From a virus, in the IMG/VR virus record IMGVR_UViG_3300018426_001942, positions 1 through 64,000 of that record: 64,000 nucleotides of DNA; one strand, written 5' to 3'. A program made the translations under genes and the position numbers. The notes beneath the pieces were generated by a model. It was given only the letters and a program-made list of their open reading frames with translations, ran no database searches and was not told the DNA's origin. Shown one piece after another: positions 1 to 64,000 of this stretch (the stretch's first letter is position 1; each line of letters opens with the position of its first letter).

Positions 1-793
1 GCCTACTTGGTGTTATTTTTGGCGCCGTCCTGATGTGGTTGCGTATTGTGAAAAAGAATTCGCAAAAGTTGGAGAAACCGCAAGAGCCCTTGACGTCCGA
101 CTATCAATGCATCCGGGACAATTTACTGTACTTGCCTCGGATAATCCGGAAATTGTTGAGAGGAGCATAGAAGAATTTGAATATCACACCGATGTCTTGC
201 GCTGGATGGGATACGGCCGCACCTTCCAAGACTTTAAATGCAACGTACACATATCGGGTCGAAAAGGTCCACAAGGCATCATCGACGTCTTACCGAGACT
301 CTCGCCAGAAGCGCGAAACGCAATCACAATCGAAAACGACGAAATGTCTTGGGGCATTGACGCAAGCCTCGAACTTGAAAAGCATGTCGCTCTCGTATTG
401 GACATACACCACCACTGGGTTGCTAGTGGAGAATACATATCGCCCACCGACGATAGATTTTTACGTATAGTTGACAGTTGGCGTGGAGTAAGACCTGTTA
501 TTCATTACTCAGTTTCACGCGAAGATCTACTAGTAGACCATGATGATAACTCTTTACCTAATATGGATTCGCTATTAGAGCAAGGCTTTAAGAAGCAAAA
601 ACTTAGAGCACATTCTGACTTTATGTGGAATAATGCTGTTAACGACTGGGCATTAGAATTTTTAGATTACGCAGACATTATGGTCGAGTCTAAGTCTAAG
701 AATCTTGCTAGTATTGACCTATACAAATATGGTCTAGCAACAGAAGATTATAACTCAATGGCAAAAGACTTCGCAGGAAAAATATATGCATAA
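1..793 (+). CDS. uvsE: UV damage endonuclease (UVDE/UvsE), 5' end outside window
   Basis: Motifs RLSMHPGQF, NVHISG, IENDE, LVLDIHHH, HYS, RAHSD, DIMVESK; frame is open from position 2. Confidence 0.9.
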   Translation, partial: PTWCYFWRRPDVVAYCEKEFAKVGETARALDVRLSMHPGQFTVLASDNPEIVERSIEEFEYHTDVLRWMGYGRTFQDFKCNVHISGRKGPQGIIDVLPRLSPEARNAITIENDEMSWGIDASLELEKHVALVLDIHHHWVASGEYISPTDDRFLRIVDSWRGVRPVIHYSVSREDLLVDHDDNSLPNMDSLLEQGFKKQKLRAHSDFMWNNAVNDWALEFLDYADIMVESKSKNLASIDLYKYGLATEDYNSMAKDFAGKIYA

Positions 794-801
794 ATAGTTT
801 T

Positions 802-1515
802 ATGCATGAACAAATATATAATTTTTTCCAAGATCTAAGTACAACTTACAATCCAGAAACAATTTTTGCAGAATATGCAAAAGGTGAGCCTACTCCATTT
901 TATATGATAGACAACTTTTTGCCACCATGGTTGTACAATACTATTATAAATTCATTTGAAGATATCCCGGAAGAACGCTATAAAATTTTTGCTAATCAGT
1001 ATAGCGAACGAAGAGAATGTAGAAACTTTGCTGAGGCGCCTTTACTACAAACCCTTGCAAATAGTTTTAACAGTAAATTGTTTGTAGATTGGTTAGAAGT
1101 TTGTACTGGTACAGAATCTCTTGTTCCAGATCCTCACTTCTTAGGCGGTGGGTTTTGTAGAAGTAGCAGAAATACATCATTAGGATTACATACAGACTTT
1201 AATTGGAATAACGGTCTTAAATTAAATAGACAAAAGAATGCCATACTCTATCTTAACAAAGATTGGAAAGAAGAGTGGAATGGACATTTAGAATTTTGGA
1301 ACAATGAAAGAACAGAATGTGTTAAAAAAATTGCACCAAAGCCTAATAGATTAATTTTTTGGGACTATGGTTATGATTTAGTTCATGGGCATCCCGAACC
1401 TATAGAATGTCCAAAAACAATAACTAGAGATAGTTTAATACTATTCTACTATACTTCAAATGCAACATATGAGCATGATCCAAGACGTTCACAATTCTAT
1501 GAGCAAGCAGAGTAA
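802..1515 (+). CDS. 2OG-Fe(II) oxygenase (prolyl-4-hydroxylase-like)
   Basis: LGLHTD (HxD), ILYLNKDWxxEWxGHLEFW, PKPNRLIF, HGHP, RDS. Confidence 0.85.
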   Translation: MHEQIYNFFQDLSTTYNPETIFAEYAKGEPTPFYMIDNFLPPWLYNTIINSFEDIPEERYKIFANQYSERRECRNFAEAPLLQTLANSFNSKLFVDWLEVCTGTESLVPDPHFLGGGFCRSSRNTSLGLHTDFNWNNGLKLNRQKNAILYLNKDWKEEWNGHLEFWNNERTECVKKIAPKPNRLIFWDYGYDLVHGHPEPIECPKTITRDSLILFYYTSNATYEHDPRRSQFYEQAE

Positions 1516-1535
1516 ATACAGTACGGAGATAAACA

Positions 1536-1829
1536 ATGAGCTATTTAAACAAAATGTACGGAAGAAATCCGGCCCAGACCCAATCATCATCTAGCGAATC
1601 TACAAAAAATCCTAATCGTGTAACGGGCGGGTTAAAAGCCCAAGGTGTAGATACTATGGTGTTGCTGGGAGAAGATGGCTCAACTCAAGAACTTCCTACT
1701 TTACAGTATGTTCGTAGTTTGGAAGAACAGTCAAGAAAACAGCGAGCCGCTATCACTGTATTAGAGCGTAAGCTGGCTCGCTGTGAGTCTGCTATCGAAA
1801 GACTAAGTGTTAGAAATATTACTTCTTAG
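1536..1829 (+). CDS. Hypothetical protein with C-terminal coiled coil
   Basis: GGAG RBS, upstream GTAAATA motif, heptad-rich C-terminus. Confidence 0.7.
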   Translation: MSYLNKMYGRNPAQTQSSSSESTKNPNRVTGGLKAQGVDTMVLLGEDGSTQELPTLQYVRSLEEQSRKQRAAITVLERKLARCESAIERLSVRNITS

Positions 1830-2061
1830 AAAGTTTAAATACTTCGTCAACTAGGTCTGCTTTTTTCTTTCTTCTATCAATATCGACTTTATAATTTTCT
1901 TTTGCAAATGCTTCAAGTTTTTCTTTAGTCATTTTTGCTAAGTCTGCTTTTTTGACAGTAGTCTTTTTAGCTTCTGCTTTCTTTGGTGCAGGCGCAGGAG
2001 CAGGCTTTGCTACTGGCTCTGGCTGTGCAGATGAAAAAAGATTGCGTAACCAATTAAACAT
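1819..2061 (-). CDS. Small basic protein, Pro/Ala/Lys linker plus short helical tail
   Basis: GGAG RBS on minus strand; LAKMTKEKLEAFAK...KKADLVDEV resembles HeH/Rho-N type helices. Confidence 0.65.
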   Translation of the reverse strand: MFNWLRNLFSSAQPEPVAKPAPAPAPKKAEAKKTTVKKADLAKMTKEKLEAFAKENYKVDIDRRKKKADLVDEVFKLSKK

Positions 2062-2127
2062 AATTATTCTCCATAATAAAATATTTGCTTGTATATTTAC
2101 ATAAATACTCTATATAGGAGACTAATT

Positions 2128-2283
2128 ATGGTAGAAAGTTTAAAACTAAAAAAGATTGACGGACTTAGAATAGATAAGAAACCTTTTCAACCTATTAAAC
2201 TAAAGCCCGAGCAAAAACTACCTGAAGAAAAAAGGTCGATGAAAACAACTGAAAATACTAGACCAGGAGGATATAAGTTCTAA
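2128..2283 (+). CDS. Hypothetical small basic protein
   Basis: AGGAG RBS before ATG 2128; late motif at 2101. Confidence 0.55.
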   Translation: MVESLKLKKIDGLRIDKKPFQPIKLKPEQKLPEEKRSMKTTENTRPGGYKF

Positions 2284-2447
2284 TGAAAAAATGGATTATA
2301 GACAGACTAGGCGAAAGAACTTCGCTTGATGGCGCTGTACTTATTGGTGCAGGTGTAGCATTTCTTATCTTCAAACCAATTGCTAGTTTAGTTGCATACG
2401 GTGCTATTGCATACGGTGCATGGACTATCTACAAAAAAGAAGATTAA
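2283..2447 (+). CDS. Small membrane protein (54 aa), not in ORF track
   Basis: MKKWIIDRLGERTSLDGAVLIGAGVAFLIFKPIASLVAYGAIAYGAWTIYKKED; TAATG coupling. Confidence 0.7.
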   Translation: MKKWIIDRLGERTSLDGAVLIGAGVAFLIFKPIASLVAYGAIAYGAWTIYKKED

Positions 2448-2450
2448 TAA

Positions 2451-2702
2451 ATGTCTAGAGAGTATATATTGACTGTTGAAACATCTGAAAATACAAGAGA
2501 AGTATCTGAAGGTGTTACTAAAGAACTGTATAATGTTACTATTACTAAAGTAGAAACAGGACAAACTATCTCAATAGTTGATGTTGTAAGCACTTATGAT
2601 AGAGATGACTGGTGCCAAACTGTATTTGAACATGCAAAAGAAGGATTAGATCACGAAGACGGTCCTAGTTGTTGCTATGTTAATGCAAGTTACGTAGACT
2701 AA
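2451..2702 (+). CDS. Hypothetical protein
   Basis: 83-aa ORF tightly packed in operon. Confidence 0.6.
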   Translation: MSREYILTVETSENTREVSEGVTKELYNVTITKVETGQTISIVDVVSTYDRDDWCQTVFEHAKEGLDHEDGPSCCYVNASYVD

Positions 2703-2986
2703 AGTTTACTAATAGGGAGATCAGAACTAGCAGAAAATTTCCATTTCTGTTTTTGTTCTACTCCCTTTTTTTGTGCAAATTTTTTGCTATCACAATCATT
2801 ACACACATGAAAATAATTGTTGCTTAACCGCTTGGCATCCATCTTGCCTCTAGGTCTTTCAAACTCGTTATCACAGTTATCACATCTTAGCAATACATAG
2901 GTCTTATTACGTGTGTAAGGGTGCGTACGACCTAATTTTGACGTTCTCACATGTCTTGTTTGTACAACAAATTCTTTTATGAACAT
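2699..2986 (-). CDS. Small zinc-ribbon-like protein
   Basis: CDNC and CNDC pairs; ATAAATA 5 nt upstream of ATG on minus strand. Confidence 0.7.
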   Translation of the reverse strand: MFIKEFVVQTRHVRTSKLGRTHPYTRNKTYVLLRCDNCDNEFERPRGKMDAKRLSNNYFHVCNDCDSKKFAQKKGVEQKQKWKFSASSDLPISKL

Positions 2987-3046
2987 AATTATATTTATTA
3001 CATTAGGATTATAAAACTTATCGATAAATATATTAAAGGAGTACAG

Positions 3047-3421
3047 ATGTTTGTATTAAATCTTACTAAATCAGCCAAAGAAAAAATAGATGAACTATGC
3101 AATGTAGAGCCAAAACACTTTGCCGTGCATTTAGGACTGAAAGGAGGCGGTTGTGCAGGATTTGAATACGAGTGGAGCATGGTCAATAAGGAAGACGTAG
3201 GTGTAAATGACGAAATAATACCTACAAATAATGGAAATCTAGTAGTAGATGCAACTAGTTTAATGTATCTATTTGGAAGTGAAGTAGATTATTCTAAAGA
3301 TGTATTCCAGACCCAATTTGTTATTAATAATCCTAACGCTCAAAGTAGTTGCGGATGCGGCGTAAGCGTTAATTTTAATGATAACATAGAAGACAATATA
3401 CAAATTTTGGAGCTAAAATAA
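3047..3421 (+). CDS. iscA: A-type Fe-S carrier (IscA/ErpA/HesB family)
   Basis: GGGCAG and NPNA..SCGCGVS motifs; AAGGAG RBS before ATG 3047. Confidence 0.9.
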   Translation: MFVLNLTKSAKEKIDELCNVEPKHFAVHLGLKGGGCAGFEYEWSMVNKEDVGVNDEIIPTNNGNLVVDATSLMYLFGSEVDYSKDVFQTQFVINNPNAQSSCGCGVSVNFNDNIEDNIQILELK

Positions 3422-3422
3422 A

Positions 3423-6400
3423 ATGGCAAGACAAGAAGTAGACATCGGCATTGAAGGTAATGACGGAACCGGTGATAGTATTAGAGAATCGTTTCGTAAG
3501 GTAAACGAAAACTTTCAAGAGATATATGCTGTAGTAGGTAAAGGTGGACAAATAACCTTTACATTGCTTGCTGACACACCAGACAGTTTAAATCCATTTA
3601 AAGGTGACGGCGTTGATGCTTACTTGCCAATAGTATCACAAGACGGCACAGAAATTGAAATTAGAAAACTAGGCTCTGACAGCGACGAGAATCCCGCCAA
3701 TGTAGACACTATTGATGTAAGTGTTGCTACTAACGGCAAAATTATTCTAAAATTAAATAGTATAACATTACAATCAGATGCTAAACCAGTATTAGGTGGT
3801 CCATTAAATGCCGCCGGCGTTGCTATAGCAAATGTAGGAACTGAACTAGATGACGTAACTGGATTTAACAATACTCATGGTACATCTTTTTCTATCGATG
3901 ATATAGTTATTGACAAGAAGTTTGCTGACAAAAACTACATCCGTAGACAAGATCCAGGAGAAACAATTAACGTACCAGCAGAGCCTGCTGACGGATCAAG
4001 TTATACAAAAGTCTTTACAGTAAGTTTATCATCTGCGGTTGGTGTTGGGACAGCACTTATACCACAACACGGATTGACAAGAGGTTCTGATGGTGCAGCA
4101 TACATTTTTAATACTTCAGGTACAGGATTAAATTGGAGTAGAATTGATCCAGCAACTGACACCCTAGTTTCTAGCACAGACTTGGACGACAACAATCAAC
4201 TAATTTATGGTCCTTTAGAAAATGGCGATGTAGTATATCTTGGTATTTTGGACGAAAATAATATTGGATTTTTTGCTAATCCAGAAGATGCACTACTAAA
4301 TGACTCTGTAGAAAGAAATAGAAGAAGATACAAATTAACAACAACTGATTCGGCAGGTTTGAGTATTACAGACGGCGGCTTCAACGAAGACCTAGAAGGA
4401 TTTTTCTTAAGCCATCAGGTAATGCCACGTGATAGCATTGTAAGAAGACAAGGCGATACTATGGAGGGTCCGCTTACACTCCATGACCATCCAGGTGATT
4501 TAGCAGGAGCAGGAACTCCAAATGGTATTGCAGACTTACAGGCTGTATCAAAGTTATATGTAGATAGCCAATCAACAGAATCAAGTGCAAATATATTTGT
4601 TAGTGTTGTAGGTAATGATGCACAAAATGTTGCTCCTCCAGGTAAGGAAGGTAGTTCACTAGCATATGCGTATAGAACAATAGGCGCAGCAGCACGTAAG
4701 GCAGAGCAGATACAAATTGCTTCACCATTTGAACCTGGTCCTTATATGCAGGACATATTTACATCACGAGTAATAAACGAAGGCGATCCCGCTGTTGTAG
4801 AACTTTCACAAGTTACACAACGAGGCTATGCAACAGGTGCAGGTCTTGATAGTAGAGGTAACACTAAGTCACTTGTTGATGCTAACAAAAACTTTATTAT
4901 TGCTGAAGTTATAGCATGGAAAAATGAACAAATAGAAAATAAAGCTACAACTACTGTTGGAACAACTACAGTCAACTGGACAGATAGAGTTGTAAATGAT
5001 AGAGCTCTTGAACTTGATTTGAGCATAGCATTGGATGCAGCACTGTTAGATCACGTAGCAGGTACACTTGCATCAGCACTATCTACAAGGGTTGGTGTAG
5101 AGTTTTATAATGACGAATATGGTAGGTCACAAAATGGTCTACTAAAAACTGTTTATGCACATTTATTAGAGCAAGCAAGGACTATTACAGCAAGTATTAT
5201 TACAAATACACCTGTAACTCCTTCGCAAACAATTTACACACAAGAATTGATTACATTTGGTTCTAACCAGCCAGACAGCGATGACGCAGCTTCAGTAACT
5301 GGCATATCAGGTAATATGGCAATACAAAGAGATATTGTTTTGAATGGTGTGTTCTCTGCAGAGACTCCGCAGACCGGTAACAGATACGAACTATTTTTTA
5401 GTAACAGTGTTAACGGAATAAGCCAAGGTAAAGTTGACCAAGGCGATCCACAAAACAGAGATCTACGAGTAGGTAAAGTTATTAGAGGTAAGACATCTGG
5501 GGCTATTGGTAAAATTATTAGATATTTTACAGGCGATGATAACATTAACAATCCAGGATCTACTGACGATTTAGCAGAACTAGAATTGCTTACACCAGTA
5601 GAATTCACAATAGGTGAAAAACTGGAAATGGGCAACATTGTTAACAATAGACAAATCACTATTAGAATAGAAACAGGACAGTATTTTGAAGACTATCCAA
5701 TTAGAGTTCCTGCAAACGTATCACTAGTTGGTGATGAATTTAGACGAGTTATTATTCGTCCAAAAGATGAAGTTTCTCAATCACCATGGTCTGGAACATA
5801 TTTTTATAGAGATAAAGAATTTGACGGCTTAACAGGTGACAGTGATAGTGTCACAGGTGTAGCAGATCCTAACTTACCAGTAGACGGTGAAGCATATATT
5901 AATCCGCTTACAGGAGAAACAGATGGATATTTTGGTAGACATTATCTATACAACCCCAATTTACCAAAAAACGTAGACAATGGCGGCAACCTTGCTATTA
6001 CAAATCCAGGACAGTATGTAGATGCAGCTGTTTTAATTGAAAAGAACAAAGAATTTGTAATTGCAGAAGTTATTGCATTCCTTGATTTTTCAAAAGATCA
6101 AAGTAACCAAGGACAACCAGGATATACAGGATATGCAGGTGTTGTATGGGACGATCAGGCTAGAGACAGATATAGAAGAACAATAGGAAGTTTATGTGAC
6201 GCTATTGCTGCTGATTTAAGAGCAGGTGGTAGCATTAATACATTACATATCCAAGGTAGTATTTTCTTCGATGGGTTAAATTATACAAATGAGGCAACCC
6301 CAAGATACCAAAGTATTATATCAGCGGCTGATGTTATACAAAATGTAATTATAAACAATGCTTACAATAACATACTTTATGCAGCTTTTAAAGGTTCAGA

Positions 6401-9400
6401 TCATCCAACTCAATACATCAATACAAACTTGACAGGTGGTGCAGATGTCGCTGGCAATGGTAACTTAGTGTATGATATTGTTGAATTGATTAAATGGGGT
6501 AACGACGAAAGTCCAAACAATGACTGGAACCCAGCAAAACGATCAACAGCACTAGATGCTTTCTTAATGAATGATGCTACTATCCTACGTAATATGACTG
6601 TTCAAGGTCATGGCGGATTTATGTGTGTGCTAGATCCAGAAGGACAAATTCTTACTAAATCACCATATATTCAAACAGGGTCAAGTTTCTCGCAATCACT
6701 TAATAGACAAGCATTTAGAGGCGGGATGCTAGTTGATGCGTTCTGTGCTAACACTCCAGTTAAAGTTACAAGTGTTGAAGCTAACGGATTTGAGCTATTA
6801 GTTACAGCAGACCCAGGAAGCGGTTTGTCTATTAGAAAGCCGCAAACACCTTGCCCATTTTATATTAATGGTATTAGATATCAGGTAAACGATGTTACTG
6901 ATTACAATGACGGTGGTGCATTACTTGCTCCAACAGCAAGATTAATACTTGACTCAACTTCTGGACCAGTAAGTGACGCAAACCCAGATATTAACATAGG
7001 TTGGGATGAAGTTGAACTACCTATACCAGGCGGCGGCTATGCTATAACACTTCAAACAGCGGGTAACAGATCTCAGCTAGGTAACGACTTTACACAAGTT
7101 AACGACTTAGGTTATGGGCTTGTTACTATTAACGGCGGATTGAGTGAAATGGTTAGTATGTTTACATACTACTGTCATACAGCATACTATGCAGGTAATG
7201 GTGGACAAATTAGATCATTAAACGGTTCTAACGCAAATGGTGTATATGGACTTGTTTCACAAGGTAGTGACCCTAACGAAGTACCAGACAATGTTGTTCT
7301 TAAGAATGACATGGTACAGTCAGCAAAAACATTTAGTGCTGTTACAGTTCTTGAACTTACAGCAAATTTAAGTGTAACGGCAGGCGATGCTATTGCTAAT
7401 GCTGGTTCTACACCAAGTGCAAGCGGCGAATCAGTTTTTGCAACAGTAGGCAAGAAACTATATCTTGATACTACATCAGGAAGTTTTACACCTGGCGATA
7501 GTATCTTTGTAAATGGTGTAGACTCGGGTGTTGATATTGCTCTTAATGGAGTAGATACAACTGGTTACACTAACGTAGCAACACAACTTAGTATGCACGT
7601 ATACGATTTAGAACATATTCCTACTAATAAAGGTGAAATAGATTATTACCATGATGATGATCCTGTATCACCTTTAAATAGAATAGGACGTTATGAGCTT
7701 GCAAACATTCAAACAATGAATGGTATTTTAGTTGACGGTTATACATTAGACAACACAGAGTATGTTTTTAATCCTGTAGCAAGAACAACAAATGTAAATG
7801 GAGTAGTAGGTAATGATGAAAGCGATCCTGTTACAGAAACTACAGAAGCTGTTATAGTTATATCTAAATCTCAACAAACTGTAAACGGACAATCAGGAAT
7901 TTATAAAGTTAATATATTTGGTACAGAACGTGGAGATCACTACAAGATTGGTGACACGTTTACAATATCAGGAACGCAACTAGGTGGTGTAAGTCCTACA
8001 CATGATGCAACAGTAACAGTAACAGAAATTAACCGTAGCACAGTAAACATTGATAACGGTATCCAAACAGGAAGCATTAGACGTATGTCAATTAGTGGTG
8101 CTATTAATATTATTCCTAACTTTACACCTCAGCGAGATGGACAAGTTTATAAACTTAACTTTAGTACATCAAATGACCAGTTCGATAACGATGGATTATT
8201 CCAGGATATTCCAGTTAACCAACCTGTCGATATTAGGCAAAACCAAACACACTTATTTAGAGATATCGAAAGTGTAGGTAGTTTAACAATTAGACCTAGT
8301 ACGGCTGTAAACTTCGACGATGATCCATTAGATACTTATAGATCAATTAGTTTTGGAGTAAACGATAGTGCAGGTGGATTACTTTTAGATGACGAATCTT
8401 TAACAGGCTTTGACGCAACATATGATTTTGTACAACTTTTAATTAACGATAGTTATAAAAACTTAGCAGGGTCTACATTGTCAGTTCCATCTAGTTCAAC
8501 AACTCTAGGCGGAACACAAGGCGACACTACTATTGCGATTGAACGACTTTCAGAATTAAAAGATATATTTAAATTAAATAACAACTTTGATACAGATGCA
8601 CAATTCCAAACTATTCCGGCAGACGACACTGGTAGAGACTATACTATAACATATGAATTACCCAAAGTTATTTCTTGGCGTGGTAAAAAACATATTGTTT
8701 ATAACTATAGAGAAGTAAAAGTTGAAAGTGGTAATCACAACATAAAAACAACTTTCTCAGAAGAAAACACCTATGCGGTAGTTGACTTAAAAGAAATTGA
8801 AGAAGTTAAACTTACTCTAAATGACTATGGCTCTTGGGAAAGAGATGTTTTCTACAATCTAGCACAAAGATCTGTTCTTGTTAGACAAGTTGGTAATACT
8901 TCAGCAAGCGGTAAAGTTAAAGTAGCACAATTCAATGAAAATGTATTAGACTTATATGACTGGTCAGGCGTAAACTTTAATACAACTGGTGCATTAGAAA
9001 TCAGTATTGACAATGGCGCAACTTATACAACTATGACTGACCTGGCTACAAATTCTGTAAATCTTGTTCCAACACTAGTTGAAATTAGAGACACAAACGT
9101 TACAGGTGTAGCATCGGGTATTTCACAACCACTTAGCCAAGGCTTTAATAGTGTAATTGCTCTTAGAGCAGGATTACAAGACGGTGCTCCAGCAAAAATT
9201 ACTATACAAATTAGTACATGTAGAGCTACAGGACACGACTTCCTAGACATAGGTACAGGTTCATTTAACCAAACAAACTATCCAAATGTTATTTTAGGTT
9301 TCCCAGCAAGAGAAGCTGTACAAGATAATGAAATACAAGAACGTAACAAAGGTAGAGTGTTCTTTGTAAGTACTGACCAAGATGGTTTCTTCCGTGTTGG

Positions 9401-12374
9401 TAGATTCTTTACAGTTGACCAAGGTACTGGTACAGTTACATTTGCTGCAAGTATTGCACTTTCAGATGTTGACGGTATTGGATTTAAACGTGGTGTTGTT
9501 GTTACTGAATTCTCAACAGACAATGCAATGAGTGACAATGCTAACGATACTGTTCCGGTTGAAAGTGCTGTTAGAGGATATGTAAACAGACGCTTAGGTT
9601 ACGATCAACAAGGTAATGCTGTAACAAATCCATTAGGACCAAGTGTTCTACAGCAAAATGGTAGTGTTCCTTTAACAGGTAACTTACAAGCAAACTCAAA
9701 TACTATTACAGGTATTGCTCCTGTTGATCTTACACTTACAGCAGGCACAACCGCTGTAAACAAAGACTATGTAGATAGCAGAGCTGAAGGTGTTAAGAAG
9801 TTTAAAGACTTGCGTGACACATCAATTGGTGGCGGACAAGCAGGTGATATTTTAGGTTTAACTGGACACTACAGTATTTGGCTTGATGCTAATAGCATTA
9901 ACAATAAATCAGAGTTTGTAGCAGGCAGAGTTTTAACAAACAGTGGCGGTACAACAAACTATGGTACAATAAGCGGTTATGATGACGAAGTTTATGATAA
10001 CGGTTTAGGTGATGTATATATTGTTTACTTTGATGCTGGACCAGATATTGCTACACTATCAGAATTTAATTTAGGATTTAATGGTACTACAATAGCAGGT
10101 TTAAAGAGTGGTGCACCAGCAATTTACTCTAAACCAGACGGCGGCGTTGTTGGCGGAAATGCAAAATATATAAACGGCCCATTCCAAGATATAATTAACA
10201 TATCTGAAGAGCCTTTTGTAAATGCTACGCCAGTAAGTGACATCAGTTTAAGCACACGTCGATTAGATAATGACGATGCTGTTCCTAGCACACCGTCAAA
10301 TCCTACAGCATACTATAATATGCAAATTAATCCAGGTGTGATTCTAAATGCTGACGTAAATGATAGTGCAGGCATAGTTCAATCTAAACTGGATATGCAA
10401 GAATCAGATACTTTTGTAACAACAGCAGACGATCAAATAACAATTCCAGCAACAGAAGTTGTGGTTGGATTTAATTACGAAATTATTCTTCAAGGCACTA
10501 CAGACTTTACAACATTAGGTGCTAGTGCAAGCACAGCAGGAACTACATTTACAGCAACCGTAAGTAATCCTAATATAACAGGTGGCGGTACTGTTAAAAG
10601 ATTACAAAGCAATATTGTTGTTAAAGATCTAGCAGACGATACAGATGCAAACAACCAAGCAACACTAGGATTGTCAAGTTTTGATGGTGCAAATTTTAAA
10701 GTTACAAGAGGACATGTACAACTTAAAGATAACGGGATACCTAAGACAAAGATAGAACAAATTGCTACACAAACTGTGCTAGGTAACTCAACAGCAAACA
10801 CAGCTAACGTTGCAGAAGTGACATTTGAGACAGTAGTTAATGACGGTAAAGGTATACAACATGGTGACTTTTCAACCACAGCGATAGACGCTGAGGCTGG
10901 TCAAGAAGTTATGCTTAGAACAGATAGCACAGCAGACGCTGAGCTATATGCTGTAACCACAACAACTACTACAGGTGAAGCAAGTAAAATTGTTTCTACA
11001 GATACTGGCGGTAATATAGATGCACAAGGTTATAAATTAAACAACTACACAATCATAACACAATCAGGTTCAGGCAGTGATGGCGTACTTACTGTTAAAT
11101 CAATACAGACAGGGGTAGGTATAACTGTAGCAGGTGGTAGTGCAACAGACCCAGCATACACAACTGTATATGGTGATTTGAATGTTGGTAACCTAACAGA
11201 TCCAGATGGTGCTGATGCTGATTCAGATCCAGATGTATTTGATAGAAGCGCACTTCATGTATCAGCTGATACAGCATTTGATACAGCGAACAGTATAACA
11301 GGTACTGAATCAAGATTTGTTGCTTCTAAATGGATGTACACAAACTTTATCGAATCAGTAGACGAAAAAGGCGCAACATCAGCAGGTATTGCTCTAGGTT
11401 CATACAGCGGGAAAGTTGATGTAGGTAATGTTGGTATTATTGCAACTAACGGAACAGTACAGAAAACTGTTGCTTCGTTTGGTATGCTAGATAGCGACAG
11501 TGACGGAACAGTAGATACTCTTGCTATTTGGCCTGAAGATGACAACACTGTTGATATCGGTAACGCTAACTATCGTTACAAAACAATTTATGTTAAAGCT
11601 GTAAATGTAGATGGAGATATTACTTCTAGTGGTGGTACATTTGGTAATATCCAAGTAGGTGTAACCGCTGATGGTGAAATTGATACTTCGGATGGTGATC
11701 TTACACTAGACAGTACTGGCGGTACAGTTATAGTTGACGATAATCTTACAGTTGAAGGTACATCAACTCTTAAAGGTGATGTAGACATAGGCAATGCTAT
11801 AGCCAGTGACACGTTGACTGTGTCGGCAAAAGTTGACTCTAATTTTATACCAAGCGGTACATCACGTAACTTAGGAGATTCTACAGATTATTGGGCAAAT
11901 GTGTTTACAAGAAGTTTAACCACAGGTGCAAATACAACAACAGGTACTATAACTGGTGACTGGTCACTGACTTCAGGATCTAAATTACAGTCAACATATG
12001 CTGACTTGGCTGAGATGTATTCAGCAGATGCAGAGTATGAAGTAGGAACTGTGGTTGTGTTTGGTGGCGAAGCAGAAATTACACTTACTAATACTAAAGG
12101 CGACACAAGAGTTGCTGGCGTAGTAAGTGAAAATCCAGCGTTCGTAATGAACCAAGAATGTCCAGGCATTGCAACCTGCATTGCATTACAAGGAAGAGTA
12201 CCATGTAAAGTTATAGGCACTGTTAAAAAAGGTGACATGCTTGTAACTAGTGCAATTCCTGGTTACGCTATTGTTAATAACACACCAGGAGTTGGTAGTG
12301 TAATTGGTAAGGCTGTAACAACTAAAGATACTGATGACAAAGGTATTGTTGAAGTAGTAGTAGGACGAGTATAA
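3423..12374 (+). CDS. Giant virion structural/fibre protein (2983 aa)
   Basis: N-terminal GNDGTGDSIRESFRKVNENF like T4 gp10/gp9; beta-helix cap motifs (IFVS..GND..., TGQYFEDYPIRVPANVSLVGDE); C-terminal YADLAEMY...GRVPCKV...GD.LVTS chaperone-like domain. Confidence 0.8.
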   Translation: MARQEVDIGIEGNDGTGDSIRESFRKVNENFQEIYAVVGKGGQITFTLLADTPDSLNPFKGDGVDAYLPIVSQDGTEIEIRKLGSDSDENPANVDTIDVSVATNGKIILKLNSITLQSDAKPVLGGPLNAAGVAIANVGTELDDVTGFNNTHGTSFSIDDIVIDKKFADKNYIRRQDPGETINVPAEPADGSSYTKVFTVSLSSAVGVGTALIPQHGLTRGSDGAAYIFNTSGTGLNWSRIDPATDTLVSSTDLDDNNQLIYGPLENGDVVYLGILDENNIGFFANPEDALLNDSVERNRRRYKLTTTDSAGLSITDGGFNEDLEGFFLSHQVMPRDSIVRRQGDTMEGPLTLHDHPGDLAGAGTPNGIADLQAVSKLYVDSQSTESSANIFVSVVGNDAQNVAPPGKEGSSLAYAYRTIGAAARKAEQIQIASPFEPGPYMQDIFTSRVINEGDPAVVELSQVTQRGYATGAGLDSRGNTKSLVDANKNFIIAEVIAWKNEQIENKATTTVGTTTVNWTDRVVNDRALELDLSIALDAALLDHVAGTLASALSTRVGVEFYNDEYGRSQNGLLKTVYAHLLEQARTITASIITNTPVTPSQTIYTQELITFGSNQPDSDDAASVTGISGNMAIQRDIVLNGVFSAETPQTGNRYELFFSNSVNGISQGKVDQGDPQNRDLRVGKVIRGKTSGAIGKIIRYFTGDDNINNPGSTDDLAELELLTPVEFTIGEKLEMGNIVNNRQITIRIETGQYFEDYPIRVPANVSLVGDEFRRVIIRPKDEVSQSPWSGTYFYRDKEFDGLTGDSDSVTGVADPNLPVDGEAYINPLTGETDGYFGRHYLYNPNLPKNVDNGGNLAITNPGQYVDAAVLIEKNKEFVIAEVIAFLDFSKDQSNQGQPGYTGYAGVVWDDQARDRYRRTIGSLCDAIAADLRAGGSINTLHIQGSIFFDGLNYTNEATPRYQSIISAADVIQNVIINNAYNNILYAAFKGSDHPTQYINTNLTGGADVAGNGNLVYDIVELIKWGNDESPNNDWNPAKRSTALDAFLMNDATILRNMTVQGHGGFMCVLDPEGQILTKSPYIQTGSSFSQSLNRQAFRGGMLVDAFCANTPVKVTSVEANGFELLVTADPGSGLSIRKPQTPCPFYINGIRYQVNDVTDYNDGGALLAPTARLILDSTSGPVSDANPDINIGWDEVELPIPGGGYAITLQTAGNRSQLGNDFTQVNDLGYGLVTINGGLSEMVSMFTYYCHTAYYAGNGGQIRSLNGSNANGVYGLVSQGSDPNEVPDNVVLKNDMVQSAKTFSAVTVLELTANLSVTAGDAIANAGSTPSASGESVFATVGKKLYLDTTSGSFTPGDSIFVNGVDSGVDIALNGVDTTGYTNVATQLSMHVYDLEHIPTNKGEIDYYHDDDPVSPLNRIGRYELANIQTMNGILVDGYTLDNTEYVFNPVARTTNVNGVVGNDESDPVTETTEAVIVISKSQQTVNGQSGIYKVNIFGTERGDHYKIGDTFTISGTQLGGVSPTHDATVTVTEINRSTVNIDNGIQTGSIRRMSISGAINIIPNFTPQRDGQVYKLNFSTSNDQFDNDGLFQDIPVNQPVDIRQNQTHLFRDIESVGSLTIRPSTAVNFDDDPLDTYRSISFGVNDSAGGLLLDDESLTGFDATYDFVQLLINDSYKNLAGSTLSVPSSSTTLGGTQGDTTIAIERLSELKDIFKLNNNFDTDAQFQTIPADDTGRDYTITYELPKVISWRGKKHIVYNYREVKVESGNHNIKTTFSEENTYAVVDLKEIEEVKLTLNDYGSWERDVFYNLAQRSVLVRQVGNTSASGKVKVAQFNENVLDLYDWSGVNFNTTGALEISIDNGATYTTMTDLATNSVNLVPTLVEIRDTNVTGVASGISQPLSQGFNSVIALRAGLQDGAPAKITIQISTCRATGHDFLDIGTGSFNQTNYPNVILGFPAREAVQDNEIQERNKGRVFFVSTDQDGFFRVGRFFTVDQGTGTVTFAASIALSDVDGIGFKRGVVVTEFSTDNAMSDNANDTVPVESAVRGYVNRRLGYDQQGNAVTNPLGPSVLQQNGSVPLTGNLQANSNTITGIAPVDLTLTAGTTAVNKDYVDSRAEGVKKFKDLRDTSIGGGQAGDILGLTGHYSIWLDANSINNKSEFVAGRVLTNSGGTTNYGTISGYDDEVYDNGLGDVYIVYFDAGPDIATLSEFNLGFNGTTIAGLKSGAPAIYSKPDGGVVGGNAKYINGPFQDIINISEEPFVNATPVSDISLSTRRLDNDDAVPSTPSNPTAYYNMQINPGVILNADVNDSAGIVQSKLDMQESDTFVTTADDQITIPATEVVVGFNYEIILQGTTDFTTLGASASTAGTTFTATVSNPNITGGGTVKRLQSNIVVKDLADDTDANNQATLGLSSFDGANFKVTRGHVQLKDNGIPKTKIEQIATQTVLGNSTANTANVAEVTFETVVNDGKGIQHGDFSTTAIDAEAGQEVMLRTDSTADAELYAVTTTTTTGEASKIVSTDTGGNIDAQGYKLNNYTIITQSGSGSDGVLTVKSIQTGVGITVAGGSATDPAYTTVYGDLNVGNLTDPDGADADSDPDVFDRSALHVSADTAFDTANSITGTESRFVASKWMYTNFIESVDEKGATSAGIALGSYSGKVDVGNVGIIATNGTVQKTVASFGMLDSDSDGTVDTLAIWPEDDNTVDIGNANYRYKTIYVKAVNVDGDITSSGGTFGNIQVGVTADGEIDTSDGDLTLDSTGGTVIVDDNLTVEGTSTLKGDVDIGNAIASDTLTVSAKVDSNFIPSGTSRNLGDSTDYWANVFTRSLTTGANTTTGTITGDWSLTSGSKLQSTYADLAEMYSADAEYEVGTVVVFGGEAEITLTNTKGDTRVAGVVSENPAFVMNQECPGIATCIALQGRVPCKVIGTVKKGDMLVTSAIPGYAIVNNTPGVGSVIGKAVTTKDTDDKGIVEVVVGRV

Positions 12375-12526
12375 TGGAAAAGAAACGCCCACAAGGAAAA
12401 AGTTTTACTAATGAAAATGGAAGACGATTAACAGTGATCGCCAATCGTGGTCCTAGATTACAAGTAAAGGTCATTGGAGATCCTAAAGGAAAAGCCGATG
12501 AAGCACTTAAAAAAATTAGGCGATAA
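12374..12526 (+). CDS. Small basic hypothetical protein (50 aa), not in ORF track
   Basis: TAATG coupling; fills the gap between large genes. Confidence 0.5.
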   Translation: MEKKRPQGKSFTNENGRRLTVIANRGPRLQVKVIGDPKGKADEALKKIRR

Positions 12527-12548
12527 ATATAGTAAATAGGATAAGCAA

Positions 12549-15500
12549 ATGGCCAATAGATTTCCACTAGTAATAGACACAACATCAGGTAACCAGTTTA
12601 GAGAATTACCAGACGGAGATAATCTATTACTTACAAATAGTAGCATTGTAAATGCTTTAGATATTACAGCATTAGGAACAGTTACAGCAAGCCAATTAGT
12701 TGTTGATGGTACAGTATTTAGAAACGACTATAACGACCTGCAGAATCTTCCAACAATACCAACTAGTATACTACAACTAGGAATTGGGGACGGAACATCA
12801 GGACAGTTTTTAACTACAAATGGCACAGGAACTATTAGTTTCCAAAACATTCCTACACAAGATCCTACCATGGGTGGGGATTTACAAGGCTCTGCAAGTA
12901 ATGCACAAATTAAAGCAAATACAATTGGCATAGACGAATTAGATGTTGATGACGGAACTATTGGCCAAGTTCTTGCTACAGACGGTTCAGGCAATTTACA
13001 ATTTATTGACATGTCCGGCGGCGGTGGCGGCGGTGGCGCTACTAGCTTTTTAGGGCTATCAGGACAAATTGGATTATCGCAAATTGATGATGATTTTATT
13101 ACTCCTGAAAAATTAAAAGATAACGGCCAAACACCTACACCAGGACAATACTTAACAGTAGCAGCTGGTGGTGACTTTGAATACTTAGATATTCCTACAA
13201 CTAATCCACAATGGGACGATGTACAAAATAAACCTACTATTCCTGCTACACTTACTGATTTAGGTATTTCAGAAGGTAACGATGGCGATGTTTTAAAAAC
13301 AGACGGCGCTGGAACTTATACATTTACAGCATTTAATTCTATTGAAAATATAGAGTTTAGTGGAACAACAATAAGAACTGTTCCAGATAACAGCAACATT
13401 GCTATAGATCCAAAAGGCAACGGGTATGTAAATATTATTGGTACAAACGGTGTTGTAATTCCTAAGGGTACTTCTGCACAAAGGGCGCCTGATGTTGCAG
13501 GTGCTATGCGTTTGAATACAGAACTAGGAATATTTGAAGGGTATGATGGTAGTAATTGGAATGGTTTAGGCGGCGTAAGATCAGTAGATGGACTAACATA
13601 TGTTAGTGCTGAACTAACTCCAAATGCAAGCGATGATACTTTAAGATTTATTACTAATAGTCAAACTAGTGCAACATTAACAGAAAGTTTACTAGATTTA
13701 AATTCAGCTGTTAGTGTAAAGATTAGAAGCACACAGTCCGCATTAGATTTTGATAGTGGTGCTCTTAGTGTTGACGGCGGTGTTAGTATTAAAGGTAACC
13801 TTATTGTTAGTGGTGCTATTACTGTAAACGAAGAATTCAATACAAGTGTAAAAGTAAATGCTACAGCATTGTCAGGCGGAACACAAACTTCAATTGTAAC
13901 TGTAAATCCAGCAGATATAGATTACTTTAATACAGGTCAAAAAATAAGAATTTTTGGTGCAAGTGCGGATAACATAGATCAAGATACTTCTAATCTTGGA
14001 ATACAGGTTAATAGAGTAGGCTTTGCTACTCCAGATGGTAGTGGTAACGAAGTTACATTTAGTTATAGAGTTGCACAAATGGATACACAATCAGGTAAGA
14101 TAAGTGCTGTATCTAGTGCTGTAGATATTACTATTGAACCGGACGAAATAAACGATTTTAACAACAACAAAAACTTACAACTAGTAGTAAGTCGTGTAAG
14201 TTCGGCACACAATATTTTAATTTATAGAAAAATTGGTTCCGAAGTTAACTATACACTTCTAAAAGTATTAGGTCCAAAAGAACTAGGAGTTGCTCTTAGC
14301 AATGTAGTATGGACAGATTATTATGACTTTGATGTTGCACCCTGGAGTAAAAGAACTACACAAGGATTGTTTACAACTGATAGTGGACTTGTGCATGTTC
14401 CACTTGTAGCATCAGCAACACCAAAACTTGGTTGGATTGATACAGAAATTACACAAATTGATCCTAATACAAATAACTTAACAGTAGCAAATAGTTTTTA
14501 TGCAAGCCAAACTAGTATAGAAGTAGTTGTTGACGATACAGAAGCTGTACAACTTGCAATAGACTCTGCTAAAGCTCAAAATAGAAATAGTTATGAGCTT
14601 GAAAATAGAACATACTTTATAAAGCGTTTAGAAATTCCAGATGGATTTACACTAAAAGGAAGTGGCGACCAAACTAGAATTATCAAGCAATATTGGTCAA
14701 CTGAAACATCAACAGGTGACAATACAATAATAAGACCTAAGTCAGGGTATACAAGTTATAGTAATATAACAATAAGAGATTTAAGAATAGATGGTAATGC
14801 ACAAAACCAATATTTGTCAACTGACACAACTTCAGAGTTTTTAAACTTTGCGTTTTATCTATATGGTAATGACTTACTTTACGAAAACATTGAGTTAGAT
14901 AACGTAATAGGTGGCGGCATATATGCTTACCATCCAACAATTACAAATAACTTAACAATACTTAACAGTGAAATTACAAGCGGTGGACTGACATATAGTT
15001 ATGATTATCAACCTTTATATGCAGATGAATGTAGAACTATTAAAATAGCTCATAACACATTTAGAGATTTCCCAGGACCAATAAGTGTAAGTGCTGTACA
15101 AAAAGGTATAGTTTCTCCGAACATTGTTGATAATTGCGGAGAAGGAATATTTGCATATGGTGCAACCAAGATAGTACTTTCACCAAACGTATTATTAGGT
15201 CCAGCAGGCGAATTTATTGCTAATCCAGATGTACTTAATTCAGAGTATGATAGTGTCAACATAACTTTAGAACCAAATATAGACTTTAACAGTCCTGCAT
15301 ACGTCTATCAAGAAAACGGCGCATTTTTTGACTTTACAGCAAATCAAGGTAGCCTTACAGGACTTATAAATGAACTAACCAAAGTGAATAACGTAGAAGA
15401 GCTTGTTATTCCAGGTGGATCTAATCCGGATTACAGCCAAACACTAGGAGGAGAAGATTACATATCATTCACTACCCCAGGCGATGCTAACGGCAATTTC

Positions 15501-15905
15501 CAATTTAGAATAGTAACAGGAAAGGTAAATGACTTACTAAGTAGAGCAGGTTATTCAACTTTACTTGCAAGTAATCCTAACTCACAGGGACTAGTATATA
15601 GAATAGTTGCAACAGAATATGTACCAACTAAAACTATTGTAGGGTTGGGTAGCACAGATGGTAATAACGACTATGTTCTTCCACTAGATAGTGTAGACGG
15701 TCTAAATGTAAGCGATGTGGTCCGCTTAGTGAACCACAGTACAACTCCTGCATCAGGAGGATTGAACGGAACCATAAATTCAATAAATACGATAAGCAAT
15801 ACTATAACAATTGATTTTGGTGTAACCACAATTCAAACGCCGGCGAGTTCCGGACAAGTTGCACTACAAAATAATTTCGTAGTAGCCAAAGGGAAAATTA
15901 ACTAA
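12549..15905 (+). CDS. Fibre-like virion protein with C-terminal right-handed beta-helix
   Basis: Repeats DGxxGQxLxTxGxGxxxF; IPKGTSAQR...FEGYDG module; DDTEAVQLAID...LKGSG...IRDLRIDGN pectin-lyase-like region. Confidence 0.75.
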   Translation: MANRFPLVIDTTSGNQFRELPDGDNLLLTNSSIVNALDITALGTVTASQLVVDGTVFRNDYNDLQNLPTIPTSILQLGIGDGTSGQFLTTNGTGTISFQNIPTQDPTMGGDLQGSASNAQIKANTIGIDELDVDDGTIGQVLATDGSGNLQFIDMSGGGGGGGATSFLGLSGQIGLSQIDDDFITPEKLKDNGQTPTPGQYLTVAAGGDFEYLDIPTTNPQWDDVQNKPTIPATLTDLGISEGNDGDVLKTDGAGTYTFTAFNSIENIEFSGTTIRTVPDNSNIAIDPKGNGYVNIIGTNGVVIPKGTSAQRAPDVAGAMRLNTELGIFEGYDGSNWNGLGGVRSVDGLTYVSAELTPNASDDTLRFITNSQTSATLTESLLDLNSAVSVKIRSTQSALDFDSGALSVDGGVSIKGNLIVSGAITVNEEFNTSVKVNATALSGGTQTSIVTVNPADIDYFNTGQKIRIFGASADNIDQDTSNLGIQVNRVGFATPDGSGNEVTFSYRVAQMDTQSGKISAVSSAVDITIEPDEINDFNNNKNLQLVVSRVSSAHNILIYRKIGSEVNYTLLKVLGPKELGVALSNVVWTDYYDFDVAPWSKRTTQGLFTTDSGLVHVPLVASATPKLGWIDTEITQIDPNTNNLTVANSFYASQTSIEVVVDDTEAVQLAIDSAKAQNRNSYELENRTYFIKRLEIPDGFTLKGSGDQTRIIKQYWSTETSTGDNTIIRPKSGYTSYSNITIRDLRIDGNAQNQYLSTDTTSEFLNFAFYLYGNDLLYENIELDNVIGGGIYAYHPTITNNLTILNSEITSGGLTYSYDYQPLYADECRTIKIAHNTFRDFPGPISVSAVQKGIVSPNIVDNCGEGIFAYGATKIVLSPNVLLGPAGEFIANPDVLNSEYDSVNITLEPNIDFNSPAYVYQENGAFFDFTANQGSLTGLINELTKVNNVEELVIPGGSNPDYSQTLGGEDYISFTTPGDANGNFQFRIVTGKVNDLLSRAGYSTLLASNPNSQGLVYRIVATEYVPTKTIVGLGSTDGNNDYVLPLDSVDGLNVSDVVRLVNHSTTPASGGLNGTINSINTISNTITIDFGVTTIQTPASSGQVALQNNFVVAKGKIN

Positions 15906-18900
15906 TGTCAAGTCTAAATAACATAAACAATAATGCTTCGGTCGTAAACGTAGGTAGAACTACTCCAGTAACACCCGGCGCACAACCAGCAGCAAACAGT
16001 ATTCCGGTTGTGGTTGCTACAGATCAAACAGCAATTCCAGTCGTTGAACAGAACAAAATACAATCAGAGGTTGCACTTTCTCTACTTGGTATTCCAAGAT
16101 CAGAAGTTGCACTAGGTATATTTGCAGACGTTAACACTTACGATGTTAACCCAAGCGAATGGTCAAGTGAACCAGCAGAATATTCACAAGTTCCAAATAC
16201 AGCATCTCAATATAGTGGAATTGGCGGAGTACAAGACTGGGGTATTTTGCACTTACCAGAAGAATCAGGTGCAATGGTTACAGCACCGGCAGACGAGACA
16301 TCAGTACTAACAAGTAAAAGATTTTTTAGATATCAACCAGGACGTGTTTCTGCAGCTACATTTGGTATTAAGAGTTCATTTGCATCAGGCAATGTTGTAG
16401 GTGCAGGACAAAGACCACCAACACGTAACCCTGACGTTAAAAAATATGGTATCTTTGATAAGTTTGATGGCTACTATTGGGAAACAAGAGATACTGGTCA
16501 AGGCGACCAATTTGCTGTAGTAAGACGTACACAGTCTATTATTAGAAAAAATCCATTAGAATTTGGTAACAGTGCAGGACAGCAATTAGAAGATCATGCA
16601 CTAGGTGGTAAGGCTCCCGGACAACCAGCAAGCACATATAACCAATATCCTACAGCAACCAAATACTTGACAGCAAACAAATTTGATCTAATTGACGGAA
16701 GTGTACTAAGCAATAGTGCTGTTAAATGTCAAAGAGATTTAGGTTACTTCCTTGAAGCAATAGGAACAGACATTACACTTGGCACTAACTACGGTAGTAC
16801 ATTCCAAGGACTTGCAGAGTCAAACTCCAACGAGTATCCTTTACCAACAAGTGTTACTGATGCAATTAACAGTTCACAAACTGAAGTTAAATCATTAGCA
16901 GGTGTTGATAACACAGCAGACGCGGCTGTAGACACATGGTATAACAATTTACGTGCTATTGCTGTTGATCCTGCTACACGAGTAGACTATGCTAGTGCAA
17001 CACAGGCAGAGCAAATTGCTTTCCTAAAGGCTGTTACATTTACTAATCCAACTAGCGGCGGATCAGCAAGTAGAGAAGCTGTAAAAGATCAACTAGTTGC
17101 AAACAGAGACTTTATAGCGGCAGAAATAAATGCTTGGGTAGCAGATCAATATCCAAGTGCTAGTCACAATGTAAACAAATGTACACGAGATGTATTGTTT
17201 GTTCTAAACGCTGTTAGTTATGATATATTATATGGCGGAAACAGTGCTACATACGATGCTGGCAGGTTCTTCTTTTACGATGGGTTTAGTAAGAGCGACC
17301 AAACAGCAAACTATATTACACAAACTGTTGCAGCATATGGTAGACTTGCAGATATTATAGACGACATAGTTAAAGACGTTACTATTGTTAAAACAACAGG
17401 TAACAGTGAAACACAAGTTACAGGCAATGGTGTTGCAAACCAAACAGAAGCAGATCTAGCTGTTACATATACAAACGTAATTAAAGATGTAATTAGCGAA
17501 GGCGACATACTGTTAAGTCTTCCTGTTACAAGAACAGTTCCAGATACTTCTTGGGGTGCAGCTTCAATGACAGCGGCACAAGCGGCTATTACAGCTGCTA
17601 CACAAACAATAGTAGAAACTGTGGCTCCAGTAACATTTACAGGAGATGATTTAAAATGTAAGAGAGATTTAGAATTTGCGCTAGATGCTTACATTAACGA
17701 TTTAAGATGGGGCGGTGATGGACATATAATTGCAAACGCGGCAACCTATAATACAGCATTACTTACAGACGCAGAGCGTGAGGGAGAAACTCACTATTAT
17801 TTCAGAAATAAGCTAAGAGAAAAATTAGCAGAAATTGGCGAACTAGATGCAAGAACTAAAATTGGTAATCTTGCTAAATTCCAAATACAGGCTGTGACAG
17901 CAAATGGTTCAGGTGCATACCCTGCACAACAAGGACCAGATGGAACAACAGGATTTATTACAAATGCACAAATTGCTAGTGCTACATATGGCCAGCGTAG
18001 TAAAATAGAAACTATATTCAGTGTATATGCACTTTACTATGGTTATCTTGTAAGTGAGAGTTTAACATATGATACAGCAACACATTTGCCTGACGGAGCA
18101 GATCCTAATGATTTCTTAAATGTATTGAAGTTTAAGTGTATTAGAGATGTTAAGTATGTTGTTAACGGATATGCAAGCGACTTACAGTTCGGTGGCAACG
18201 CAGCTACAGCATACAATGCATTTAAATATTACAGTGACGGCGCATTAAAAGTTTATTCACAAACAAATGGTGGTGTAGTTGCTGAAATTAATAGACATAC
18301 ATTTTTGAAAGATCTATTAACAGCAACAGGCACAGTAGATGTAACACGTAGTGATTCTCAAAATGTTGCTATACCAAGTTTAGCAACACGTTTTGCTTTA
18401 ACAACAGAGCAAACAGACAAGCTGAATACACTCGCTAACATTATTATAAACAACTTTACTACACAATACGCCGGTTCAGTAGATTATGGTACAGCAGGAC
18501 AGTTTGGCGATCTTGTTATTTTAAGGGATGGATTAATTATGGTGCATGCTGCAGCTTACGATCCTACACTATTAAAGCCAAGACTAAAAACACCAGCACA
18601 AATTGATACAACAAATAATACCTTTACACTTGCAGAAGGAAGTGTTATAATAGGACAGTATGTAAACTATTATGGTGATTGCCCAGAACTAGTTGATGGT
18701 AAAACATATTGGGTAAGTGAAGTAAAAGGACCTAAAGGTAATGTAATTACATTAATGGATCCTGCGGTTGCAGACTTTGATCAATTTGACGTAACACCTA
18801 GTAACAACACTCCAATTACACTAACAGGAGCAGGAACTGAACACTATATCGAAACTCCAGTTCCATTTATATTCCCAGATGCATATAATCAATCATTTGG

Positions 18901-20644
18901 TTTAGCAGGTGTTGAAGAAAGATATGATGGCATGTTCCCATACTTGTATACATCATCTGGTGTATTACCAGCAGAACAAGCAGATGTTACAATAGGTTAC
19001 ATAGATACAGCAATTGACACTAGTGTTGATGCTGCATCTTTAAGAACACAAATTGATGACCTAAACTTCAAGTATAAGACTTGGGTGCGTGATCATGTCG
19101 ATCCTAGATATTACAGTGTTTATGAATATAGAGTAGGTAGAACAAGATTCTCCGGAGACAGTTTAGACGGTACAACACGTAACAGTGTATACAGTGATAA
19201 CGTACTAGATAAAAAAGCCGGTGAGCTATTCTTAGGCACAGGCGTATCAGCACAAGAACAAACATCAGTTTGGGACATGGACTTTAGTAAGGTGACCATG
19301 CTTAAAGTTGAATTTAGTTGGTATGGTGCTGTTGGTGCATTGTTCTTAGCATATGTTCCAGTAGACAACGGCGAAGCACGTTGGGTAAGAGTACATCATT
19401 TACGTTGTTCAAACCAGTTGAAGATATCTTCACTAGGTAATGCTACACTTCCAATTACATATCTTGTTTACGGCGGAGGAAGTGAAAACAGATTTGGTGT
19501 TCCAAATGCTAATAGATTGCAAAACCCATATGGTAGTTACGCAGAAAGCCTCGTCAAGTATGGTGCTTCTTACTACATTGATGGTGGTGACCGCGGTACT
19601 GTAAGATTGTTTAACCACAGTTCGGAAACACCAACTGATGTATATGGTTCAAGATACAAACTAGGAGTTGATAGTACAAATGCTACAGATCCTGTTACAC
19701 CTATAATGACTGTAACAAATCTTGATCCTGATGCTACAGGAAACTCTGCACCCGCAATTAATACATTCTATATGAATGCAAGAGTAATAACAGGTAACTC
19801 ACAAGACCAAAACGTAAAAGTAATTTGGGTTGATGGTAATGACTTATATTTGAATAAACCAGTAAGTGCTGTTTCGACATTAAATGTAATCGTTGATAGA
19901 CCAGCATTACTATATGGTTTAAAAACCAAAGACGACATTACATCAGGTAACGGTGACGCTGTTAGAAACAGAGTACAGGTATATCCAACAAGATTAAGTG
20001 CAGGAGCAGACGGAACTGTAAATGCTAAAATGACATTGCTCAAAACACCTAAGTTCCAAACAGCAATAGGAACCACTGGAAGTTTTGCGTTAAATGCATC
20101 TGTAGACTTAAACAGCTCGTACTTACTATCAACTACTGATACAGACTATCTATCACAAAATGGAGACTTCTTATATGGTTACTTCCGTGCAAGTTTAAAT
20201 GGTAGTGAAACTTTGATTAGTGTATTAGGAAGATTAGAAAAAAGCAATGACAACTACTACTTCTATCCAACAGAGATATATAATGGAACATTAGAAGTTG
20301 CATCAGGTGCAACATTCTTGAAAGAAGGAGTATTTGATCCACAAGGTAATAGTTTGACTTCAAGCGAAACTACTTTTGAAAAGGAACGTTTAAGCTCAGT
20401 AGAAGTTGCTCTAAGAGCGCAGACTCCAATACCTGGATCAGGTACTGAATTAGCAAGTTATTACATTGCACCAGGTGCTGAAGAATTTGACCTAGCAACA
20501 TATTTTGACTACAACAAGGAATACATAAGTTATCCATTGACTGACCAGTTAGAAACATTGTTCTTAGCAACATTCAGTAACAACACTAATTCTACTAGTC
20601 CACAGGTTTCATTAAGTGCCAGCTTGACATGGGAGGAACAATAA
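15905..20644 (+). CDS. Large virion protein with four inserted phycobiliprotein-like repeats; paralogue of 20648 ORF
   Basis: Shares RYQPG, F.WYGA.GA, KYGAS.YIDGGD blocks with next ORF; four KCxRD repeats. Confidence 0.7.
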   Translation: MSSLNNINNNASVVNVGRTTPVTPGAQPAANSIPVVVATDQTAIPVVEQNKIQSEVALSLLGIPRSEVALGIFADVNTYDVNPSEWSSEPAEYSQVPNTASQYSGIGGVQDWGILHLPEESGAMVTAPADETSVLTSKRFFRYQPGRVSAATFGIKSSFASGNVVGAGQRPPTRNPDVKKYGIFDKFDGYYWETRDTGQGDQFAVVRRTQSIIRKNPLEFGNSAGQQLEDHALGGKAPGQPASTYNQYPTATKYLTANKFDLIDGSVLSNSAVKCQRDLGYFLEAIGTDITLGTNYGSTFQGLAESNSNEYPLPTSVTDAINSSQTEVKSLAGVDNTADAAVDTWYNNLRAIAVDPATRVDYASATQAEQIAFLKAVTFTNPTSGGSASREAVKDQLVANRDFIAAEINAWVADQYPSASHNVNKCTRDVLFVLNAVSYDILYGGNSATYDAGRFFFYDGFSKSDQTANYITQTVAAYGRLADIIDDIVKDVTIVKTTGNSETQVTGNGVANQTEADLAVTYTNVIKDVISEGDILLSLPVTRTVPDTSWGAASMTAAQAAITAATQTIVETVAPVTFTGDDLKCKRDLEFALDAYINDLRWGGDGHIIANAATYNTALLTDAEREGETHYYFRNKLREKLAEIGELDARTKIGNLAKFQIQAVTANGSGAYPAQQGPDGTTGFITNAQIASATYGQRSKIETIFSVYALYYGYLVSESLTYDTATHLPDGADPNDFLNVLKFKCIRDVKYVVNGYASDLQFGGNAATAYNAFKYYSDGALKVYSQTNGGVVAEINRHTFLKDLLTATGTVDVTRSDSQNVAIPSLATRFALTTEQTDKLNTLANIIINNFTTQYAGSVDYGTAGQFGDLVILRDGLIMVHAAAYDPTLLKPRLKTPAQIDTTNNTFTLAEGSVIIGQYVNYYGDCPELVDGKTYWVSEVKGPKGNVITLMDPAVADFDQFDVTPSNNTPITLTGAGTEHYIETPVPFIFPDAYNQSFGLAGVEERYDGMFPYLYTSSGVLPAEQADVTIGYIDTAIDTSVDAASLRTQIDDLNFKYKTWVRDHVDPRYYSVYEYRVGRTRFSGDSLDGTTRNSVYSDNVLDKKAGELFLGTGVSAQEQTSVWDMDFSKVTMLKVEFSWYGAVGALFLAYVPVDNGEARWVRVHHLRCSNQLKISSLGNATLPITYLVYGGGSENRFGVPNANRLQNPYGSYAESLVKYGASYYIDGGDRGTVRLFNHSSETPTDVYGSRYKLGVDSTNATDPVTPIMTVTNLDPDATGNSAPAINTFYMNARVITGNSQDQNVKVIWVDGNDLYLNKPVSAVSTLNVIVDRPALLYGLKTKDDITSGNGDAVRNRVQVYPTRLSAGADGTVNAKMTLLKTPKFQTAIGTTGSFALNASVDLNSSYLLSTTDTDYLSQNGDFLYGYFRASLNGSETLISVLGRLEKSNDNYYFYPTEIYNGTLEVASGATFLKEGVFDPQGNSLTSSETTFEKERLSSVEVALRAQTPIPGSGTELASYYIAPGAEEFDLATYFDYNKEYISYPLTDQLETLFLATFSNNTNSTSPQVSLSASLTWEEQ

Positions 20645-20647
20645 TAA

Positions 20648-23600
20648 ATGCCTCAGATAAAAATAGGATTCGACAGAATACCTATACCTACTTCAAAGTC
20701 ATTTGTACCTCTTTATGATATTGTAAAAGGGGTACCACTACGAGATTCAAACGGGCAAATAATTGTTACCGAAGATGAAGGTCCAGTAGAAGCTCTATCT
20801 AAAGCAGAAAACAGTACAAGTGTAGTTATTAATAATGCTGTAGTAGATAATACACAACTTTCTATAGAAGAACAATTTGCCGAAACTTCGCAAGTTAGTA
20901 CGACACTACTAGGCATACCTAGAGCTGAAGTACAATTAAGTTTGTTTTCTGATGTTAGTACATACGGTCTTAATCCTGAAGAATGGGAATTTTTTCAGTA
21001 TAATGGAGTATTTGGTCGTCCTGATGGATGGTATCGTAGACGTAATAGAGTTTATGGTGATCATTTTTATACAAGACTAGTTGAAGAAACAAACGAGCAA
21101 GCATTAGTTGTAGAAAGTTTTCCAGTAGCATTTACTTTTCCACCAGGCCCAAATTACATTAATGGCGGATACAACGAGGCTGTATTTAATAGATACTTAC
21201 AATTTATTAATCTTGGTAACGATATGTATAATTTATATATTGGTACCAATGAACAATTTGCAGAAGAAAACTTTTTAAATCCTGCTATATGCTTTGTACA
21301 AGATGGCGATGTAGAATATCCTGATGATGAACAATTAGGCTATGATTTAATTGAAAATTGGTGTCAAGCATGGATGAACATGCGAGATGGATTGCTTATT
21401 GATCCTAATACTAATACCCCAATTAAATTTCCTGTAGGATATGATGCTACAAATACTAGACCAGGACAAACAGATAATATACAATACTTTGGCTTACTAC
21501 AAAGTAAAAAAGCATATAGATATCAGCCTGGACGTATATCAGGATACACTTTTGGTTTTAGAGCAAGCCGAGACGAAGCAAGTATAGACAACATCATTGA
21601 GTGGGGTATCGGAAATCCTACAGATGAATATGTATTTCAGATTAGAGGTCCACAGTTTAATATCGTAAGACGTAGTACAGTTAGATTGCCAAATGAAGTT
21701 CTACAAAGAATGGGCATGAATGAAAACAATCAACAAGTAGTTTCTAGTAGAGAACCTTTCGTAGAAGATGAATTTTATGAACTAGTAATTACTAGAGATT
21801 TTTTCAACGGCGATGCGTTAGATGGTAATGGTCGATCAGGTTACTTACTCGACCCAACCAAAGTTACTATGTACAAAATTGAGTTTGGTTGGTATGGTGC
21901 TATTGGTGCTAAGTTCTATGCTTATATTCCAACAGACACAGGTGATGCACGTTGGGTGCTTATGCATACACTAACAATTGAAAACCAATTAGGCGAGCCT
22001 TGTTTACAAGACCCATATTTTAAATTTAGATATCTACAAGATATTAGAAACACAAGTAACATTAGAGAACCACAGTACCTTTACAAATATGGTGCTTCGT
22101 GCTATATAGACGGTGGCGATAATAGTGCAGGAAAATATTACAGTTATACTAGTGATGACAAAACTGTAAATAATGCAAGACAAACATCTATTGCGGGGAT
22201 TTATCCAAAGCGTACAATTAAAAATAGTGACGGTGTAGAAAAGCCTAATAAGAAAAATGTTTTTCCAGTGGATTTGAAAATAGATTGTGATCAACTATCG
22301 GAAGTGCAATTGGTTGAAATTAACGGGTGCCCAGCATTTGGGCATCACTATGCACCTAGTTTACATGCTACACAGAATGGTATAGTTAGAAGTGTTAATA
22401 TTAATGGTGCAGGTAGTGAAATAACAATTAATCCACAACCAACTGTAAACATTGCAAATATAAGCCAAGCAAATCCAGGAATTGTTACTACAGATACAGA
22501 TCATGGATTCTTTATTGGACAAAAAGTTACATTAGAAAATGTAGTTGGTATGACAGAAGTTAATTTTCAAGAGTATTACATAGATGTTTTATCTGCGACA
22601 CAGTTTGCATTATATTCAGATGCTGACTATTCAAATGCTGTTGACACGTCTGGATTTACAGCATATGCAAGTGGCGGAACAGCAGACGGCAATCCTATTT
22701 TTAGAACACGTGACGACGACAGTAAATTAATTGTTCCTGGTATTAACAGTTGTTATGCGGCTATTACAAGTGAATCAACAGCAAATATTGAACGAATTGG
22801 ATTTGACGCTCTGTACGAGAAAAGTTCTACAGGAACTATCGATCCGCAAGTTTTACTAAATGGTGTAGTTACTGATTTAGCAAGTGTACCAGTTGACGCT
22901 GTTAGATTTACAAGTTACTATGATCATATTGCTGGTTCAACATATCCAATTACAGGTGACGGATTTGAATGTAATTATTTAAACCCTGTAACTACAGAAG
23001 GCACACAGTTTTGTGAATTCTTAATTGGAGTGACAGAAAACAAACCTATAATTTCTACTAGAACAAATGCATTAGGTAATCCAGTTAATGAAGTTAAGTT
23101 TTTAGCAAAGGATGGTATAACAGAAATAGAGCCAGACCTAGCAAACATATTGCATGCAGAGTTCACACATAGTTCACTCTATAGAGATAGAGACGGTTTT
23201 GAAGAAAGAGAAGGCGATGCACCCTTAGGCATTAGGTTTGATATTGATTATAGATTACCAAGACCAGAAGGTACAGATAGCGGAATATGTAGCGGTATAG
23301 ATGTAAAGATAGAAGATAGATTAGAATTTAGTGTTACATATGCAAGTGCTGATCCAGTATCAGGACTTCCTTCAGACATAATAATATTTGATCAAGAGCC
23401 GAGTGAAATAATAAACGGCTTTTCGCTAGTAGGTGGTGAGTTTGGAGAATCAGGCGTAGCAAGCGGAATTAGATTTACATCAGAATTAAAGAGTTATATT
23501 GATAACGAAGATGTTGAAAAATATTATATAGATATAGACGGTGCTCCAAACAACGGAGCATTTACATTGCAACTAAGTCCTATAAGACTTACTGATAGAC

Positions 23601-24091
23601 TGATAACAGGTAACCCAGAAAAATCAGTTAACAAAGTGCAAATTTTTAGTTTCCAGCCAAAACCTTTGTACTTGGTAGTATTCATGCGTGACAATGCTAG
23701 AATGAATAATATTACTATTACTGAAAACATTAACGGAACTACTAGAGCATTTTGTCCTGAATGGATAACCGATTCAGGTGTTGATGTTGTATTCTCAGGA
23801 GGATCAAGTGCAGGTGTTCCTGCTGCAAACTATCTTCCAAAAGAAAGACTAGCAAGTACTAGTGTTGATGTTCAAAATTCACAACCTTTAAGACCTGGTA
23901 AACTTAAAGACACATTGTATGTTTCACCAAACAGGAATAATACTGTTGACTTAGGAAGCGTTTATGGTCCAGATAGGACTGTAATATCTCCGGGAATATT
24001 AAATACAACAGCAACATTTGTTACGGCAAGAAGTCTTATAAACAATGATGTTAACTTAGTTAGCGCAAGTATTACAACGAAGGAAGATTAA
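20648..24091 (+). CDS. Large virion protein, paralogue of 15905 ORF, with E1-FCCH-like beta domain
   Basis: Shared blocks as above; ISQANPGIVTT..HG...GQKV...VVGMTEVN motif. Confidence 0.7.
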   Translation: MPQIKIGFDRIPIPTSKSFVPLYDIVKGVPLRDSNGQIIVTEDEGPVEALSKAENSTSVVINNAVVDNTQLSIEEQFAETSQVSTTLLGIPRAEVQLSLFSDVSTYGLNPEEWEFFQYNGVFGRPDGWYRRRNRVYGDHFYTRLVEETNEQALVVESFPVAFTFPPGPNYINGGYNEAVFNRYLQFINLGNDMYNLYIGTNEQFAEENFLNPAICFVQDGDVEYPDDEQLGYDLIENWCQAWMNMRDGLLIDPNTNTPIKFPVGYDATNTRPGQTDNIQYFGLLQSKKAYRYQPGRISGYTFGFRASRDEASIDNIIEWGIGNPTDEYVFQIRGPQFNIVRRSTVRLPNEVLQRMGMNENNQQVVSSREPFVEDEFYELVITRDFFNGDALDGNGRSGYLLDPTKVTMYKIEFGWYGAIGAKFYAYIPTDTGDARWVLMHTLTIENQLGEPCLQDPYFKFRYLQDIRNTSNIREPQYLYKYGASCYIDGGDNSAGKYYSYTSDDKTVNNARQTSIAGIYPKRTIKNSDGVEKPNKKNVFPVDLKIDCDQLSEVQLVEINGCPAFGHHYAPSLHATQNGIVRSVNINGAGSEITINPQPTVNIANISQANPGIVTTDTDHGFFIGQKVTLENVVGMTEVNFQEYYIDVLSATQFALYSDADYSNAVDTSGFTAYASGGTADGNPIFRTRDDDSKLIVPGINSCYAAITSESTANIERIGFDALYEKSSTGTIDPQVLLNGVVTDLASVPVDAVRFTSYYDHIAGSTYPITGDGFECNYLNPVTTEGTQFCEFLIGVTENKPIISTRTNALGNPVNEVKFLAKDGITEIEPDLANILHAEFTHSSLYRDRDGFEEREGDAPLGIRFDIDYRLPRPEGTDSGICSGIDVKIEDRLEFSVTYASADPVSGLPSDIIIFDQEPSEIINGFSLVGGEFGESGVASGIRFTSELKSYIDNEDVEKYYIDIDGAPNNGAFTLQLSPIRLTDRLITGNPEKSVNKVQIFSFQPKPLYLVVFMRDNARMNNITITENINGTTRAFCPEWITDSGVDVVFSGGSSAGVPAANYLPKERLASTSVDVQNSQPLRPGKLKDTLYVSPNRNNTVDLGSVYGPDRTVISPGILNTTATFVTARSLINNDVNLVSASITTKED

Positions 24092-26476
24092 ATGGCGGAA
24101 ATAAAATTCGGTCTAAACGTAAACAGAAGTCTTGCAGATGTTGCAGATCCTTTAGCGGCTTTAGCTAACATTGGCATCGATATTAACGACCTTGATGTTA
24201 TACGAGGAGCAGCTGGCGATTTAGGTATTACAGCAGATGATGTAAAAGCTCTAAGTGGGCTTAATGTTCCTGTCCAAACATATCTAGTAAAACTTTATCA
24301 AGATACTTTACAATATAGTGCAATCATTGATGAAACAGCAGGCACCTCTGAATCACTAAAAGGAAATCTAACTGTAAATGGTGTATTAGGTGCAGGTGCA
24401 ATTAAGTATCAATACGTAGACGATGATAATTCTACTTTAAAGTTTGCTGATATAAGCACAAGCCGTGTAAGTAGTTGGAGTAGTACAGACAGCCCTGCAA
24501 CAGATACTAGTCCAATTTTTTATGGTAGTCAAATAGAAGTTGATGGTGCTGTTGAAACACAAACATTAGAAATACTTAAACCAGCAGACCTTGTTAGATT
24601 TAGAAGTTCCGAAGTACCTACTCATAAAATACAAGCAACTATAAATGGCCAGACAGTTTATCTGTATGCTATGAAAGGAATACCTTTAATATTTGAAGGA
24701 TTTTTCCGTAATTTAGATAGTGACTTGAGACTTGTTACAGCAGGCGCGGTTAGTTGGAGAATAGTTAATAATCAGTTTGACTACCTAACAAAGGAGTATG
24801 AAAATGTTGGAGGCTCTAATACTACTAGAAGTTTCTTAAGATACAGAGATACAGGGGCGGCATCTAAAAACATAGAAATTTATCATAACCCAAATAATAT
24901 TTTAACACTACCTTTATCAGGAGTAGGAATAAGTGAATTACCTGCTGCACAACTAGAAAATTGTCAAAATTTATATCTAAATGGAAATGTTATAAAAACG
25001 TTTCCAGATTTTAATACTTTTGTGCCCGATTGCAGATTATTAGATGTGCGTGAAAATAATTTCACACTAGGTGACGAACCTAATTTACGTAAATTTAATA
25101 ATGATGTATTAGCACGTATACCAAACACTGTTAGAGAGATTAGATTTGGTAATACTTTTAACGGAAGTATTACAGCAGACTTAACAACACTAACAAATTT
25201 GCTTACATTAAATCTAAACGGACACAGCAGAGGTGGTGCATTTAATTATTTTGATCAAGATGCAGACGATCCAACTGGTTCAACTCCCGAAGTAGCAAAT
25301 ACAGTTCAAAACTATTACATGTACAGAAACAGTTTTAATACTGTTCCGCAAAGTGTAAAAGACTTGCCTGACCTTAGACAGATTAATTTATATAGCAATA
25401 GTATATACGATAATAACTTCCAAATATTAAGTCCTGTAATCAACTATGTAAACATAGGTGGTAACCCGGGTATAAACGTTCCTAACTTAGCCAATAAAAA
25501 TTCAATGGATTTATTTTATGCTCACTATAATAGTGGTAGTGGAATAGCACCAGATTCTAATTTGTTTACTACAACGAGCGGAAGTTATAAGTTTGCTAAC
25601 TGTGGTAACTTAAGATTAATATATGCATACTCAAGCGGCTATTACGGACCTATACCTAAATTTGCAGGTAACAGTAGACTTTACTATGTACAAGCTCAGT
25701 ATACAAGACTAAGAGGCGGGCGATCTGACACAGAACAAGACTACGTTTTGTATGACGATGTGTTTGACGACTGTGCAAGTGCAATGCGTTACTTCCATGT
25801 AGCAAGTAGTAGTTTGTTAAATGCTCCTATGCACCCTGATTGTTTTGAAAAACCAACAGGCATGATAGGTATCGTATTTAGATCGTTTAATGCAGGTGTA
25901 AGCGGAGCATTTCCTAGTTTAAATACAATGCAGAACCTACGTTATATCGTAATGTTACAAAATAACTTTACAGGTCCTTTGCCTAATTTCTTTAATAATC
26001 CACTATTATACTATTGTCACTTATATGGAAATAGTTTTAGTGGTGCTATTCCGGTTATACAAAGCAATGCATTACAATACTACTATGTACACAGCAATCA
26101 ATTAACATCATTTAACGGACTTGAAACACCTAATCTTAGACGTTTGTTTATCAGTTACAATCAAATAACTGGCGCTGTTCCAGATATGAATAATCTTACA
26201 TTATGTTACGACTTCTATCTAAACAACAACAACTTTACAGATTATGTAGCAGGTGCATTAGTAAGTTGCAGATCTTTATATAGATTTGATATAAGTAACA
26301 ATCCTAACTTACCAACTGGAGCGGTAAATAATATTGTTGCAGATCTAGTTGCTAACTATGAAGCGAATCCTCGTAGTGGTATAAGCATTAACCTTGCTAA
26401 TACCTCAACACCAACAGGTGACGCTGTAGAACAAATTGAGTACCTTAGATCTAAAGGGTGGAATATGAGGTTATAA
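24092..26476 (+). CDS. Leucine-rich-repeat virion/fibre protein
   Basis: LxxLxLxxNxFxGxxP repeats (LRYIVMLQNNFTGPLP, LYYCHLYGNSFSGAIP, LRRLFISYNQITGAVP). Confidence 0.8.
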   Translation: MAEIKFGLNVNRSLADVADPLAALANIGIDINDLDVIRGAAGDLGITADDVKALSGLNVPVQTYLVKLYQDTLQYSAIIDETAGTSESLKGNLTVNGVLGAGAIKYQYVDDDNSTLKFADISTSRVSSWSSTDSPATDTSPIFYGSQIEVDGAVETQTLEILKPADLVRFRSSEVPTHKIQATINGQTVYLYAMKGIPLIFEGFFRNLDSDLRLVTAGAVSWRIVNNQFDYLTKEYENVGGSNTTRSFLRYRDTGAASKNIEIYHNPNNILTLPLSGVGISELPAAQLENCQNLYLNGNVIKTFPDFNTFVPDCRLLDVRENNFTLGDEPNLRKFNNDVLARIPNTVREIRFGNTFNGSITADLTTLTNLLTLNLNGHSRGGAFNYFDQDADDPTGSTPEVANTVQNYYMYRNSFNTVPQSVKDLPDLRQINLYSNSIYDNNFQILSPVINYVNIGGNPGINVPNLANKNSMDLFYAHYNSGSGIAPDSNLFTTTSGSYKFANCGNLRLIYAYSSGYYGPIPKFAGNSRLYYVQAQYTRLRGGRSDTEQDYVLYDDVFDDCASAMRYFHVASSSLLNAPMHPDCFEKPTGMIGIVFRSFNAGVSGAFPSLNTMQNLRYIVMLQNNFTGPLPNFFNNPLLYYCHLYGNSFSGAIPVIQSNALQYYYVHSNQLTSFNGLETPNLRRLFISYNQITGAVPDMNNLTLCYDFYLNNNNFTDYVAGALVSCRSLYRFDISNNPNLPTGAVNNIVADLVANYEANPRSGISINLANTSTPTGDAVEQIEYLRSKGWNMRL

Positions 26477-26477
26477 A

Positions 26478-27482
26478 ATGGCAGGAAGTAGTATACAAGG
26501 ATTTTTACAATCCGCTAACTTATTAGAAAACACACAGGACAGACAGTTACTTAATAACCTTGCTGAAGCACCTATTGCAGACGATATAAGTTTGTTTATT
26601 AACAATAACCAAAACGTTAGTGTTTTAGAAATAGACGCATTAGAATACAATTTTATTACAGGATTAGTTACACTAGTAAACGACACTCCTGCAAAAAATG
26701 CGGCTAGGAGTGCTGTTTTTACAAATGGTGACCCTATAAAAATTCTAGATGTAAACGATAATGTATTAAAAGACGATCTCTACGCAGCAGATAGTGATGG
26801 TGAAAAAACTTTTGGGTTTGCAACTGATGTTGAGTTAGAAGAACAATATACTTTTGCACCACCTAGTGCTGGGTTTAAAGTTGTTAGATCAGACGCCGTT
26901 GTATTATCAAACTTAACATACTTAGGTGCTGTTGAAGACACAGCAGGATTTAGTAGTGGTCTTTCAACAGGTAGCGAAAATCCGGAAGGAGCGGGTGGTA
27001 TTGAACCTGAAGACACGTATGCAAATCAATTTCTAGAAATTTATCAATACCTTGACATTGCAAAGTATCAAGCAAACAAAAAATTTGTTGAAGATAGAGA
27101 TGTAGCCACAGATGATGATTTTAAAATGGAGGGTACATTTAGTATCGAAGATCCTTCAGATATGATTGTTACAGAAGGCGTAATAACATCTAGTCCAGGC
27201 CTTTACATAACAAATCCATCAAGCCCTGTTACAAATATACAGCGTATTAGAGCATTTAGTGATACGTCTAATCCTTGGGAAGTTACAGGCACTGGTGTTA
27301 ATACTAAGTTAACAACTAACGCCGTTTCTGCACAAACCGGTGATCTTAAATTAAACAATGGTATATTAGTTGACGGTGTTACACCTATAACAGAAAGTGG
27401 AACTGTAAACAATACAACTTTTACACATAAAGCAAAAGTAAAGATTGATGGTATTGACTACTATTTGTGTTTAACTAGTTGA
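26478..27482 (+). CDS. Putative fibre/adaptor virion protein
   Basis: Terminal motifs shared with neighbours (FTHKAKVKIDGIDYYL). Confidence 0.6.
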   Translation: MAGSSIQGFLQSANLLENTQDRQLLNNLAEAPIADDISLFINNNQNVSVLEIDALEYNFITGLVTLVNDTPAKNAARSAVFTNGDPIKILDVNDNVLKDDLYAADSDGEKTFGFATDVELEEQYTFAPPSAGFKVVRSDAVVLSNLTYLGAVEDTAGFSSGLSTGSENPEGAGGIEPEDTYANQFLEIYQYLDIAKYQANKKFVEDRDVATDDDFKMEGTFSIEDPSDMIVTEGVITSSPGLYITNPSSPVTNIQRIRAFSDTSNPWEVTGTGVNTKLTTNAVSAQTGDLKLNNGILVDGVTPITESGTVNNTTFTHKAKVKIDGIDYYLCLTS

Positions 27483-29738
27483 TGCTAATACTTTGTAAAC
27501 TGTACCATTAAACGTAATAGGAACAGTTCTATCAAAATTATTTGTTACCCCTATTCCTAATTGTGTAACATTACAGTTTTCAGCAACAAGATCTCTTACC
27601 TTTAACACACTGTTACCATTAATCATTTGTAGTCCAACTGTAGCACCTAGACCATCTGTAGTTCTAAGTCCGTTTAATGTTCCTACAAAAGGTGGCGCTG
27701 TGTTTAAAGGAATAACACATGCTTCTTTATTTTGTGTTGTGTCAGTAGGACAAATAACTACAGTAGTACCAGCAACCATATCGTCCGGTGCTTGAACTGT
27801 TTTATTAATCGTTATTGTATTTGTGTTAGTATCTATGGCTGTAATTCTAGTTAAAGTCGTAGGATCATTTTCATCTACAGCAGGTAGGTAAGGACTACTT
27901 TGTATAACATTGTTTAGGCCAAATCCATTTACATCATTTAAAACTAGTTGATTAGAACCAACTGTTGCGGTTTGTGTAAGTTCTCGTCCTAATGTTCCTA
28001 CACAAAAATTATCTAAACTATTGTTAAGAAGACCTTTATCTGCATAGAAAAATACTTCTTCTAATCCGTTTAAATTCATAGCAATGTTTGTAGTAAATTC
28101 ACGAATACTAACTATGCTAGTAACTCTTATATAATCTGTGCCTGCAGGATTACTTGCCGCAACTACTACCGTTCCTACTTTTAACCCTTCAGTGGTAGTA
28201 ATAGTAACATTAAAATTATTCGACGTTCCTGCTTGTACATCTAAAAATCCTCTATGATCCATAAATCTTACAGGAACTGTAGCATCCGCCGATGCTGTTG
28301 CATTAGCAATTACAATATTATTTCTTGAAATATCACTAACGCTAGTGCCTTTTGTAAGAGCAGGAGTGATTATCTTATTGCCTATCTCTATATTATCAGT
28401 ATATGGGCTTGTCGAAGTTGTTGCTAAAACGTTACTATCTTGCGTTAACGTGTAGGTATACTCTGCTTTAAGTGCGTCAGCATATCTTAATGGTGGCGCA
28501 TATGTAACAGTCAATGGTGAAATACTTAACCATTTTGCGTATTGCGTACTAAAGTTTACATCTTCAGGTCCAATAGTACCTCCGCCTACAAGTAATCTTT
28601 TATCGTAAAATCCTTTAAAACTGTCTTCTTCAAAGTCTACTGGTACGTCTTGATAGAGATACCAGTAAGGCCAATCTCCACTATCTTTAATATTTGTAGA
28701 TAAATTGCAATCAATAAATTTGTTAAAATAATTTGCACTTTCCGAAGCATACCAATATGTTAATCTGATTTGGACAGGAACATATTTTTCAAGATTTGCT
28801 TCTGTATGTATAAAACTAAAACTTTCACTTCCGATTTTATTTTGTATGCTATACGTAAATGTAGAACCAGCAGGTGCTGTAACAGATTGGTTAAGTGTTA
28901 TTGTGCTATTACCTACGCCATCTACAAATAAACCATTACTAATTTCAGCTGCGAGTATAGGAGTACCTTGATCATCTACAGCCGCAATTATTTGGTCGCC
29001 AATAACTACAGTTCTTGCATCAATAGGATCTACTGTAACATCTGTTTGGCTTGTCATTGCACTTAAATGTTCAATTGGTCTATCTTCTGCAAATGTATTT
29101 TGAACTACTTGTAAATCTCCAAATTCATCTGCAACTTCAAACATAACTAAACCTGTTGTTGAAAAACTAAATGTGCTAGGTCCACTTGCATCCGGAACAT
29201 AATATCCGCTCCATTGTATTAGTCCGTTTGCACCACCGAGTGTATCGTCTAATTTGTTACTGAATTCAAAAACACCATTATTCCAATAAGGCTTAGTAAC
29301 CGTAGGATCTCCTGTAACAATAGTAGCACCTGTACTATTTTTTGTTAAATTTTGGCTAATCTGATCAGTTTCATAAAATCTAGCAATTAAACCGTCTCCT
29401 CCATTAAAGAATGGTGGATCATTAGTAGTTGCGATAATAGTGTCTAATTGATTTTTTACTGTAATAACTGGAGATGCTATTACATCTTCTAGTTCGTTAT
29501 CTTCGTTTAATACAGTATTTTTTACAGCAAGTCCTGCCATTAGGCCGATATCTCTATTAGTTACTGTGCTATTGCTTATTCCTTTAATAGCATCTAGATC
29601 GCCGCCTGTAAAAACCTTATTATCACTACCTACAACAAGGTTGTTTAGCACATTGTTTAGTGCTTGATCTTTGTTAGATAAGTCAGAAAGGTTTAAATCT
29701 CTGCGTAGTCCTATATTTCTAAAAGATGGTCTTGCCAT
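27471..29738 (-). CDS. Virion protein with PA14-like domain (755 aa; start MARPS)
   Basis: AAGGAG RBS; GDGLIARFY...IQWSGYYVP..SG..TF...YVPVQIRLTY PA14-like pattern; N-terminal LNLSDL..ALNN fibre motif. Confidence 0.7.
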   Translation of the reverse strand: MARPSFRNIGLRRDLNLSDLSNKDQALNNVLNNLVVGSDNKVFTGGDLDAIKGISNSTVTNRDIGLMAGLAVKNTVLNEDNELEDVIASPVITVKNQLDTIIATTNDPPFFNGGDGLIARFYETDQISQNLTKNSTGATIVTGDPTVTKPYWNNGVFEFSNKLDDTLGGANGLIQWSGYYVPDASGPSTFSFSTTGLVMFEVADEFGDLQVVQNTFAEDRPIEHLSAMTSQTDVTVDPIDARTVVIGDQIIAAVDDQGTPILAAEISNGLFVDGVGNSTITLNQSVTAPAGSTFTYSIQNKIGSESFSFIHTEANLEKYVPVQIRLTYWYASESANYFNKFIDCNLSTNIKDSGDWPYWYLYQDVPVDFEEDSFKGFYDKRLLVGGGTIGPEDVNFSTQYAKWLSISPLTVTYAPPLRYADALKAEYTYTLTQDSNVLATTSTSPYTDNIEIGNKIITPALTKGTSVSDISRNNIVIANATASADATVPVRFMDHRGFLDVQAGTSNNFNVTITTTEGLKVGTVVVAASNPAGTDYIRVTSIVSIREFTTNIAMNLNGLEEVFFYADKGLLNNSLDNFCVGTLGRELTQTATVGSNQLVLNDVNGFGLNNVIQSSPYLPAVDENDPTTLTRITAIDTNTNTITINKTVQAPDDMVAGTTVVICPTDTTQNKEACVIPLNTAPPFVGTLNGLRTTDGLGATVGLQMINGNSVLKVRDLVAENCNVTQLGIGVTNNFDRTVPITFNGTVYKVLASTS

Positions 29739-29802
29739 GTAAAACTCCTTGTTACAGTATTTATCAGGTTTGATAAATACAATATATGATAGGAAACCAA
29801 CA

Positions 29803-30492
29803 ATGGCAGTAGAATTAGTAAACATAGGTAGAATTGCAAACGATGGTACAGGCGATGACCTTAGAGAAGCCTTTATCAAAATTAATCGAAGTCTTGAGGA
29901 TTTAGACCTACGTATTGATGATAAAACAGAAGGCGAAAACCTAGGCTCAGGTGCCGGTGTTTTCAAACAACGCACTGGTTATAATTTAGAATTTAAATCC
30001 ATTGTAGGATCAAACGACATTACTGTTACAGCAAATCCTAATGATATAACATTATCAGTAGATCCAACACTGGCTGCTAGACCTATAGTTGCAGATACAG
30101 GAACTATAACTGTTCCTGCGAGAGGCACTTTGCGTATACAGGGCGGTAGTGGCATAACTACGCAGGCAAACGAATCAAACAACTCTGTAACCATTAGCGG
30201 AAATGCATCACTAGAAACTGACACAAATCCAACCCTAAATGCTAACCTAAACGCAAACGGCTTTGCTATTTTAAATGTAGGAACACTTACAGGTACAAAC
30301 GTACAAAGTAATGTATACGATGTTGACATAAGAACACTAAATGACTTATTCATTAATTTAGACTTTGGTGATTTTGAAAGTAACACTGACAATTTTGTAG
30401 ACTTTTTAAAAGATCTTGTAGATGCTGATTACGGTACGCTTACAAGTCCTAATCTATTAAACACGGATAACGGACTATTACCAACATTGTAA
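29803..30492 (+). CDS. Baseplate/fibre attachment protein
   Basis: N-terminal NIGRIANDGTGDDLREAFIKIN (gp9/gp10-like); DTNPTLNANLNAN motif. Confidence 0.7.
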   Translation: MAVELVNIGRIANDGTGDDLREAFIKINRSLEDLDLRIDDKTEGENLGSGAGVFKQRTGYNLEFKSIVGSNDITVTANPNDITLSVDPTLAARPIVADTGTITVPARGTLRIQGGSGITTQANESNNSVTISGNASLETDTNPTLNANLNANGFAILNVGTLTGTNVQSNVYDVDIRTLNDLFINLDFGDFESNTDNFVDFLKDLVDADYGTLTSPNLLNTDNGLLPTL

Positions 30493-30524
30493 ATTCCGAT
30501 AAATAGCTATGTAAGGAATTTTAT

Positions 30525-33500
30525 ATGGCAAGTATCTGGACACAACCAAATAACTACAAACTAAGAACACTTGTAGAAAGAGTAAAATTAGAAACAGGTG
30601 ATTTTATTTTACCTGTAGATAACCAAGCGAATATTACTTTAATTGCTGGAAAACTTCCATCTGGATGCAGATTAGAAGGTGTAGAAATTGTTGGTACACC
30701 TTTTGAAGTCGAAATTACTAAAACATTTAAATTTGTACTTAGAGCAACTCTAGGCACAGTTGTTGAAGATAGAACATTTACTATAGACGTAACAGGACCA
30801 GACGAACCTTTTTGGATTACACAACCGGGACTACTACCAATAGGAGCAAATGAAAACCTATTTGTATTAGATAACCAAATAATAGATTACCAATTTTTAG
30901 CATTAGATGCAGACACAGCCGCAGGGCAAATATTAGAATACTATATAGTACCGGGGGAGGGCACCCTACCGCCTGGCTTGTCTTTAACATCAACAGGTAG
31001 AATTCAAGGAGTTGTAGAACCTTTACTTGCACTTGATAAACAATCTGAAAAGGGCGGCTTTGATACAGCACCTTATGATGCATATCCAAATGATTTTAGT
31101 ATTAAACCAGATAGAGGCTTTGATAGTTTCTATTATGACAACGTAAGATACGATACACAATCAAATCCGCAAGTTCCAAAGAAATTAAATAGATTTTATG
31201 AGTTTAAAGTTACTATCAATGACGGTGTAACTGAAAACCCACCAAAAAGAAAATTTAAGATTTATGTTGTAGGCGATGATTATCTAAGAGCAGATAACAC
31301 TATTATGAAAGTATCTAATGGTGTATTTAAAGCAGATAACACACATATTCGACAACCTAAATGGTTAACACCTGCTGATTTAGGATATAAAAAATCTAAC
31401 AATAATGCTACAATATATCTAGATGTGTATGATTCAGATACCTTAGACGGAAATGTTTTATACAGTGTTGACGAATTAAACAATGATAACTCAGAAAGTG
31501 TGTTGCCGCCGGGACTAAAACTAGATGTATTTGCCGGTGAGCTTACAGGAACAATACCATACCAACCTCAGAGTTTTAAAGATTATAAGTTTACTATCAG
31601 AGCAACAAGATATACAAATGACTTAGATTATGCTGTAGTAACAGGTACATTTTATGAAGATACTCTTGCAGGAGAACGATCATTTAAGGTATTTAAACTT
31701 CCGTTAAATGTTCAAGACGGCATTACACTAAATGACGGCATTGATGATCTAAACGATTTAAAAGACCAAACACTATTACTAAATGGTCGTAGTTACAAAG
31801 TTGAATCAGTAGATGGTTCAGACGAAGACTTTGATATTATTACATTAACAGAAGGACTACGTCCATTCATAAGTTTTACACTTGCCGAAGATTCAGTATC
31901 TCAAGCACAATCCATATTTGTAGAAAAATTAAATTTATTTGAAAGACAACAATTTAAAGATAAAAAAATAAATTATATTAGAGATACAATTACAGAAAGT
32001 TATACAATACAAAATATATATGGTTATAGAAAATGGCAGATTACAAGTCCAACTAATAGTATAACAATTAATCTTGAGGCTGCAGGAGCATCTGAATTAC
32101 CAATTGGTGAAACAGAAACATTTACTGAAACTATTATAAGAGTATTTGAAGGCAATGAATTACCTGTATATGTAGAAGCCGGCGCAACTACAGGAAGCGT
32201 TACTTTTTGGGCGCCTGATAATGCTCTAACAAAATCTTCTAGGATTACAACTATATTCCCAGGTGCCGATATTAAACGTACCCTTTTAGATAAAGATAAA
32301 GATTTAGTATACTTTGACAGACCACTTGAAATTGGTAGAGATTATGTAACAGGACAGACAGTTAGTATTGCATTATTTGCAGACGGCTTTTTTGAAAAAG
32401 AATTGCTTACCTATGCAAATGAAGACGTAAATAATCCTTCGACTCCTAAAACATTTACTATAAGAATATTAGGAGAAGTTGATAGTGAAATTACATGGAT
32501 TACTCCTGCTAACCTTGGAAGTATTACAGCCAATTTCTTTAGCACCAAACGTGTCACCGCACAAACAAATGTACCTGATACTAGACTAATTTATAGTATT
32601 ATAAAAGGCCGTTTGCCAAACGGGCTTAGATTAGCGTATACAGGCGAAATAATAGGTAAAGTAACACAGTTTGGTACACTAGAAAATTTAGGATTAACAA
32701 CATTTGACAATGCTGACTTTAGTTTAGACGGTGGTACTACATCAATAGACAGACAATATAAGTTTACAATTAGAGCAGAAGATAGATTTGGATACAGTGC
32801 TGTTGAACGTGAATTTATAATAGACATAATCGATCAAGACAATACGCTTTATAGTAACTTGTATATTAGGCCAATGTTAGACCCTAATGTACGTAAAGAA
32901 TATAAACGTTTTGTAAGTGATCCTGATATATTCCCAACAAATAGCATTTATAGACCAAGTGATCCTAACTTTGGAATACAAACAAAAATTAGTATGCTTG
33001 CCTATGCTGGAATTGAAACTAAAAATATCGACGAATACGTAGCAGCAACAGCAAAGAATCATAAAAGACGTCAGTATCATATAGGTGATATTAAAACGGC
33101 TATTGCAAAAGAACCAGGATCTAATGATATTGTTTACGAAGTAGTTTACTTAGAAATAGTGGATCCGAGAGATAGTAAAAAAGGAAAAGTTGCAAATAAC
33201 TTTATAGGTCATCCCCAACCAGCAATTACCGCAGATGCTGTGTCTTTTGAAGTATTAGACGATGAAACAGCACAAGACACAGGTTTTGATATTGTACAAA
33301 TTGACGGACGTTTTAGAGATAGTGAAATAATACTAGATCAAGGTGCAGGCATGACTGTCGGCACTAGAGAAGGTGACTTAATTCAAAATGTTGACAATGA
33401 CGATATTGATGTATTCTTACGTGATGGTACAGAAGTACATGTAGATGTAGACCTAAGTGATGCTGAACCTATTAGACAAAGATTAAGACAACGTGGAGAA

Positions 33501-33878
33501 AACGTTATTAAAGCAGATAGTGATGCTGTTACTATAAATGATGCTAACGAAGTTAATATGTACATTAGTAACACAACAAACATGCGTGAACAATTAGAAG
33601 CAATAGGAAAAAGTCAACGACAATACTTACCTTTATGGATGCGTACAGGTCAAGATGGAAGTATACAAGAGCTAGACTATGTTACAGCAATTCCATTAGC
33701 ATATGTTAAACCTGGAGAATCGAAAAAGGTGCTGACAAATGTAAAAAATGCATTAAATAACGGAGTATTTGATTTTAAAACAATTAACTTCGATGTTGAC
33801 AGATATGTTGTAGATAGTGCAACAGGAGTTCAAGAAGAAAGATATATTGTCTTTCCAAATTATGTTTTTAATGTTTAA
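30525..33878 (+). CDS. Baseplate wedge-like protein with putative Ig repeats
   Basis: Repeated LPxGLxLxxxGxIxG followed by FxFTIRA; W-x-TPxxLG linkers. Confidence 0.7.
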   Translation: MASIWTQPNNYKLRTLVERVKLETGDFILPVDNQANITLIAGKLPSGCRLEGVEIVGTPFEVEITKTFKFVLRATLGTVVEDRTFTIDVTGPDEPFWITQPGLLPIGANENLFVLDNQIIDYQFLALDADTAAGQILEYYIVPGEGTLPPGLSLTSTGRIQGVVEPLLALDKQSEKGGFDTAPYDAYPNDFSIKPDRGFDSFYYDNVRYDTQSNPQVPKKLNRFYEFKVTINDGVTENPPKRKFKIYVVGDDYLRADNTIMKVSNGVFKADNTHIRQPKWLTPADLGYKKSNNNATIYLDVYDSDTLDGNVLYSVDELNNDNSESVLPPGLKLDVFAGELTGTIPYQPQSFKDYKFTIRATRYTNDLDYAVVTGTFYEDTLAGERSFKVFKLPLNVQDGITLNDGIDDLNDLKDQTLLLNGRSYKVESVDGSDEDFDIITLTEGLRPFISFTLAEDSVSQAQSIFVEKLNLFERQQFKDKKINYIRDTITESYTIQNIYGYRKWQITSPTNSITINLEAAGASELPIGETETFTETIIRVFEGNELPVYVEAGATTGSVTFWAPDNALTKSSRITTIFPGADIKRTLLDKDKDLVYFDRPLEIGRDYVTGQTVSIALFADGFFEKELLTYANEDVNNPSTPKTFTIRILGEVDSEITWITPANLGSITANFFSTKRVTAQTNVPDTRLIYSIIKGRLPNGLRLAYTGEIIGKVTQFGTLENLGLTTFDNADFSLDGGTTSIDRQYKFTIRAEDRFGYSAVEREFIIDIIDQDNTLYSNLYIRPMLDPNVRKEYKRFVSDPDIFPTNSIYRPSDPNFGIQTKISMLAYAGIETKNIDEYVAATAKNHKRRQYHIGDIKTAIAKEPGSNDIVYEVVYLEIVDPRDSKKGKVANNFIGHPQPAITADAVSFEVLDDETAQDTGFDIVQIDGRFRDSEIILDQGAGMTVGTREGDLIQNVDNDDIDVFLRDGTEVHVDVDLSDAEPIRQRLRQRGENVIKADSDAVTINDANEVNMYISNTTNMREQLEAIGKSQRQYLPLWMRTGQDGSIQELDYVTAIPLAYVKPGESKKVLTNVKNALNNGVFDFKTINFDVDRYVVDSATGVQEERYIVFPNYVFNV

Positions 33879-33909
33879 TGCTAGATAAATAATATACCAG
33901 GAGAACAAA

Positions 33910-34530
33910 ATGGCCAGTAATATAGTAGATACAACAATTGATGATACGTTTCCTGTCGCAGGCGTAGATAACGATAGTCAAGGTTTTAGAGATAATTTCA
34001 ATATTATTAAACAAAACTTTACAGCGGCAAGAGCAGAAATTACAGAACTTCAAGCAAATGCTGTTTTAAAAAATAAGTTAGACAGCCAAGAAGAACTAGA
34101 CAACAACTTTGGCGGTAACGAAGTAACACAAGCATTATTTAAAAATTGTGCCGATGGCGTGTTTGAAGCAGGTGCAATTAACAACGCAACAAATATAAGT
34201 TATCTTAACGGGGTTTATCAATCAGGAATACTAACTCAAGCATATGTAGATAGTGGCGATGACCTTACTTTAGCAGACTGGCCTGCTAGTGGTTATGCAA
34301 GAATGCTTATAGAACTTGTTGCAGATTTACCTGGTGTTTCTAGAGTAGTAACGTTCCGTAGTGAAGGAAGTTACACTATGAAAAAATTAACTACTGACTC
34401 TTGGTCTTCTACCACAGCAACTAGTGTTAGTATAGATGTAGACAGCGATACAAATCAAACTATCTTAGAATTTTGGACTAACGATGGTGGTAACACTATT
34501 TTTGCAAAAGTACTAGGACAGTTTGAGTAA
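33910..34530 (+). CDS. Virion structural protein
   Basis: DNDSQGFRDNFNIIKQNF is a variant of the gp9/gp10-like helix; late motif and GGAG RBS. Confidence 0.6.
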   Translation: MASNIVDTTIDDTFPVAGVDNDSQGFRDNFNIIKQNFTAARAEITELQANAVLKNKLDSQEELDNNFGGNEVTQALFKNCADGVFEAGAINNATNISYLNGVYQSGILTQAYVDSGDDLTLADWPASGYARMLIELVADLPGVSRVVTFRSEGSYTMKKLTTDSWSSTTATSVSIDVDSDTNQTILEFWTNDGGNTIFAKVLGQFE

Positions 34531-34764
34531 ATGTTTAATCCTTTAGTTGACGACTTTTCTCTATTGTCAGATACTGAAGTTGAAGAAAAGTTACTAGATC
34601 TTAGAAGAAAATACTGGCTAACAAGAAACCCCTCTGTTCAAGAACAGATTCAAGTCATTATGAATATGTATGCAGAAGAACTTTCTGTACGTAGAGCACA
34701 AGCAATGAAAAAAGCAAATGATGACAGCGAAAATGGACTTGACAATCTGATTAATATCAGTTAA
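34531..34764 (+). CDS. Hypothetical helical protein
   Basis: Abuts upstream gene, 77 aa. Confidence 0.6.
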   Translation: MFNPLVDDFSLLSDTEVEEKLLDLRRKYWLTRNPSVQEQIQVIMNMYAEELSVRRAQAMKKANDDSENGLDNLINIS

Positions 34765-34767
34765 AAT
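34739..34767 (+). promoter_or_regulatory. sigma70-type promoter, probably leaderless
   Basis: TTGACA-17nt-TAAAAT, 6 nt before ATG 34774, no SD. Confidence 0.65.
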
Positions 34768-34773
34768 ACATAT

Positions 34774-35331
34774 ATGCTTATGAAAACAGATTCTCTAGGA
34801 ATACCAAGATTCTCTAATCGCGATCTTATAGATATGATCTATAATGGAGATGCGGATAAAGTTCATGTGGTTTTATGCGATCCTAGCGATGACATAGACA
34901 AGTTTAATACAGCAATGGAAGAACAAGGTATGAATCCATTGCAAAAGTATATTCCACTAGATGTAGATCAAAAAACATTTGACGGTGTATGTCAGGGCGA
35001 ATGGTTTATGCCAGAAGAATATAAATCGCTTGCGATTGAAGAATGGTTATTTGCAAAAGTAATGGAAGAAAAACAACACGCCGGAGTTGATTTTGTATAT
35101 AACTCTACAGAATGGATGCGGGTAGAACAAGAACTAGAAGCGTATAAAGAGCGTGGTATGTATGACCTACTACGCTATATGGTATATCTAGTAGACTTTA
35201 TGCGTGAGAATAACATTGTATGGGGTGTAGGACGTGGGTCAAGTGTAGCAAGTTATGTGTTATACTTAATAGGTGTTCATAAGATAAATTCAATCCAATA
35301 TGACTTGGATTGGCGAGAGTTCTTAAGATAA
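34774..35331 (+). CDS. DNA polymerase III alpha (DnaE)-like fragment
   Basis: RVEQEL...GVGRGSSVASYVLYLIGVHKINSIQYDL..EFL matches DnaE GRGS region; ends before PDxDxD. Confidence 0.8.
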   Translation: MLMKTDSLGIPRFSNRDLIDMIYNGDADKVHVVLCDPSDDIDKFNTAMEEQGMNPLQKYIPLDVDQKTFDGVCQGEWFMPEEYKSLAIEEWLFAKVMEEKQHAGVDFVYNSTEWMRVEQELEAYKERGMYDLLRYMVYLVDFMRENNIVWGVGRGSSVASYVLYLIGVHKINSIQYDLDWREFLR

Positions 35332-35356
35332 ATACGTACATAATAGGAGAAGCATT

Positions 35357-35770
35357 ATGGCAATGAGACAAAAAGGTCAAAAGACCTATACAACAATGCA
35401 AGGCAAACAGATTGATATGGATTTGTTGCGTAAGAAGAATGAATTAACTCCTGCGGTAGGCAATGCTCGTGTAAATGCACGAGGTGATGAGCTTGGCCCA
35501 GGTGGTAAAATTGTTCGTAAGCGTGAACAAGTAATTAAAGATTACTATAAGGGATCTATGCCTGTATCAGAAGAACCTGCGGTTACTGTATCTGATGTTG
35601 TAAAAGAAGAACCTGTTGTTCAAAAAACTGTCAAATCTAAAACTACTACAAGAGCTCAGCAAAAAGAGGCTGAAGCTACACCATCTGAAGCAGAACTTAA
35701 AGAGTTTGAAGAAATGGACGATGGTTGGGTAGAAGACGAAGACGGCAATTTTGTGCAAAAAGGTGACTAA
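35357..35770 (+). CDS. Hypothetical late protein with acidic tail
   Basis: AGGAG RBS, late motif; AVGNARVNARGDELGPGG. Confidence 0.7.
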   Translation: MAMRQKGQKTYTTMQGKQIDMDLLRKKNELTPAVGNARVNARGDELGPGGKIVRKREQVIKDYYKGSMPVSEEPAVTVSDVVKEEPVVQKTVKSKTTTRAQQKEAEATPSEAELKEFEEMDDGWVEDEDGNFVQKGD

Positions 35771-36171
35771 TGGTTAAAAATATAAATGCAATAAAAGGCA
35801 ACCCAAGAGCTATTGGGAAAAGAGTACTAGTAACTGATATGCATTTTGGCGAACAGGTTACTAAAGGTGGCATTATCCTCGGCAACGACGATGGTAAAAC
35901 TAGAGGAATATATCCTCGCTGGGCTCGTGTTTATTCTAAAGGCCCTGACAACAAAGATGAGTATTCGGTAGGAGACTGGATTTTAATCGAACACGGTCGG
36001 TGGACACGTGGTATGAAAATAGAAACCGACGATGGCGAACGAGAAATTCGTATGATTGAAGAAACCGCTGTACTTGCTTACTCAGATGAAAAACCAGAAA
36101 GTGTACAGATCGGTGCAGAATACTCAGACGGTCCTGCAACAATCGATCCTGGATCATTTATAAACCAATAA
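35770..36171 (+). CDS. groES: GroES-like co-chaperonin
   Basis: RVLV...TKGGIIL mobile loop; V..KGP...VGDWIL. Confidence 0.75.
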   Translation: MVKNINAIKGNPRAIGKRVLVTDMHFGEQVTKGGIILGNDDGKTRGIYPRWARVYSKGPDNKDEYSVGDWILIEHGRWTRGMKIETDDGEREIRMIEETAVLAYSDEKPESVQIGAEYSDGPATIDPGSFINQ

Positions 36172-36179
36172 GGCATAAC

Positions 36180-36533
36180 ATGACAGACGTATTTGAAGAC
36201 ATTAATAAATTCGCAACGGCTTGCGATCAAGAACCGAGCGAAGCAAACTACAAAATGTATCTTGATTTAATTCGAGAAGAAGTAGGCGAACTAGAAGAAG
36301 CTATTGCAGAAAATGATAGAGTTGAACAATTAGATGCATTAATTGACATTCTTGTTGTTACATTAGGCGCCGTTCGAGCAGGAGGCTTTAAAGGGCAAGA
36401 TGCTTGGAAAGAAGTAATGGATACAAACTTTGCTAAGATTAATCCAGAGACAGGCAAAGTTATCAAACGAGAAGATGGTAAGGTACTAAAGCCAGAAGGC
36501 TGGAAGTCGCCAGAACTTACTAAATTTATCTAA
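36180..36533 (+). CDS. MazG-like/PRA-PH-like NTP pyrophosphohydrolase
   Basis: LIREEVGEL...DALID...N.AK...REDGKVLKPEGW. Confidence 0.8.
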   Translation: MTDVFEDINKFATACDQEPSEANYKMYLDLIREEVGELEEAIAENDRVEQLDALIDILVVTLGAVRAGGFKGQDAWKEVMDTNFAKINPETGKVIKREDGKVLKPEGWKSPELTKFI

Positions 36534-36541
36534 AAAATCAC

Positions 36542-36570
36542 TTGACAACTCCGCATTTATATTGTATACT
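36542..36570 (+). promoter_or_regulatory. sigma70-type promoter
   Basis: TTGACA-17nt-TATACT. Confidence 0.75.
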
Positions 36571-36599
36571 AACACAATAAAAGTTTACAAGGAGAACTA

Positions 36600-36764
36600 A
36601 TGCGGATTCCTAATCAAAGCTCAGGTATTGGCACTACTGGACTTACAGGCGTAAGTCTTATGGTATTGCATATTACTGGGTATATCACAGGCTGGGCATG
36701 GCCTCTACTTTATATCATGCTTATTATTTCAGGTATCGGACAAGAAAATAGGAGAATGAACTAA
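36600..36764 (+). CDS. Small membrane protein (54 aa), not in ORF track
   Basis: AAGGAG RBS; hydrophobic; TAATG coupling to next gene. Confidence 0.6.
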   Translation: MRIPNQSSGIGTTGLTGVSLMVLHITGYITGWAWPLLYIMLIISGIGQENRRMN

Positions 36765-37300
36765 TGATTCATGGCATGATCGACTTAGAAACCCTTGACA
36801 CTAGACCAAGTTGCACAGTTTTAAGTCTAGGTGCCGTGAAGTTTGATCCTACCAGTGATGCAGAACCACACAGCGAAATGTACTTTAAAATTTGTGTAGA
36901 CGATCAAGATAAACTTGGCAGAACTGTATCTGACAGTACGATTGAATGGTGGAGCAAACAAGATCCTAAAGTAATGGAAGAAGCGTTTGATCAAGAAAAC
37001 TGTATTACTGTTGAAGAAGCACTGAAGCAACTTAGCAAATGGTCAGTAGGTGTAGACACAATTTGGGGCCATGGTTATGGGTTTGACATAACTATTATTG
37101 AAGATATGTATAGGAATATTGGAAAACCTATACCTTGGAATTTTTGGCAGATTAAAGATAGCAGAACACTGTTTGGTTGTTGTGAAACAGATCCTAGAAA
37201 ACTACTAGGACAAAGTGATTTACACAATGCACTTGCTGATGCTTATTTTCAATCTAGAGGTGTGCAATTAGCATATAAAGAATTAGGACTTAAACGATGA
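36764..37300 (+). CDS. DEDDh 3'-5' exonuclease (DexA-like)
   Basis: MIDLETL, WGHG..FD, DSRT, HNALADA. Confidence 0.85.
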   Translation: MIHGMIDLETLDTRPSCTVLSLGAVKFDPTSDAEPHSEMYFKICVDDQDKLGRTVSDSTIEWWSKQDPKVMEEAFDQENCITVEEALKQLSKWSVGVDTIWGHGYGFDITIIEDMYRNIGKPIPWNFWQIKDSRTLFGCCETDPRKLLGQSDLHNALADAYFQSRGVQLAYKELGLKR

Positions 37301-38211
37301 AAGAACTTTGGGTAGAAAAATATCGTCCAAAAAATGTAGATGGTTATGTATTTAGAGATGACGCACAAAAGAAGCAAGTACAACAGTGGATCAAAGATAA
37401 AACTATTCCGCACTTGCTTTTTAGTGGCAATGCTGGGATTGGTAAAACTACTCTTGCTAAATTACTTTTTAACGAACTTGATGTAAATGATCTAGACATA
37501 CTAGAAATTAACGCATCGCGAACAAACTCAGTAGATGATGTTCGTGATAAAATTGTAAACTTTGTACAGATGATCCCATTTGGGGACTTTAAGGTGGTGC
37601 TACTTGATGAGGCTGACTACTTATCTCCCAACGCTCAAGCGGCGTTGCGTGGTGTTATGGAAGAGTATCATACTACTTCTCGTTTCATTCTTACTTGTAA
37701 CTATCCAAATCGTATTATACCCGCTTTGCATAGTAGGTGTCAAGGTTTCCACATTGCTAAAATTGACCAAACTGAGTTCACAGCTAGAGTTGCTGAAATC
37801 CTTATTACCGAAGGTGTTACTCCTGATTTGGATACGCTCGATACCTATGTAAAAGCAACATATCCAGACTTGCGTAAGTGTATTAACACAGTACAAATGA
37901 ATGTGCAAGACAACAGTTTGCTAAAGCCTAATGAAGGTGACACGGGCGAAGCTGATTGGAAACTAGACATGGTCGAACTGTTTAAAGCAGGCAAAATTCA
38001 AGAAGCACGTAAAATGCTTTGTGGTGCTGTACGTCCAGAAGAGATGGAAGAAATTTATCGTTGGTTGTACGATAACATTGAGTTGTTCGGATCTGAGGAG
38101 CAACAAGACCAAGCTGTGCTAATTATTAAGCAGGGGTTAGTAGATCATACATTGGTCGTTGATCCAGAAATTAACTTAGCGGCAACGCTAATTAGACTAG
38201 CAAGATTATGA
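37297..38211 (+). CDS. Clamp loader AAA+ subunit (T4 gp44/RFC-like)
   Basis: LWVEKYRP, GNAGIGKTT, EINAS, LLDEAD, SRC. Confidence 0.92.
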   Translation: MKELWVEKYRPKNVDGYVFRDDAQKKQVQQWIKDKTIPHLLFSGNAGIGKTTLAKLLFNELDVNDLDILEINASRTNSVDDVRDKIVNFVQMIPFGDFKVVLLDEADYLSPNAQAALRGVMEEYHTTSRFILTCNYPNRIIPALHSRCQGFHIAKIDQTEFTARVAEILITEGVTPDLDTLDTYVKATYPDLRKCINTVQMNVQDNSLLKPNEGDTGEADWKLDMVELFKAGKIQEARKMLCGAVRPEEMEEIYRWLYDNIELFGSEEQQDQAVLIIKQGLVDHTLVVDPEINLAATLIRLARL

Positions 38212-38339
38212 GTGTAAAAAAAGATCTAAAAACTTTAGGATTAATTGCAGGTAAAAAGAAAACTAATCAATTAGTTAAAATTGGTATTACTATGTGGTTA
38301 GTACTTGGTTTTATTATTTTAACTAGTTTGGTAAAATAA
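38208..38339 (+). CDS. Small membrane peptide (43 aa), not in ORF track
   Basis: ATGA and TAATG overlaps at both ends; hydrophobic C-terminus. Confidence 0.5.
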
Positions 38340-38686
38340 TGAGCTATCTAGTTACAGATAATTGTATTAAATGCAAGCATACCGATTGCGTAGCTGTTTG
38401 CCCAGTAGATTGTTTTTATGAAGCAGAAAACTTTTTAGCAATTAATCCGGATGAATGCATAGACTGTGGTGTTTGTGTTCCTGAGTGTCCTGCTAATGCT
38501 ATAGTATCTGAATCAGAGCTTAGTCCAGAACTTAGAGAAAAGTGGGATGAAATTAATAGACGTGTTTCTGATTGGAACATAAACATAATAGATCAAAAGG
38601 AACCATTACCAGATGCAAAAGAATGGGATGAGTATCCTAACAAATACGAAGAATTCGGTATTATACCGGTTAAGGACATAACATGA
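38339..38686 (+). CDS. fdxA: 7Fe ferredoxin (FdxA-type)
   Basis: [18 protein letters not shown] and [12 protein letters not shown]. Confidence 0.9.
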
Positions 38687-38871
38687 GTAAAGGCAGTAAT
38701 CGTAGGCCCCAAAACATTTCCGATAAACAAATGACTGATAATTGGAATAGTATTTTTGGTAAAAAGAATTATAAAGAAGTACAGCAAGATATAACTGAAC
38801 TTAATAGCGACGGGAATCGCGATCGTGGAAGATACGGAGAGGATAAAATTAATGAACGTACGACTAGTTAG
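38683..38871 (+). CDS. Hypothetical protein
   Basis: ATGA overlap; MSKGSNRRP...NW..IFG. Confidence 0.6.
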
Positions 38872-39547
38872 TTACACAAAACCAACTGAAGACTTTGTTG
38901 CTGAAGGTATGAACAGCGACGATTTATTAGACCTTGTAGCATTTTGTGCTAGGGTTTCAAACCCTGCAAATCAAATGAACTCAGAAACAAGTGAAAAACT
39001 TGTAAAATATTTAATTAAACATGCACACTGGTCACCGCTTGAGATGGTAAATGCTTGTTTAGAAATAGATACTACTCGTGATATTGCACATCAGATTGTG
39101 CGTCATCGTAGTTTTGCCTTTCAAGAGTTTAGTCAACGTTATGCAGAGCCGGGACAAATGGGCGATGAAGTCTTTATTACTAGTGAAGCTCGGTTGCAGG
39201 ATAATAAAAACAGACAAAATTCTATTGAACTTGATATGGCACAAGAAGGTATGGCTGAACTTATGGTAAAATGGGAAGAATTACAACAGGATGTAATATT
39301 CACAGCAGGCCGAGCTTATGATTGGGCTATTGAAAACGGTATTGCAAAAGAAGTAGCTCGCAAAGTATTACCAGAAGGACTTACTAAAACACGATTGTAT
39401 ATGAATGGTACACTACGTAGCTGGATTCACTACATAGAATTAAGAGGTGCTAACGGCACACAAAAAGAGCATATGGAAATTGCTCATGCTTGTGCAGAAG
39501 TTATTGCAAAAATTTTCCCACTAGCTGAAGAATTGAAAGGGGCATAA
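38852..39547 (+). CDS. thyX: Flavin-dependent thymidylate synthase
   Basis: HWSPLE, RHRSFAFQEFSQRY, EVARKVLP, TQKEH. Confidence 0.95.
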   Translation: MNVRLVSYTKPTEDFVAEGMNSDDLLDLVAFCARVSNPANQMNSETSEKLVKYLIKHAHWSPLEMVNACLEIDTTRDIAHQIVRHRSFAFQEFSQRYAEPGQMGDEVFITSEARLQDNKNRQNSIELDMAQEGMAELMVKWEELQQDVIFTAGRAYDWAIENGIAKEVARKVLPEGLTKTRLYMNGTLRSWIHYIELRGANGTQKEHMEIAHACAEVIAKIFPLAEELKGA

Positions 39548-39558
39548 AGCCCCTTTCA
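39534..39558. terminator. Bidirectional hairpin terminator between convergent thyX and phoH
   Basis: TGAAAGGGGC-ATAAA-GCCCCTTTCA, perfect 10-bp stem. Confidence 0.8.
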
Positions 39559-40281
39559 TTATTCGTCTCCATATATTTGGAGTACTTCTTTTACAGCTTT
39601 ATGTCTTTCTATATCTCCCTGTTCGAACTGGACTATGTCCAAATAAGATACATTACTTGTTTGCAACAGTTTCATAAAATCTAATAAACCGTTGTCCTTT
39701 AGCCTATCAGCTTGTGCTAAGTCGCCTGTAACGGCCATCATTGAGCCTTCGCCTAGTCTAGTAAGTAACATTTTCATTTGGTTTTGTGTGGTATTTTGCA
39801 TTTCGTCAGCTAATATAAAACTCCTTTTAAATGTTCGACCACGCATATATGCTAAAGGCGCAATCTCTATAATTTGTTCTTCGATCATGCCTTCTATTTC
39901 TCTCGCACTAAAATAGTCTCTTAGTACGTCAAAGATAGGTCTTGTCCAAGGTGCCATTTTTTGTTCTAATGTACCTGGTAAGAATCCTAGATCTTCGTCT
40001 GCGCTTACAGCGGGCCTAGTTACAATTATTTTATCTATTACGCCTTGTTTAAATAGTTTTACAGCAACTTGCACAGCCAAAAGAGTTTTGCCTGTTCCTG
40101 CAGGACCTACGCCAAAGACTATGTCTTTTGATTGGTCGAGCAACTTTAACACGTATGCTTCTTGGTTTCTATTTCTGGGTAATATTTGTATTTCTTTAGA
40201 TTGTTTTTTGTGAAAATTAATGTCTACGACATTTTGAAAGTTTGGATTTGCGTTATTACGCTGTTTCCTTTTTGCTCCCAT
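39559..40281 (-). CDS. phoH: PhoH-family ATPase
   Basis: GPAGTGKT, RPAV, LGFLPG, AYMRGRTF, DEMQN, GD..Q.D; GGAGG RBS before MGAKRK. Confidence 0.95.
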   Translation of the reverse strand: MGAKRKQRNNANPNFQNVVDINFHKKQSKEIQILPRNRNQEAYVLKLLDQSKDIVFGVGPAGTGKTLLAVQVAVKLFKQGVIDKIIVTRPAVSADEDLGFLPGTLEQKMAPWTRPIFDVLRDYFSAREIEGMIEEQIIEIAPLAYMRGRTFKRSFILADEMQNTTQNQMKMLLTRLGEGSMMAVTGDLAQADRLKDNGLLDFMKLLQTSNVSYLDIVQFEQGDIERHKAVKEVLQIYGDE

Positions 40282-40406
40282 TAAGTTTCCTCCTATGGAA
40301 TAGTGTACAATGACATATTGTACAAAAGTATTTACCATTTGATCAGCAGAGAAAAACTGTCTGTTATGATCTTAAATACGATAAATAAGTATAGCGGAGA
40401 GTACAA

Positions 40407-40919
40407 ATGCAAGATACTTTAGATATTATAAAAAATGTTGAAAACATATATAATAGCGATTCGGCGTTTCAAATCTTAAAAGACTTTGAAAGAGTGCTAG
40501 ATGAACTAGACCTGTATGTATATGATAACTGGCAAGATGGTGAATTATTACAAGGTCCTGATATAACAAGACATTGGGTATCTTGTAAGTTTATGTGGGA
40601 TCGGAACAACATGCCAGATCCTATGGGTGGCAAGCGTTTAGTAGATTATGATTGCAAAGTTTCTTATCAAAAAGATGATATAATTGTACCCCGTAAAATT
40701 AAGAAACCTAGCGACATGCGTGACGGCACTAAAAAAGGTAAACTTGATCGTAAACCTATATGGATTGTAAACATTGAAATGCCTAAGAGTTTACTTGCAG
40801 ATATTTACGGTGGTTACAAAGAGCAAGTTACTGAACCTGCTGTTCCAGCAACAGCACAACAAGAGCCACAGCAAGCCGACGTAGAAGCAACACCTGAACC
40901 AGCAGGAGAATTAGCCTAA
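40407..40919 (+). CDS. Conserved-looking hypothetical late protein
   Basis: Late motif at 40381, GGAG RBS. Confidence 0.65.
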   Translation: MQDTLDIIKNVENIYNSDSAFQILKDFERVLDELDLYVYDNWQDGELLQGPDITRHWVSCKFMWDRNNMPDPMGGKRLVDYDCKVSYQKDDIIVPRKIKKPSDMRDGTKKGKLDRKPIWIVNIEMPKSLLADIYGGYKEQVTEPAVPATAQQEPQQADVEATPEPAGELA

Positions 40920-41638
40920 TGGGTTTACTTAAATCAGATTTAAAAAACATGGTCTACGACATTTTTGAAATTGATAGTTTCAAATCAAAAATGGGGGAAG
41001 ATAAAGACATAGTAACATTAGCATTTAGTGTTAAGGAAAAAGAAGCGGCTAATGATCTAATGAATTTTTTAGAAAAAGGGTATGACTTTGTTTTAGATGC
41101 TGATGCTACACCAGGCGAACAAAGTGATGGCACATATAAAGTTTTTGTAGAAGTAGAAAGATCAAAACATATTCCAGAACAAGTTATGGAAATTGCAGAC
41201 GGTGTTTGTAAACTGTCTGACATAGAAAGTTTAAAATTTAGATACTACAAAAATTTTAAATCAAAAGATCTTACGCAAGATAGTCTTGCAGAAGAGATTC
41301 CATTAGACAGTAATACTTACGATATTAAAATCCAAGAAACACGTCTAAATAATTACAAAGATTTCTTTAACAAAAGTTACTTAGAAGAATCGTATATGAC
41401 AGGTGACGTACTAACACTTAAAAAAGTGTATGCAGAACCAATCCAATTTAGAGTCATTGATTTTGGAGAAACGATAAACACTATCGCAAACATAAACGAA
41501 AGAGTTAATACAGATGATTTTGCTGAAATTATCTTTTTAAGTAAATACCTTGGCGATTACAACATTACTAAATATGGTAATAAACTATCGCTAGATAATA
41601 GTAACAATACACTAGTTGTAGAAAGACTACGTAAGTAG
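40919..41638 (+). CDS. Hypothetical protein
   Basis: TAATG coupling, 239 aa. Confidence 0.65.
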   Translation: MGLLKSDLKNMVYDIFEIDSFKSKMGEDKDIVTLAFSVKEKEAANDLMNFLEKGYDFVLDADATPGEQSDGTYKVFVEVERSKHIPEQVMEIADGVCKLSDIESLKFRYYKNFKSKDLTQDSLAEEIPLDSNTYDIKIQETRLNNYKDFFNKSYLEESYMTGDVLTLKKVYAEPIQFRVIDFGETINTIANINERVNTDDFAEIIFLSKYLGDYNITKYGNKLSLDNSNNTLVVERLRK

Positions 41639-41655
41639 CATTAACAGGAAGAAAT

Positions 41656-42525
41656 ATGGACTTTGAATTCACTAGAGATCACCTTGCAAAAATAATCCCA
41701 GGAAATAAAGATGTGGATAAGTGGTATGATGCTTTGATAGCAATTATGCCTAAATATGAAATTAATACTAAGCGAAGAGTAGCACACTTTTTAAGTCAAT
41801 GTGCTCATGAAAGTGGAAACTTCAAAAGTTTACAAGAAAATCTAAATTATAGTGAAAAAGCATTAAATGCTGTATTTGGTCGCTACTTTGGTGCGCCGCC
41901 AAAGCGTAATGCTGCTGAATATGCAAGAAACCCAGAGAAAATTGCAAACTATGTATACATGGACGAGTTCCGTAAATACAAGATGGGCAATGTTAAAGAA
42001 GGCGACGGTTGGTTGTTCCGTGGTCGTGGTTTAAAACAGTTAACTGGACGTGAGAATTATACACGGTTTGGAGCATCAGTTAATATGTCTGCCGAAGAAG
42101 CAGCTGTGTATGTTGCTACAGAAAAAGGTGCTGTTGAATCAGCATGCTGGTTCTGGGATACAAACAACTTAAACAGCATTGCTGATACTGATGACGTTGT
42201 TAAAATGACTAAGAAAATTAACGGTGGTAACATTGGGTTAGCCGATCGTCAAAAACGTTATGTATCTGCAATGGAAATTTTAGGCAACCCTGTAAGTATT
42301 GCAGATGATAATGGAGACGATGACTTTGATATTGATGATATCGGAGTGCTCCGCAAAGGTTGCAGAGGTGAAGGTGTAAAAATGATGCAAGAAGCACTAG
42401 GTATTAGTGCTGATGGTATTTTTGGACCTGGCACAGAACGTGTATTAAAAGAGTGGCAAGCAAGCAAAGGCCTAGTAGCTGACGGCATTGCTGGTCCTGC
42501 TACACTCGGAGAACTATTAGGATAA
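41656..42525 (+). CDS. Endolysin, glycoside hydrolase 19 plus C-terminal peptidoglycan-binding domain
   Basis: FLSQCAHES, ENLNYS, FRGRGLKQLTG..NY, SACWFW, INGG; DGIFGPGT..DGIAGPAT. Confidence 0.9.
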   Translation: MDFEFTRDHLAKIIPGNKDVDKWYDALIAIMPKYEINTKRRVAHFLSQCAHESGNFKSLQENLNYSEKALNAVFGRYFGAPPKRNAAEYARNPEKIANYVYMDEFRKYKMGNVKEGDGWLFRGRGLKQLTGRENYTRFGASVNMSAEEAAVYVATEKGAVESACWFWDTNNLNSIADTDDVVKMTKKINGGNIGLADRQKRYVSAMEILGNPVSIADDNGDDDFDIDDIGVLRKGCRGEGVKMMQEALGISADGIFGPGTERVLKEWQASKGLVADGIAGPATLGELLG

Positions 42526-42529
42526 AATT

Positions 42530-42760
42530 ATGTATGTAGATGTTATTATGCAAGTACTGAAAGATCATTTCGGTGCTGAAAAAGAGTTCACTCCCGCAAG
42601 TCATTTTTTAGATGATCTAGACGGAGATGAGATAGATATAGTTGATGTTGTAGTGCAAGTTACTAAAAAACTTGATATTGAAATTCCAGAAGAGGAAACA
42701 TTTGATATTGGTACTGTACAAGATCTAATTGAAGTAGTAGGCAAACACGTTAATGTTTAG
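42530..42760 (+). CDS. Acyl carrier protein-like protein lacking the phosphopantetheine Ser
   Basis: Acidic 76 aa; FLDDLDGDEIDIVDVV...DIEIPEEE...IGTVQD versus ACP DLGADSLDTVE...IEIPDEE..ITTV. Confidence 0.8.
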   Translation: MYVDVIMQVLKDHFGAEKEFTPASHFLDDLDGDEIDIVDVVVQVTKKLDIEIPEEETFDIGTVQDLIEVVGKHVNV

Positions 42761-43238
42761 TAGTCTAAGAATTGCAATATTTTTAATTATCCTTGCTAGT
42801 GCAGGCGGTGGCTTCTGGTATGTCAAGAAGTTACAAAGCGACCTTGACACAGCAAAGATGAATATTGTAAAACTTGAGGATGGAATACAGGAACAACAAG
42901 CACTAATAGAACAACAACAAAGAGACTTTGAAGCCATTACTCAGGTACGTAATGACTTAGAAGATGTAAATAGAATGTTACAGACAAATATCAATAATTT
43001 AAATGAAAAATTTAACCAGTTGAATGCGTCTGGAGTAGAAAGAGATATAGGCGCTTTATCAGTTGAAAGACCATTAAGTATAGAGCGTATATTAAATAAA
43101 GATGAAGTTAATGAAAGACGTTGCTTTGAAATAATAGGTGGCGCCGAATTAACCGAAGAGGAGTTAAATGCTACAAAGAAGTCACAGATCAACACTGTTT
43201 GTCCTGAGCTTGCTAATCCTAACTACGTCCCTTATTAG
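42753..43238 (+). CDS. Inner-membrane spanin-like protein
   Basis: N-terminal TM helix, long coiled coil, distal Cys; near endolysin. Confidence 0.65.
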   Translation: MFSSLRIAIFLIILASAGGGFWYVKKLQSDLDTAKMNIVKLEDGIQEQQALIEQQQRDFEAITQVRNDLEDVNRMLQTNINNLNEKFNQLNASGVERDIGALSVERPLSIERILNKDEVNERRCFEIIGGAELTEEELNATKKSQINTVCPELANPNYVPY

Positions 43239-43557
43239 TGGATGTAGTACTATCAAGCCAGTTGAAGTATTAAAAACAGAAGTTGCAAGACAGCCGTTAA
43301 ATTTACCTCTACCCGAACCTGCACAACTGGAAGAAGTTCGCTGGATTATAATTAACAGAGAAAATGCAGAGCAGGTTTTTGCAGATCTAGAAGCAAAAGG
43401 TATTGACCCTGTGCTAATAGGTTTGACCGATGAAAACTATGAAAACTTTAGAATGAATTATGCACAAATACGTGCATACATGCTAAAGCAAAATAGAATT
43501 ATAGATGCTTACAAAGAATATTACGAAAGTGAGCAAGAAGAAACACAACCTGAATAG
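43168..43557 (+). CDS. Outer-membrane spanin-like lipoprotein
   Basis: Signal peptide with LISG-C lipobox, Pro-rich segment, overlaps i-spanin 3' end. Confidence 0.65.
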   Translation: MLQRSHRSTLFVLSLLILTTSLISGCSTIKPVEVLKTEVARQPLNLPLPEPAQLEEVRWIIINRENAEQVFADLEAKGIDPVLIGLTDENYENFRMNYAQIRAYMLKQNRIIDAYKEYYESEQEETQPE

Positions 43558-43558
43558 G

Positions 43559-43587
43559 TTGACATAAATACATTAGTGTTATATAAT
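43559..43587 (+). promoter_or_regulatory. Consensus sigma70 promoter with overlapping ATAAATA motif
   Basis: TTGACA-17nt-TATAAT; ATAAATA at 43564-43570. Confidence 0.75.
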
Positions 43588-43613
43588 ATACACTAATTAA
43601 TTTTCAATACATT

Positions 43614-44090
43614 ATGGCATATTCACAAAAAGTAATCGACCGATTTGAGCAGGTTACAAATAACCCAGGCGCTCATGGGGTAGGTCGGTTTGACCCTAAC
43701 GATCCAAACGTTGCTATAGGCATGACAGGTGCTCCTGCATGTGGTGATGTTATGAAACTAGATCTAAAACTTAATCCAGAAACTGAAGTTATAGAAGATG
43801 TAAAATTTAAAACTTATGGTTGCGGAAGTGCAATAGCATCTAGTAGTATGTTTGTCGAAATGCTTATCGGCAAAACAATCGAAGAAGCAAAGCAGATAAA
43901 AGATAAAGAAATTGCTGAAGCATTAGAATTGCCGCCTATCAAAATACACTGTTCTGTACTAGCAGAAGATAGTATTCAACGTGCTATTAAAGATTGGGAA
44001 GAAAAGAAAGCAGGTCGAAAAGGCACTTTTTTAGACAGCATGATTAAAAAAGATGACAGCATGATTGGCCATAACGGAGGACCTAAATAG
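43614..44090 (+). CDS. iscU: Fe-S scaffold IscU
   Basis: MAYS, APACGDVM, FKTYGCGSAIASSS, LPPIKIHCS. Confidence 0.95.
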   Translation: MAYSQKVIDRFEQVTNNPGAHGVGRFDPNDPNVAIGMTGAPACGDVMKLDLKLNPETEVIEDVKFKTYGCGSAIASSSMFVEMLIGKTIEEAKQIKDKEIAEALELPPIKIHCSVLAEDSIQRAIKDWEEKKAGRKGTFLDSMIKKDDSMIGHNGGPK

Positions 44091-44287
44091 TGCCGGAAAA
44101 ATTCAAGCCCAGTCATTCAATAAGGGATAAAGCAACCGGTAAAAACAAAGAGGTCCATTTCTATCTAAAACAAACACCTAAAGAAGAACTAATAGAATAT
44201 CTAAACAGTCTATCTGCTAAACCAAAAATTAAAAATAAAGTTAGACGAGAACTTATTCGTAGAGGTATAAAAATAATATACGAATGA
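44090..44287 (+). CDS. Small basic hypothetical protein
   Basis: GTG start overlapping iscU stop; GGAGG upstream. Confidence 0.6.
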   Translation: MPEKFKPSHSIRDKATGKNKEVHFYLKQTPKEELIEYLNSLSAKPKIKNKVRRELIRRGIKIIYE

Positions 44288-44463
44288 TGACTATCATAAT
44301 ACTTACAGTCTTACTAGCTATTGTTTGTTTTGTAAGTATGTGGTTCTTGATAGACGTTTTAAATGACAAATGCGGAAGTAAAGGTATTCTTCCTGATTCA
44401 TATGTAACACGTACAGGTGTTACACACACCGCAAAAAAATCTCGCTCCGAGCATATTAATTAA
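44284..44463 (+). CDS. Small membrane protein (59 aa), not in ORF track
   Basis: ATGA overlap; N-terminal hydrophobic helix. Confidence 0.55.
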   Translation: MMTIIILTVLLAIVCFVSMWFLIDVLNDKCGSKGILPDSYVTRTGVTHTAKKSRSEHIN

Positions 44464-44563
44464 AATCATAATATACCCACTTTTTAAACTTTTTGATAAA
44501 TAAGGTTGACAAATATATTATATTGTTATATTATAATATAAAAATTACTAATATTATTATAAA

Positions 44564-44665
44564 GTGAAATTTCAAAAATATGACTATGAGAAAATTCGAG
44601 ATCATCTTGAAGTAACTTTTCTTGTGGCTATTTTTGTGATTTCATTATTTGGAGTAAACATATAA
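44564..44665 (+). CDS. Membrane micropeptide (33 aa)
   Basis: GTG start; MKFQKYDYEKIRDHLEVTFLVAIFVISLFGVNI; TAATG coupling. Confidence 0.45.
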   Translation: MKFQKYDYEKIRDHLEVTFLVAIFVISLFGVNI

Positions 44666-44847
44666 TGGAATTTATTTTAATAAGTTTTGCTAGTATCGTA
44701 GTAAGTTACTTTTATTTGAAGTATGCACCTATGCATGACTTACACTATGTCCTTACTATGAGAAATATGGCAAACGAAACACACAGGACTAACGGAGATA
44801 ATGAGCACATTAATATTGAAACTAAAGGAGAACGAGCAGGTTTGTAA
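44665..44847 (+). CDS. Small membrane protein
   Basis: GGAG RBS; N-terminal TM helix. Confidence 0.55.
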   Translation: MEFILISFASIVVSYFYLKYAPMHDLHYVLTMRNMANETHRTNGDNEHINIETKGERAGL

Positions 44848-44935
44848 ATTTTGTGAAGCAATTAATTTTGTTTTCATGTTAACAACACCACTTGCACTAC
44901 CTTTATTAATTATGTACGCCGCAACGTACAACTAA
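44801..44935 (+). CDS. Membrane micropeptide (44 aa) with CxxC
   Basis: GGAG RBS; MSTLILKLKENEQVCKFCEAINFVFMLTTPLALPLLIMYAATYN. Confidence 0.55.
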   Translation: MSTLILKLKENEQVCKFCEAINFVFMLTTPLALPLLIMYAATYN

Positions 44936-44938
44936 AAA

Positions 44939-45121
44939 ATGGCAACAAAGAATTATACTGAAGCAACACCCAAGGATATCAAAAATTGGGAGAACACCGA
45001 TTACTTCCGAAAAAGTGACTTTAGTGTAATGAAACTGTTTGTTGCTATTCCTACCCTTATACAAATATCAGCATTACTTGCAATGTTTGCTATCTTCTAC
45101 CTAAATACCCTTATTTTTTAA
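44939..45121 (+). CDS. Small membrane protein
   Basis: C-terminal hydrophobic helix. Confidence 0.55.
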   Translation: MATKNYTEATPKDIKNWENTDYFRKSDFSVMKLFVAIPTLIQISALLAMFAIFYLNTLIF

Positions 45122-45152
45122 TAAATACAGTATAACAAAAGAGGGCACATTT

Positions 45153-45515
45153 ATGTGGGAAATGATAGAACGCATGGCGAGTGATCGTCTATGGATTTAT
45201 ACAGCAATAGCTGGTAGTATCTTTGGTGCTTTATTCATTGCATGGATTAGAGATACACGTATTGCGCTTTGGGCATACGGTAAATGGGATTGGTTACTTG
45301 ATAGCATTAGAGACAAGTTTGGTTGGACTTGGTTTAACCAAGATCCGCATGCTTGGCGTAAAGTAAATCCCAATATAGCCCGTAAGATCGACGAACTAGA
45401 AACTAGAATTATTAAACTAGAAAAGCATAGCCATCCATGTAAAGAACTACACGAGTTTGATGTTTGGCCAGAACTAGATGCTAGAATTAAGAAATTAGAG
45501 GGTAAGAAAAAATGA
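45153..45515 (+). CDS. Membrane-anchored hypothetical protein
   Basis: Late motif, GAGG RBS, TM helix plus coiled coil. Confidence 0.65.
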   Translation: MWEMIERMASDRLWIYTAIAGSIFGALFIAWIRDTRIALWAYGKWDWLLDSIRDKFGWTWFNQDPHAWRKVNPNIARKIDELETRIIKLEKHSHPCKELHEFDVWPELDARIKKLEGKKK

Positions 45516-45805
45516 GTGACGAAATTCAAACAAAAAAAGTAAACATAGAACTAGAAGTAGATACAAATACAGTAGACAGTTCAAAAAATAGATTTCAATC
45601 ATGGATTGATCTAGCAAAAGCTGTTGACAGTTGGAGAATTTTTCCACGCATTTTTATAACTACATACATTTACTTGCTGTACAAAGTTGTAATTTGGTAC
45701 ATGGGTATTGAAGATCCTACAATGGAACAGTCAGGACTTGTAAGTATTGTTGTAGGTGCTGGTGCTGCATGGTTTGGTTTATACACCGGAACTAGTAAAA
45801 AGTAA
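45512..45805 (+). CDS. Two-TM membrane protein (possible holin)
   Basis: DSWRIFPR followed by two hydrophobic helices. Confidence 0.55.
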   Translation: MSDEIQTKKVNIELEVDTNTVDSSKNRFQSWIDLAKAVDSWRIFPRIFITTYIYLLYKVVIWYMGIEDPTMEQSGLVSIVVGAGAAWFGLYTGTSKK

Positions 45806-45828
45806 CAGCATAATCAATAAGTAATAGT

Positions 45829-46668
45829 ATGGACCACTATTCCGTACTAGGCGTATCTAAAACAGCTACCGATAAAGAAATTAAAACCGCTTTTAGAAAA
45901 TTAGCGGCAAAGCATCATCCTGACAAAGGCGGTGATAGTAAAAAGTTTGTGCAAATTAAAGATGCATATGAAACTTTAATTGATCCGCAAAAGAGAGCTG
46001 AGTACGATAATCCTCAACCCCAATTTGGACAGTATCAGAGAGGATTTGATTTTAACAATGTCAATCCTGACATACAGGACTTGTTTGGTCAAATGTTTAG
46101 AAACGGTACAGACCCGTTTAGACCACCTCCTCGTAGAAACAAGGATATTACTATTGCCGCTAAAGTAACACTTGAAGATGTTCTCAAAGGTAAGAATCTA
46201 ATTGCAAGTTATAAATTAAGAAGCGGCAACACCGAAACAGTTGAGATAAACATACCTCCTGGTATTAGAGATGGTGATACTATAAGATATGGAGGCTTAG
46301 GAGATGATTTCTTACAATTTGCTAGAGGAGATTTACATGTTAAAATACAAATTCTACCTCACACAGATTGGCAAAGAGATGGTATAAATCTTTATAGAGA
46401 ATATTCTGTAAATGCTCTTGACTTAATTACAGGAACTAGTATAATAGTAGATACACTTGAAGGAAGACAGTTAGATCTTAAAATACCTAAAGGAACGAAG
46501 GTAGGATGTAGATTTAATATAGCACAACATGGCTTACCAGACAGACGTAATGGTGTGCGTGGAAACGCATATATAATAATAAATGCTCATATACCACAAA
46601 TAGATAACCCACAGGTGTTAGAGTATATAAAAAGTATGAAAAAGATAATAAACAATGAAACTGATTAA
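45829..46668 (+). CDS. DnaJ-class (CbpA-like) co-chaperone
   Basis: J domain HPDKGG; C-terminal DnaJ domain without Zn finger. Confidence 0.9.
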   Translation: MDHYSVLGVSKTATDKEIKTAFRKLAAKHHPDKGGDSKKFVQIKDAYETLIDPQKRAEYDNPQPQFGQYQRGFDFNNVNPDIQDLFGQMFRNGTDPFRPPPRRNKDITIAAKVTLEDVLKGKNLIASYKLRSGNTETVEINIPPGIRDGDTIRYGGLGDDFLQFARGDLHVKIQILPHTDWQRDGINLYREYSVNALDLITGTSIIVDTLEGRQLDLKIPKGTKVGCRFNIAQHGLPDRRNGVRGNAYIIINAHIPQIDNPQVLEYIKSMKKIINNETD

Positions 46669-47161
46669 ATCTCCAGATCCGTGGTTAGAAAAGGTTGTAG
46701 ATCCTTTTGATTTCGAAAAGCACGATGCCGAACAAATTTCCAAAGAAATGCTTGAAATTATGGAGCAAGAAGGCGGAATAGGATTGAGTGCAAATCAAGT
46801 TGGGTTCAATGGACAAATTTTTGTTATGAAGCCGCATTTGCTAGAAGATAATAGTCCACTTACAATTATTAACCCAAGCATAGAGCAAGTAACAGTAAAC
46901 GCAGAATCTATGCCAGAAGGGTGTTTAAGTCATCCAAATTTGTTTTTAAAGGTTAGTAGACCTAGAGGTATTGTTGTAAAATATCTTGACACACAGCAAA
47001 AAGAATGTATAATAGAATTATACGATATAGATGCAAGATGTTTTTTACATGAATACGATCACTTACAGGGTATCGAATTTACTAGTCGTGTATCTCGCCT
47101 TAAACTTGATATGGCAAGAAAGAAGCAAATAAAATTAAGGAAAAAATATCCACATGGTTGA
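46655..47161 (+). CDS. def: Peptide deformylase
   Basis: GIGLSANQ, EGCLS, HEYDHLQG. Confidence 0.95.
   Translation: MKLIKSPDPWLEKVVDPFDFEKHDAEQISKEMLEIMEQEGGIGLSANQVGFNGQIFVMKPHLLEDNSPLTIINPSIEQVTVNAESMPEGCLSHPNLFLKVSRPRGIVVKYLDTQQKECIIELYDIDARCFLHEYDHLQGIEFTSRVSRLKLDMARKKQIKLRKKYPHG
46986..47013 (+). promoter_or_regulatory. Internal sigma70-type promoter upstream of clpA
   Basis: TTGACA-16nt-TATAAT inside def. Confidence 0.5.
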
Positions 47162-49394
47162 ACCAAGCAAAGAACTACAATTAGTATTTGAAAAAGCAAT
47201 CGCAGATGCTAGAAAACTTCAACACGAGTATGTTACAGTTGAACATATTCTATTCGCTATGCTTTGCGAAGAAAACTTTGAAAACATAGTTACAGGTTAT
47301 GGTGCTGACCCTGCCTTTATAAAATCTAATTTAGAAAATCATTTAAAAACCGCTTTAGATGATATTAAAGTTGACGGAACAAAGCACAAGCCTAAAAAAA
47401 CACAGGCTGTTGAACGTGTTCTAAACAGAGCGTTTACTCAAGTTCTATTTAGCGGTCGTAATCAAATAGAACTAAGCGATGTATTCATTAGTATACTAAA
47501 TGAAAAGAAATCTATTGCTACATATTGGATAGAAAAAGCAGGCATTTCTAAAGACAGATTTGCAGATTACATTTCGAATGAGCATGAAGACTTTGATGAT
47601 GAAGAATTAAGCGGTGCAGCCGCAAAAGCACTTCGTGCATTTACTTCTAATCTAAACGACGAAGTAAGAAAACAACGTGTAGATCCTATTATCGGACGTT
47701 CAGAAGAACTAGATGCTATTGCTCTTGCACTAGGACGCCGTCAAAAAAATAATGTACTTTTAGTTGGTGATCCAGGTGTTGGTAAAACCGCTATTGCAGA
47801 AGGTTTAGCATTTAAAATTGTAAATGACGATGTACCAGAATTCCTAAAAGAGTATGAAGTATACAATCTAGATATTGGTGCTATGCTCGCTGGCTCTAAA
47901 TATCGTGGAGACTTTGAAGAACGTCTAAAGTTAGTCATCAAAGGACTACAGAAAAAAGGCAAAACTGTAATGTTTATCGACGAAGCTCATATGATGAGCG
48001 GAGCAGGAGCAGGCGGGCAAGACAAATCAAACGATTTGGCTAATATGTTAAAGCCAGCACTTGCAAAAGGTAACTTAAAAGTTGTTGCTTCAACTACTTG
48101 GGAAGAATTCCGTAAGAGCTTTGAAAAAGATCGTGCATTGATGCGCCGTTTCCAACGTGTTACAGTTGACGAGCCAAATGCAGAAGTAGCAAAAGATATT
48201 CTACGTGGTATTAAAAAGTACTATGAGGACTATCACAAAACACAAATCACAGAGCAAGCAATTGAAGCTGCTGTAAAATTAAGTGTAAAGTATCAAACAG
48301 ATAAAAAACTTCCTGATAAGGCTATTGACTTAATTGATGTAGCATGTAGTAGATTTAATTTGAAAGATCCTGAAGTTGAAAAACTAGTAACAGAGGAAGA
48401 AATTCAATTTGAACTTGCTAAGATGATTAACATGCCTGTTGAAAATATTGCAGAGAAAGAAACAAGTAATCTAGCACATCTAGAAACCAACATGAAAAAA
48501 GCGGTGTATGGACAAGACGAAGCAATTGATAAAATTGTTGATAAAATTCTTGTTGCACAAGCAGGTCTTAAACCTGACGATAAGCCAATTGGTAGTTTTA
48601 TCTTTATGGGGCCAACCGGTACAGGTAAAACAGAAACAGCCAAGCAACTAGCAGAACAACTAGGTGTAAAACTAGTCCGTTTTGATATGAGTGAATATCA
48701 AGAGAAGCACAGTGTTGCTAAACTAATTGGGTCGCCTCCAGGTTATGTAGGTTACGAAGAAGATGCTGGCCAGTTAATTACAAAACTACAAGAAAATCCA
48801 AACTGTGTGTTACTGTTAGATGAAATCGAAAAGGCACACCCAGATGTTTCACAAATATTACTACAGTTAATGGATAATGGTAAAGTTACAGGTAGTAACA
48901 GTAAAGAAGCAGATGCACGTAATTGTGTTCTTATCCTTACAACTAACCTAGGTGCAAGTGATGCAGAGAAAAATCTAATTGGATTCAACGACGAGTTTGA
49001 ATTAGAATATGAAGATAAAGCACTTAAGAAATTCTTTGCTCCAGAATTCCGTAACAGACTTGATGCAACTATTATATTCAAGAAACTTTCTAAAGAAATT
49101 ATGTTGAAGATAGTTGGTAAGTTCTTAGTTGAACTTAAAGACATGGTAAAAGATAAAGGAGTCAAGATCGAAGTTGATTCTGAAGCATTAGACTATCTTG
49201 TAGATAAAGGTTTCGATCCTAAAATGGGTGCAAGACCGTTAGCAAGAGTAATTGATAATGAAATCAAACGTCCACTATCAAAAGAATTACTCTTTGGTAA
49301 TTTAAAATCTGGCGGTAGTGTAACAATTAAATTCAACGAAGATGATGAAAGCCTATACTTGGAAAGTTTAGGGGAATCACTTGTTGAACTTTGA
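47154..49394 (+). CDS. clpA: ClpA-like AAA+ unfoldase
   Basis: Clp N domain, GDPGVGKT, GPTGTGKT, DMSEYQE, IGF loop (NLIGF), no M domain. Confidence 0.9.
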   Translation: MVEPSKELQLVFEKAIADARKLQHEYVTVEHILFAMLCEENFENIVTGYGADPAFIKSNLENHLKTALDDIKVDGTKHKPKKTQAVERVLNRAFTQVLFSGRNQIELSDVFISILNEKKSIATYWIEKAGISKDRFADYISNEHEDFDDEELSGAAAKALRAFTSNLNDEVRKQRVDPIIGRSEELDAIALALGRRQKNNVLLVGDPGVGKTAIAEGLAFKIVNDDVPEFLKEYEVYNLDIGAMLAGSKYRGDFEERLKLVIKGLQKKGKTVMFIDEAHMMSGAGAGGQDKSNDLANMLKPALAKGNLKVVASTTWEEFRKSFEKDRALMRRFQRVTVDEPNAEVAKDILRGIKKYYEDYHKTQITEQAIEAAVKLSVKYQTDKKLPDKAIDLIDVACSRFNLKDPEVEKLVTEEEIQFELAKMINMPVENIAEKETSNLAHLETNMKKAVYGQDEAIDKIVDKILVAQAGLKPDDKPIGSFIFMGPTGTGKTETAKQLAEQLGVKLVRFDMSEYQEKHSVAKLIGSPPGYVGYEEDAGQLITKLQENPNCVLLLDEIEKAHPDVSQILLQLMDNGKVTGSNSKEADARNCVLILTTNLGASDAEKNLIGFNDEFELEYEDKALKKFFAPEFRNRLDATIIFKKLSKEIMLKIVGKFLVELKDMVKDKGVKIEVDSEALDYLVDKGFDPKMGARPLARVIDNEIKRPLSKELLFGNLKSGGSVTIKFNEDDESLYLESLGESLVEL

Positions 49395-50049
49395 AACTAA
49401 AAAACTTTTCTATAACAAGTACCTGTACAAGCTGGTAATACACAACCAGCTTGCTGTTATTTTTAGAGATAAAAATCTAAATTATGCTCGCAAAGAAATA
49501 GATCTACTACAGCAAATGGTAGACGATAAGCATCAAATTGTTAAAACTTGGGGGTTTAATAGGACAAGTTATATTGACCGTAGGCATTTTGATGATGCAA
49601 AAATCTTACTAAACCTATTTTCGCATTTTGATCACGACGAGTATAAACTACGTATAGAGCGCAATGATATGTGCTTATATACTAACAGTAATAGTGTTAT
49701 TAATAATGTTTGTAGTAAAATCACGATAGACGAACTATGGCAACCAAATTTAAAGCACTTAAACTTGCTTGAAAAAAATGTTTTATTAGTCAACGGACCG
49801 TTTGATTACGAATATAAAGTTTATTTTAATGCAAGAACTATAGATGAGAACTTTCATAATTGGATTACACGCAACTCGGACAAAGTAAAAATTGGTAGAA
49901 TAGCGTTAGAAGAAGTAAAAAAGGGATTTGCCCCCAACTTGTATATGTATGTTAGAGATGAAAAAGTTTTACAACTTATCAGTCTACTTGTTGGACATAA
50001 TTTCCAATCTGTCCAAAGAGTTATCAGTACGCAAAATATAGATAAATAA
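49381..50049 (+). CDS. Hypothetical protein
   Basis: 222-aa ORF, TTG start. Confidence 0.6.
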   Translation: MLNFETKKLFYNKYLYKLVIHNQLAVIFRDKNLNYARKEIDLLQQMVDDKHQIVKTWGFNRTSYIDRRHFDDAKILLNLFSHFDHDEYKLRIERNDMCLYTNSNSVINNVCSKITIDELWQPNLKHLNLLEKNVLLVNGPFDYEYKVYFNARTIDENFHNWITRNSDKVKIGRIALEEVKKGFAPNLYMYVRDEKVLQLISLLVGHNFQSVQRVISTQNIDK

Positions 50050-50053
50050 CTAT

Positions 50054-50419
50054 ATGCCGAGCAATAGTGAAACAATTTTATCAACACAAACACACGTAGG
50101 GGATAGTAGCGTACAGACCCATACTGGTGACAAATATAAAGGGGACGGTTACTATAGTCGTAGTGATGGTCTTCACACTGTACAATATACAGTGAGCGGG
50201 TTCCAAGGAACTATACAAATGCAGGGTACACTTGCTGTTGATCCTGGCGCAGATGATTGGTTTACTATTTCAAATACAGAACTTACTAGCACCGACGATA
50301 GCGGTGTTTATAATACAGGCTCACACATATATAACTTTACAGGCAACTATGTTTGGGTAAGAGCTTATGTTAGTAATTGGACTGATGGCACTGTAAATAG
50401 TATTAATTTAAATCATTAA
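50054..50419 (+). CDS. Hypothetical beta-rich late protein
   Basis: ATAAATA 5 nt upstream of ATG. Confidence 0.7.
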   Translation: MPSNSETILSTQTHVGDSSVQTHTGDKYKGDGYYSRSDGLHTVQYTVSGFQGTIQMQGTLAVDPGADDWFTISNTELTSTDDSGVYNTGSHIYNFTGNYVWVRAYVSNWTDGTVNSINLNH

Positions 50420-50428
50420 GGTAACAAC

Positions 50429-50992
50429 ATGGAACATTTTGTAAGAATAGTAATGGAAAAACAAGAAGTTAATAGATTAGACGAGTCTATTTTTCCTAGT
50501 CAAGAGATATACGAAAGTGAGCAAGGTGCTACAGTAATTGAAATTCCCTTACCAAGATTGCTAGAAGAAGATGAAGCAGACGAGTATGCTAATAGACTAG
50601 CAAATCTTATGTTCAGTGAAGGGTATGAAGATTTTGATATTGAAATATCTACTGATGGTGATGCTGTTGTTACAGAAGAAACATATGACGGTGATGACTT
50701 TTTTGAAGAATATGGCGTTATGTGGTATAATGATGACGATATTATTGACGAAGCAGAATATCAAGGACGTAAGGTTCCGCTAGGCAAGCCAATGCGTGGT
50801 GATGTTAAGAAGTTCAAAGTATATGTTAAGGACCCAAAGACCAAGAATGTAAAGAAAGTTAATTTTGGCGATCCTAACATGAAGATTAAAAAGTCAAATC
50901 CAGCACGTAGACGTTCATTCCGTGCTAGACACAACTGTGATAACCCGGGTCCAAGAACTAAGGCACGTTACTGGTCATGTAGGAAGTGGTAA
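50429..50992 (+). CDS. Putative internal head protein: acidic N-part, basic C-module
   Basis: Acidic to IIDE, then basic AEYQGRKV...RRSFRARHNC...ARYWSCRKW. Confidence 0.6.
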   Translation: MEHFVRIVMEKQEVNRLDESIFPSQEIYESEQGATVIEIPLPRLLEEDEADEYANRLANLMFSEGYEDFDIEISTDGDAVVTEETYDGDDFFEEYGVMWYNDDDIIDEAEYQGRKVPLGKPMRGDVKKFKVYVKDPKTKNVKKVNFGDPNMKIKKSNPARRRSFRARHNCDNPGPRTKARYWSCRKW

Positions 50993-50993
50993 T

Positions 50994-51323
50994 ATGAAAC
51001 TTTTTGAACTAGATAAAAAAGACGAATTTACTTTACCATATGACGTTGCACAAGATTGCCAATGTTATATGAAAAACGACCCCATGTTTTACAGAAAAGA
51101 ATACTATCCTGTAATGTCATTACTTTCAGATAAGTTTAGAGCTGGTGAAGATATTAATTTTAATGAAGCTCTTTTGCCTTTAGTAAAATCAGCAATGGAA
51201 TCATACTGTAAAAAGTATGATTTAGATCCTCCACAAAGTGTGTTTACTGATGTAGATCAAGAGTCAATTATCGAACGTATTAAGTCTGAGGAAATTAAGA
51301 ACATAGAAGAAGGGGAATACTAA
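50994..51323 (+). CDS. Hypothetical protein (putative head-associated)
   Basis: Start MKLFE. Confidence 0.6.
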   Translation: MKLFELDKKDEFTLPYDVAQDCQCYMKNDPMFYRKEYYPVMSLLSDKFRAGEDINFNEALLPLVKSAMESYCKKYDLDPPQSVFTDVDQESIIERIKSEEIKNIEEGEY

Positions 51324-52402
51324 TGTTTCTCCGAGAACTGTTTGAAGCACCAGCAAAAAAGGCAGTTCTTGCTTTTGGTCGACTTAATCCTCCAACAATT
51401 GGTCATAGCAAACTTGTGGATCAAATAAAAAAGCACGACGGCGATCATTATTTGTTCTTGTCGCAAACACAAAAGCCAAAAACAGATCCATTAGATTTTG
51501 CTACTAAATTAAAGTTTGCCAAAAAGTTTTTTCCTGGTATTAATGTAGGGCACCAAAGTGTTCGTACACCAGTGCAAGCATTAGAAATGCTCCAAGGTTT
51601 AGGATATACTGATCTTATATTTGTTGCAGGTAGCGACAGAGTAGAAGGCTTCCAAACTATGTTCGATACATACAATGGCAAGCCAGATAAATCAGGCAAA
51701 ATACCATTTGAATTTAACACACTGAAAGTTGTAAGTGCAGGAGCACGTGACCCAGATGCAGAAGGTGCCGAAGGAATGAGTGCAAGCAAGATGAGACTTG
51801 CTGCCGCTGAGGGTAATCTAGAAGCATTTACACAAGGTGTACCAGATCCTAAACTAGCACAAACAATGTACGATGCTGTGCGTAACGGTATGGGTATCAA
51901 AGATAAAGAGCCAGCAACAGAAGGCATACGTCCTGAAAAACCTAACAAAAGCTCAGAAGAACTTATAGCAATGGGTTATGATCCAGATTCAGACAAAGTA
52001 CAAAGTGCTCGAGAATATGAAGACTGGGTCGACGATCAACGTGCTAAAGGTAAAGATATAGACGAAGGTGATTTAGTTGTTAATAAAGCATCATTAAGAT
52101 CATTTCTTACTAAAATGATACAAGACGCTATTGAAAAAGAAGAAGATATAGATAAACTATCACGTGTTCTTAAAATGCTTGTAGGTAAAGAAATTAAAAC
52201 TAGAGGTGATAGAGCATATACTATTACTGATGAAGATATAAATGAAATACTAGGTTTTGTTACAAAGACACCTAAACGTACAACTGTAACAAAGAAAAGA
52301 CCACCAGAAGAAGATTCTGTTAAAGATAAAATAGCCGCTAGAAGAAAGGCAGCCGCTAAAGGAGATAAAGACGCATGGACATCGAAGTTCTCAAAAAGTT
52401 AG
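51323..52402 (+). CDS. Cytidyltransferase-like (HxGH superfamily) domain protein with appended modules
   Basis: FGRLNPPTIGH, AGSDRV, MSASKMR. Confidence 0.8.
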   Translation: MFLRELFEAPAKKAVLAFGRLNPPTIGHSKLVDQIKKHDGDHYLFLSQTQKPKTDPLDFATKLKFAKKFFPGINVGHQSVRTPVQALEMLQGLGYTDLIFVAGSDRVEGFQTMFDTYNGKPDKSGKIPFEFNTLKVVSAGARDPDAEGAEGMSASKMRLAAAEGNLEAFTQGVPDPKLAQTMYDAVRNGMGIKDKEPATEGIRPEKPNKSSEELIAMGYDPDSDKVQSAREYEDWVDDQRAKGKDIDEGDLVVNKASLRSFLTKMIQDAIEKEEDIDKLSRVLKMLVGKEIKTRGDRAYTITDEDINEILGFVTKTPKRTTVTKKRPPEEDSVKDKIAARRKAAAKGDKDAWTSKFSKS

Positions 52403-52590
52403 CAGGCATAAACGAATTCAAAGGCTACTCAGAATACAAGATAGATGAAAATCCATCTATCACAGCCGCAGAACTAAAAAAGAAAGAAAAGAAACTAGGT
52501 GTAAAACCTGGTGATGCAGAATGGTTTAAGTTATGGTTTTCAAAACCGTACATGACTGGACCAGTACAATTCAGAGGACGCAAGAAATGA
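52375..52590 (+). CDS. Hypothetical protein
   Basis: GGAG RBS; LKKLAGINE; PG..EWFKLWFS. Confidence 0.6.
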   Translation: MDIEVLKKLAGINEFKGYSEYKIDENPSITAAELKKKEKKLGVKPGDAEWFKLWFSKPYMTGPVQFRGRKK

Positions 52591-54158
52591 AGTTTAAAGA
52601 ACTTGCAGAAGATGGTAGAATTGTAAAAGGTGTAAACACTACAGTAGATGTGGATGTAAATCAAATACCTAAAGAAGCAGGAAAGTTTGGTAACAAGGTT
52701 GACAAGGGTGGCAATCCTCCTACACTTAGTAGTAAAGTAAAAGGTAAGTCAACTAATGTACTATTTAATTTAGGACTTGCCGAAGGCAAGTATGCTGACA
52801 TACATGATGTTAAAGACTTTGACCCAGATAACTTAGAAGTATGGGTTAAAGGCGTAGGTGTATATACACTAAATGGTCTTAAAAATAGATTAAAACAAAG
52901 ACTAGAAGGTTTTATTGATAACTTAGATTACAATGCAGACGGTGTAGAAAAAGTTCTAAGTGGTACAGGCTATGATGCCTTTATGAGTATGCTTAAAGGT
53001 TATAACGAAGTAATTGCAGCATTAGAAACTCCGCAAATGAAGCGTAAGAAAACCATTGCAAAGCGTAAAGCAAAGTACAGCGAAGGAAAAGCAATACCTA
53101 ACCCTAAGAACACATTCTTAGCAAAGTCTGACACAGCATATGATCACTATAAAATTGGTACAAATTTAGCAAATCTAAAGTCAATGCCAGCAGGTTCTAA
53201 TGTAGACGAACCTGATGTTGTTATTGCACCGTATGCTGGCGAAAAAGAAACGAAGTATCTAATGAAGCAACTTGCACGTATAGGATACGATGTTCAAGAT
53301 GCGTCTGGTTATCAAGATGCACATTTTGATGATGAGCCTACAGGTGGTGAAGCACCTCCACAAATAAAGAATCAAGGCAAACTAGGTAAAATTAAAGTTA
53401 GTAAACTTAAAAGTGTACAAAGAAACAGAGATTTACGTAAGTTAGAAAAACAACTAAGTAAGGTTAAAGACGGTAACTATAGTCCATTAACTATTGATCC
53501 TAAAGGACGTATAGTAAACGGACATCATAGATTTGATGCACTAAGACTTATGGGCGAAGAATTTGCAACTGTTAGGATGATTGACACTTCATTAGAAGAA
53601 ATGATAGCAGAAAACTTTGTAAAACCACAACTAGATGTAGAATGGGACGAAGCAGAGCGTTATCCTGAGTTTCGCAAGATTGGAAAACAAGCATGGATAG
53701 AACTTGCAAAAAAGGGTAAAGAAATAACTATTACAGATGCAAGTGATATCAACAATACAGATGCCGCAGATATTAATTCATTTAAAAGTTTAGATAAAAA
53801 CAAACAAAAAAGAGCGTTAGCACAATTAGAAAAAGGTTCAGTTGAAATGCCTATTGTTGCTGTTTACAGCGACGGTTATAAAGAATTAATTGGCGGAAAC
53901 ACAAGACTTACAGCAATGATGGCAAAAGACGGTAAAGCAACTGTATGGCAATTTGAAGTACCAGATGAAGTTGCCGAACTTGCAGAAAACTTTGCAGACG
54001 GTAAAGTGAAAGGCAAGAGTCGCCCAGGCAGAGTCAAAAAGGCAGGTGCTAGTTGTAGCGGAAGTGTAACTAGTTTACGTAAAAAAGCAAAAAAGTATAG
54101 TGGTGAACGAGGTAAGATGTATCACTGGTGTGCAAACATGAAGGGTGGTAAAAAATGA
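52587..54158 (+). CDS. Modular protein with two ParB/Srx-like domains
   Basis: Start MKFKELAE; PLTID...IVNGHHRFDAL and PIVA...LIGGNTRLTA. Confidence 0.65.
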   Translation: MKFKELAEDGRIVKGVNTTVDVDVNQIPKEAGKFGNKVDKGGNPPTLSSKVKGKSTNVLFNLGLAEGKYADIHDVKDFDPDNLEVWVKGVGVYTLNGLKNRLKQRLEGFIDNLDYNADGVEKVLSGTGYDAFMSMLKGYNEVIAALETPQMKRKKTIAKRKAKYSEGKAIPNPKNTFLAKSDTAYDHYKIGTNLANLKSMPAGSNVDEPDVVIAPYAGEKETKYLMKQLARIGYDVQDASGYQDAHFDDEPTGGEAPPQIKNQGKLGKIKVSKLKSVQRNRDLRKLEKQLSKVKDGNYSPLTIDPKGRIVNGHHRFDALRLMGEEFATVRMIDTSLEEMIAENFVKPQLDVEWDEAERYPEFRKIGKQAWIELAKKGKEITITDASDINNTDAADINSFKSLDKNKQKRALAQLEKGSVEMPIVAVYSDGYKELIGGNTRLTAMMAKDGKATVWQFEVPDEVAELAENFADGKVKGKSRPGRVKKAGASCSGSVTSLRKKAKKYSGERGKMYHWCANMKGGKK

Positions 54159-54373
54159 AAATAAAAGATATTACAGAAGCCGCTAGTGCAGGTGCAAGTT
54201 CAGCAGGTAGTATTGCAAGTGTCGTAAATCCTACATATGCATATGCAAAAGGAAAGAAAAAAGGCAAATACGGTGCTCCTGAAGCGCCGCAAGCAAAGAA
54301 TTCAGACGGAACAGCAAAAAATGCACTTGATATCAAAAACAATTTGATGGGCGGCAAAGTAGCAAAGAGATAA
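54155..54373 (+). CDS. Small putative internal head protein
   Basis: Start MKIKDITE then ASAGASSAGSIA. Confidence 0.6.
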   Translation: MKIKDITEAASAGASSAGSIASVVNPTYAYAKGKKKGKYGAPEAPQAKNSDGTAKNALDIKNNLMGGKVAKR

Positions 54374-54395
54374 ATATACTTAGTAGGAGTTACTA

Positions 54396-55235
54396 ATGAG
54401 AGAAGCAGAACTAAAAAATAAAGACCAACTTGTAAAAGAAGGATTAGCTGATCTTGCAGACAGAGCAGAGAAAGATCACGAAGTACAAATGGCACGTGCC
54501 GAGTTGTACAAAGCCGCTAAGTATTCAATTAAGTTACATGAGATGCTCAAAGGTGTAAGCGAAGCTGAAGGGCTAGAAGGTTGGGTACAATCTAAAATCA
54601 CTAAAGCTGCAGATTATCTAAGTTCTGTATATCATCATCTCGACTATCAAGAAGCACAAGACGATATGGCTCCTATCGGCGAAGGCAAAGATACTTATTG
54701 TTCAGACAAGTGCTGTGGTTCTGATGTTAAAGCTGAAGATTGCACATGTCCTCCAACATGTAAGTATTGTAATTGTAATGCTGTAAGCGAAGGCAAAGGC
54801 AAAAGCAACAAACAAAAGGCTGCTATTGCTATTGCTAAGAAAGAAAAAGGCTATAAAGAGTCTTTATCAGATAAACTTTCAGAAAATTTAAGTCAAAAAA
54901 AAAGTTTAGTAGAAAAAGCTAAATCACAAGCACAACAAAAATTTATGGGTATGGTTTACTCCGCTAAAAAAGGAGAAGAGCCAGCAAGTCCAGAAGTTGC
55001 AAAAGTAGCAAAAGACATTAGTAAGAAAGATGCTAAAGATTTTGCCGCAACAAAGCATAAGGGTTTACCAAAGAAAGTTGAAAACTTATGTTCAGATTGC
55101 GGATACCCAAACTGGCGTAACGTAAAAGAAGAAAAGCAAAAAGGTGTTGACGGTAAAGTATGCTGGAAAGGCTACAAGCGTATGGGCACCAAGAAAAAAG
55201 GCGGTAAGACCGTTGATAACTGTGTAAAGATGTAG
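54396..55235 (+). CDS. Modular basic/Cys-rich putative internal head protein
   Basis: LEGWVQSKITKA, Cys-rich block, FAATKHKGLP, CWKGYK...NCVK modules. Confidence 0.65.
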   Translation: MREAELKNKDQLVKEGLADLADRAEKDHEVQMARAELYKAAKYSIKLHEMLKGVSEAEGLEGWVQSKITKAADYLSSVYHHLDYQEAQDDMAPIGEGKDTYCSDKCCGSDVKAEDCTCPPTCKYCNCNAVSEGKGKSNKQKAAIAIAKKEKGYKESLSDKLSENLSQKKSLVEKAKSQAQQKFMGMVYSAKKGEEPASPEVAKVAKDISKKDAKDFAATKHKGLPKKVENLCSDCGYPNWRNVKEEKQKGVDGKVCWKGYKRMGTKKKGGKTVDNCVKM

Positions 55236-55237
55236 TT

Positions 55238-56080
55238 ATGGATTTTCATAAACTTCAACATACATTATTTAATATAGAACCAACTAACCCTGCAGAAGAT
55301 CTTGCTAAGTTACAAGCACAAGCAAATGATTCTTTGCCGCAGAAAAGTGTGGAAAATACCAAAAATTACGTGCAGGAAAGTGTGGAAGTTCCAGAAGGAA
55401 CTATGCCTGTTGACAGAGAATACAGTATAAGTGACTTTGCTAAACTAGCAGGTGTTACTCTTACAGAAGGACAAAAGAAAGGTAGTGCAGGCCAACTTAA
55501 AGGCAAAGATGCATTTACAAAAAGCTCTAAGCCGGGTGGTAACGAAAGTCCACATCCTGCTAGAAATAAACTAGTAGGTGATAGTTTAGACAATAACATA
55601 GAAGAAGGCCCATTAGATGCTTTCCAGCAAGGTTACAAATCAGTACAACCTGGTGGAGCACTAGGTCCAGACGCACTAACTAAGGGTATTAGTAATGTGT
55701 TTACAGGTAAAGGTAAAAAAGATCCTAAACCTAAAACAACAAAAACAGTAGTAAAGAAGCAAAGTTATTTTAACAAAGAATTAGACAAATATTCGGATAC
55801 ACTAAACAAAATTTTAGCAGATCCGATGTTAAAGAAAGAACTATTAGATTTAATTAAAAAGGCAGAAACTAAAAAAGAGGCAAAGAAAAATAAGAAACCA
55901 GTTATAAAGGCTAGAGATCCTAATTGGCGTGATATGGAAGCATTACGTAAAAGTGGTGCAGCTGGATCACACGGTGACAAAACCAAAGTCATTCCTCGCA
56001 AAGAGAAATACAAGAAAGACTTTTCTCAAGAATCTATCAAAGAAATGCTTTATCGCAAATTAGCCGAAAAAAGCTCTTGA
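55238..56080 (+). CDS. Modular putative internal head protein
   Basis: FAKLAGV motif; basic modules bounded by Glu sites. Confidence 0.6.
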   Translation: MDFHKLQHTLFNIEPTNPAEDLAKLQAQANDSLPQKSVENTKNYVQESVEVPEGTMPVDREYSISDFAKLAGVTLTEGQKKGSAGQLKGKDAFTKSSKPGGNESPHPARNKLVGDSLDNNIEEGPLDAFQQGYKSVQPGGALGPDALTKGISNVFTGKGKKDPKPKTTKTVVKKQSYFNKELDKYSDTLNKILADPMLKKELLDLIKKAETKKEAKKNKKPVIKARDPNWRDMEALRKSGAAGSHGDKTKVIPRKEKYKKDFSQESIKEMLYRKLAEKSS

Positions 56081-56105
56081 CAAGACCTCAATAATATAAT
56101 ATAAT
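56077..56105 (+). promoter_or_regulatory. Consensus sigma70 promoter for replication operon
   Basis: TTGACA-17nt-TATAAT. Confidence 0.8.
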
Positions 56106-56131
56106 AGTGTTTAAATTTAAAGGAGATCCTT

Positions 56132-56392
56132 ATGGGAAGTCGTGTTTTCGGTGCCGATGAAAAGGCCAAACTAGAAAGACTAGTAAATGAAGGTGTTACA
56201 GTACTACAGGAAGTAGAAGATTTACAGTTAGGTTTAAAAGATACTGTAAAAGCCGTAGCAGAAGAACTTGATATCAAGCCAAGTTTAATTAATAAAGCAA
56301 TTAAAATTGCACAAAAAGGTGATTGGGAAAGAGTGTCTGACGAATTTGATGACTTAGAAACACTAGTTGTCACAGTCGGTAAGGACAAGTAG
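56132..56392 (+). CDS. Putative dsDNA-binding protein (T4 DsbA/GapR-like)
   Basis: Short helical protein, LKDTVKAVAEELDIKPSLINKAIKIA; AAGGAG RBS. Confidence 0.55.
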   Translation: MGSRVFGADEKAKLERLVNEGVTVLQEVEDLQLGLKDTVKAVAEELDIKPSLINKAIKIAQKGDWERVSDEFDDLETLVVTVGKDK

Positions 56393-56670
56393 TGCAAAGT
56401 ATTAGGGAATTTTGGTTAGAAAGTTTGAATTCTGATCCGATTGCACACTATGCAGAAATGGTAGGTGCAATATCTGTTATAATAGGTAGTGCTATACTTA
56501 CATATACTGTACTTGTGCCTAGACCAGATATATTTTTACCCTTTTACTTTGTAGGTAGTTGTGCAAGTTTTTATGGTGCATATAGACGTAAGTTACCTTG
56601 GGTATTAATACTAACTGGATGGTTCATAATTATGAACAGTATCGCCCTATCTAGACTATATATTTTATAA
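56392..56670 (+). CDS. Small multi-TM membrane protein
   Basis: Three hydrophobic segments. Confidence 0.6.
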   Translation: MQSIREFWLESLNSDPIAHYAEMVGAISVIIGSAILTYTVLVPRPDIFLPFYFVGSCASFYGAYRRKLPWVLILTGWFIIMNSIALSRLYIL

Positions 56671-56733
56671 CGCCAAAGGCAATTGCCTGGCAAGTAGAAG
56701 GTTAAGTTGGCCACAAGCAACGAAGGAGAATAA

Positions 56734-59403
56734 ATGAGTTACGTTGACGCTATGTTTGATCGCGATTCTGATATCATCAGAGTTGTAGAGCGTAAAGATG
56801 GAAAGAGACACTTTCACGAGTATCAAGCAAAGTACACATTCTACTACAAAGACGAGCGTGGTAAGTACAAAAGTGTGTACGGAGATCCCCTAACACGTAT
56901 TGTTTGTAAAAACACAAAAGACTTCCGCAAAGAAGTTGCCATCAATAAAAACAAAGAACTTTTTGAAAGCGATATTAATCCGATCTTTCAATGTCTAAGT
57001 GAGAATTATCTCAACCAAGATGCTCCTAAACTAAACATTGCGTTTTTCGATATTGAAACAGACTTTGACCCGGAGCGAGGCTTTGCTGATCCTAGTGATC
57101 CGTTTATGCCCATTACATCCATATCTGTATACTTGCAATGGATGGAAACTATGGTTTGTCTTGCTGTTCCGCCTAAGACACTTACAATGGAGCAGGCAAA
57201 GAAAGAACTTGAAGGTATCGAAAATGTAATGCTGTTTGAACGTGAAGGTGATATGATCGACACGTTCTTAACGCTGATTGAAGATGCTGATATTTTGTCA
57301 GGTTGGAACAGTGAGGGTTATGATATTCCTTACACTGTAAACAGAACAAGTCGTGTACTCAGCAAAGATGATACAAGACGTTTTTGTTTGTGGGGACAAC
57401 TTCCTAAGAAGCGTGAATATGAAAAATATGGGAAGCAAGCAGAAACATTTGACTTAGTAGGTCGTGTGCATTTAGACAGTCTAGAACTATATCGTAAGTA
57501 CACATACGAAGAACGACACTCATATCGATTGGATGCTATTGGTGAGATTGAAGTAGGCGAAAACAAAGTACCATATGAAGGTACATTAGATCAATTATAC
57601 AACAATGACTTCCGCAAATTTATCGAATATAACATACAAGATACCGCACTACTAGACAAACTAGACAAGAAGCTACGCTTTATTGATCTTAGCAATGAAC
57701 TTGCTCATGCAAATACTGTACTACTACAAACTACAATGGGTGCTGTTGCTGTTACAGAGCAAGCGATTGTAAACGAAGCACATAACAGAGGCTTACAAGT
57801 TCCTAATCGTCCTAGACGTGATGATGAGAACACACAAGCCGCAGGTGCATATGTTGCGTTTCCTAAAAAAGGCTTGCATAAATGGATTGGGTCAATGGAC
57901 TTGAACAGTCTATATCCTAGTGTGATTCGTGCGCTGAACATGGCTCCAGAAACAATCATAGGACAAATACGTCCAGAGATATCAGAAGCCCGTGTACACG
58001 AAGATATGACACTTAAAAAGAAGTCATTTGCAGGTAGTTGGGAAGGACGATTTAGCACAGAAGAATATGAAGCTGTTATGGAACAGAAGCGTGATGTTGC
58101 ACTAACTGTGGATTGGGAAAACGGAACCAGCGATGTATTAAGCGGTGCTGAATTATATAAACTAATTTTCGATAGTAATCAACCTTGGATGCTTTCATCT
58201 AATGGTACAATATTTACAACTGAGTTCGAAGGAGTTATTCCCGGACTACTAAAGAGGTGGTATGCAGAACGTAAAGAACTACAAGGTATGCTCAAAAAAG
58301 CAAAAGACGCAGGCAATGAAACTGAAATTGCATTTTGGGACAAACGGCAACTTGTTAAGAAAATTAATCTTAACTCTCTTTACGGGGCCATTCTTAATCC
58401 TGGTTGCAGATTTTTTGACAAAAGGATAGGACAATCAACTACACTTACTGGTCGTACTATTGTTAAACATATGAGTGCAGAAGTAAACAAAGTAATTACA
58501 GGTGAATACGATCATGTAGGCAAAGCAATTATATACGGTGATACAGACTCGGTTTACTTTAGTGCATATCCTGTATTAAAAGATGATATTGACGAAGGAA
58601 AAATTCCTTTTGATAAAGATACTGTGGTAACACTGTATGATCAAGTTTGCGAAGCGGCTAATACTACATTTTCAGACTTTATGGGTGAAGCATTTCATTG
58701 TCCAAAAAGTCGTGCAGAAGTTATTGCCGCTGGTAGAGAAATTGTAGCACAAAGCGGACTGTATATTACTAAGAAGCGTTATGCGGCACTAGTTTATGAT
58801 AACGAAGGCTTTAGAACAGACACAGATGGAAAACCAGGCAAAGTAAAAGCAATGGGCTTAGACTTGAGGCGTTCAGATACTCCTGTGTTTATGCAAGAGT
58901 TTCTAAGTGAAATTCTTCTTATGGTGCTTACAGATGTTCCACAAGAAGAAGTACTTGAACGTATAACTGTATTTAGAAAAGAGTTTGAAAATCGTCCAGG
59001 TTGGGAGAAAGGTTCGCCTAAACGTGCAAACAAGATTGGACACTATCAGAGACTAGAGCAAAAACAAGGCAAGGCAAATATGCCAGGCCACGTACGAGCA
59101 AGCATCAACTGGAATACACTAAAACGTATGAACGGTGACAAGTATTCGCAAGAAATTGTAGATGGTATGAAAGTTATTGTATGCAAATTAAAACAGAATC
59201 CTTTAGGTTATACAAGTGTCGCTTATCCAACAGATGAGCTGCGTATTCCTGAATGGTTTAAAGAACTGCCATTTGATGATTCAGCAATGGCAGAAACAAT
59301 TATCGATAACAAACTTGGAAACTTAATTGGTGTGTTAGACTATCCGCTAGAAGATACAAAGCAACACAATACATTTAACAGTTTGTTTGACTTTGGAGAG
59401 TAA
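56734..59403 (+). CDS. Family B DNA polymerase (gp43-like)
   Basis: FDIET, GWNSEGYD, YNIQD exonuclease motifs; DLNSLYPS, KINLNSLYG, YGDTDS, KKRY. Confidence 0.97.
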   Translation: MSYVDAMFDRDSDIIRVVERKDGKRHFHEYQAKYTFYYKDERGKYKSVYGDPLTRIVCKNTKDFRKEVAINKNKELFESDINPIFQCLSENYLNQDAPKLNIAFFDIETDFDPERGFADPSDPFMPITSISVYLQWMETMVCLAVPPKTLTMEQAKKELEGIENVMLFEREGDMIDTFLTLIEDADILSGWNSEGYDIPYTVNRTSRVLSKDDTRRFCLWGQLPKKREYEKYGKQAETFDLVGRVHLDSLELYRKYTYEERHSYRLDAIGEIEVGENKVPYEGTLDQLYNNDFRKFIEYNIQDTALLDKLDKKLRFIDLSNELAHANTVLLQTTMGAVAVTEQAIVNEAHNRGLQVPNRPRRDDENTQAAGAYVAFPKKGLHKWIGSMDLNSLYPSVIRALNMAPETIIGQIRPEISEARVHEDMTLKKKSFAGSWEGRFSTEEYEAVMEQKRDVALTVDWENGTSDVLSGAELYKLIFDSNQPWMLSSNGTIFTTEFEGVIPGLLKRWYAERKELQGMLKKAKDAGNETEIAFWDKRQLVKKINLNSLYGAILNPGCRFFDKRIGQSTTLTGRTIVKHMSAEVNKVITGEYDHVGKAIIYGDTDSVYFSAYPVLKDDIDEGKIPFDKDTVVTLYDQVCEAANTTFSDFMGEAFHCPKSRAEVIAAGREIVAQSGLYITKKRYAALVYDNEGFRTDTDGKPGKVKAMGLDLRRSDTPVFMQEFLSEILLMVLTDVPQEEVLERITVFRKEFENRPGWEKGSPKRANKIGHYQRLEQKQGKANMPGHVRASINWNTLKRMNGDKYSQEIVDGMKVIVCKLKQNPLGYTSVAYPTDELRIPEWFKELPFDDSAMAETIIDNKLGNLIGVLDYPLEDTKQHNTFNSLFDFGE

Positions 59404-59404
59404 T

Positions 59405-59518
59405 ATGAAAGTAAAAATGGAAATAGAAATTGATACAGAAAGAGATCAAGATCTAGCAACTATACGAGAGCTTATAGAAATGCTAAGAGCTTTAGCAGAA
59501 AACTATGAGGTAGACTAA
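59405..59518 (+). CDS. Micro-protein (37 aa), not in ORF track
   Basis: GGAG RBS; TAATG coupling. Confidence 0.5.
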   Translation: MKVKMEIEIDTERDQDLATIRELIEMLRALAENYEVD

Positions 59519-59712
59519 TGGAATGGGTTTTAGTTTACATTGCATTAACAGCACACGGACACCCTATTGCAAAAGAGTATGGTCGTTTTGACACTGTCAA
59601 TGAGTGTTTTATTGCTAGAGAAAAATTAGCACTTGAGAAAGGTGCTAAGGATGAGTATTTTCCAATAGGTACTCAGGCGGTATGTATAAGATATGAGAGT
59701 TTAAAAACATGA
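59518..59712 (+). CDS. Hypothetical protein
   Basis: GAGG RBS; W-V-L-V start and two Cys. Confidence 0.6.
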   Translation: MEWVLVYIALTAHGHPIAKEYGRFDTVNECFIAREKLALEKGAKDEYFPIGTQAVCIRYESLKT

Positions 59713-59743
59713 TTACAGGAAAATGGCTGTAAGAGGAGGTAAC

Positions 59744-60160
59744 ATGAAGGTAGGATTTACATGTAGTACATTTGATCTACTACATTCTGGGCATGTCCAA
59801 ATGCTTAGGGAAGCAAAAGATCAATGTGATTACTTAATGGTAGGTTTACAAATGGATCCTAGTGTCGATAGACCTAATAAGAACCCTCCGATTCAAACTA
59901 TTGTTGAACGTTATACACAACTAAAGGCTGTAGGTTATGTTGATGAAATTATTCCATACGGAACAGAACAAGATTTAGAAGACATTCTACAACTTTATAA
60001 GATACACGTTCGCATACTTGGAGAAGAATATAGAGATAAAGATTTTACTGGTAAAGATATTTGTCGTCAACGAGACATAGAACTATATTTTAACAAACGA
60101 GATCATAGATTTAGTTCAAGTGGACTAAGAAAAAGTGTTGTAGAAAGAGAAAACAAATGA
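59744..60160 (+). CDS. Glycerol-3-phosphate cytidylyltransferase-like
   Basis: TFDLLHSGH, ER..QL.A..YVDE, RDHRFSSS; GAGGAGG RBS. Confidence 0.85.
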   Translation: MKVGFTCSTFDLLHSGHVQMLREAKDQCDYLMVGLQMDPSVDRPNKNPPIQTIVERYTQLKAVGYVDEIIPYGTEQDLEDILQLYKIHVRILGEEYRDKDFTGKDICRQRDIELYFNKRDHRFSSSGLRKSVVERENK

Positions 60161-60924
60161 AAATTCTTTTAACTGGACATAAAGGCTTCATTGGTTCAAT
60201 GTTGCTGAAACGGTTACAACGTAAAAAGCATATAGTTTATACAATAGACATTGCTGATGGTGCCGATCAAGATCTTTTATACTTTGATAAATGGCCGGAA
60301 CGTGTCGATCTTGTAATACATCTTGCAGGTAAAAGTGGTGTACGTGAAAGTTTAAAAGATCCAGCAGGCTATTGGATGAATAATATAGAAGCAAGCAGAC
60401 GTCTTTTTGAAAAGTTTGAAGATACACGCATTCTTTACGCAAGTAGCTCTAGTGCATATGAGCCTGACCTAAACCCTTATGCTGCTTCTAAGTATTGTTT
60501 AGAAGAATTAGCAGAACGTTATCCTAACACATTAGGTATGCGTTTTCATACAGTTTATTCGGATACATGTACAAGAGAAAATATGTTTTTTAAAAAACTA
60601 AGAGACGGAACTTTAGAATATGTAACAAAACACTATAGAGATTTTGTTCATTTAAACGATGTACTCGATGCTATTGAAATATTAATCAAAGCAGAATACG
60701 TCAAAGGTATAATAGATATAGGAACTGGTGTTCCAGTTAGGATTCAAGACCTAGCACCTGGACTACCCATTCGTCTAAATACCCCTGGAGAGCGTGAGTT
60801 TACTTGCGCAAACACAGAAAAAATTAAGGCCCTTGGTTGGAAACCTAAATACACGGTAGAAAACTTCTTGACAAAGCAAGGCAACGATAATATAATAAAC
60901 ATTACAAATGGAGAACCCTTATGA
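60157..60924 (+). CDS. NAD-dependent sugar epimerase/dehydratase
   Basis: TGHKGFIG, HLAG, ASSSS, YAASK, RDFVH..D. Confidence 0.9.
   Translation: MKILLTGHKGFIGSMLLKRLQRKKHIVYTIDIADGADQDLLYFDKWPERVDLVIHLAGKSGVRESLKDPAGYWMNNIEASRRLFEKFEDTRILYASSSSAYEPDLNPYAASKYCLEELAERYPNTLGMRFHTVYSDTCTRENMFFKKLRDGTLEYVTKHYRDFVHLNDVLDAIEILIKAEYVKGIIDIGTGVPVRIQDLAPGLPIRLNTPGEREFTCANTEKIKALGWKPKYTVENFLTKQGNDNIINITNGEPL
60868..60896 (+). promoter_or_regulatory. Consensus sigma70 promoter inside epimerase 3' end
   Basis: TTGACA-17nt-TATAAT; GGAG RBS follows. Confidence 0.75.
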
Positions 60925-61649
60925 AAGATATTTTACAAGACATTGTAGCTCATACACATGCACTAGGTTTTTTGAATCTAGTTAAAATTAATAGTGATGA
61001 AGGTACATCAGTTGAAAGCATGGCAGATGATAGATCTGTTATCTTATCAGGTGAAACAAATGCACCTGTAGCAGAATTTAAAGGCACGTTTGGTATGCCT
61101 AATTTGGATAAACTTGCATTGCATTTAAAAAATCCTGAATACCAAAAAGATGCTAAACTAGAAGTAGTTGAAGCAGAACGTAACGGTGAAGTTGTTCCTA
61201 CACACATTCACTTTGAAAACGCTGCAGGCGATTTCCAAAATGATTACCGCTTTATGAACAAAGCAATTATTGAGGAAAAACTTAAAACTGTTAAGTTCAA
61301 AGGTGCATCATGGAATGTAACATTTAGTCCTAGTGTTGCAAGTATTGCACGTATGAAACTAATGAGTGCGGCACACAGTGAAGAGCCTACATTTAATGTT
61401 ACTACTAAGGATAATAATCTAGTGTTTAGCTTTGGTGATGCAAGCACACACGCAGGTGAGTTTGTTTTCCAGCACGGTGTAGAAGGTAGTCTTCAACACA
61501 CTTGGAGTTGGCCAGTAGCACAAGTTCAAAGTATTCTTAATCTAGATGGTGATATTACTATGAGCATTTCGGATCAAGGTGCTATGATGATTTCAGTAGA
61601 TAGCGGCATGGTAAAATACGATTACATTCTTCCAGCACAGAGCAAGTAA
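60921..61649 (+). CDS. Probable sliding clamp (gp45/PCNA-like)
   Basis: ~240 aa alternating beta/alpha pattern ending ISDQGAM.I.V...YDYILP; polB and clamp loader in window. Confidence 0.55.
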   Translation: MKDILQDIVAHTHALGFLNLVKINSDEGTSVESMADDRSVILSGETNAPVAEFKGTFGMPNLDKLALHLKNPEYQKDAKLEVVEAERNGEVVPTHIHFENAAGDFQNDYRFMNKAIIEEKLKTVKFKGASWNVTFSPSVASIARMKLMSAAHSEEPTFNVTTKDNNLVFSFGDASTHAGEFVFQHGVEGSLQHTWSWPVAQVQSILNLDGDITMSISDQGAMMISVDSGMVKYDYILPAQSK

Positions 61650-61652
61650 CGA

Positions 61653-63194
61653 ATGAATAAAGACTTAACAGCAACACAAAACGATTATGCGATCTTTCTT
61701 CCTGCACTAAGTGGTTTCTATGCAACTTATGTAGGTAAGCAACGTTTTGATGAATATGTAGATAAGTCACGTATTCCTAGCAACTTTGCTAACGGTGTAG
61801 AGAGTTTAAACTATCTTAACAAACAAGAAGGTCAATTCCAATACAAATGGACACTGTATTCAGCAGGACACGCTGAATTAGACATCAACAAACACGCACC
61901 TAAAGAAGATATGGTGCGAAACAGAGATAGAGAAAATACTTGGCTACTGGGCGACTCGGGTGGCTTCCAAATTGGTAAAGGTGTATGGGAAGGTGACTGG
62001 AAAGATCCAAACTGTCCAAAAGCACAAAAGAAACGTGACGGCGTTCTCCGTTGGATGGATGCTTATATGGATTACGGTATGATACTTGATATTCCTGCTT
62101 GGGTTTCACGTTCACCTGCAGGTGCAAAAGCAACAGGTATTAGCACTTATCAAGATGCTGTAAATGCTACACGTATTAATAACGACTATTGGATGAAGCA
62201 TAGAACAGGTGCTTGTAAGTTCTTAAATGTTTTACAAGGTGAAAATCATGCTGATGCAGAGGATTGGTATCAGCAAATGAAAGACTACTGTGATCCTAAA
62301 AAATATACTGACCATTTTAACGGTTGGTCAATGGGTGGACAGAACATGTGCGACATTCATTTGGTTCTTAAACGTCTAGTTGCATTGAGGTTTGACGGAC
62401 TATTGGAAAAGGGTGTGCATGACGTAATGCACTTCTTAGGTACTTCGAAACTAGAATGGGCTACATTACTAACAGACGTTCAACGAGCTGTTCGTAAGTA
62501 TCACAATCCAAACTTCCAAATTACATTTGATTGTGCTTCACCGTTTCTTGCTACAGCAAACGTACAGATTTATATTCAAAATGAAACCCAAGATAGAAGC
62601 AAATGGGTTTATAGAATGGTTCCGTCTGTTGATAATAAAAAGTATGCAACTGACAGCAGATTATTTAGAGATGCTGTATTACAAGATGGTATTTTTGCTA
62701 ACTTCGAAGATAGTCCGTTAACTACTGGACTTAAGGTATCAGATGTATGTACATATGCACCTGGTGATTTAAACAAAATAGGTAAAGAAGGAAAGACCTC
62801 CTGGGATAGTTTTTCATATGCTATTCAAATGGGCCATAATGTTTGGAGTCATATTAATGCTGTACAAGAAGCAAATAGACAGTACGACAATGGAATTATA
62901 CCGGCAATGCTTGTTGAAGAACGCTTTGACAGGGTATTTTTTAGAGATGTTGTGGAAGCAATATTTGCAACTGACAACAGAGATGAAGCAGAAGCGGTAA
63001 TAGAAGAATTTAGCCGTTTTTGGATGTCTATTATAGGTACTAGAGGTGCTGTTGGTAAGAAGACTGTCAACTCTAGTACATACTTTGATAGTTTATTTGA
63101 AGTTGAACCTACTGTTTCAACTGAAGATGAAGAGCTAGACGAATCAAAATTAGAGGTACTTGAAGATGAGCAACTTCACGGAGAAGCACAATAA
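61653..63194 (+). CDS. tRNA-guanine transglycosylase-fold protein (DpdA-like)
   Basis: DSGGFQ, ILDIP, VLQG, SMGG, HFLGT, FDCAS. Confidence 0.75.
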   Translation: MNKDLTATQNDYAIFLPALSGFYATYVGKQRFDEYVDKSRIPSNFANGVESLNYLNKQEGQFQYKWTLYSAGHAELDINKHAPKEDMVRNRDRENTWLLGDSGGFQIGKGVWEGDWKDPNCPKAQKKRDGVLRWMDAYMDYGMILDIPAWVSRSPAGAKATGISTYQDAVNATRINNDYWMKHRTGACKFLNVLQGENHADAEDWYQQMKDYCDPKKYTDHFNGWSMGGQNMCDIHLVLKRLVALRFDGLLEKGVHDVMHFLGTSKLEWATLLTDVQRAVRKYHNPNFQITFDCASPFLATANVQIYIQNETQDRSKWVYRMVPSVDNKKYATDSRLFRDAVLQDGIFANFEDSPLTTGLKVSDVCTYAPGDLNKIGKEGKTSWDSFSYAIQMGHNVWSHINAVQEANRQYDNGIIPAMLVEERFDRVFFRDVVEAIFATDNRDEAEAVIEEFSRFWMSIIGTRGAVGKKTVNSSTYFDSLFEVEPTVSTEDEELDESKLEVLEDEQLHGEAQ

Positions 63195-63369
63195 AATTGC
63201 AAATTATTTGCAAGAGTTGTATAAACGTCACAGATTACTTGACGACGAAATAAAAGAGTTGTACAATAAGTTTGCAAATGATGGAGAGATTAACCGTAAA
63301 AAAACTAAAAAACTTTGGCTCAAAGATGAAATACACAGGCTTGAAACAGAATTGAAGGACCTAGGATAA
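63166..63369 (+). CDS. Small coiled-coil protein (DUF465-like)
   Basis: HRLLDDEI...KTKKLWLKDEI. Confidence 0.6.
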   Translation: MSNFTEKHNKIANYLQELYKRHRLLDDEIKELYNKFANDGEINRKKTKKLWLKDEIHRLETELKDLG

Positions 63370-63554
63370 TGCCATTACCAGAAGGAAGAACCCCATTAAC
63401 AGACGGCGATATGGTTGTATTGCTACACAACATGGCTCGACAAATGGGCGAGCGTGATAAAACTATGGAAAGTGAAATGCGACAGGTTGCTGATCGTTTT
63501 TCAGAACTTTCTAAAGCGGCAGGTGTTGCACAGCATAAGGCACAACAAGGATGA
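63369..63554 (+). CDS. Hypothetical protein
   Basis: TAATG and ATGA coupling. Confidence 0.6.
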   Translation: MPLPEGRTPLTDGDMVVLLHNMARQMGERDKTMESEMRQVADRFSELSKAAGVAQHKAQQG

Positions 63555-64000
63555 AAAGAGATTACGAAACCGGCGTACAGGAAAATGTAAAATACTTTGT
63601 AGGTACTGAAGTTGAAAAAACTCCTGCCTACGGTATGCGTACACTGTTTGTTACAGATGTACAACCTGTAGATGAAATTGAATTTTGGTACGAAAAAGAA
63701 CAGTGCGAACATATCTTCTTTGGTGCTAATCACAGTTTTAACCCTGAAGATCCGTGTAATGACGAAAGTTTATACGATTACTATCGTAAATGGGAAGACA
63801 TGATCGAATACTTCTTAAATAAAGACATTCTTTGCACACTTGATATTCCTCTTAGTGCAGCACAAGGTACGTTCCACGACGGCGGACTATGTGAAAAAGA
63901 TAACTTTATTCCGCAAATTCGTGTTCCATTGCCTTACACGAAACTTTGGAACTACAACACAATGATTAAGATTGATGATGTAGATTTTAAGGCAACTAAC
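63551..64000 (+). CDS. Hypothetical protein, runs off window
   Basis: Open 150 codons: MKRDY...FVGTEVEKTPAYGMRTLFV...HIFFGANHSF. Confidence 0.7.
   Translation, partial: MKRDYETGVQENVKYFVGTEVEKTPAYGMRTLFVTDVQPVDEIEFWYEKEQCEHIFFGANHSFNPEDPCNDESLYDYYRKWEDMIEYFLNKDILCTLDIPLSAAQGTFHDGGLCEKDNFIPQIRVPLPYTKLWNYNTMIKIDDVDFKATN

Follow-up and report, generated by a model that had tools for sequence, protein, structure and literature searches.

Phycobiliproteins such as C-phycocyanin alpha (CpcA; PF00502) are stand-alone alpha and beta subunits, which in phototrophs make up the rods of the phycobilisome. A phycobiliprotein-like domain is also found within a giant multi-domain protein, ApcE, which is a thylakoid-associated antenna component. 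In ApcE this domain occurs once, with unrelated linker repeats after it, and it attaches its own bilin autocatalytically.

Closer in setting are BBAG-1 and BBAG-3, bilin biosynthesis-associated globins from heterotrophic bacteria (Rockwell, Martin & Lagarias 2023, PMC10151467). They belong to the phycobiliprotein clade and contain CXRD, the motif for bilin attachment, and their bilins become attached with no lyase involved. They occur in non-photosynthetic genomes that also have a haem oxygenase and a bilin reductase, as single small proteins beside the reductase gene. BBAG-2 and the photoglobins lack CXRD, and it is the CXRD clade that binds reduced bilins covalently (PMC10151467).

Phages can also make bilins. 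Phages of non-photosynthetic marine and freshwater bacteria have functional genes for a haem oxygenase and a bilin reductase, and the purpose of hemO-pcyX in phages of heterotrophs has been stated as unknown (PMC11480375).

The DNA described here is a window of 64,000 nucleotides, positions 1 to 64,000 of IMG/VR virus record IMGVR_UViG_3300018426_001942. The full record is 152 kb long and 43% complete. According to the ORF list and translation, positions 15905..20644 on the plus strand hold the gene of a 1579-aa protein, P0001, whose product is the translation of 15905-20641. P0001 matches PHROG phrog_1645, 'virion structural protein' (E 4.8e-21), and the tail-fibre PHROGs 5342 and 4527 match it across the repeat region.

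An orthologous scaffold is known from the TIM5-like cyanophage S-TIM54. BLASTP aligns its 871-aa virion structural protein (UYE97279.1; PHROG 1645) with P0001 at 53% identity over aa 11-247 and at 37% over aa 1032-1382 (E 6e-67 and 1e-52), where the virion structural label on this S-TIM5-type orthologue is the annotation as deposited. The N-terminal conserved part of P0001, aa 1-247 (15905..16645, plus strand), is common to this orthologue and to an adjacent paralogue. The C-terminal conserved part, aa 860-1579 (18482..20644, plus strand), contains the phrog_1645 core (FSWYGAVGA...ARWVRVHH).

Between these parts lies a module that the S-TIM54 protein lacks entirely. It is a block of 612 aa, aa 248-859 (16646..18481, plus strand; bounded by the BLASTP breakpoints), that was inserted at one site and consists of four tandem phycobiliprotein-like domains of the bilin-binding-globin type. 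The initial annotation had spoken of an ~850-aa insertion absent from the adjacent paralogue. The stretch of P0001 that goes unmatched there is indeed ~860 aa long (aa 210-1072), and the comparison with S-TIM54 refines it to the 612 aa given here.

The paralogue itself measures 1147 aa and has no insert (20648..24091, plus strand). It matches phrog_1645 with an E value of 9e-38, and by BLASTP its pieces correspond to aa 29-86, 134-209 and 1073-1244 of P0001. Upstream, at 3423..12374 on the plus strand, there is a tail-fibre-type protein of 2983 aa, recognised by PHROG tail-fibre matches. P0001 is a virion structural protein of a fibre/baseplate cluster, in an uncultured marine jumbo myophage.

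The upstream protein contains two weak, Cys-less units of the P0001 repeat domain, at ~aa 448-608 and 860-983 (hmmsearch domain E ~2e-7 each), both detected with the first unit profile only and not with the later profile, A2. The second of these has Gln at the Cys position.

P0001 has exactly four K-C-x-R-D motifs, at Cys275, 426, 585 and 745. Their 22-residue strings, the Cys codons starting at 16727, 17180, 17657 and 18137, and the spacings of 151, 159 and 160 aa are all as first reported. The whole protein has 6 Cys, and each motif Cys is the only one in its own domain.

Domain 1, ~aa 248-345 (16646..16939, plus strand), carries KCQRD with Cys275 (codon 16727-16729). It is delimited by hmmsearch (domain E 3e-16 to 2e-18) and the helix layout of an AF2 model, and its N-terminal half is shortened. 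Domain 2, ~aa 326-504 (16880..17416, plus strand), has KCTRD with Cys426 (codon 17180-17182) and is the best-conserved unit, with an hmmsearch E of 5e-39. The preceding helix (LVANRDFIAAEINAWVADQYP) had been likened to an upstream helix of phycocyanin alpha, and HMMER aligns it with the '...AVYSKFP' helix of that protein. Domain 3, ~aa 501-655 (17405..17869, plus strand; KCKRD, Cys585, codon 17657-17659; E 2e-28), and domain 4, ~aa 660-821 (17882..18367, plus strand; KCIRD, Cys745, codon 18137-18139; E 6e-24), complete the array.

Pairwise identity among the four units is only 17-19%, so they are not the product of a recent duplication. Across 18 orthologues of P0001, the C, R and D are invariant in units 2-4. 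One orthologue, P0037, has lost the first CxRD, that of domain 1.

The relation to phycobiliproteins becomes visible with profiles. A profile of 143 units (A2) yields 50 matches in the PDB, all of them phycobiliproteins, aligned over 60-100 residues. The best match is phycocyanin alpha (E 1.3e-5), with its Cys84, Arg86, Asp87, Gly89, Tyr90 and Gly102-103 in register. A profile of the orthologues gives the same top matches. Three repeat-bearing homologues exceed the PF00502 cut-off of 22.2 bits by themselves: P0059 with 41 bits, P0055 with 27.3 and P0075 with 25.9.

Single sequences give far less. At E <= 0.1 no Pfam family matches P0001, which also falls short of the gathering score for PF00502, and just one of the 143 single units matches PF00502 at E <= 0.01. 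The whole of P0001 against the PDB by phmmer gives noise only, and nothing usable matched in the ESM Atlas.

The predicted structure is all-alpha. The AF2 model of aa 230-880 has a pLDDT of 86.5 and a pTM of 0.84, and domain 2 modelled alone has 84.4 and 0.80. Foldseek places phycobiliproteins at the top for these models, with probability 1.0 and TM 0.45-0.74, at weak E-values (0.025-0.3). In an all-against-all search by VIA, the best match is allophycocyanin (Z 10.1), followed by a phycobilisome core subunit (Z 10.0, rmsd 2.5 A, 103 residues), values of ~10 that sit not far above the helical background. Next come photocobilin (Z 9.4) and the ApcE bilin domain (Z 8.0-8.7), all of these above haem globin sensors (Z 7-7.8).

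The initial annotation had proposed a phycobiliprotein/globin-type fold and suggested AlphaFold with Foldseek as a check. Homology and fold are both borne out: phycobiliproteins, ApcE and photocobilins match first, and the HMMER alignments put the equivalents of Cys84, Arg86 and Asp87 in register. The domains of P0001 belong to the bilin-binding-globin superfamily, which includes the phycobiliproteins, the BBAGs and the ApcE bilin domain.

With C-phycocyanin alpha the units share a globin-type fold, a length of ~150-160 aa and the '...Y..FP' end of helix B. Each P0001 domain also keeps the helix-E signature, K-C-x-R-D-x-G-Y......Y.L..G-G, in register with Cys84, Arg86 and Asp87. The units are nonetheless no rod subunits of a phototroph. 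Where phycobiliproteins stand alone, the phage units come four in tandem (elsewhere up to 39) inside a virion protein, in a jumbo phage whose record has no phycobilisome or photosynthesis context. P0001 also stays below the Pfam cut-off, and its repeat family has an invariant Asp, Asn and Tyr of its own. ApcE resembles P0001 in placing such a domain within a very large protein, but has its Cys at another position.

How well the putative site is kept can be counted over the family. An HMM finds 623 distinct units in 120 homologues, of which 582 (93%) keep C, R and D, a count in which motif-less units are probably under-detected, as the HMM was trained on CxRD units. Mean column identity across these units is 15%. 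Of the 598 units that have the Cys, 500 have no other, and just 16 have lost R or D. The remaining 25 of the 623 are Cys-less, and in 17 of them R and D are gone as well. Cys-less units can have Tyr or Trp in place of the Cys. This pattern suggests a site under selection in the phage units, and it is counted here in favour of bilin binding. It answers the call for a check of Cys conservation across homologues. Invariance of C, R and D in the A2 alignment itself was dropped as evidence, since its units had been selected by the C.RD pattern, which makes the argument circular; the HMM-defined count replaces it.

Some conserved residues are the family's own. An Asp 14 residues past the motif Cys is present in 648 of 653 units, and it has no phycobiliprotein counterpart; neither have a conserved Asn (in GGN) and a Tyr.

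The family is a large one: it forms 1,616 clusters at 50% identity, and its giant fibre-type proteins, up to 6382 aa long, hold arrays of 2 to 39 units. No paper describing a phage family of phycobiliprotein-like repeats was found in the literature. A single scan of genome contigs returned solely phage contigs binned into MAGs, and no cyanobacterium.

The only cultured phages found with these repeats are S-RSM4 and S-CAM4, T4-like Synechococcus phages. Domains of the same family are present in the giant 'short tail fibre' proteins of S-RSM4 (SRSM4_214, 4482 aa) and S-CAM4/ACG-2014j; CxRD occurs 6 times in the former and 3 times in the latter, and an HMM detects further units. They differ from the present phage in being Kyanoviridae with a bilin-supplying cyanobacterial host, and in having the repeats in a fibre instead of a phrog_1645-type protein. 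Neither has a bilin-synthesis cassette. A cpeT gene lies ~1 kb upstream of the fibre gene, which may be ordinary T4-like synteny. The absence of the cassette is compatible with bilin binding, because the hosts make bilins and cpeT is so close.

The phage of the window is of another kind. Its PolB is close to those of Atu_ph07 and Rak2-like phages, and the nearest PolB proteins are those of jumbo phages of heterotrophs. The earlier remark that nothing else looked cyanobacterial extends to the full 152-kb record, which has no photosynthesis genes (psbA/psbD), no PF00502 gene and no CpeT. Nor does this record, at 43% completeness, contain a gene for a haem oxygenase, a bilin reductase or a lyase.

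Relatives do have the first two. One relative (G003) is collinear with the record over 25 kb and has a haem oxygenase and reductase cassette ~34 kb past the point where the record ends, ~50 kb from its repeat-bearing fibre genes. Adjacent haem oxygenase and reductase genes are present in 5 of 50 repeat-bearing viral records, and in 4 of the 6 that are at least 36% complete. None of the repeat-bearing viral records with the cassette has psbA. Conversely, contigs selected for the reductase carry the repeats in 16 of 24 cases, and in 11 of the 12 that are at least 75 kb long (PcyX-like reductase), although this co-occurrence lies within a single syntenic lineage and is therefore worth about one evolutionary event. 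Among the long PolB-bearing relative contigs, none extends to the cassette location. The MAG bin 'Rhodobacteraceae Water_Bin34' contains both a reductase and repeats, which were discarded as evidence, since they are on different contigs of a mixed bin.

There are also exceptions in both directions. A 270-kb relative that is 76% complete has the repeats and no cassette. The complete genome of the cultured pelagiphage Mosig has the cassette and no repeats, which means that the cassette has, or also has, another use. The initial annotation saw in the repeats a use for the hemO/pcyX genes of phages. In favour of this there is circumstantial evidence, namely the collinear relative and the presence of repeats on most long contigs with a PcyX-like reductase. 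Against it stand the absence of the genes from the record itself, the single lineage and Mosig. The setting may recall that of BBAG-1 and BBAG-3, whose genomes pair such globins with a haem oxygenase and a reductase, though the record itself lacks both genes and the co-occurrence in its relatives is that of a single lineage. The BBAGs differ in being small and next to the reductase gene, where the phage domains form arrays in structural proteins ~50 kb from the cassette.

The reading preferred here, with a probability of roughly 55%, is that the inserted domains take up a bilin made by the phage pathway, and that the virion displays four pigments per chain. As virions assemble inside the infected cell, every domain would bind a linear tetrapyrrole, which could be phycoerythrobilin, phycocyanobilin or biliverdin. 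Host haem would be the source of this pigment, converted by a haem oxygenase and a PcyX-type reductase of the phage itself, encoded by the cassette that collinear relatives carry. A thioether bond would form to the motif Cys, while the propionate and pyrrole nitrogens would be held by Arg and Asp. In five jumbo relatives no CpeT- or CpeS-type lyase was found, and attachment is for this reason proposed to be autocatalytic, as in BBAG-1/3 and ApcE. Judged by analogy with the BBAGs, the phage domains would have to attach bilin without a lyase. Once released, the virion would show its pigments, four for every chain, on an appendage.

The same domains could do without pigment. A globin fold may have been recruited as a rigid helical spacer or as the receptor-contact surface of fibres, with C-x-R-D kept for folding, inter-domain packing or contact with the host surface. 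This is possible, with the odds against it. Arrays of up to 39 units in proteins of thousands of residues are typical of structural repeats, and the pTM of 0.84 for the multi-domain model implies fixed inter-domain packing. Cys-less and fully degenerate units persist, two Cys-less ones in the neighbouring fibre protein, so the fold can serve without a bilin site. That Mosig produces bilin without such repeats, and that the five jumbo relatives yielded no lyase, fits as well. What a structural role leaves unexplained is that 93% of units, at 15% overall identity, retain a usually sole Cys together with Arg and Asp, that the three residues tend to be lost together, and that they align in register with the residues that contact the ligand in phycobiliproteins. 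It also does not account for a bilin pathway in a lineage without photosynthesis genes.

A site under selection might instead serve another ligand or chemistry: non-covalent binding of biliverdin or haem, binding of a metal ion, or a bond, inter-chain or host-directed, formed by a reactive thiol. Among related globins, BBAG-2 and photocobilins do bind biliverdin and others bind haem, the VIA matches include photocobilin and haem globin sensors, and the family's own Asp, Asn and Tyr have no phycobiliprotein counterpart. This is unlikely, however. BBAG-2 and photoglobins lack the CXRD that the phage units have, and the clade that has it binds reduced bilins covalently (PMC10151467). The phage units show no conservation of the proximal His pattern that marks haem globins, and the associated reductase gene favours a reduced bilin over haem. 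A role of the repeats as haem or iron bait, raised in the initial annotation, has no supporting feature. Chance or convergence, by which an unrelated helical repeat would have come to bear a short motif like the phycocyanin site, is close to refuted. The missing Pfam match, the lone PF00502 hit among the units and Foldseek E-values above 0.01 would fit it. But all PDB matches of the profile are phycobiliproteins, over stretches well beyond the motif, some homologues pass the PF00502 cut-off, and two independent structure aligners, Foldseek and VIA, put bilin-binding globins first. From the composition of P0001, 0.015 C-x-R-D motifs are expected by chance, and the probability of at least four is ~2e-9.

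If a pigmented virion is the right reading, its weakest step is the purpose of the pigment. Control of adsorption by light is preferred over photoprotection, as a guess. It is a rather doubtful proposal that the bilin-bearing fibre is a photoreceptor on the free particle, which would gate adsorption or genome ejection by light, with the bilin coming from the phage cassette or, in cyanophages, from the host.

A phage virion protein family with an intact putative bilin-attachment site, in the same lineage as the cassette, is a concrete candidate for a bilin acceptor, and it makes the question of what hemO-pcyX is for testable. Cultured phages suited to this are S-RSM4 and S-CAM4, which have the domains, and Mosig, which offers a cassette-only contrast. 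Should the domains not be pigmented, they would be a striking recruitment of a pigment-protein fold as building material for fibres. If they are, virus particles would bear chromophores, and this would matter for light-dependent infection, for photodamage to virions and for detecting phages optically. And if the photoreceptor proposal were true, this virus particle would be the first to bear a pigment and sense light. That would then explain why phages whose hosts are non-photosynthetic produce phycobilins, and also what senses light in the light-dependent adsorption of cyanophages.

The P0001 gene (window 15905-20644, plus strand, from the ORF list) encodes a virion protein of 1579 amino acids. 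Translation places the cysteines of its four K-C-x-R-D motifs where the initial annotation had them, at residues 275, 426, 585 and 745 (plus-strand codons at 16727, 17180, 17657 and 18137), with spacings of 151, 159 and 160 aa. There are six cysteines in the entire protein. Its composition predicts 0.015 C-x-R-D motifs by chance, and the probability of at least four is ~2e-9. Pairwise identity among the four units is just 17-19%, which makes them old copies and rules out a recent duplication as their origin.

The gene lies in a series of large genes for fibre and virion proteins. As listed, these are a 2983-aa ORF (window 3423-12374) with tail-fibre PHROGs, an 1118-aa ORF (phrog_6005), P0001 itself, an 1147-aa paralogue of P0001 (20648-24091) and a 794-aa protein with leucine-rich repeats (24092-26476). 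The scaffold of P0001 matches phrog_1645, 'virion structural protein'. At the DNA level, the closest cultured relatives are TIM5-like cyanophages, which match only short end pieces of the gene. BLASTP of P0001 with the 871-aa 'virion structural protein' of S-TIM54 gives three matches: 11-247 to 2-237 (53% identity), 860-890 to 234-262 (55%) and 1032-1382 to 434-806 (37%). Since these flank the four units, the units are a clean insert of 612 aa, at aa 248-859 (window 16646-18481). An insertion had earlier been read from its absence in the adjacent paralogue, and this is borne out.

At aa 609-679, the insert-free paralogue matches a ubiquitin-E1 FCCH-type domain (E 2.5e-10), and the leucine-rich repeats of the 794-aa protein span aa 667-738. 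These two modules of the fibre cluster probably take part in recognising the host.

Searching with the repeat region yields ~200 large proteins, in each of which the C-x-R-D motif recurs 2-14 times, every ~140-165 aa. In a set of 1.84 billion clusters, 1,616 representatives belong to the repeat family at E <= 0.001. Its largest members have arrays of up to 39 units and proteins of up to 6382 aa, so the four-unit insert of P0001 is a small one. Four of the ~200 proteins were scanned with Pfam, where PF00502 'Phycobilisome protein' has a cut-off of 22.2 bits. The homologues P0059 (41 bits), P0055 (27.3) and P0075 (25.9) pass, P0044 is slightly under at 21.6, and P0001 and single units stay below threshold. 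Against the PDB, a profile of orthologues ranks phycocyanin and phycoerythrin alpha chains top (E 0.1-1). The A2 profile, made from 143 diverse units, gives 50 matches, all 50 to phycobiliproteins, the best being phycocyanin alpha (E 1.3e-5). These alignments span helix B through helix E, with K83, C84, R86, D87, G89, Y90 and G102-G103 in register. By sequence, the units appear to be a distant sister group of phycobiliproteins, not strict PF00502 members.

AlphaFold2 models P0001 aa 230-880 as all helical (18 sequences, pLDDT 86.5, pTM 0.84), and unit 2 alone with pLDDT 84.4 and pTM 0.80 (143 sequences). As the initial annotation had anticipated, Foldseek matches in the PDB are almost exclusively phycobiliproteins, the others being smURFP and a 'bacterial fluorescent protein'. 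Probabilities are 1.0 and TM-scores 0.45-0.74, with weak E-values of 0.025-0.3. VIA, a structure search independent of Foldseek, covered 48,161 chains. It finds allophycocyanin (Z 10.1), a phycobilisome core subunit (Z 10.0, rmsd 2.5 A over 103 residues), photocobilin (9.4), phycoerythrin (9.1), the ApcE bilin domain (8.7), haem globin sensors (7-7.8) and RsbR (6.7). This rank order parallels the published globin phylogeny (PMC10151467). The units are homologous to phycobiliproteins and share their fold.

Invariance of C, R and D in A2 is circular, as its sequences were selected by motif. Units were therefore redefined by HMM in 120 homologues, giving 623 distinct units that span the motif column. 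C, R and D are all present in 582 of these (93%), although the HMM, having been built from CxRD units, probably under-detects motif-less ones. The presumed bilin-binding Cys is thus conserved. It is the sole Cys in 500 of the 598 Cys-bearing units, which rules out an intradomain disulfide in those 500. Only 16 of the 598 lack R or D. Among the 25 Cys-less units, 17 have lost both, the Cys frequently being replaced by Tyr or Trp. C, R and D behave as a single functional site under selective maintenance. Three residues are particular to the phage family and have no equivalent in phycobiliproteins: an Asp, nearly invariant, that lies 14 residues past the Cys, an Asn and a Tyr.

The record is 151,964 nt long and 43% complete (CheckV). 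Its PolB is nearest to jumbo phages of heterotrophs, Sinorhizobium phage Phosso (50%) and Agrobacterium phage Atu_ph07 (46%), with Rak2-like phages also among the closest. The initial annotation saw nothing else cyanobacterial in the window, and indeed the whole record is without a phycobiliprotein, psbA/psbD or CpeT gene. No haem oxygenase, bilin reductase or lyase (CpeT) was found in the rest of this 152 kb, 43%-complete record.

Five of 50 repeat-bearing IMG/VR records carry a cassette of adjacent haem oxygenase (hemO) and ferredoxin-dependent, PcyX-like bilin reductase genes. All five lack psbA, and they include the sole complete genome (357 kb). At completeness of at least 36%, the cassette is in four of six repeat records. 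Two of the five are annotated, with the conserved order Hsp20-ClpS-HemO-reductase: G008 (L094, G008:327431-330991) and G003 (L096, G003:58943-62293). None of these block genes is found across the 152 kb of this record. G003 is collinear with it (G003 3-26,755 against window 2-25,180, 49-81% aa identity), and the G003 cassette, at 60.4-61.5 kb, is ~34 kb past the left end of this record. The absence here is therefore not a negative for this phage.

In both blocks a coiled-coil-like protein of 420-490 aa follows the reductase; in G003 the reductase ORF, at only 161 aa, may be truncated. The window also encodes a 746-aa ATP-dependent (Lon-like) protease (47154-49394, phrog_4871, E 7e-246). With the ClpS and Hsp20 of relatives, this suggests that the phage lineage has its own proteostasis set.

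The reverse test took 24 viral contigs of 50 kb or more, selected solely by length and the presence of a PcyX-like reductase. Repeats occur in 16, within ORFs of 2000-3000 aa, and in 11 of the 12 that reach 75 kb. The contigs are syntenic, with the cassette ~50 kb from the fibre genes. This means that the association is a trait of one lineage, not many independent events. The bilin pathway is present in this phage's lineage.

Contigs L268-L279, filed in MAGs of unrelated taxa, also have PcyX-like reductases, 66-73% identical to the phage ones (Halobacteroidaceae, Pirellulales, Crocinitomicaceae, Coraliomargarita, Neomarinimicrobiota; Rickettsiales 71%, partial match; a Methanobacteriota archaeon 52%). 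One such contig of 335 kb has repeats too. The L268-L279 contigs look like mis-binned phage contigs. IMG/VR contig L258 (69,507 nt), with a PolB 88% identical to that of this phage, and G075:C108 from MAG 'Rhodobacteraceae bacterium Water_Bin34', also 69,507 nt and with a 4021-aa ORF of at least 12 units, are probably one phage contig filed twice.

CXRD is the bilin-attachment motif in phycobiliproteins and in the bilin biosynthesis-associated globins BBAG-1/3, which attach bilins without lyases (Rockwell et al. 2023, PMC10151467). We put the probability that the phage domains are covalently loaded with bilin at roughly 55%; attachment may be autocatalytic. The main rival, a structural module without pigment, is less likely. 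It has points in its favour. The complete 141-kb genome of Pelagibacter phage Mosig carries hemO and pcyX but gave no match to the repeat profile, with a method that matched clearly on reductase-selected contigs. Repeats are present and the cassette absent in a relative of 270 kb (76% complete), and five jumbo relatives have no CpeT or CpeS lyase. All this counts against a pigment link. The 2983-aa fibre protein moreover holds two weak Cys-less units (aa ~448-608 and 860-983), the second with Q-A-R-D and then an apparent insertion. They are detected only with the first unit profile (E ~2e-7), and mean that the globin fold can persist without the site.

By tblastn, the only cultured phages with repeats are the T4-like Synechococcus phages S-RSM4, in a 4482-aa 'short tail fibre' with six CxRD motifs, and S-CAM4/ACG-2014j. 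The cassette is absent from both, and their hosts make bilins. A pathway carried where the host has none fits bilin loading, a pattern from two lineages. Both phages have a cpeT-like bilin-lyase gene ~1 kb upstream of the giant fibre gene (S-RSM4, L080, 3617-4141; S-CAM4, L081, 5520-6044), separated by tRNA genes only, plus an HNH gene in S-RSM4. Such an order could simply reflect the synteny usual in T4-like phages.

A 2024 Nat Commun study (PMC11480375) calls the role of the phage cassette (hemO-pcyX/A) unknown and raises a BBAG-type acceptor as no more than a possibility. No description of such domains in phage structural proteins was found in full-text searches outside subscription journals. 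The family places domains of the bilin-binding-globin type in virion proteins, as arrays. These domains may have a light-related role of some kind.

Follow-up and report, generated by a model that had tools for sequence, protein, structure and literature searches.

The window analysed here, a stretch of 64,000 nt, belongs to a 152-kb record that represents part of an uncultured jumbo phage genome (CheckV completeness, 43%). The structural genes of this phage are ~25% identical to those of the 121Q-/RaK2-like enterobacterial jumbo phages, and two virion structural genes, recognized through PHROGs, are located just upstream of the lysis genes. The latter begin with an endolysin gene (41656–42525, + strand; stop codon TAA at 42523–42525), the product of which combines a GH19-like catalytic part with a PG_binding_1 domain (phrog_181, E = 9.6e-73; PF01471, E = 5.3e-11). 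A small gene on the same strand (42530–42760) follows, encoding a 76-aa protein with a net charge of −14; a Shine-Dalgarno-like AGGA (42519–42522, + strand) is positioned 7 nt 5' of its ATG, within the last endolysin codons. The stop of this gene is overlapped by 8 nt by the start of an i-spanin gene (42753–43238, + strand; phrog_739, E = 4.1e-10), coding for an Rz-like protein with an N-terminal transmembrane domain (TMD). The end of the i-spanin gene is in turn overlapped by an o-spanin gene (43168–43557, + strand; phrog_812, E = 4.3e-12), the product of which displays a signal peptide and the lipobox LISGC.

The 76-aa protein is a true homologue of acyl carrier proteins (ACPs). It matched the Pfam PP-binding family (PF00550) over residues 5–69 with a score of 31.2 bits against a cut-off of 20.8 (E = 2.7e-7), as well as phrog_5934, annotated 'acyl carrier protein' (E = 1.3e-8). 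In HMMER comparisons with solved ACPs in the PDB the best match reached E = 7e-10, the top hits being housekeeping ACPs. The AlphaFold2 model, computed from an alignment of 47 sequences, has a pLDDT of 89.3 and contains four helices (residues 2–14, 34–48, 54–57 and 63–74). The top Foldseek matches to this model were all ACPs, with TM scores of 0.78–0.85 (about 0.84) and an rmsd of ~1.7 Å; ESM Atlas returned 'ACP family' and nothing further. The sequence is that of a soluble protein, with neither a TMD nor a signal peptide. The original prediction of an ACP homologue with Glu at the Ser position, folded as the ACP four-helix bundle, is thus borne out by Pfam, PHROGs, the PDB alignments and the AlphaFold2/Foldseek comparison. 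An EF-hand or DxDxDG calcium site at D29–D36 was also considered and rejected: the Gly position of the motif is not satisfied, and position 31 is D, N or G.

Direct reading of the sequence confirmed that the codon at the phosphopantetheine-Ser position is GAG (42629–42631, + strand), specifying Glu34, the first residue of helix II (34–48). HMMER aligned Glu34 with the Ser of the D-S-L motif in solved ACPs (query 'ddldgdeidivdvv' against 'kdldaDSLDsvelv'). The conserved Ser of this motif, which accepts 4'-phosphopantetheine, is replaced here by Glu34 and in 24 unique marine relatives by E (13 sequences) or D (11 sequences). These relatives span five subtypes, down to about 30% identity, the fifth subtype being located upstream of related spanins. 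E or D likewise occupies the site in all 14 database relatives (61–99% identity) and in 25 IMG/VR loci; Ser was found in none of the close homologues. All four acidic codons (GAG, GAA, GAT and GAC) are in use among the relatives, and the two members of near-identical pairs may differ in having E or D. The reading frame is unbroken in every locus, and dN/dS calculated pairwise for close pairs is 0.05–0.14. The retention of an acidic residue among the relatives excludes decay or a sequencing error. Judged from these alignments, the acidic replacement at residue 34 is under selection, and purifying selection on the protein is strong. Since the attachment Ser has given way to a selected acidic residue throughout the clade, the carrier function has been lost, and the original claim that phosphopantetheine is not attached at the canonical site holds: the product of 42530–42760 is not a functional carrier.

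Across the five subtypes (24 sequences), the best-kept segment is L30-x-x-D33-[ED]34-x-D36-[IVM]-[VI]-[DE]39, together with I52-P-E-E55. T62-V63 and a family-specific His13 are also conserved, and helix II varies in its second half. No other conserved Ser or Cys was found near the site in these 24 sequences. Because the conserved segment surrounds residue 34, the conserved surface is the face around the former attachment site, which in AcpP is the face that meets partner enzymes. The acidic side chain itself may mimic a phospho(diester), a reading indistinguishable from N-capping of helix II or charge stabilisation.

An exhaustive search of 1.84 billion representatives of 50%-identity clusters was performed. 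Most of the nearest matches carry E or D at the site (P0015, at 53% identity, followed by P0017, P0018, P0020, P0036 and others) and have HFG and DDL[DG]GD[ED] in common. A few Ser-bearing tandem-domain proteins are also ranked near the top, and from ~42% identity down the matches include single-domain Ser ACPs. No cellular home of the E/D clade was seen, a scan of GTDB genomes having yielded only ordinary Ser-bearing ACPs of Clostridia, and no viral locus was found for P0018. One metagenomic protein, P0087 (110 aa), has an Asp-site ACP-like domain after an apparent lipoprotein signal (…LIVLIMVSGC…), suggestive of a Ser-less ACP fold that is exported and anchored to lipid. P0022, P0026 and P0121 are metagenomic tandem carrier-domain proteins with Glu or Asp in place of Ser in at least one domain; P0026 and P0121 retain Ser-bearing domains too, and the two aligned domains of P0022 have Asp and Glu, respectively.

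The order endolysin, ACP-like protein, i-spanin, o-spanin is maintained in all 25 close loci. In more divergent relatives it is the junction with the spanins that persists. In one of them (L030) the endolysin position is taken by a GH108-type enzyme and the ACP-like ORF still leads straight into the start of the i-spanin gene, and in another (L029) the same junction is retained with no endolysin at that position. Among 78 loci retrieved via their i-spanin, the ACP-like ORF is present in 39, in every case with E or D at the site and separated from the spanin start by −14 to +5 nt; in the other 39 homologous spanin loci it is absent from anywhere in the locus. As half of the spanin loci do without the gene, the spanins do not need it, and the ACP-like gene is an accessory of the spanin unit rather than a requirement. 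Upstream of the spanin in the ACP-less loci we found the endolysin, a Cys-rich mini-ORF of 40–60 aa, other membrane proteins, or a homologue of the 120-aa protein described below. The mini-ORF (CxNCG...VC) lies between endolysin and i-spanin in many ACP-less relatives (L077, 2883–2999; L085, 2876–3001; L092, 2877–3017) and in L030 sits beside the ACP-like gene (4846–4998); the endolysin/i-spanin junction apparently offers room for small accessory genes. In the original prediction the gene was described as wedged between endolysin and spanins. Its neighbours are indeed as described, but the tie is to the spanin pair, the endolysin being replaced or missing in relatives. This tie, which reaches the cultured RaK2-like phages, is the strongest signal at the locus and was missed in the original prediction.

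Searches of cultured phage records with tblastn, using the ACP-like protein as a query, returned nothing, even at E = 5. However, a profile of the marine family matched a single place in the genome of phage 121Q, gene 510 (E = 2.5e-4). Alignment of the C-terminal domain of gp510 with solved ACPs (E ~1e-3) puts a Trp at the Ser position, and the domain retains an AcpP-like helix II ('EMVMELEEKF'); PF00550 did not detect this copy at E = 0.01. Gene 510 is followed by two genes, one annotated as an Rz-like spanin and the other coding for a lipoprotein (lipobox IISGC). The same triplet of ACP-like, i-spanin and o-spanin genes occurs in 121Q, RaK2, Turkey5, CBB and Erwinia phage Kaldavass. The residue at the Ser site is Trp in 121Q gp510, Thr in RaK2 ORF009 and Asn in Turkey5, whereas Ser is kept in CBB gp163 (annotated 'acyl carrier protein') and Kaldavass CDS0501. 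With such a range of residues at the site, the module apparently has no need of Ser, and across lineages it appears to be Ser-optional. The gene content 5' of the triplet differs: tail-fibre genes precede it in 121Q, a nucleotidyltransferase block in both RaK2 and CBB. BLASTP finds no relation between the i-spanins of 121Q and the marine phage. The cultured versions are 131–139 aa long with an N-terminal helical extension of ~60 aa, whereas the marine proteins (71–76 aa) consist of the ACP domain alone. As hhalign gave no significant match between the marine profile and 121Q gp510, common descent of the marine and cultured spanin-adjacent groups is likely rather than proven. Searches of the 152-kb record, the 200-kb record G001 and four complete cultured relatives for a phosphopantetheinyl transferase (PPTase, PF01648) turned up none; the marine genomes are represented by fragments, however, and the enzyme might be supplied by the host.

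Two further small membrane proteins are encoded after the spanins. A 120-aa protein with one TMD (45153–45515, + strand; no informative family match) is found there in every locus with enough flank, and in L117, L119 and L120 its homologue overlaps the i-spanin start. The adjacent gene (45512–45805, + strand; phrog_10198, function unknown) codes for a 97-aa protein with two C-terminal TMDs, ~80% conserved and present after the spanins in all relatives. The two are likely holin or antiholin candidates, the former a putative holin and the latter a putative second holin or antiholin; this phage group has no annotated holin. The lysis region is directly followed by a protein-quality-control block (45829–49394), with genes for a DnaJ-like protein, a peptide deformylase and a ClpA/B-like ATPase; relatives keep this block (DnaJ and Clp in L029). 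Four salt-marsh metatranscriptome libraries contain contigs that match the stretch with 100% identity and span both the endolysin/ACP-like and the ACP-like/i-spanin junctions. The depth of these contigs is low and carried-over DNA is possible, and they therefore lend weak support to co-transcription of the ACP-like gene with the spanins; parts of the stretch that are free of RNA contigs are uninformative.

Taken together, the best reading, to which we would give a little less than an even chance, is that the protein carries nothing but binds another protein, as an accessory or regulator of the lysis module. The gene encodes a soluble, very acidic four-helix protein derived from an ACP of type II fatty-acid synthase, its carrier role given up through the exchange of Ser for a selected acidic residue. 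Its stop overlaps the start of the i-spanin gene, and it is probably translated, together with the spanins, from one late message. The product would most likely bind a partner via the canonical ACP face, formed by helix III, the N-terminal half of helix II and the end of loop I. With a cytoplasmic N-terminus of only ~6 residues, the mature i-spanin is unlikely to be contacted directly in the cytoplasm. Candidate partners are the 120-aa one-TMD and the 97-aa two-TMD proteins. The protein might thereby act as a dispensable cytoplasmic accessory that tunes, for example, holin or spanin action, and so lysis timing, by a logic like that of phiKZ gp143 or T4 RIII. T4 RIII and P1 LydB are cytoplasmic lysis regulators. 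The phiKZ protein gp143, small and cytoplasmic, is the fifth gene product of a jumbo-phage lysis cassette and binds the holin (PMC12894885). We prefer a role in the lysis module because the gene stays next to the spanins even where the endolysin, the upstream genes and the spanin sequences themselves have changed, and because jumbo-phage lysis cassettes are known to hold a small cytoplasmic holin-binding regulator. Against it, half of the related loci lack the gene, the occurrence of other small ORFs at the endolysin–spanin junction means that the latter may be merely a permissive insertion site, the adjacency could be synteny inherited within one large phage lineage, and the ACP reported in Eneladusvirus virions hints at a different role.

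The main rival, which we regard as doubtful, is that the protein is a decoy resembling apo-ACP. It would bind host proteins that read ACP helix II (PlsB, AcpS, Fab/Lpx enzymes) and, being unloadable, would block the synthesis of membrane lipids or lipid A late in infection, weakening the envelope before the spanins act. Such a role would suit a protein that is closest in both sequence and fold to the housekeeping ACPs of type II fatty-acid synthesis and of which D33, D36 and D/E39 (AcpP D35, D38 and E41), along with the IPEE of helix III, are the best-kept surface residues. The 121Q version, with its AcpP-like helix II, points the same way. Apo-ACP has, moreover, been reported to inhibit glycerol-3-phosphate acyltransferase more strongly than holo-ACP and to stop growth (review PMC3896788). 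According to the same review, SpoT does not bind apo-ACP. The likeness weakens in the C-terminal half of helix II, where the acidic EEE of AcpP is replaced by T-K-K and varies among relatives, and at position 42 (AcpP M44), which is Val in some sequences and Asp in others. In CBB and Kaldavass, the versions encoded next to the spanins keep the Ser and would be loadable, hence no decoys, and the persistent joining of the gene to the spanin start across lineages is left unexplained by a decoy.

Packaging of the protein into the virion, or its ejection to act early in the next infection, seems unlikely. An ACP, considered here through its published description, was among the proteins detected by LC-MS/MS in purified virions of Eneladusvirus jumbo phages (PMC7760394), and the window has the two virion structural genes mentioned above shortly before the locus. 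A CBB gene in the o-spanin position (gp165; L140, 2687–3001) is annotated 'structural protein'; this product and the Eneladusvirus ACP are either membrane contaminants or signs of a particle-associated module. Yet virion preparations are commonly contaminated by small abundant acidic proteins and membrane debris, and the ACP-like protein has no propeptide or packaging signal to point to. Participation in Fe-S assembly as a partner of phage IscU or host IscS, in the manner of mitochondrial ACP–ISD11–NFS1, was suggested by a NifU_N/IscU gene that starts at 43614, 854 bp downstream of the ACP-like gene, and iscU is near in the closest relatives as well; ACP is also present in NFS1–ISD11 structures (5usr in the Foldseek list). 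The distance of ~850 bp given in the original prediction is thus accurate, but the functional link is not upheld: iscU is missing from the flanks of L007, L014–L025, L029 and L030 and from the whole of G001, which has the ACP-like gene, and in G005 it is ~23 kb away. The known roles of ACP in Fe-S complexes act through the acyl-pantetheine arm, impossible for a Ser-less protein. With co-occurrence missing, this reading is largely refuted and very improbable. A second, diverged iscU-like copy (~54% identity) was seen ~1.2 kb after the first in L003 (8662–9027) and also in L004, L005 and L006. Equally improbable is that the gene is a decaying relic or encodes a carrier loaded by a non-canonical route, as the loss of Ser in the marine clade and its presence in distant cultured relatives might suggest. 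The low dN/dS, the intact frame in every locus, an acidic residue kept through E-to-D changes and four codons, and the confident structure model (pLDDT 89.3) speak against a relic; the lack of another conserved Ser or Cys near the site, and of a PPTase in the records searched, speaks against a carrier.

ACP is among the best-studied small proteins, and its Ser is regarded as essential for function. Here, a clade of abundant ocean jumbo phages keeps the ACP fold under selection for a non-carrying job, in a gene joined to the spanin genes. If the partner is a lysis protein, this would be a new type of regulator in phage lysis; if it is a host client of ACP, the protein would be a natural inhibitor of envelope-lipid synthesis. 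More broadly, it is possible, if on the doubtful side, that these phages have turned the ACP fold into a lysis component of a new class, Ser-independent and spanin-coupled from marine to enterobacterial jumbo phages, which either times envelope disruption via a phage membrane protein or, as an unloadable ACP, stops host envelope-lipid synthesis shortly before lysis. As the gene order is found also in cultured jumbo phages of E. coli, Klebsiella, Pectobacterium and Erwinia, the question is answerable at the bench. The ACP family itself and the ACP–spanin neighbourhood in RaK2-like phages are known, an ACP gene near a spanin gene having been noted in Eneladusvirus by Kim et al. 2020 (PMC7760394). 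We found no paper on a Ser-to-acid phage ACP in the literature searched, nor did we find there the marine fixed-acid clade, the overlap with the spanin start or a Ser-optional module across lineages.

With bacterial AcpP (PF00550), especially its apo form, the phage protein shares the four-helix bundle (TM ~0.84, rmsd 1.7 Å), the length and a net charge of about −14, as well as D-x-x-D-x-x-[DE] at the start of helix II, I-P-E-E in helix III and T-V at the start of helix IV. It differs in having Glu or Asp for Ser, an invariant family-specific His13, and T/S/C-K/E-K in place of the acidic EEE at the end of helix II, and in that its gene is joined to spanin genes rather than to fab genes. The ACP-like proteins of RaK2-like jumbo phages likewise have an ACP-fold domain, and their genes immediately precede those for an Rz-like i-spanin and a lipoprotein; there, however, the site is occupied by Ser, Trp, Thr or Asn instead of a fixed acidic residue, and in sequence these proteins resemble the marine clade only weakly (profile E = 2.5e-4 in 121Q). 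Regulators of the phiKZ gp143 type resemble the ACP-like protein in being small and soluble, with neither TMD nor signal peptide, in being encoded among lysis genes and in being dispensable for lysis itself. This likeness is one of gene setting, with no relation in sequence or fold expected, and by analogy the ACP-like protein may have a comparable role in the timing of lysis.
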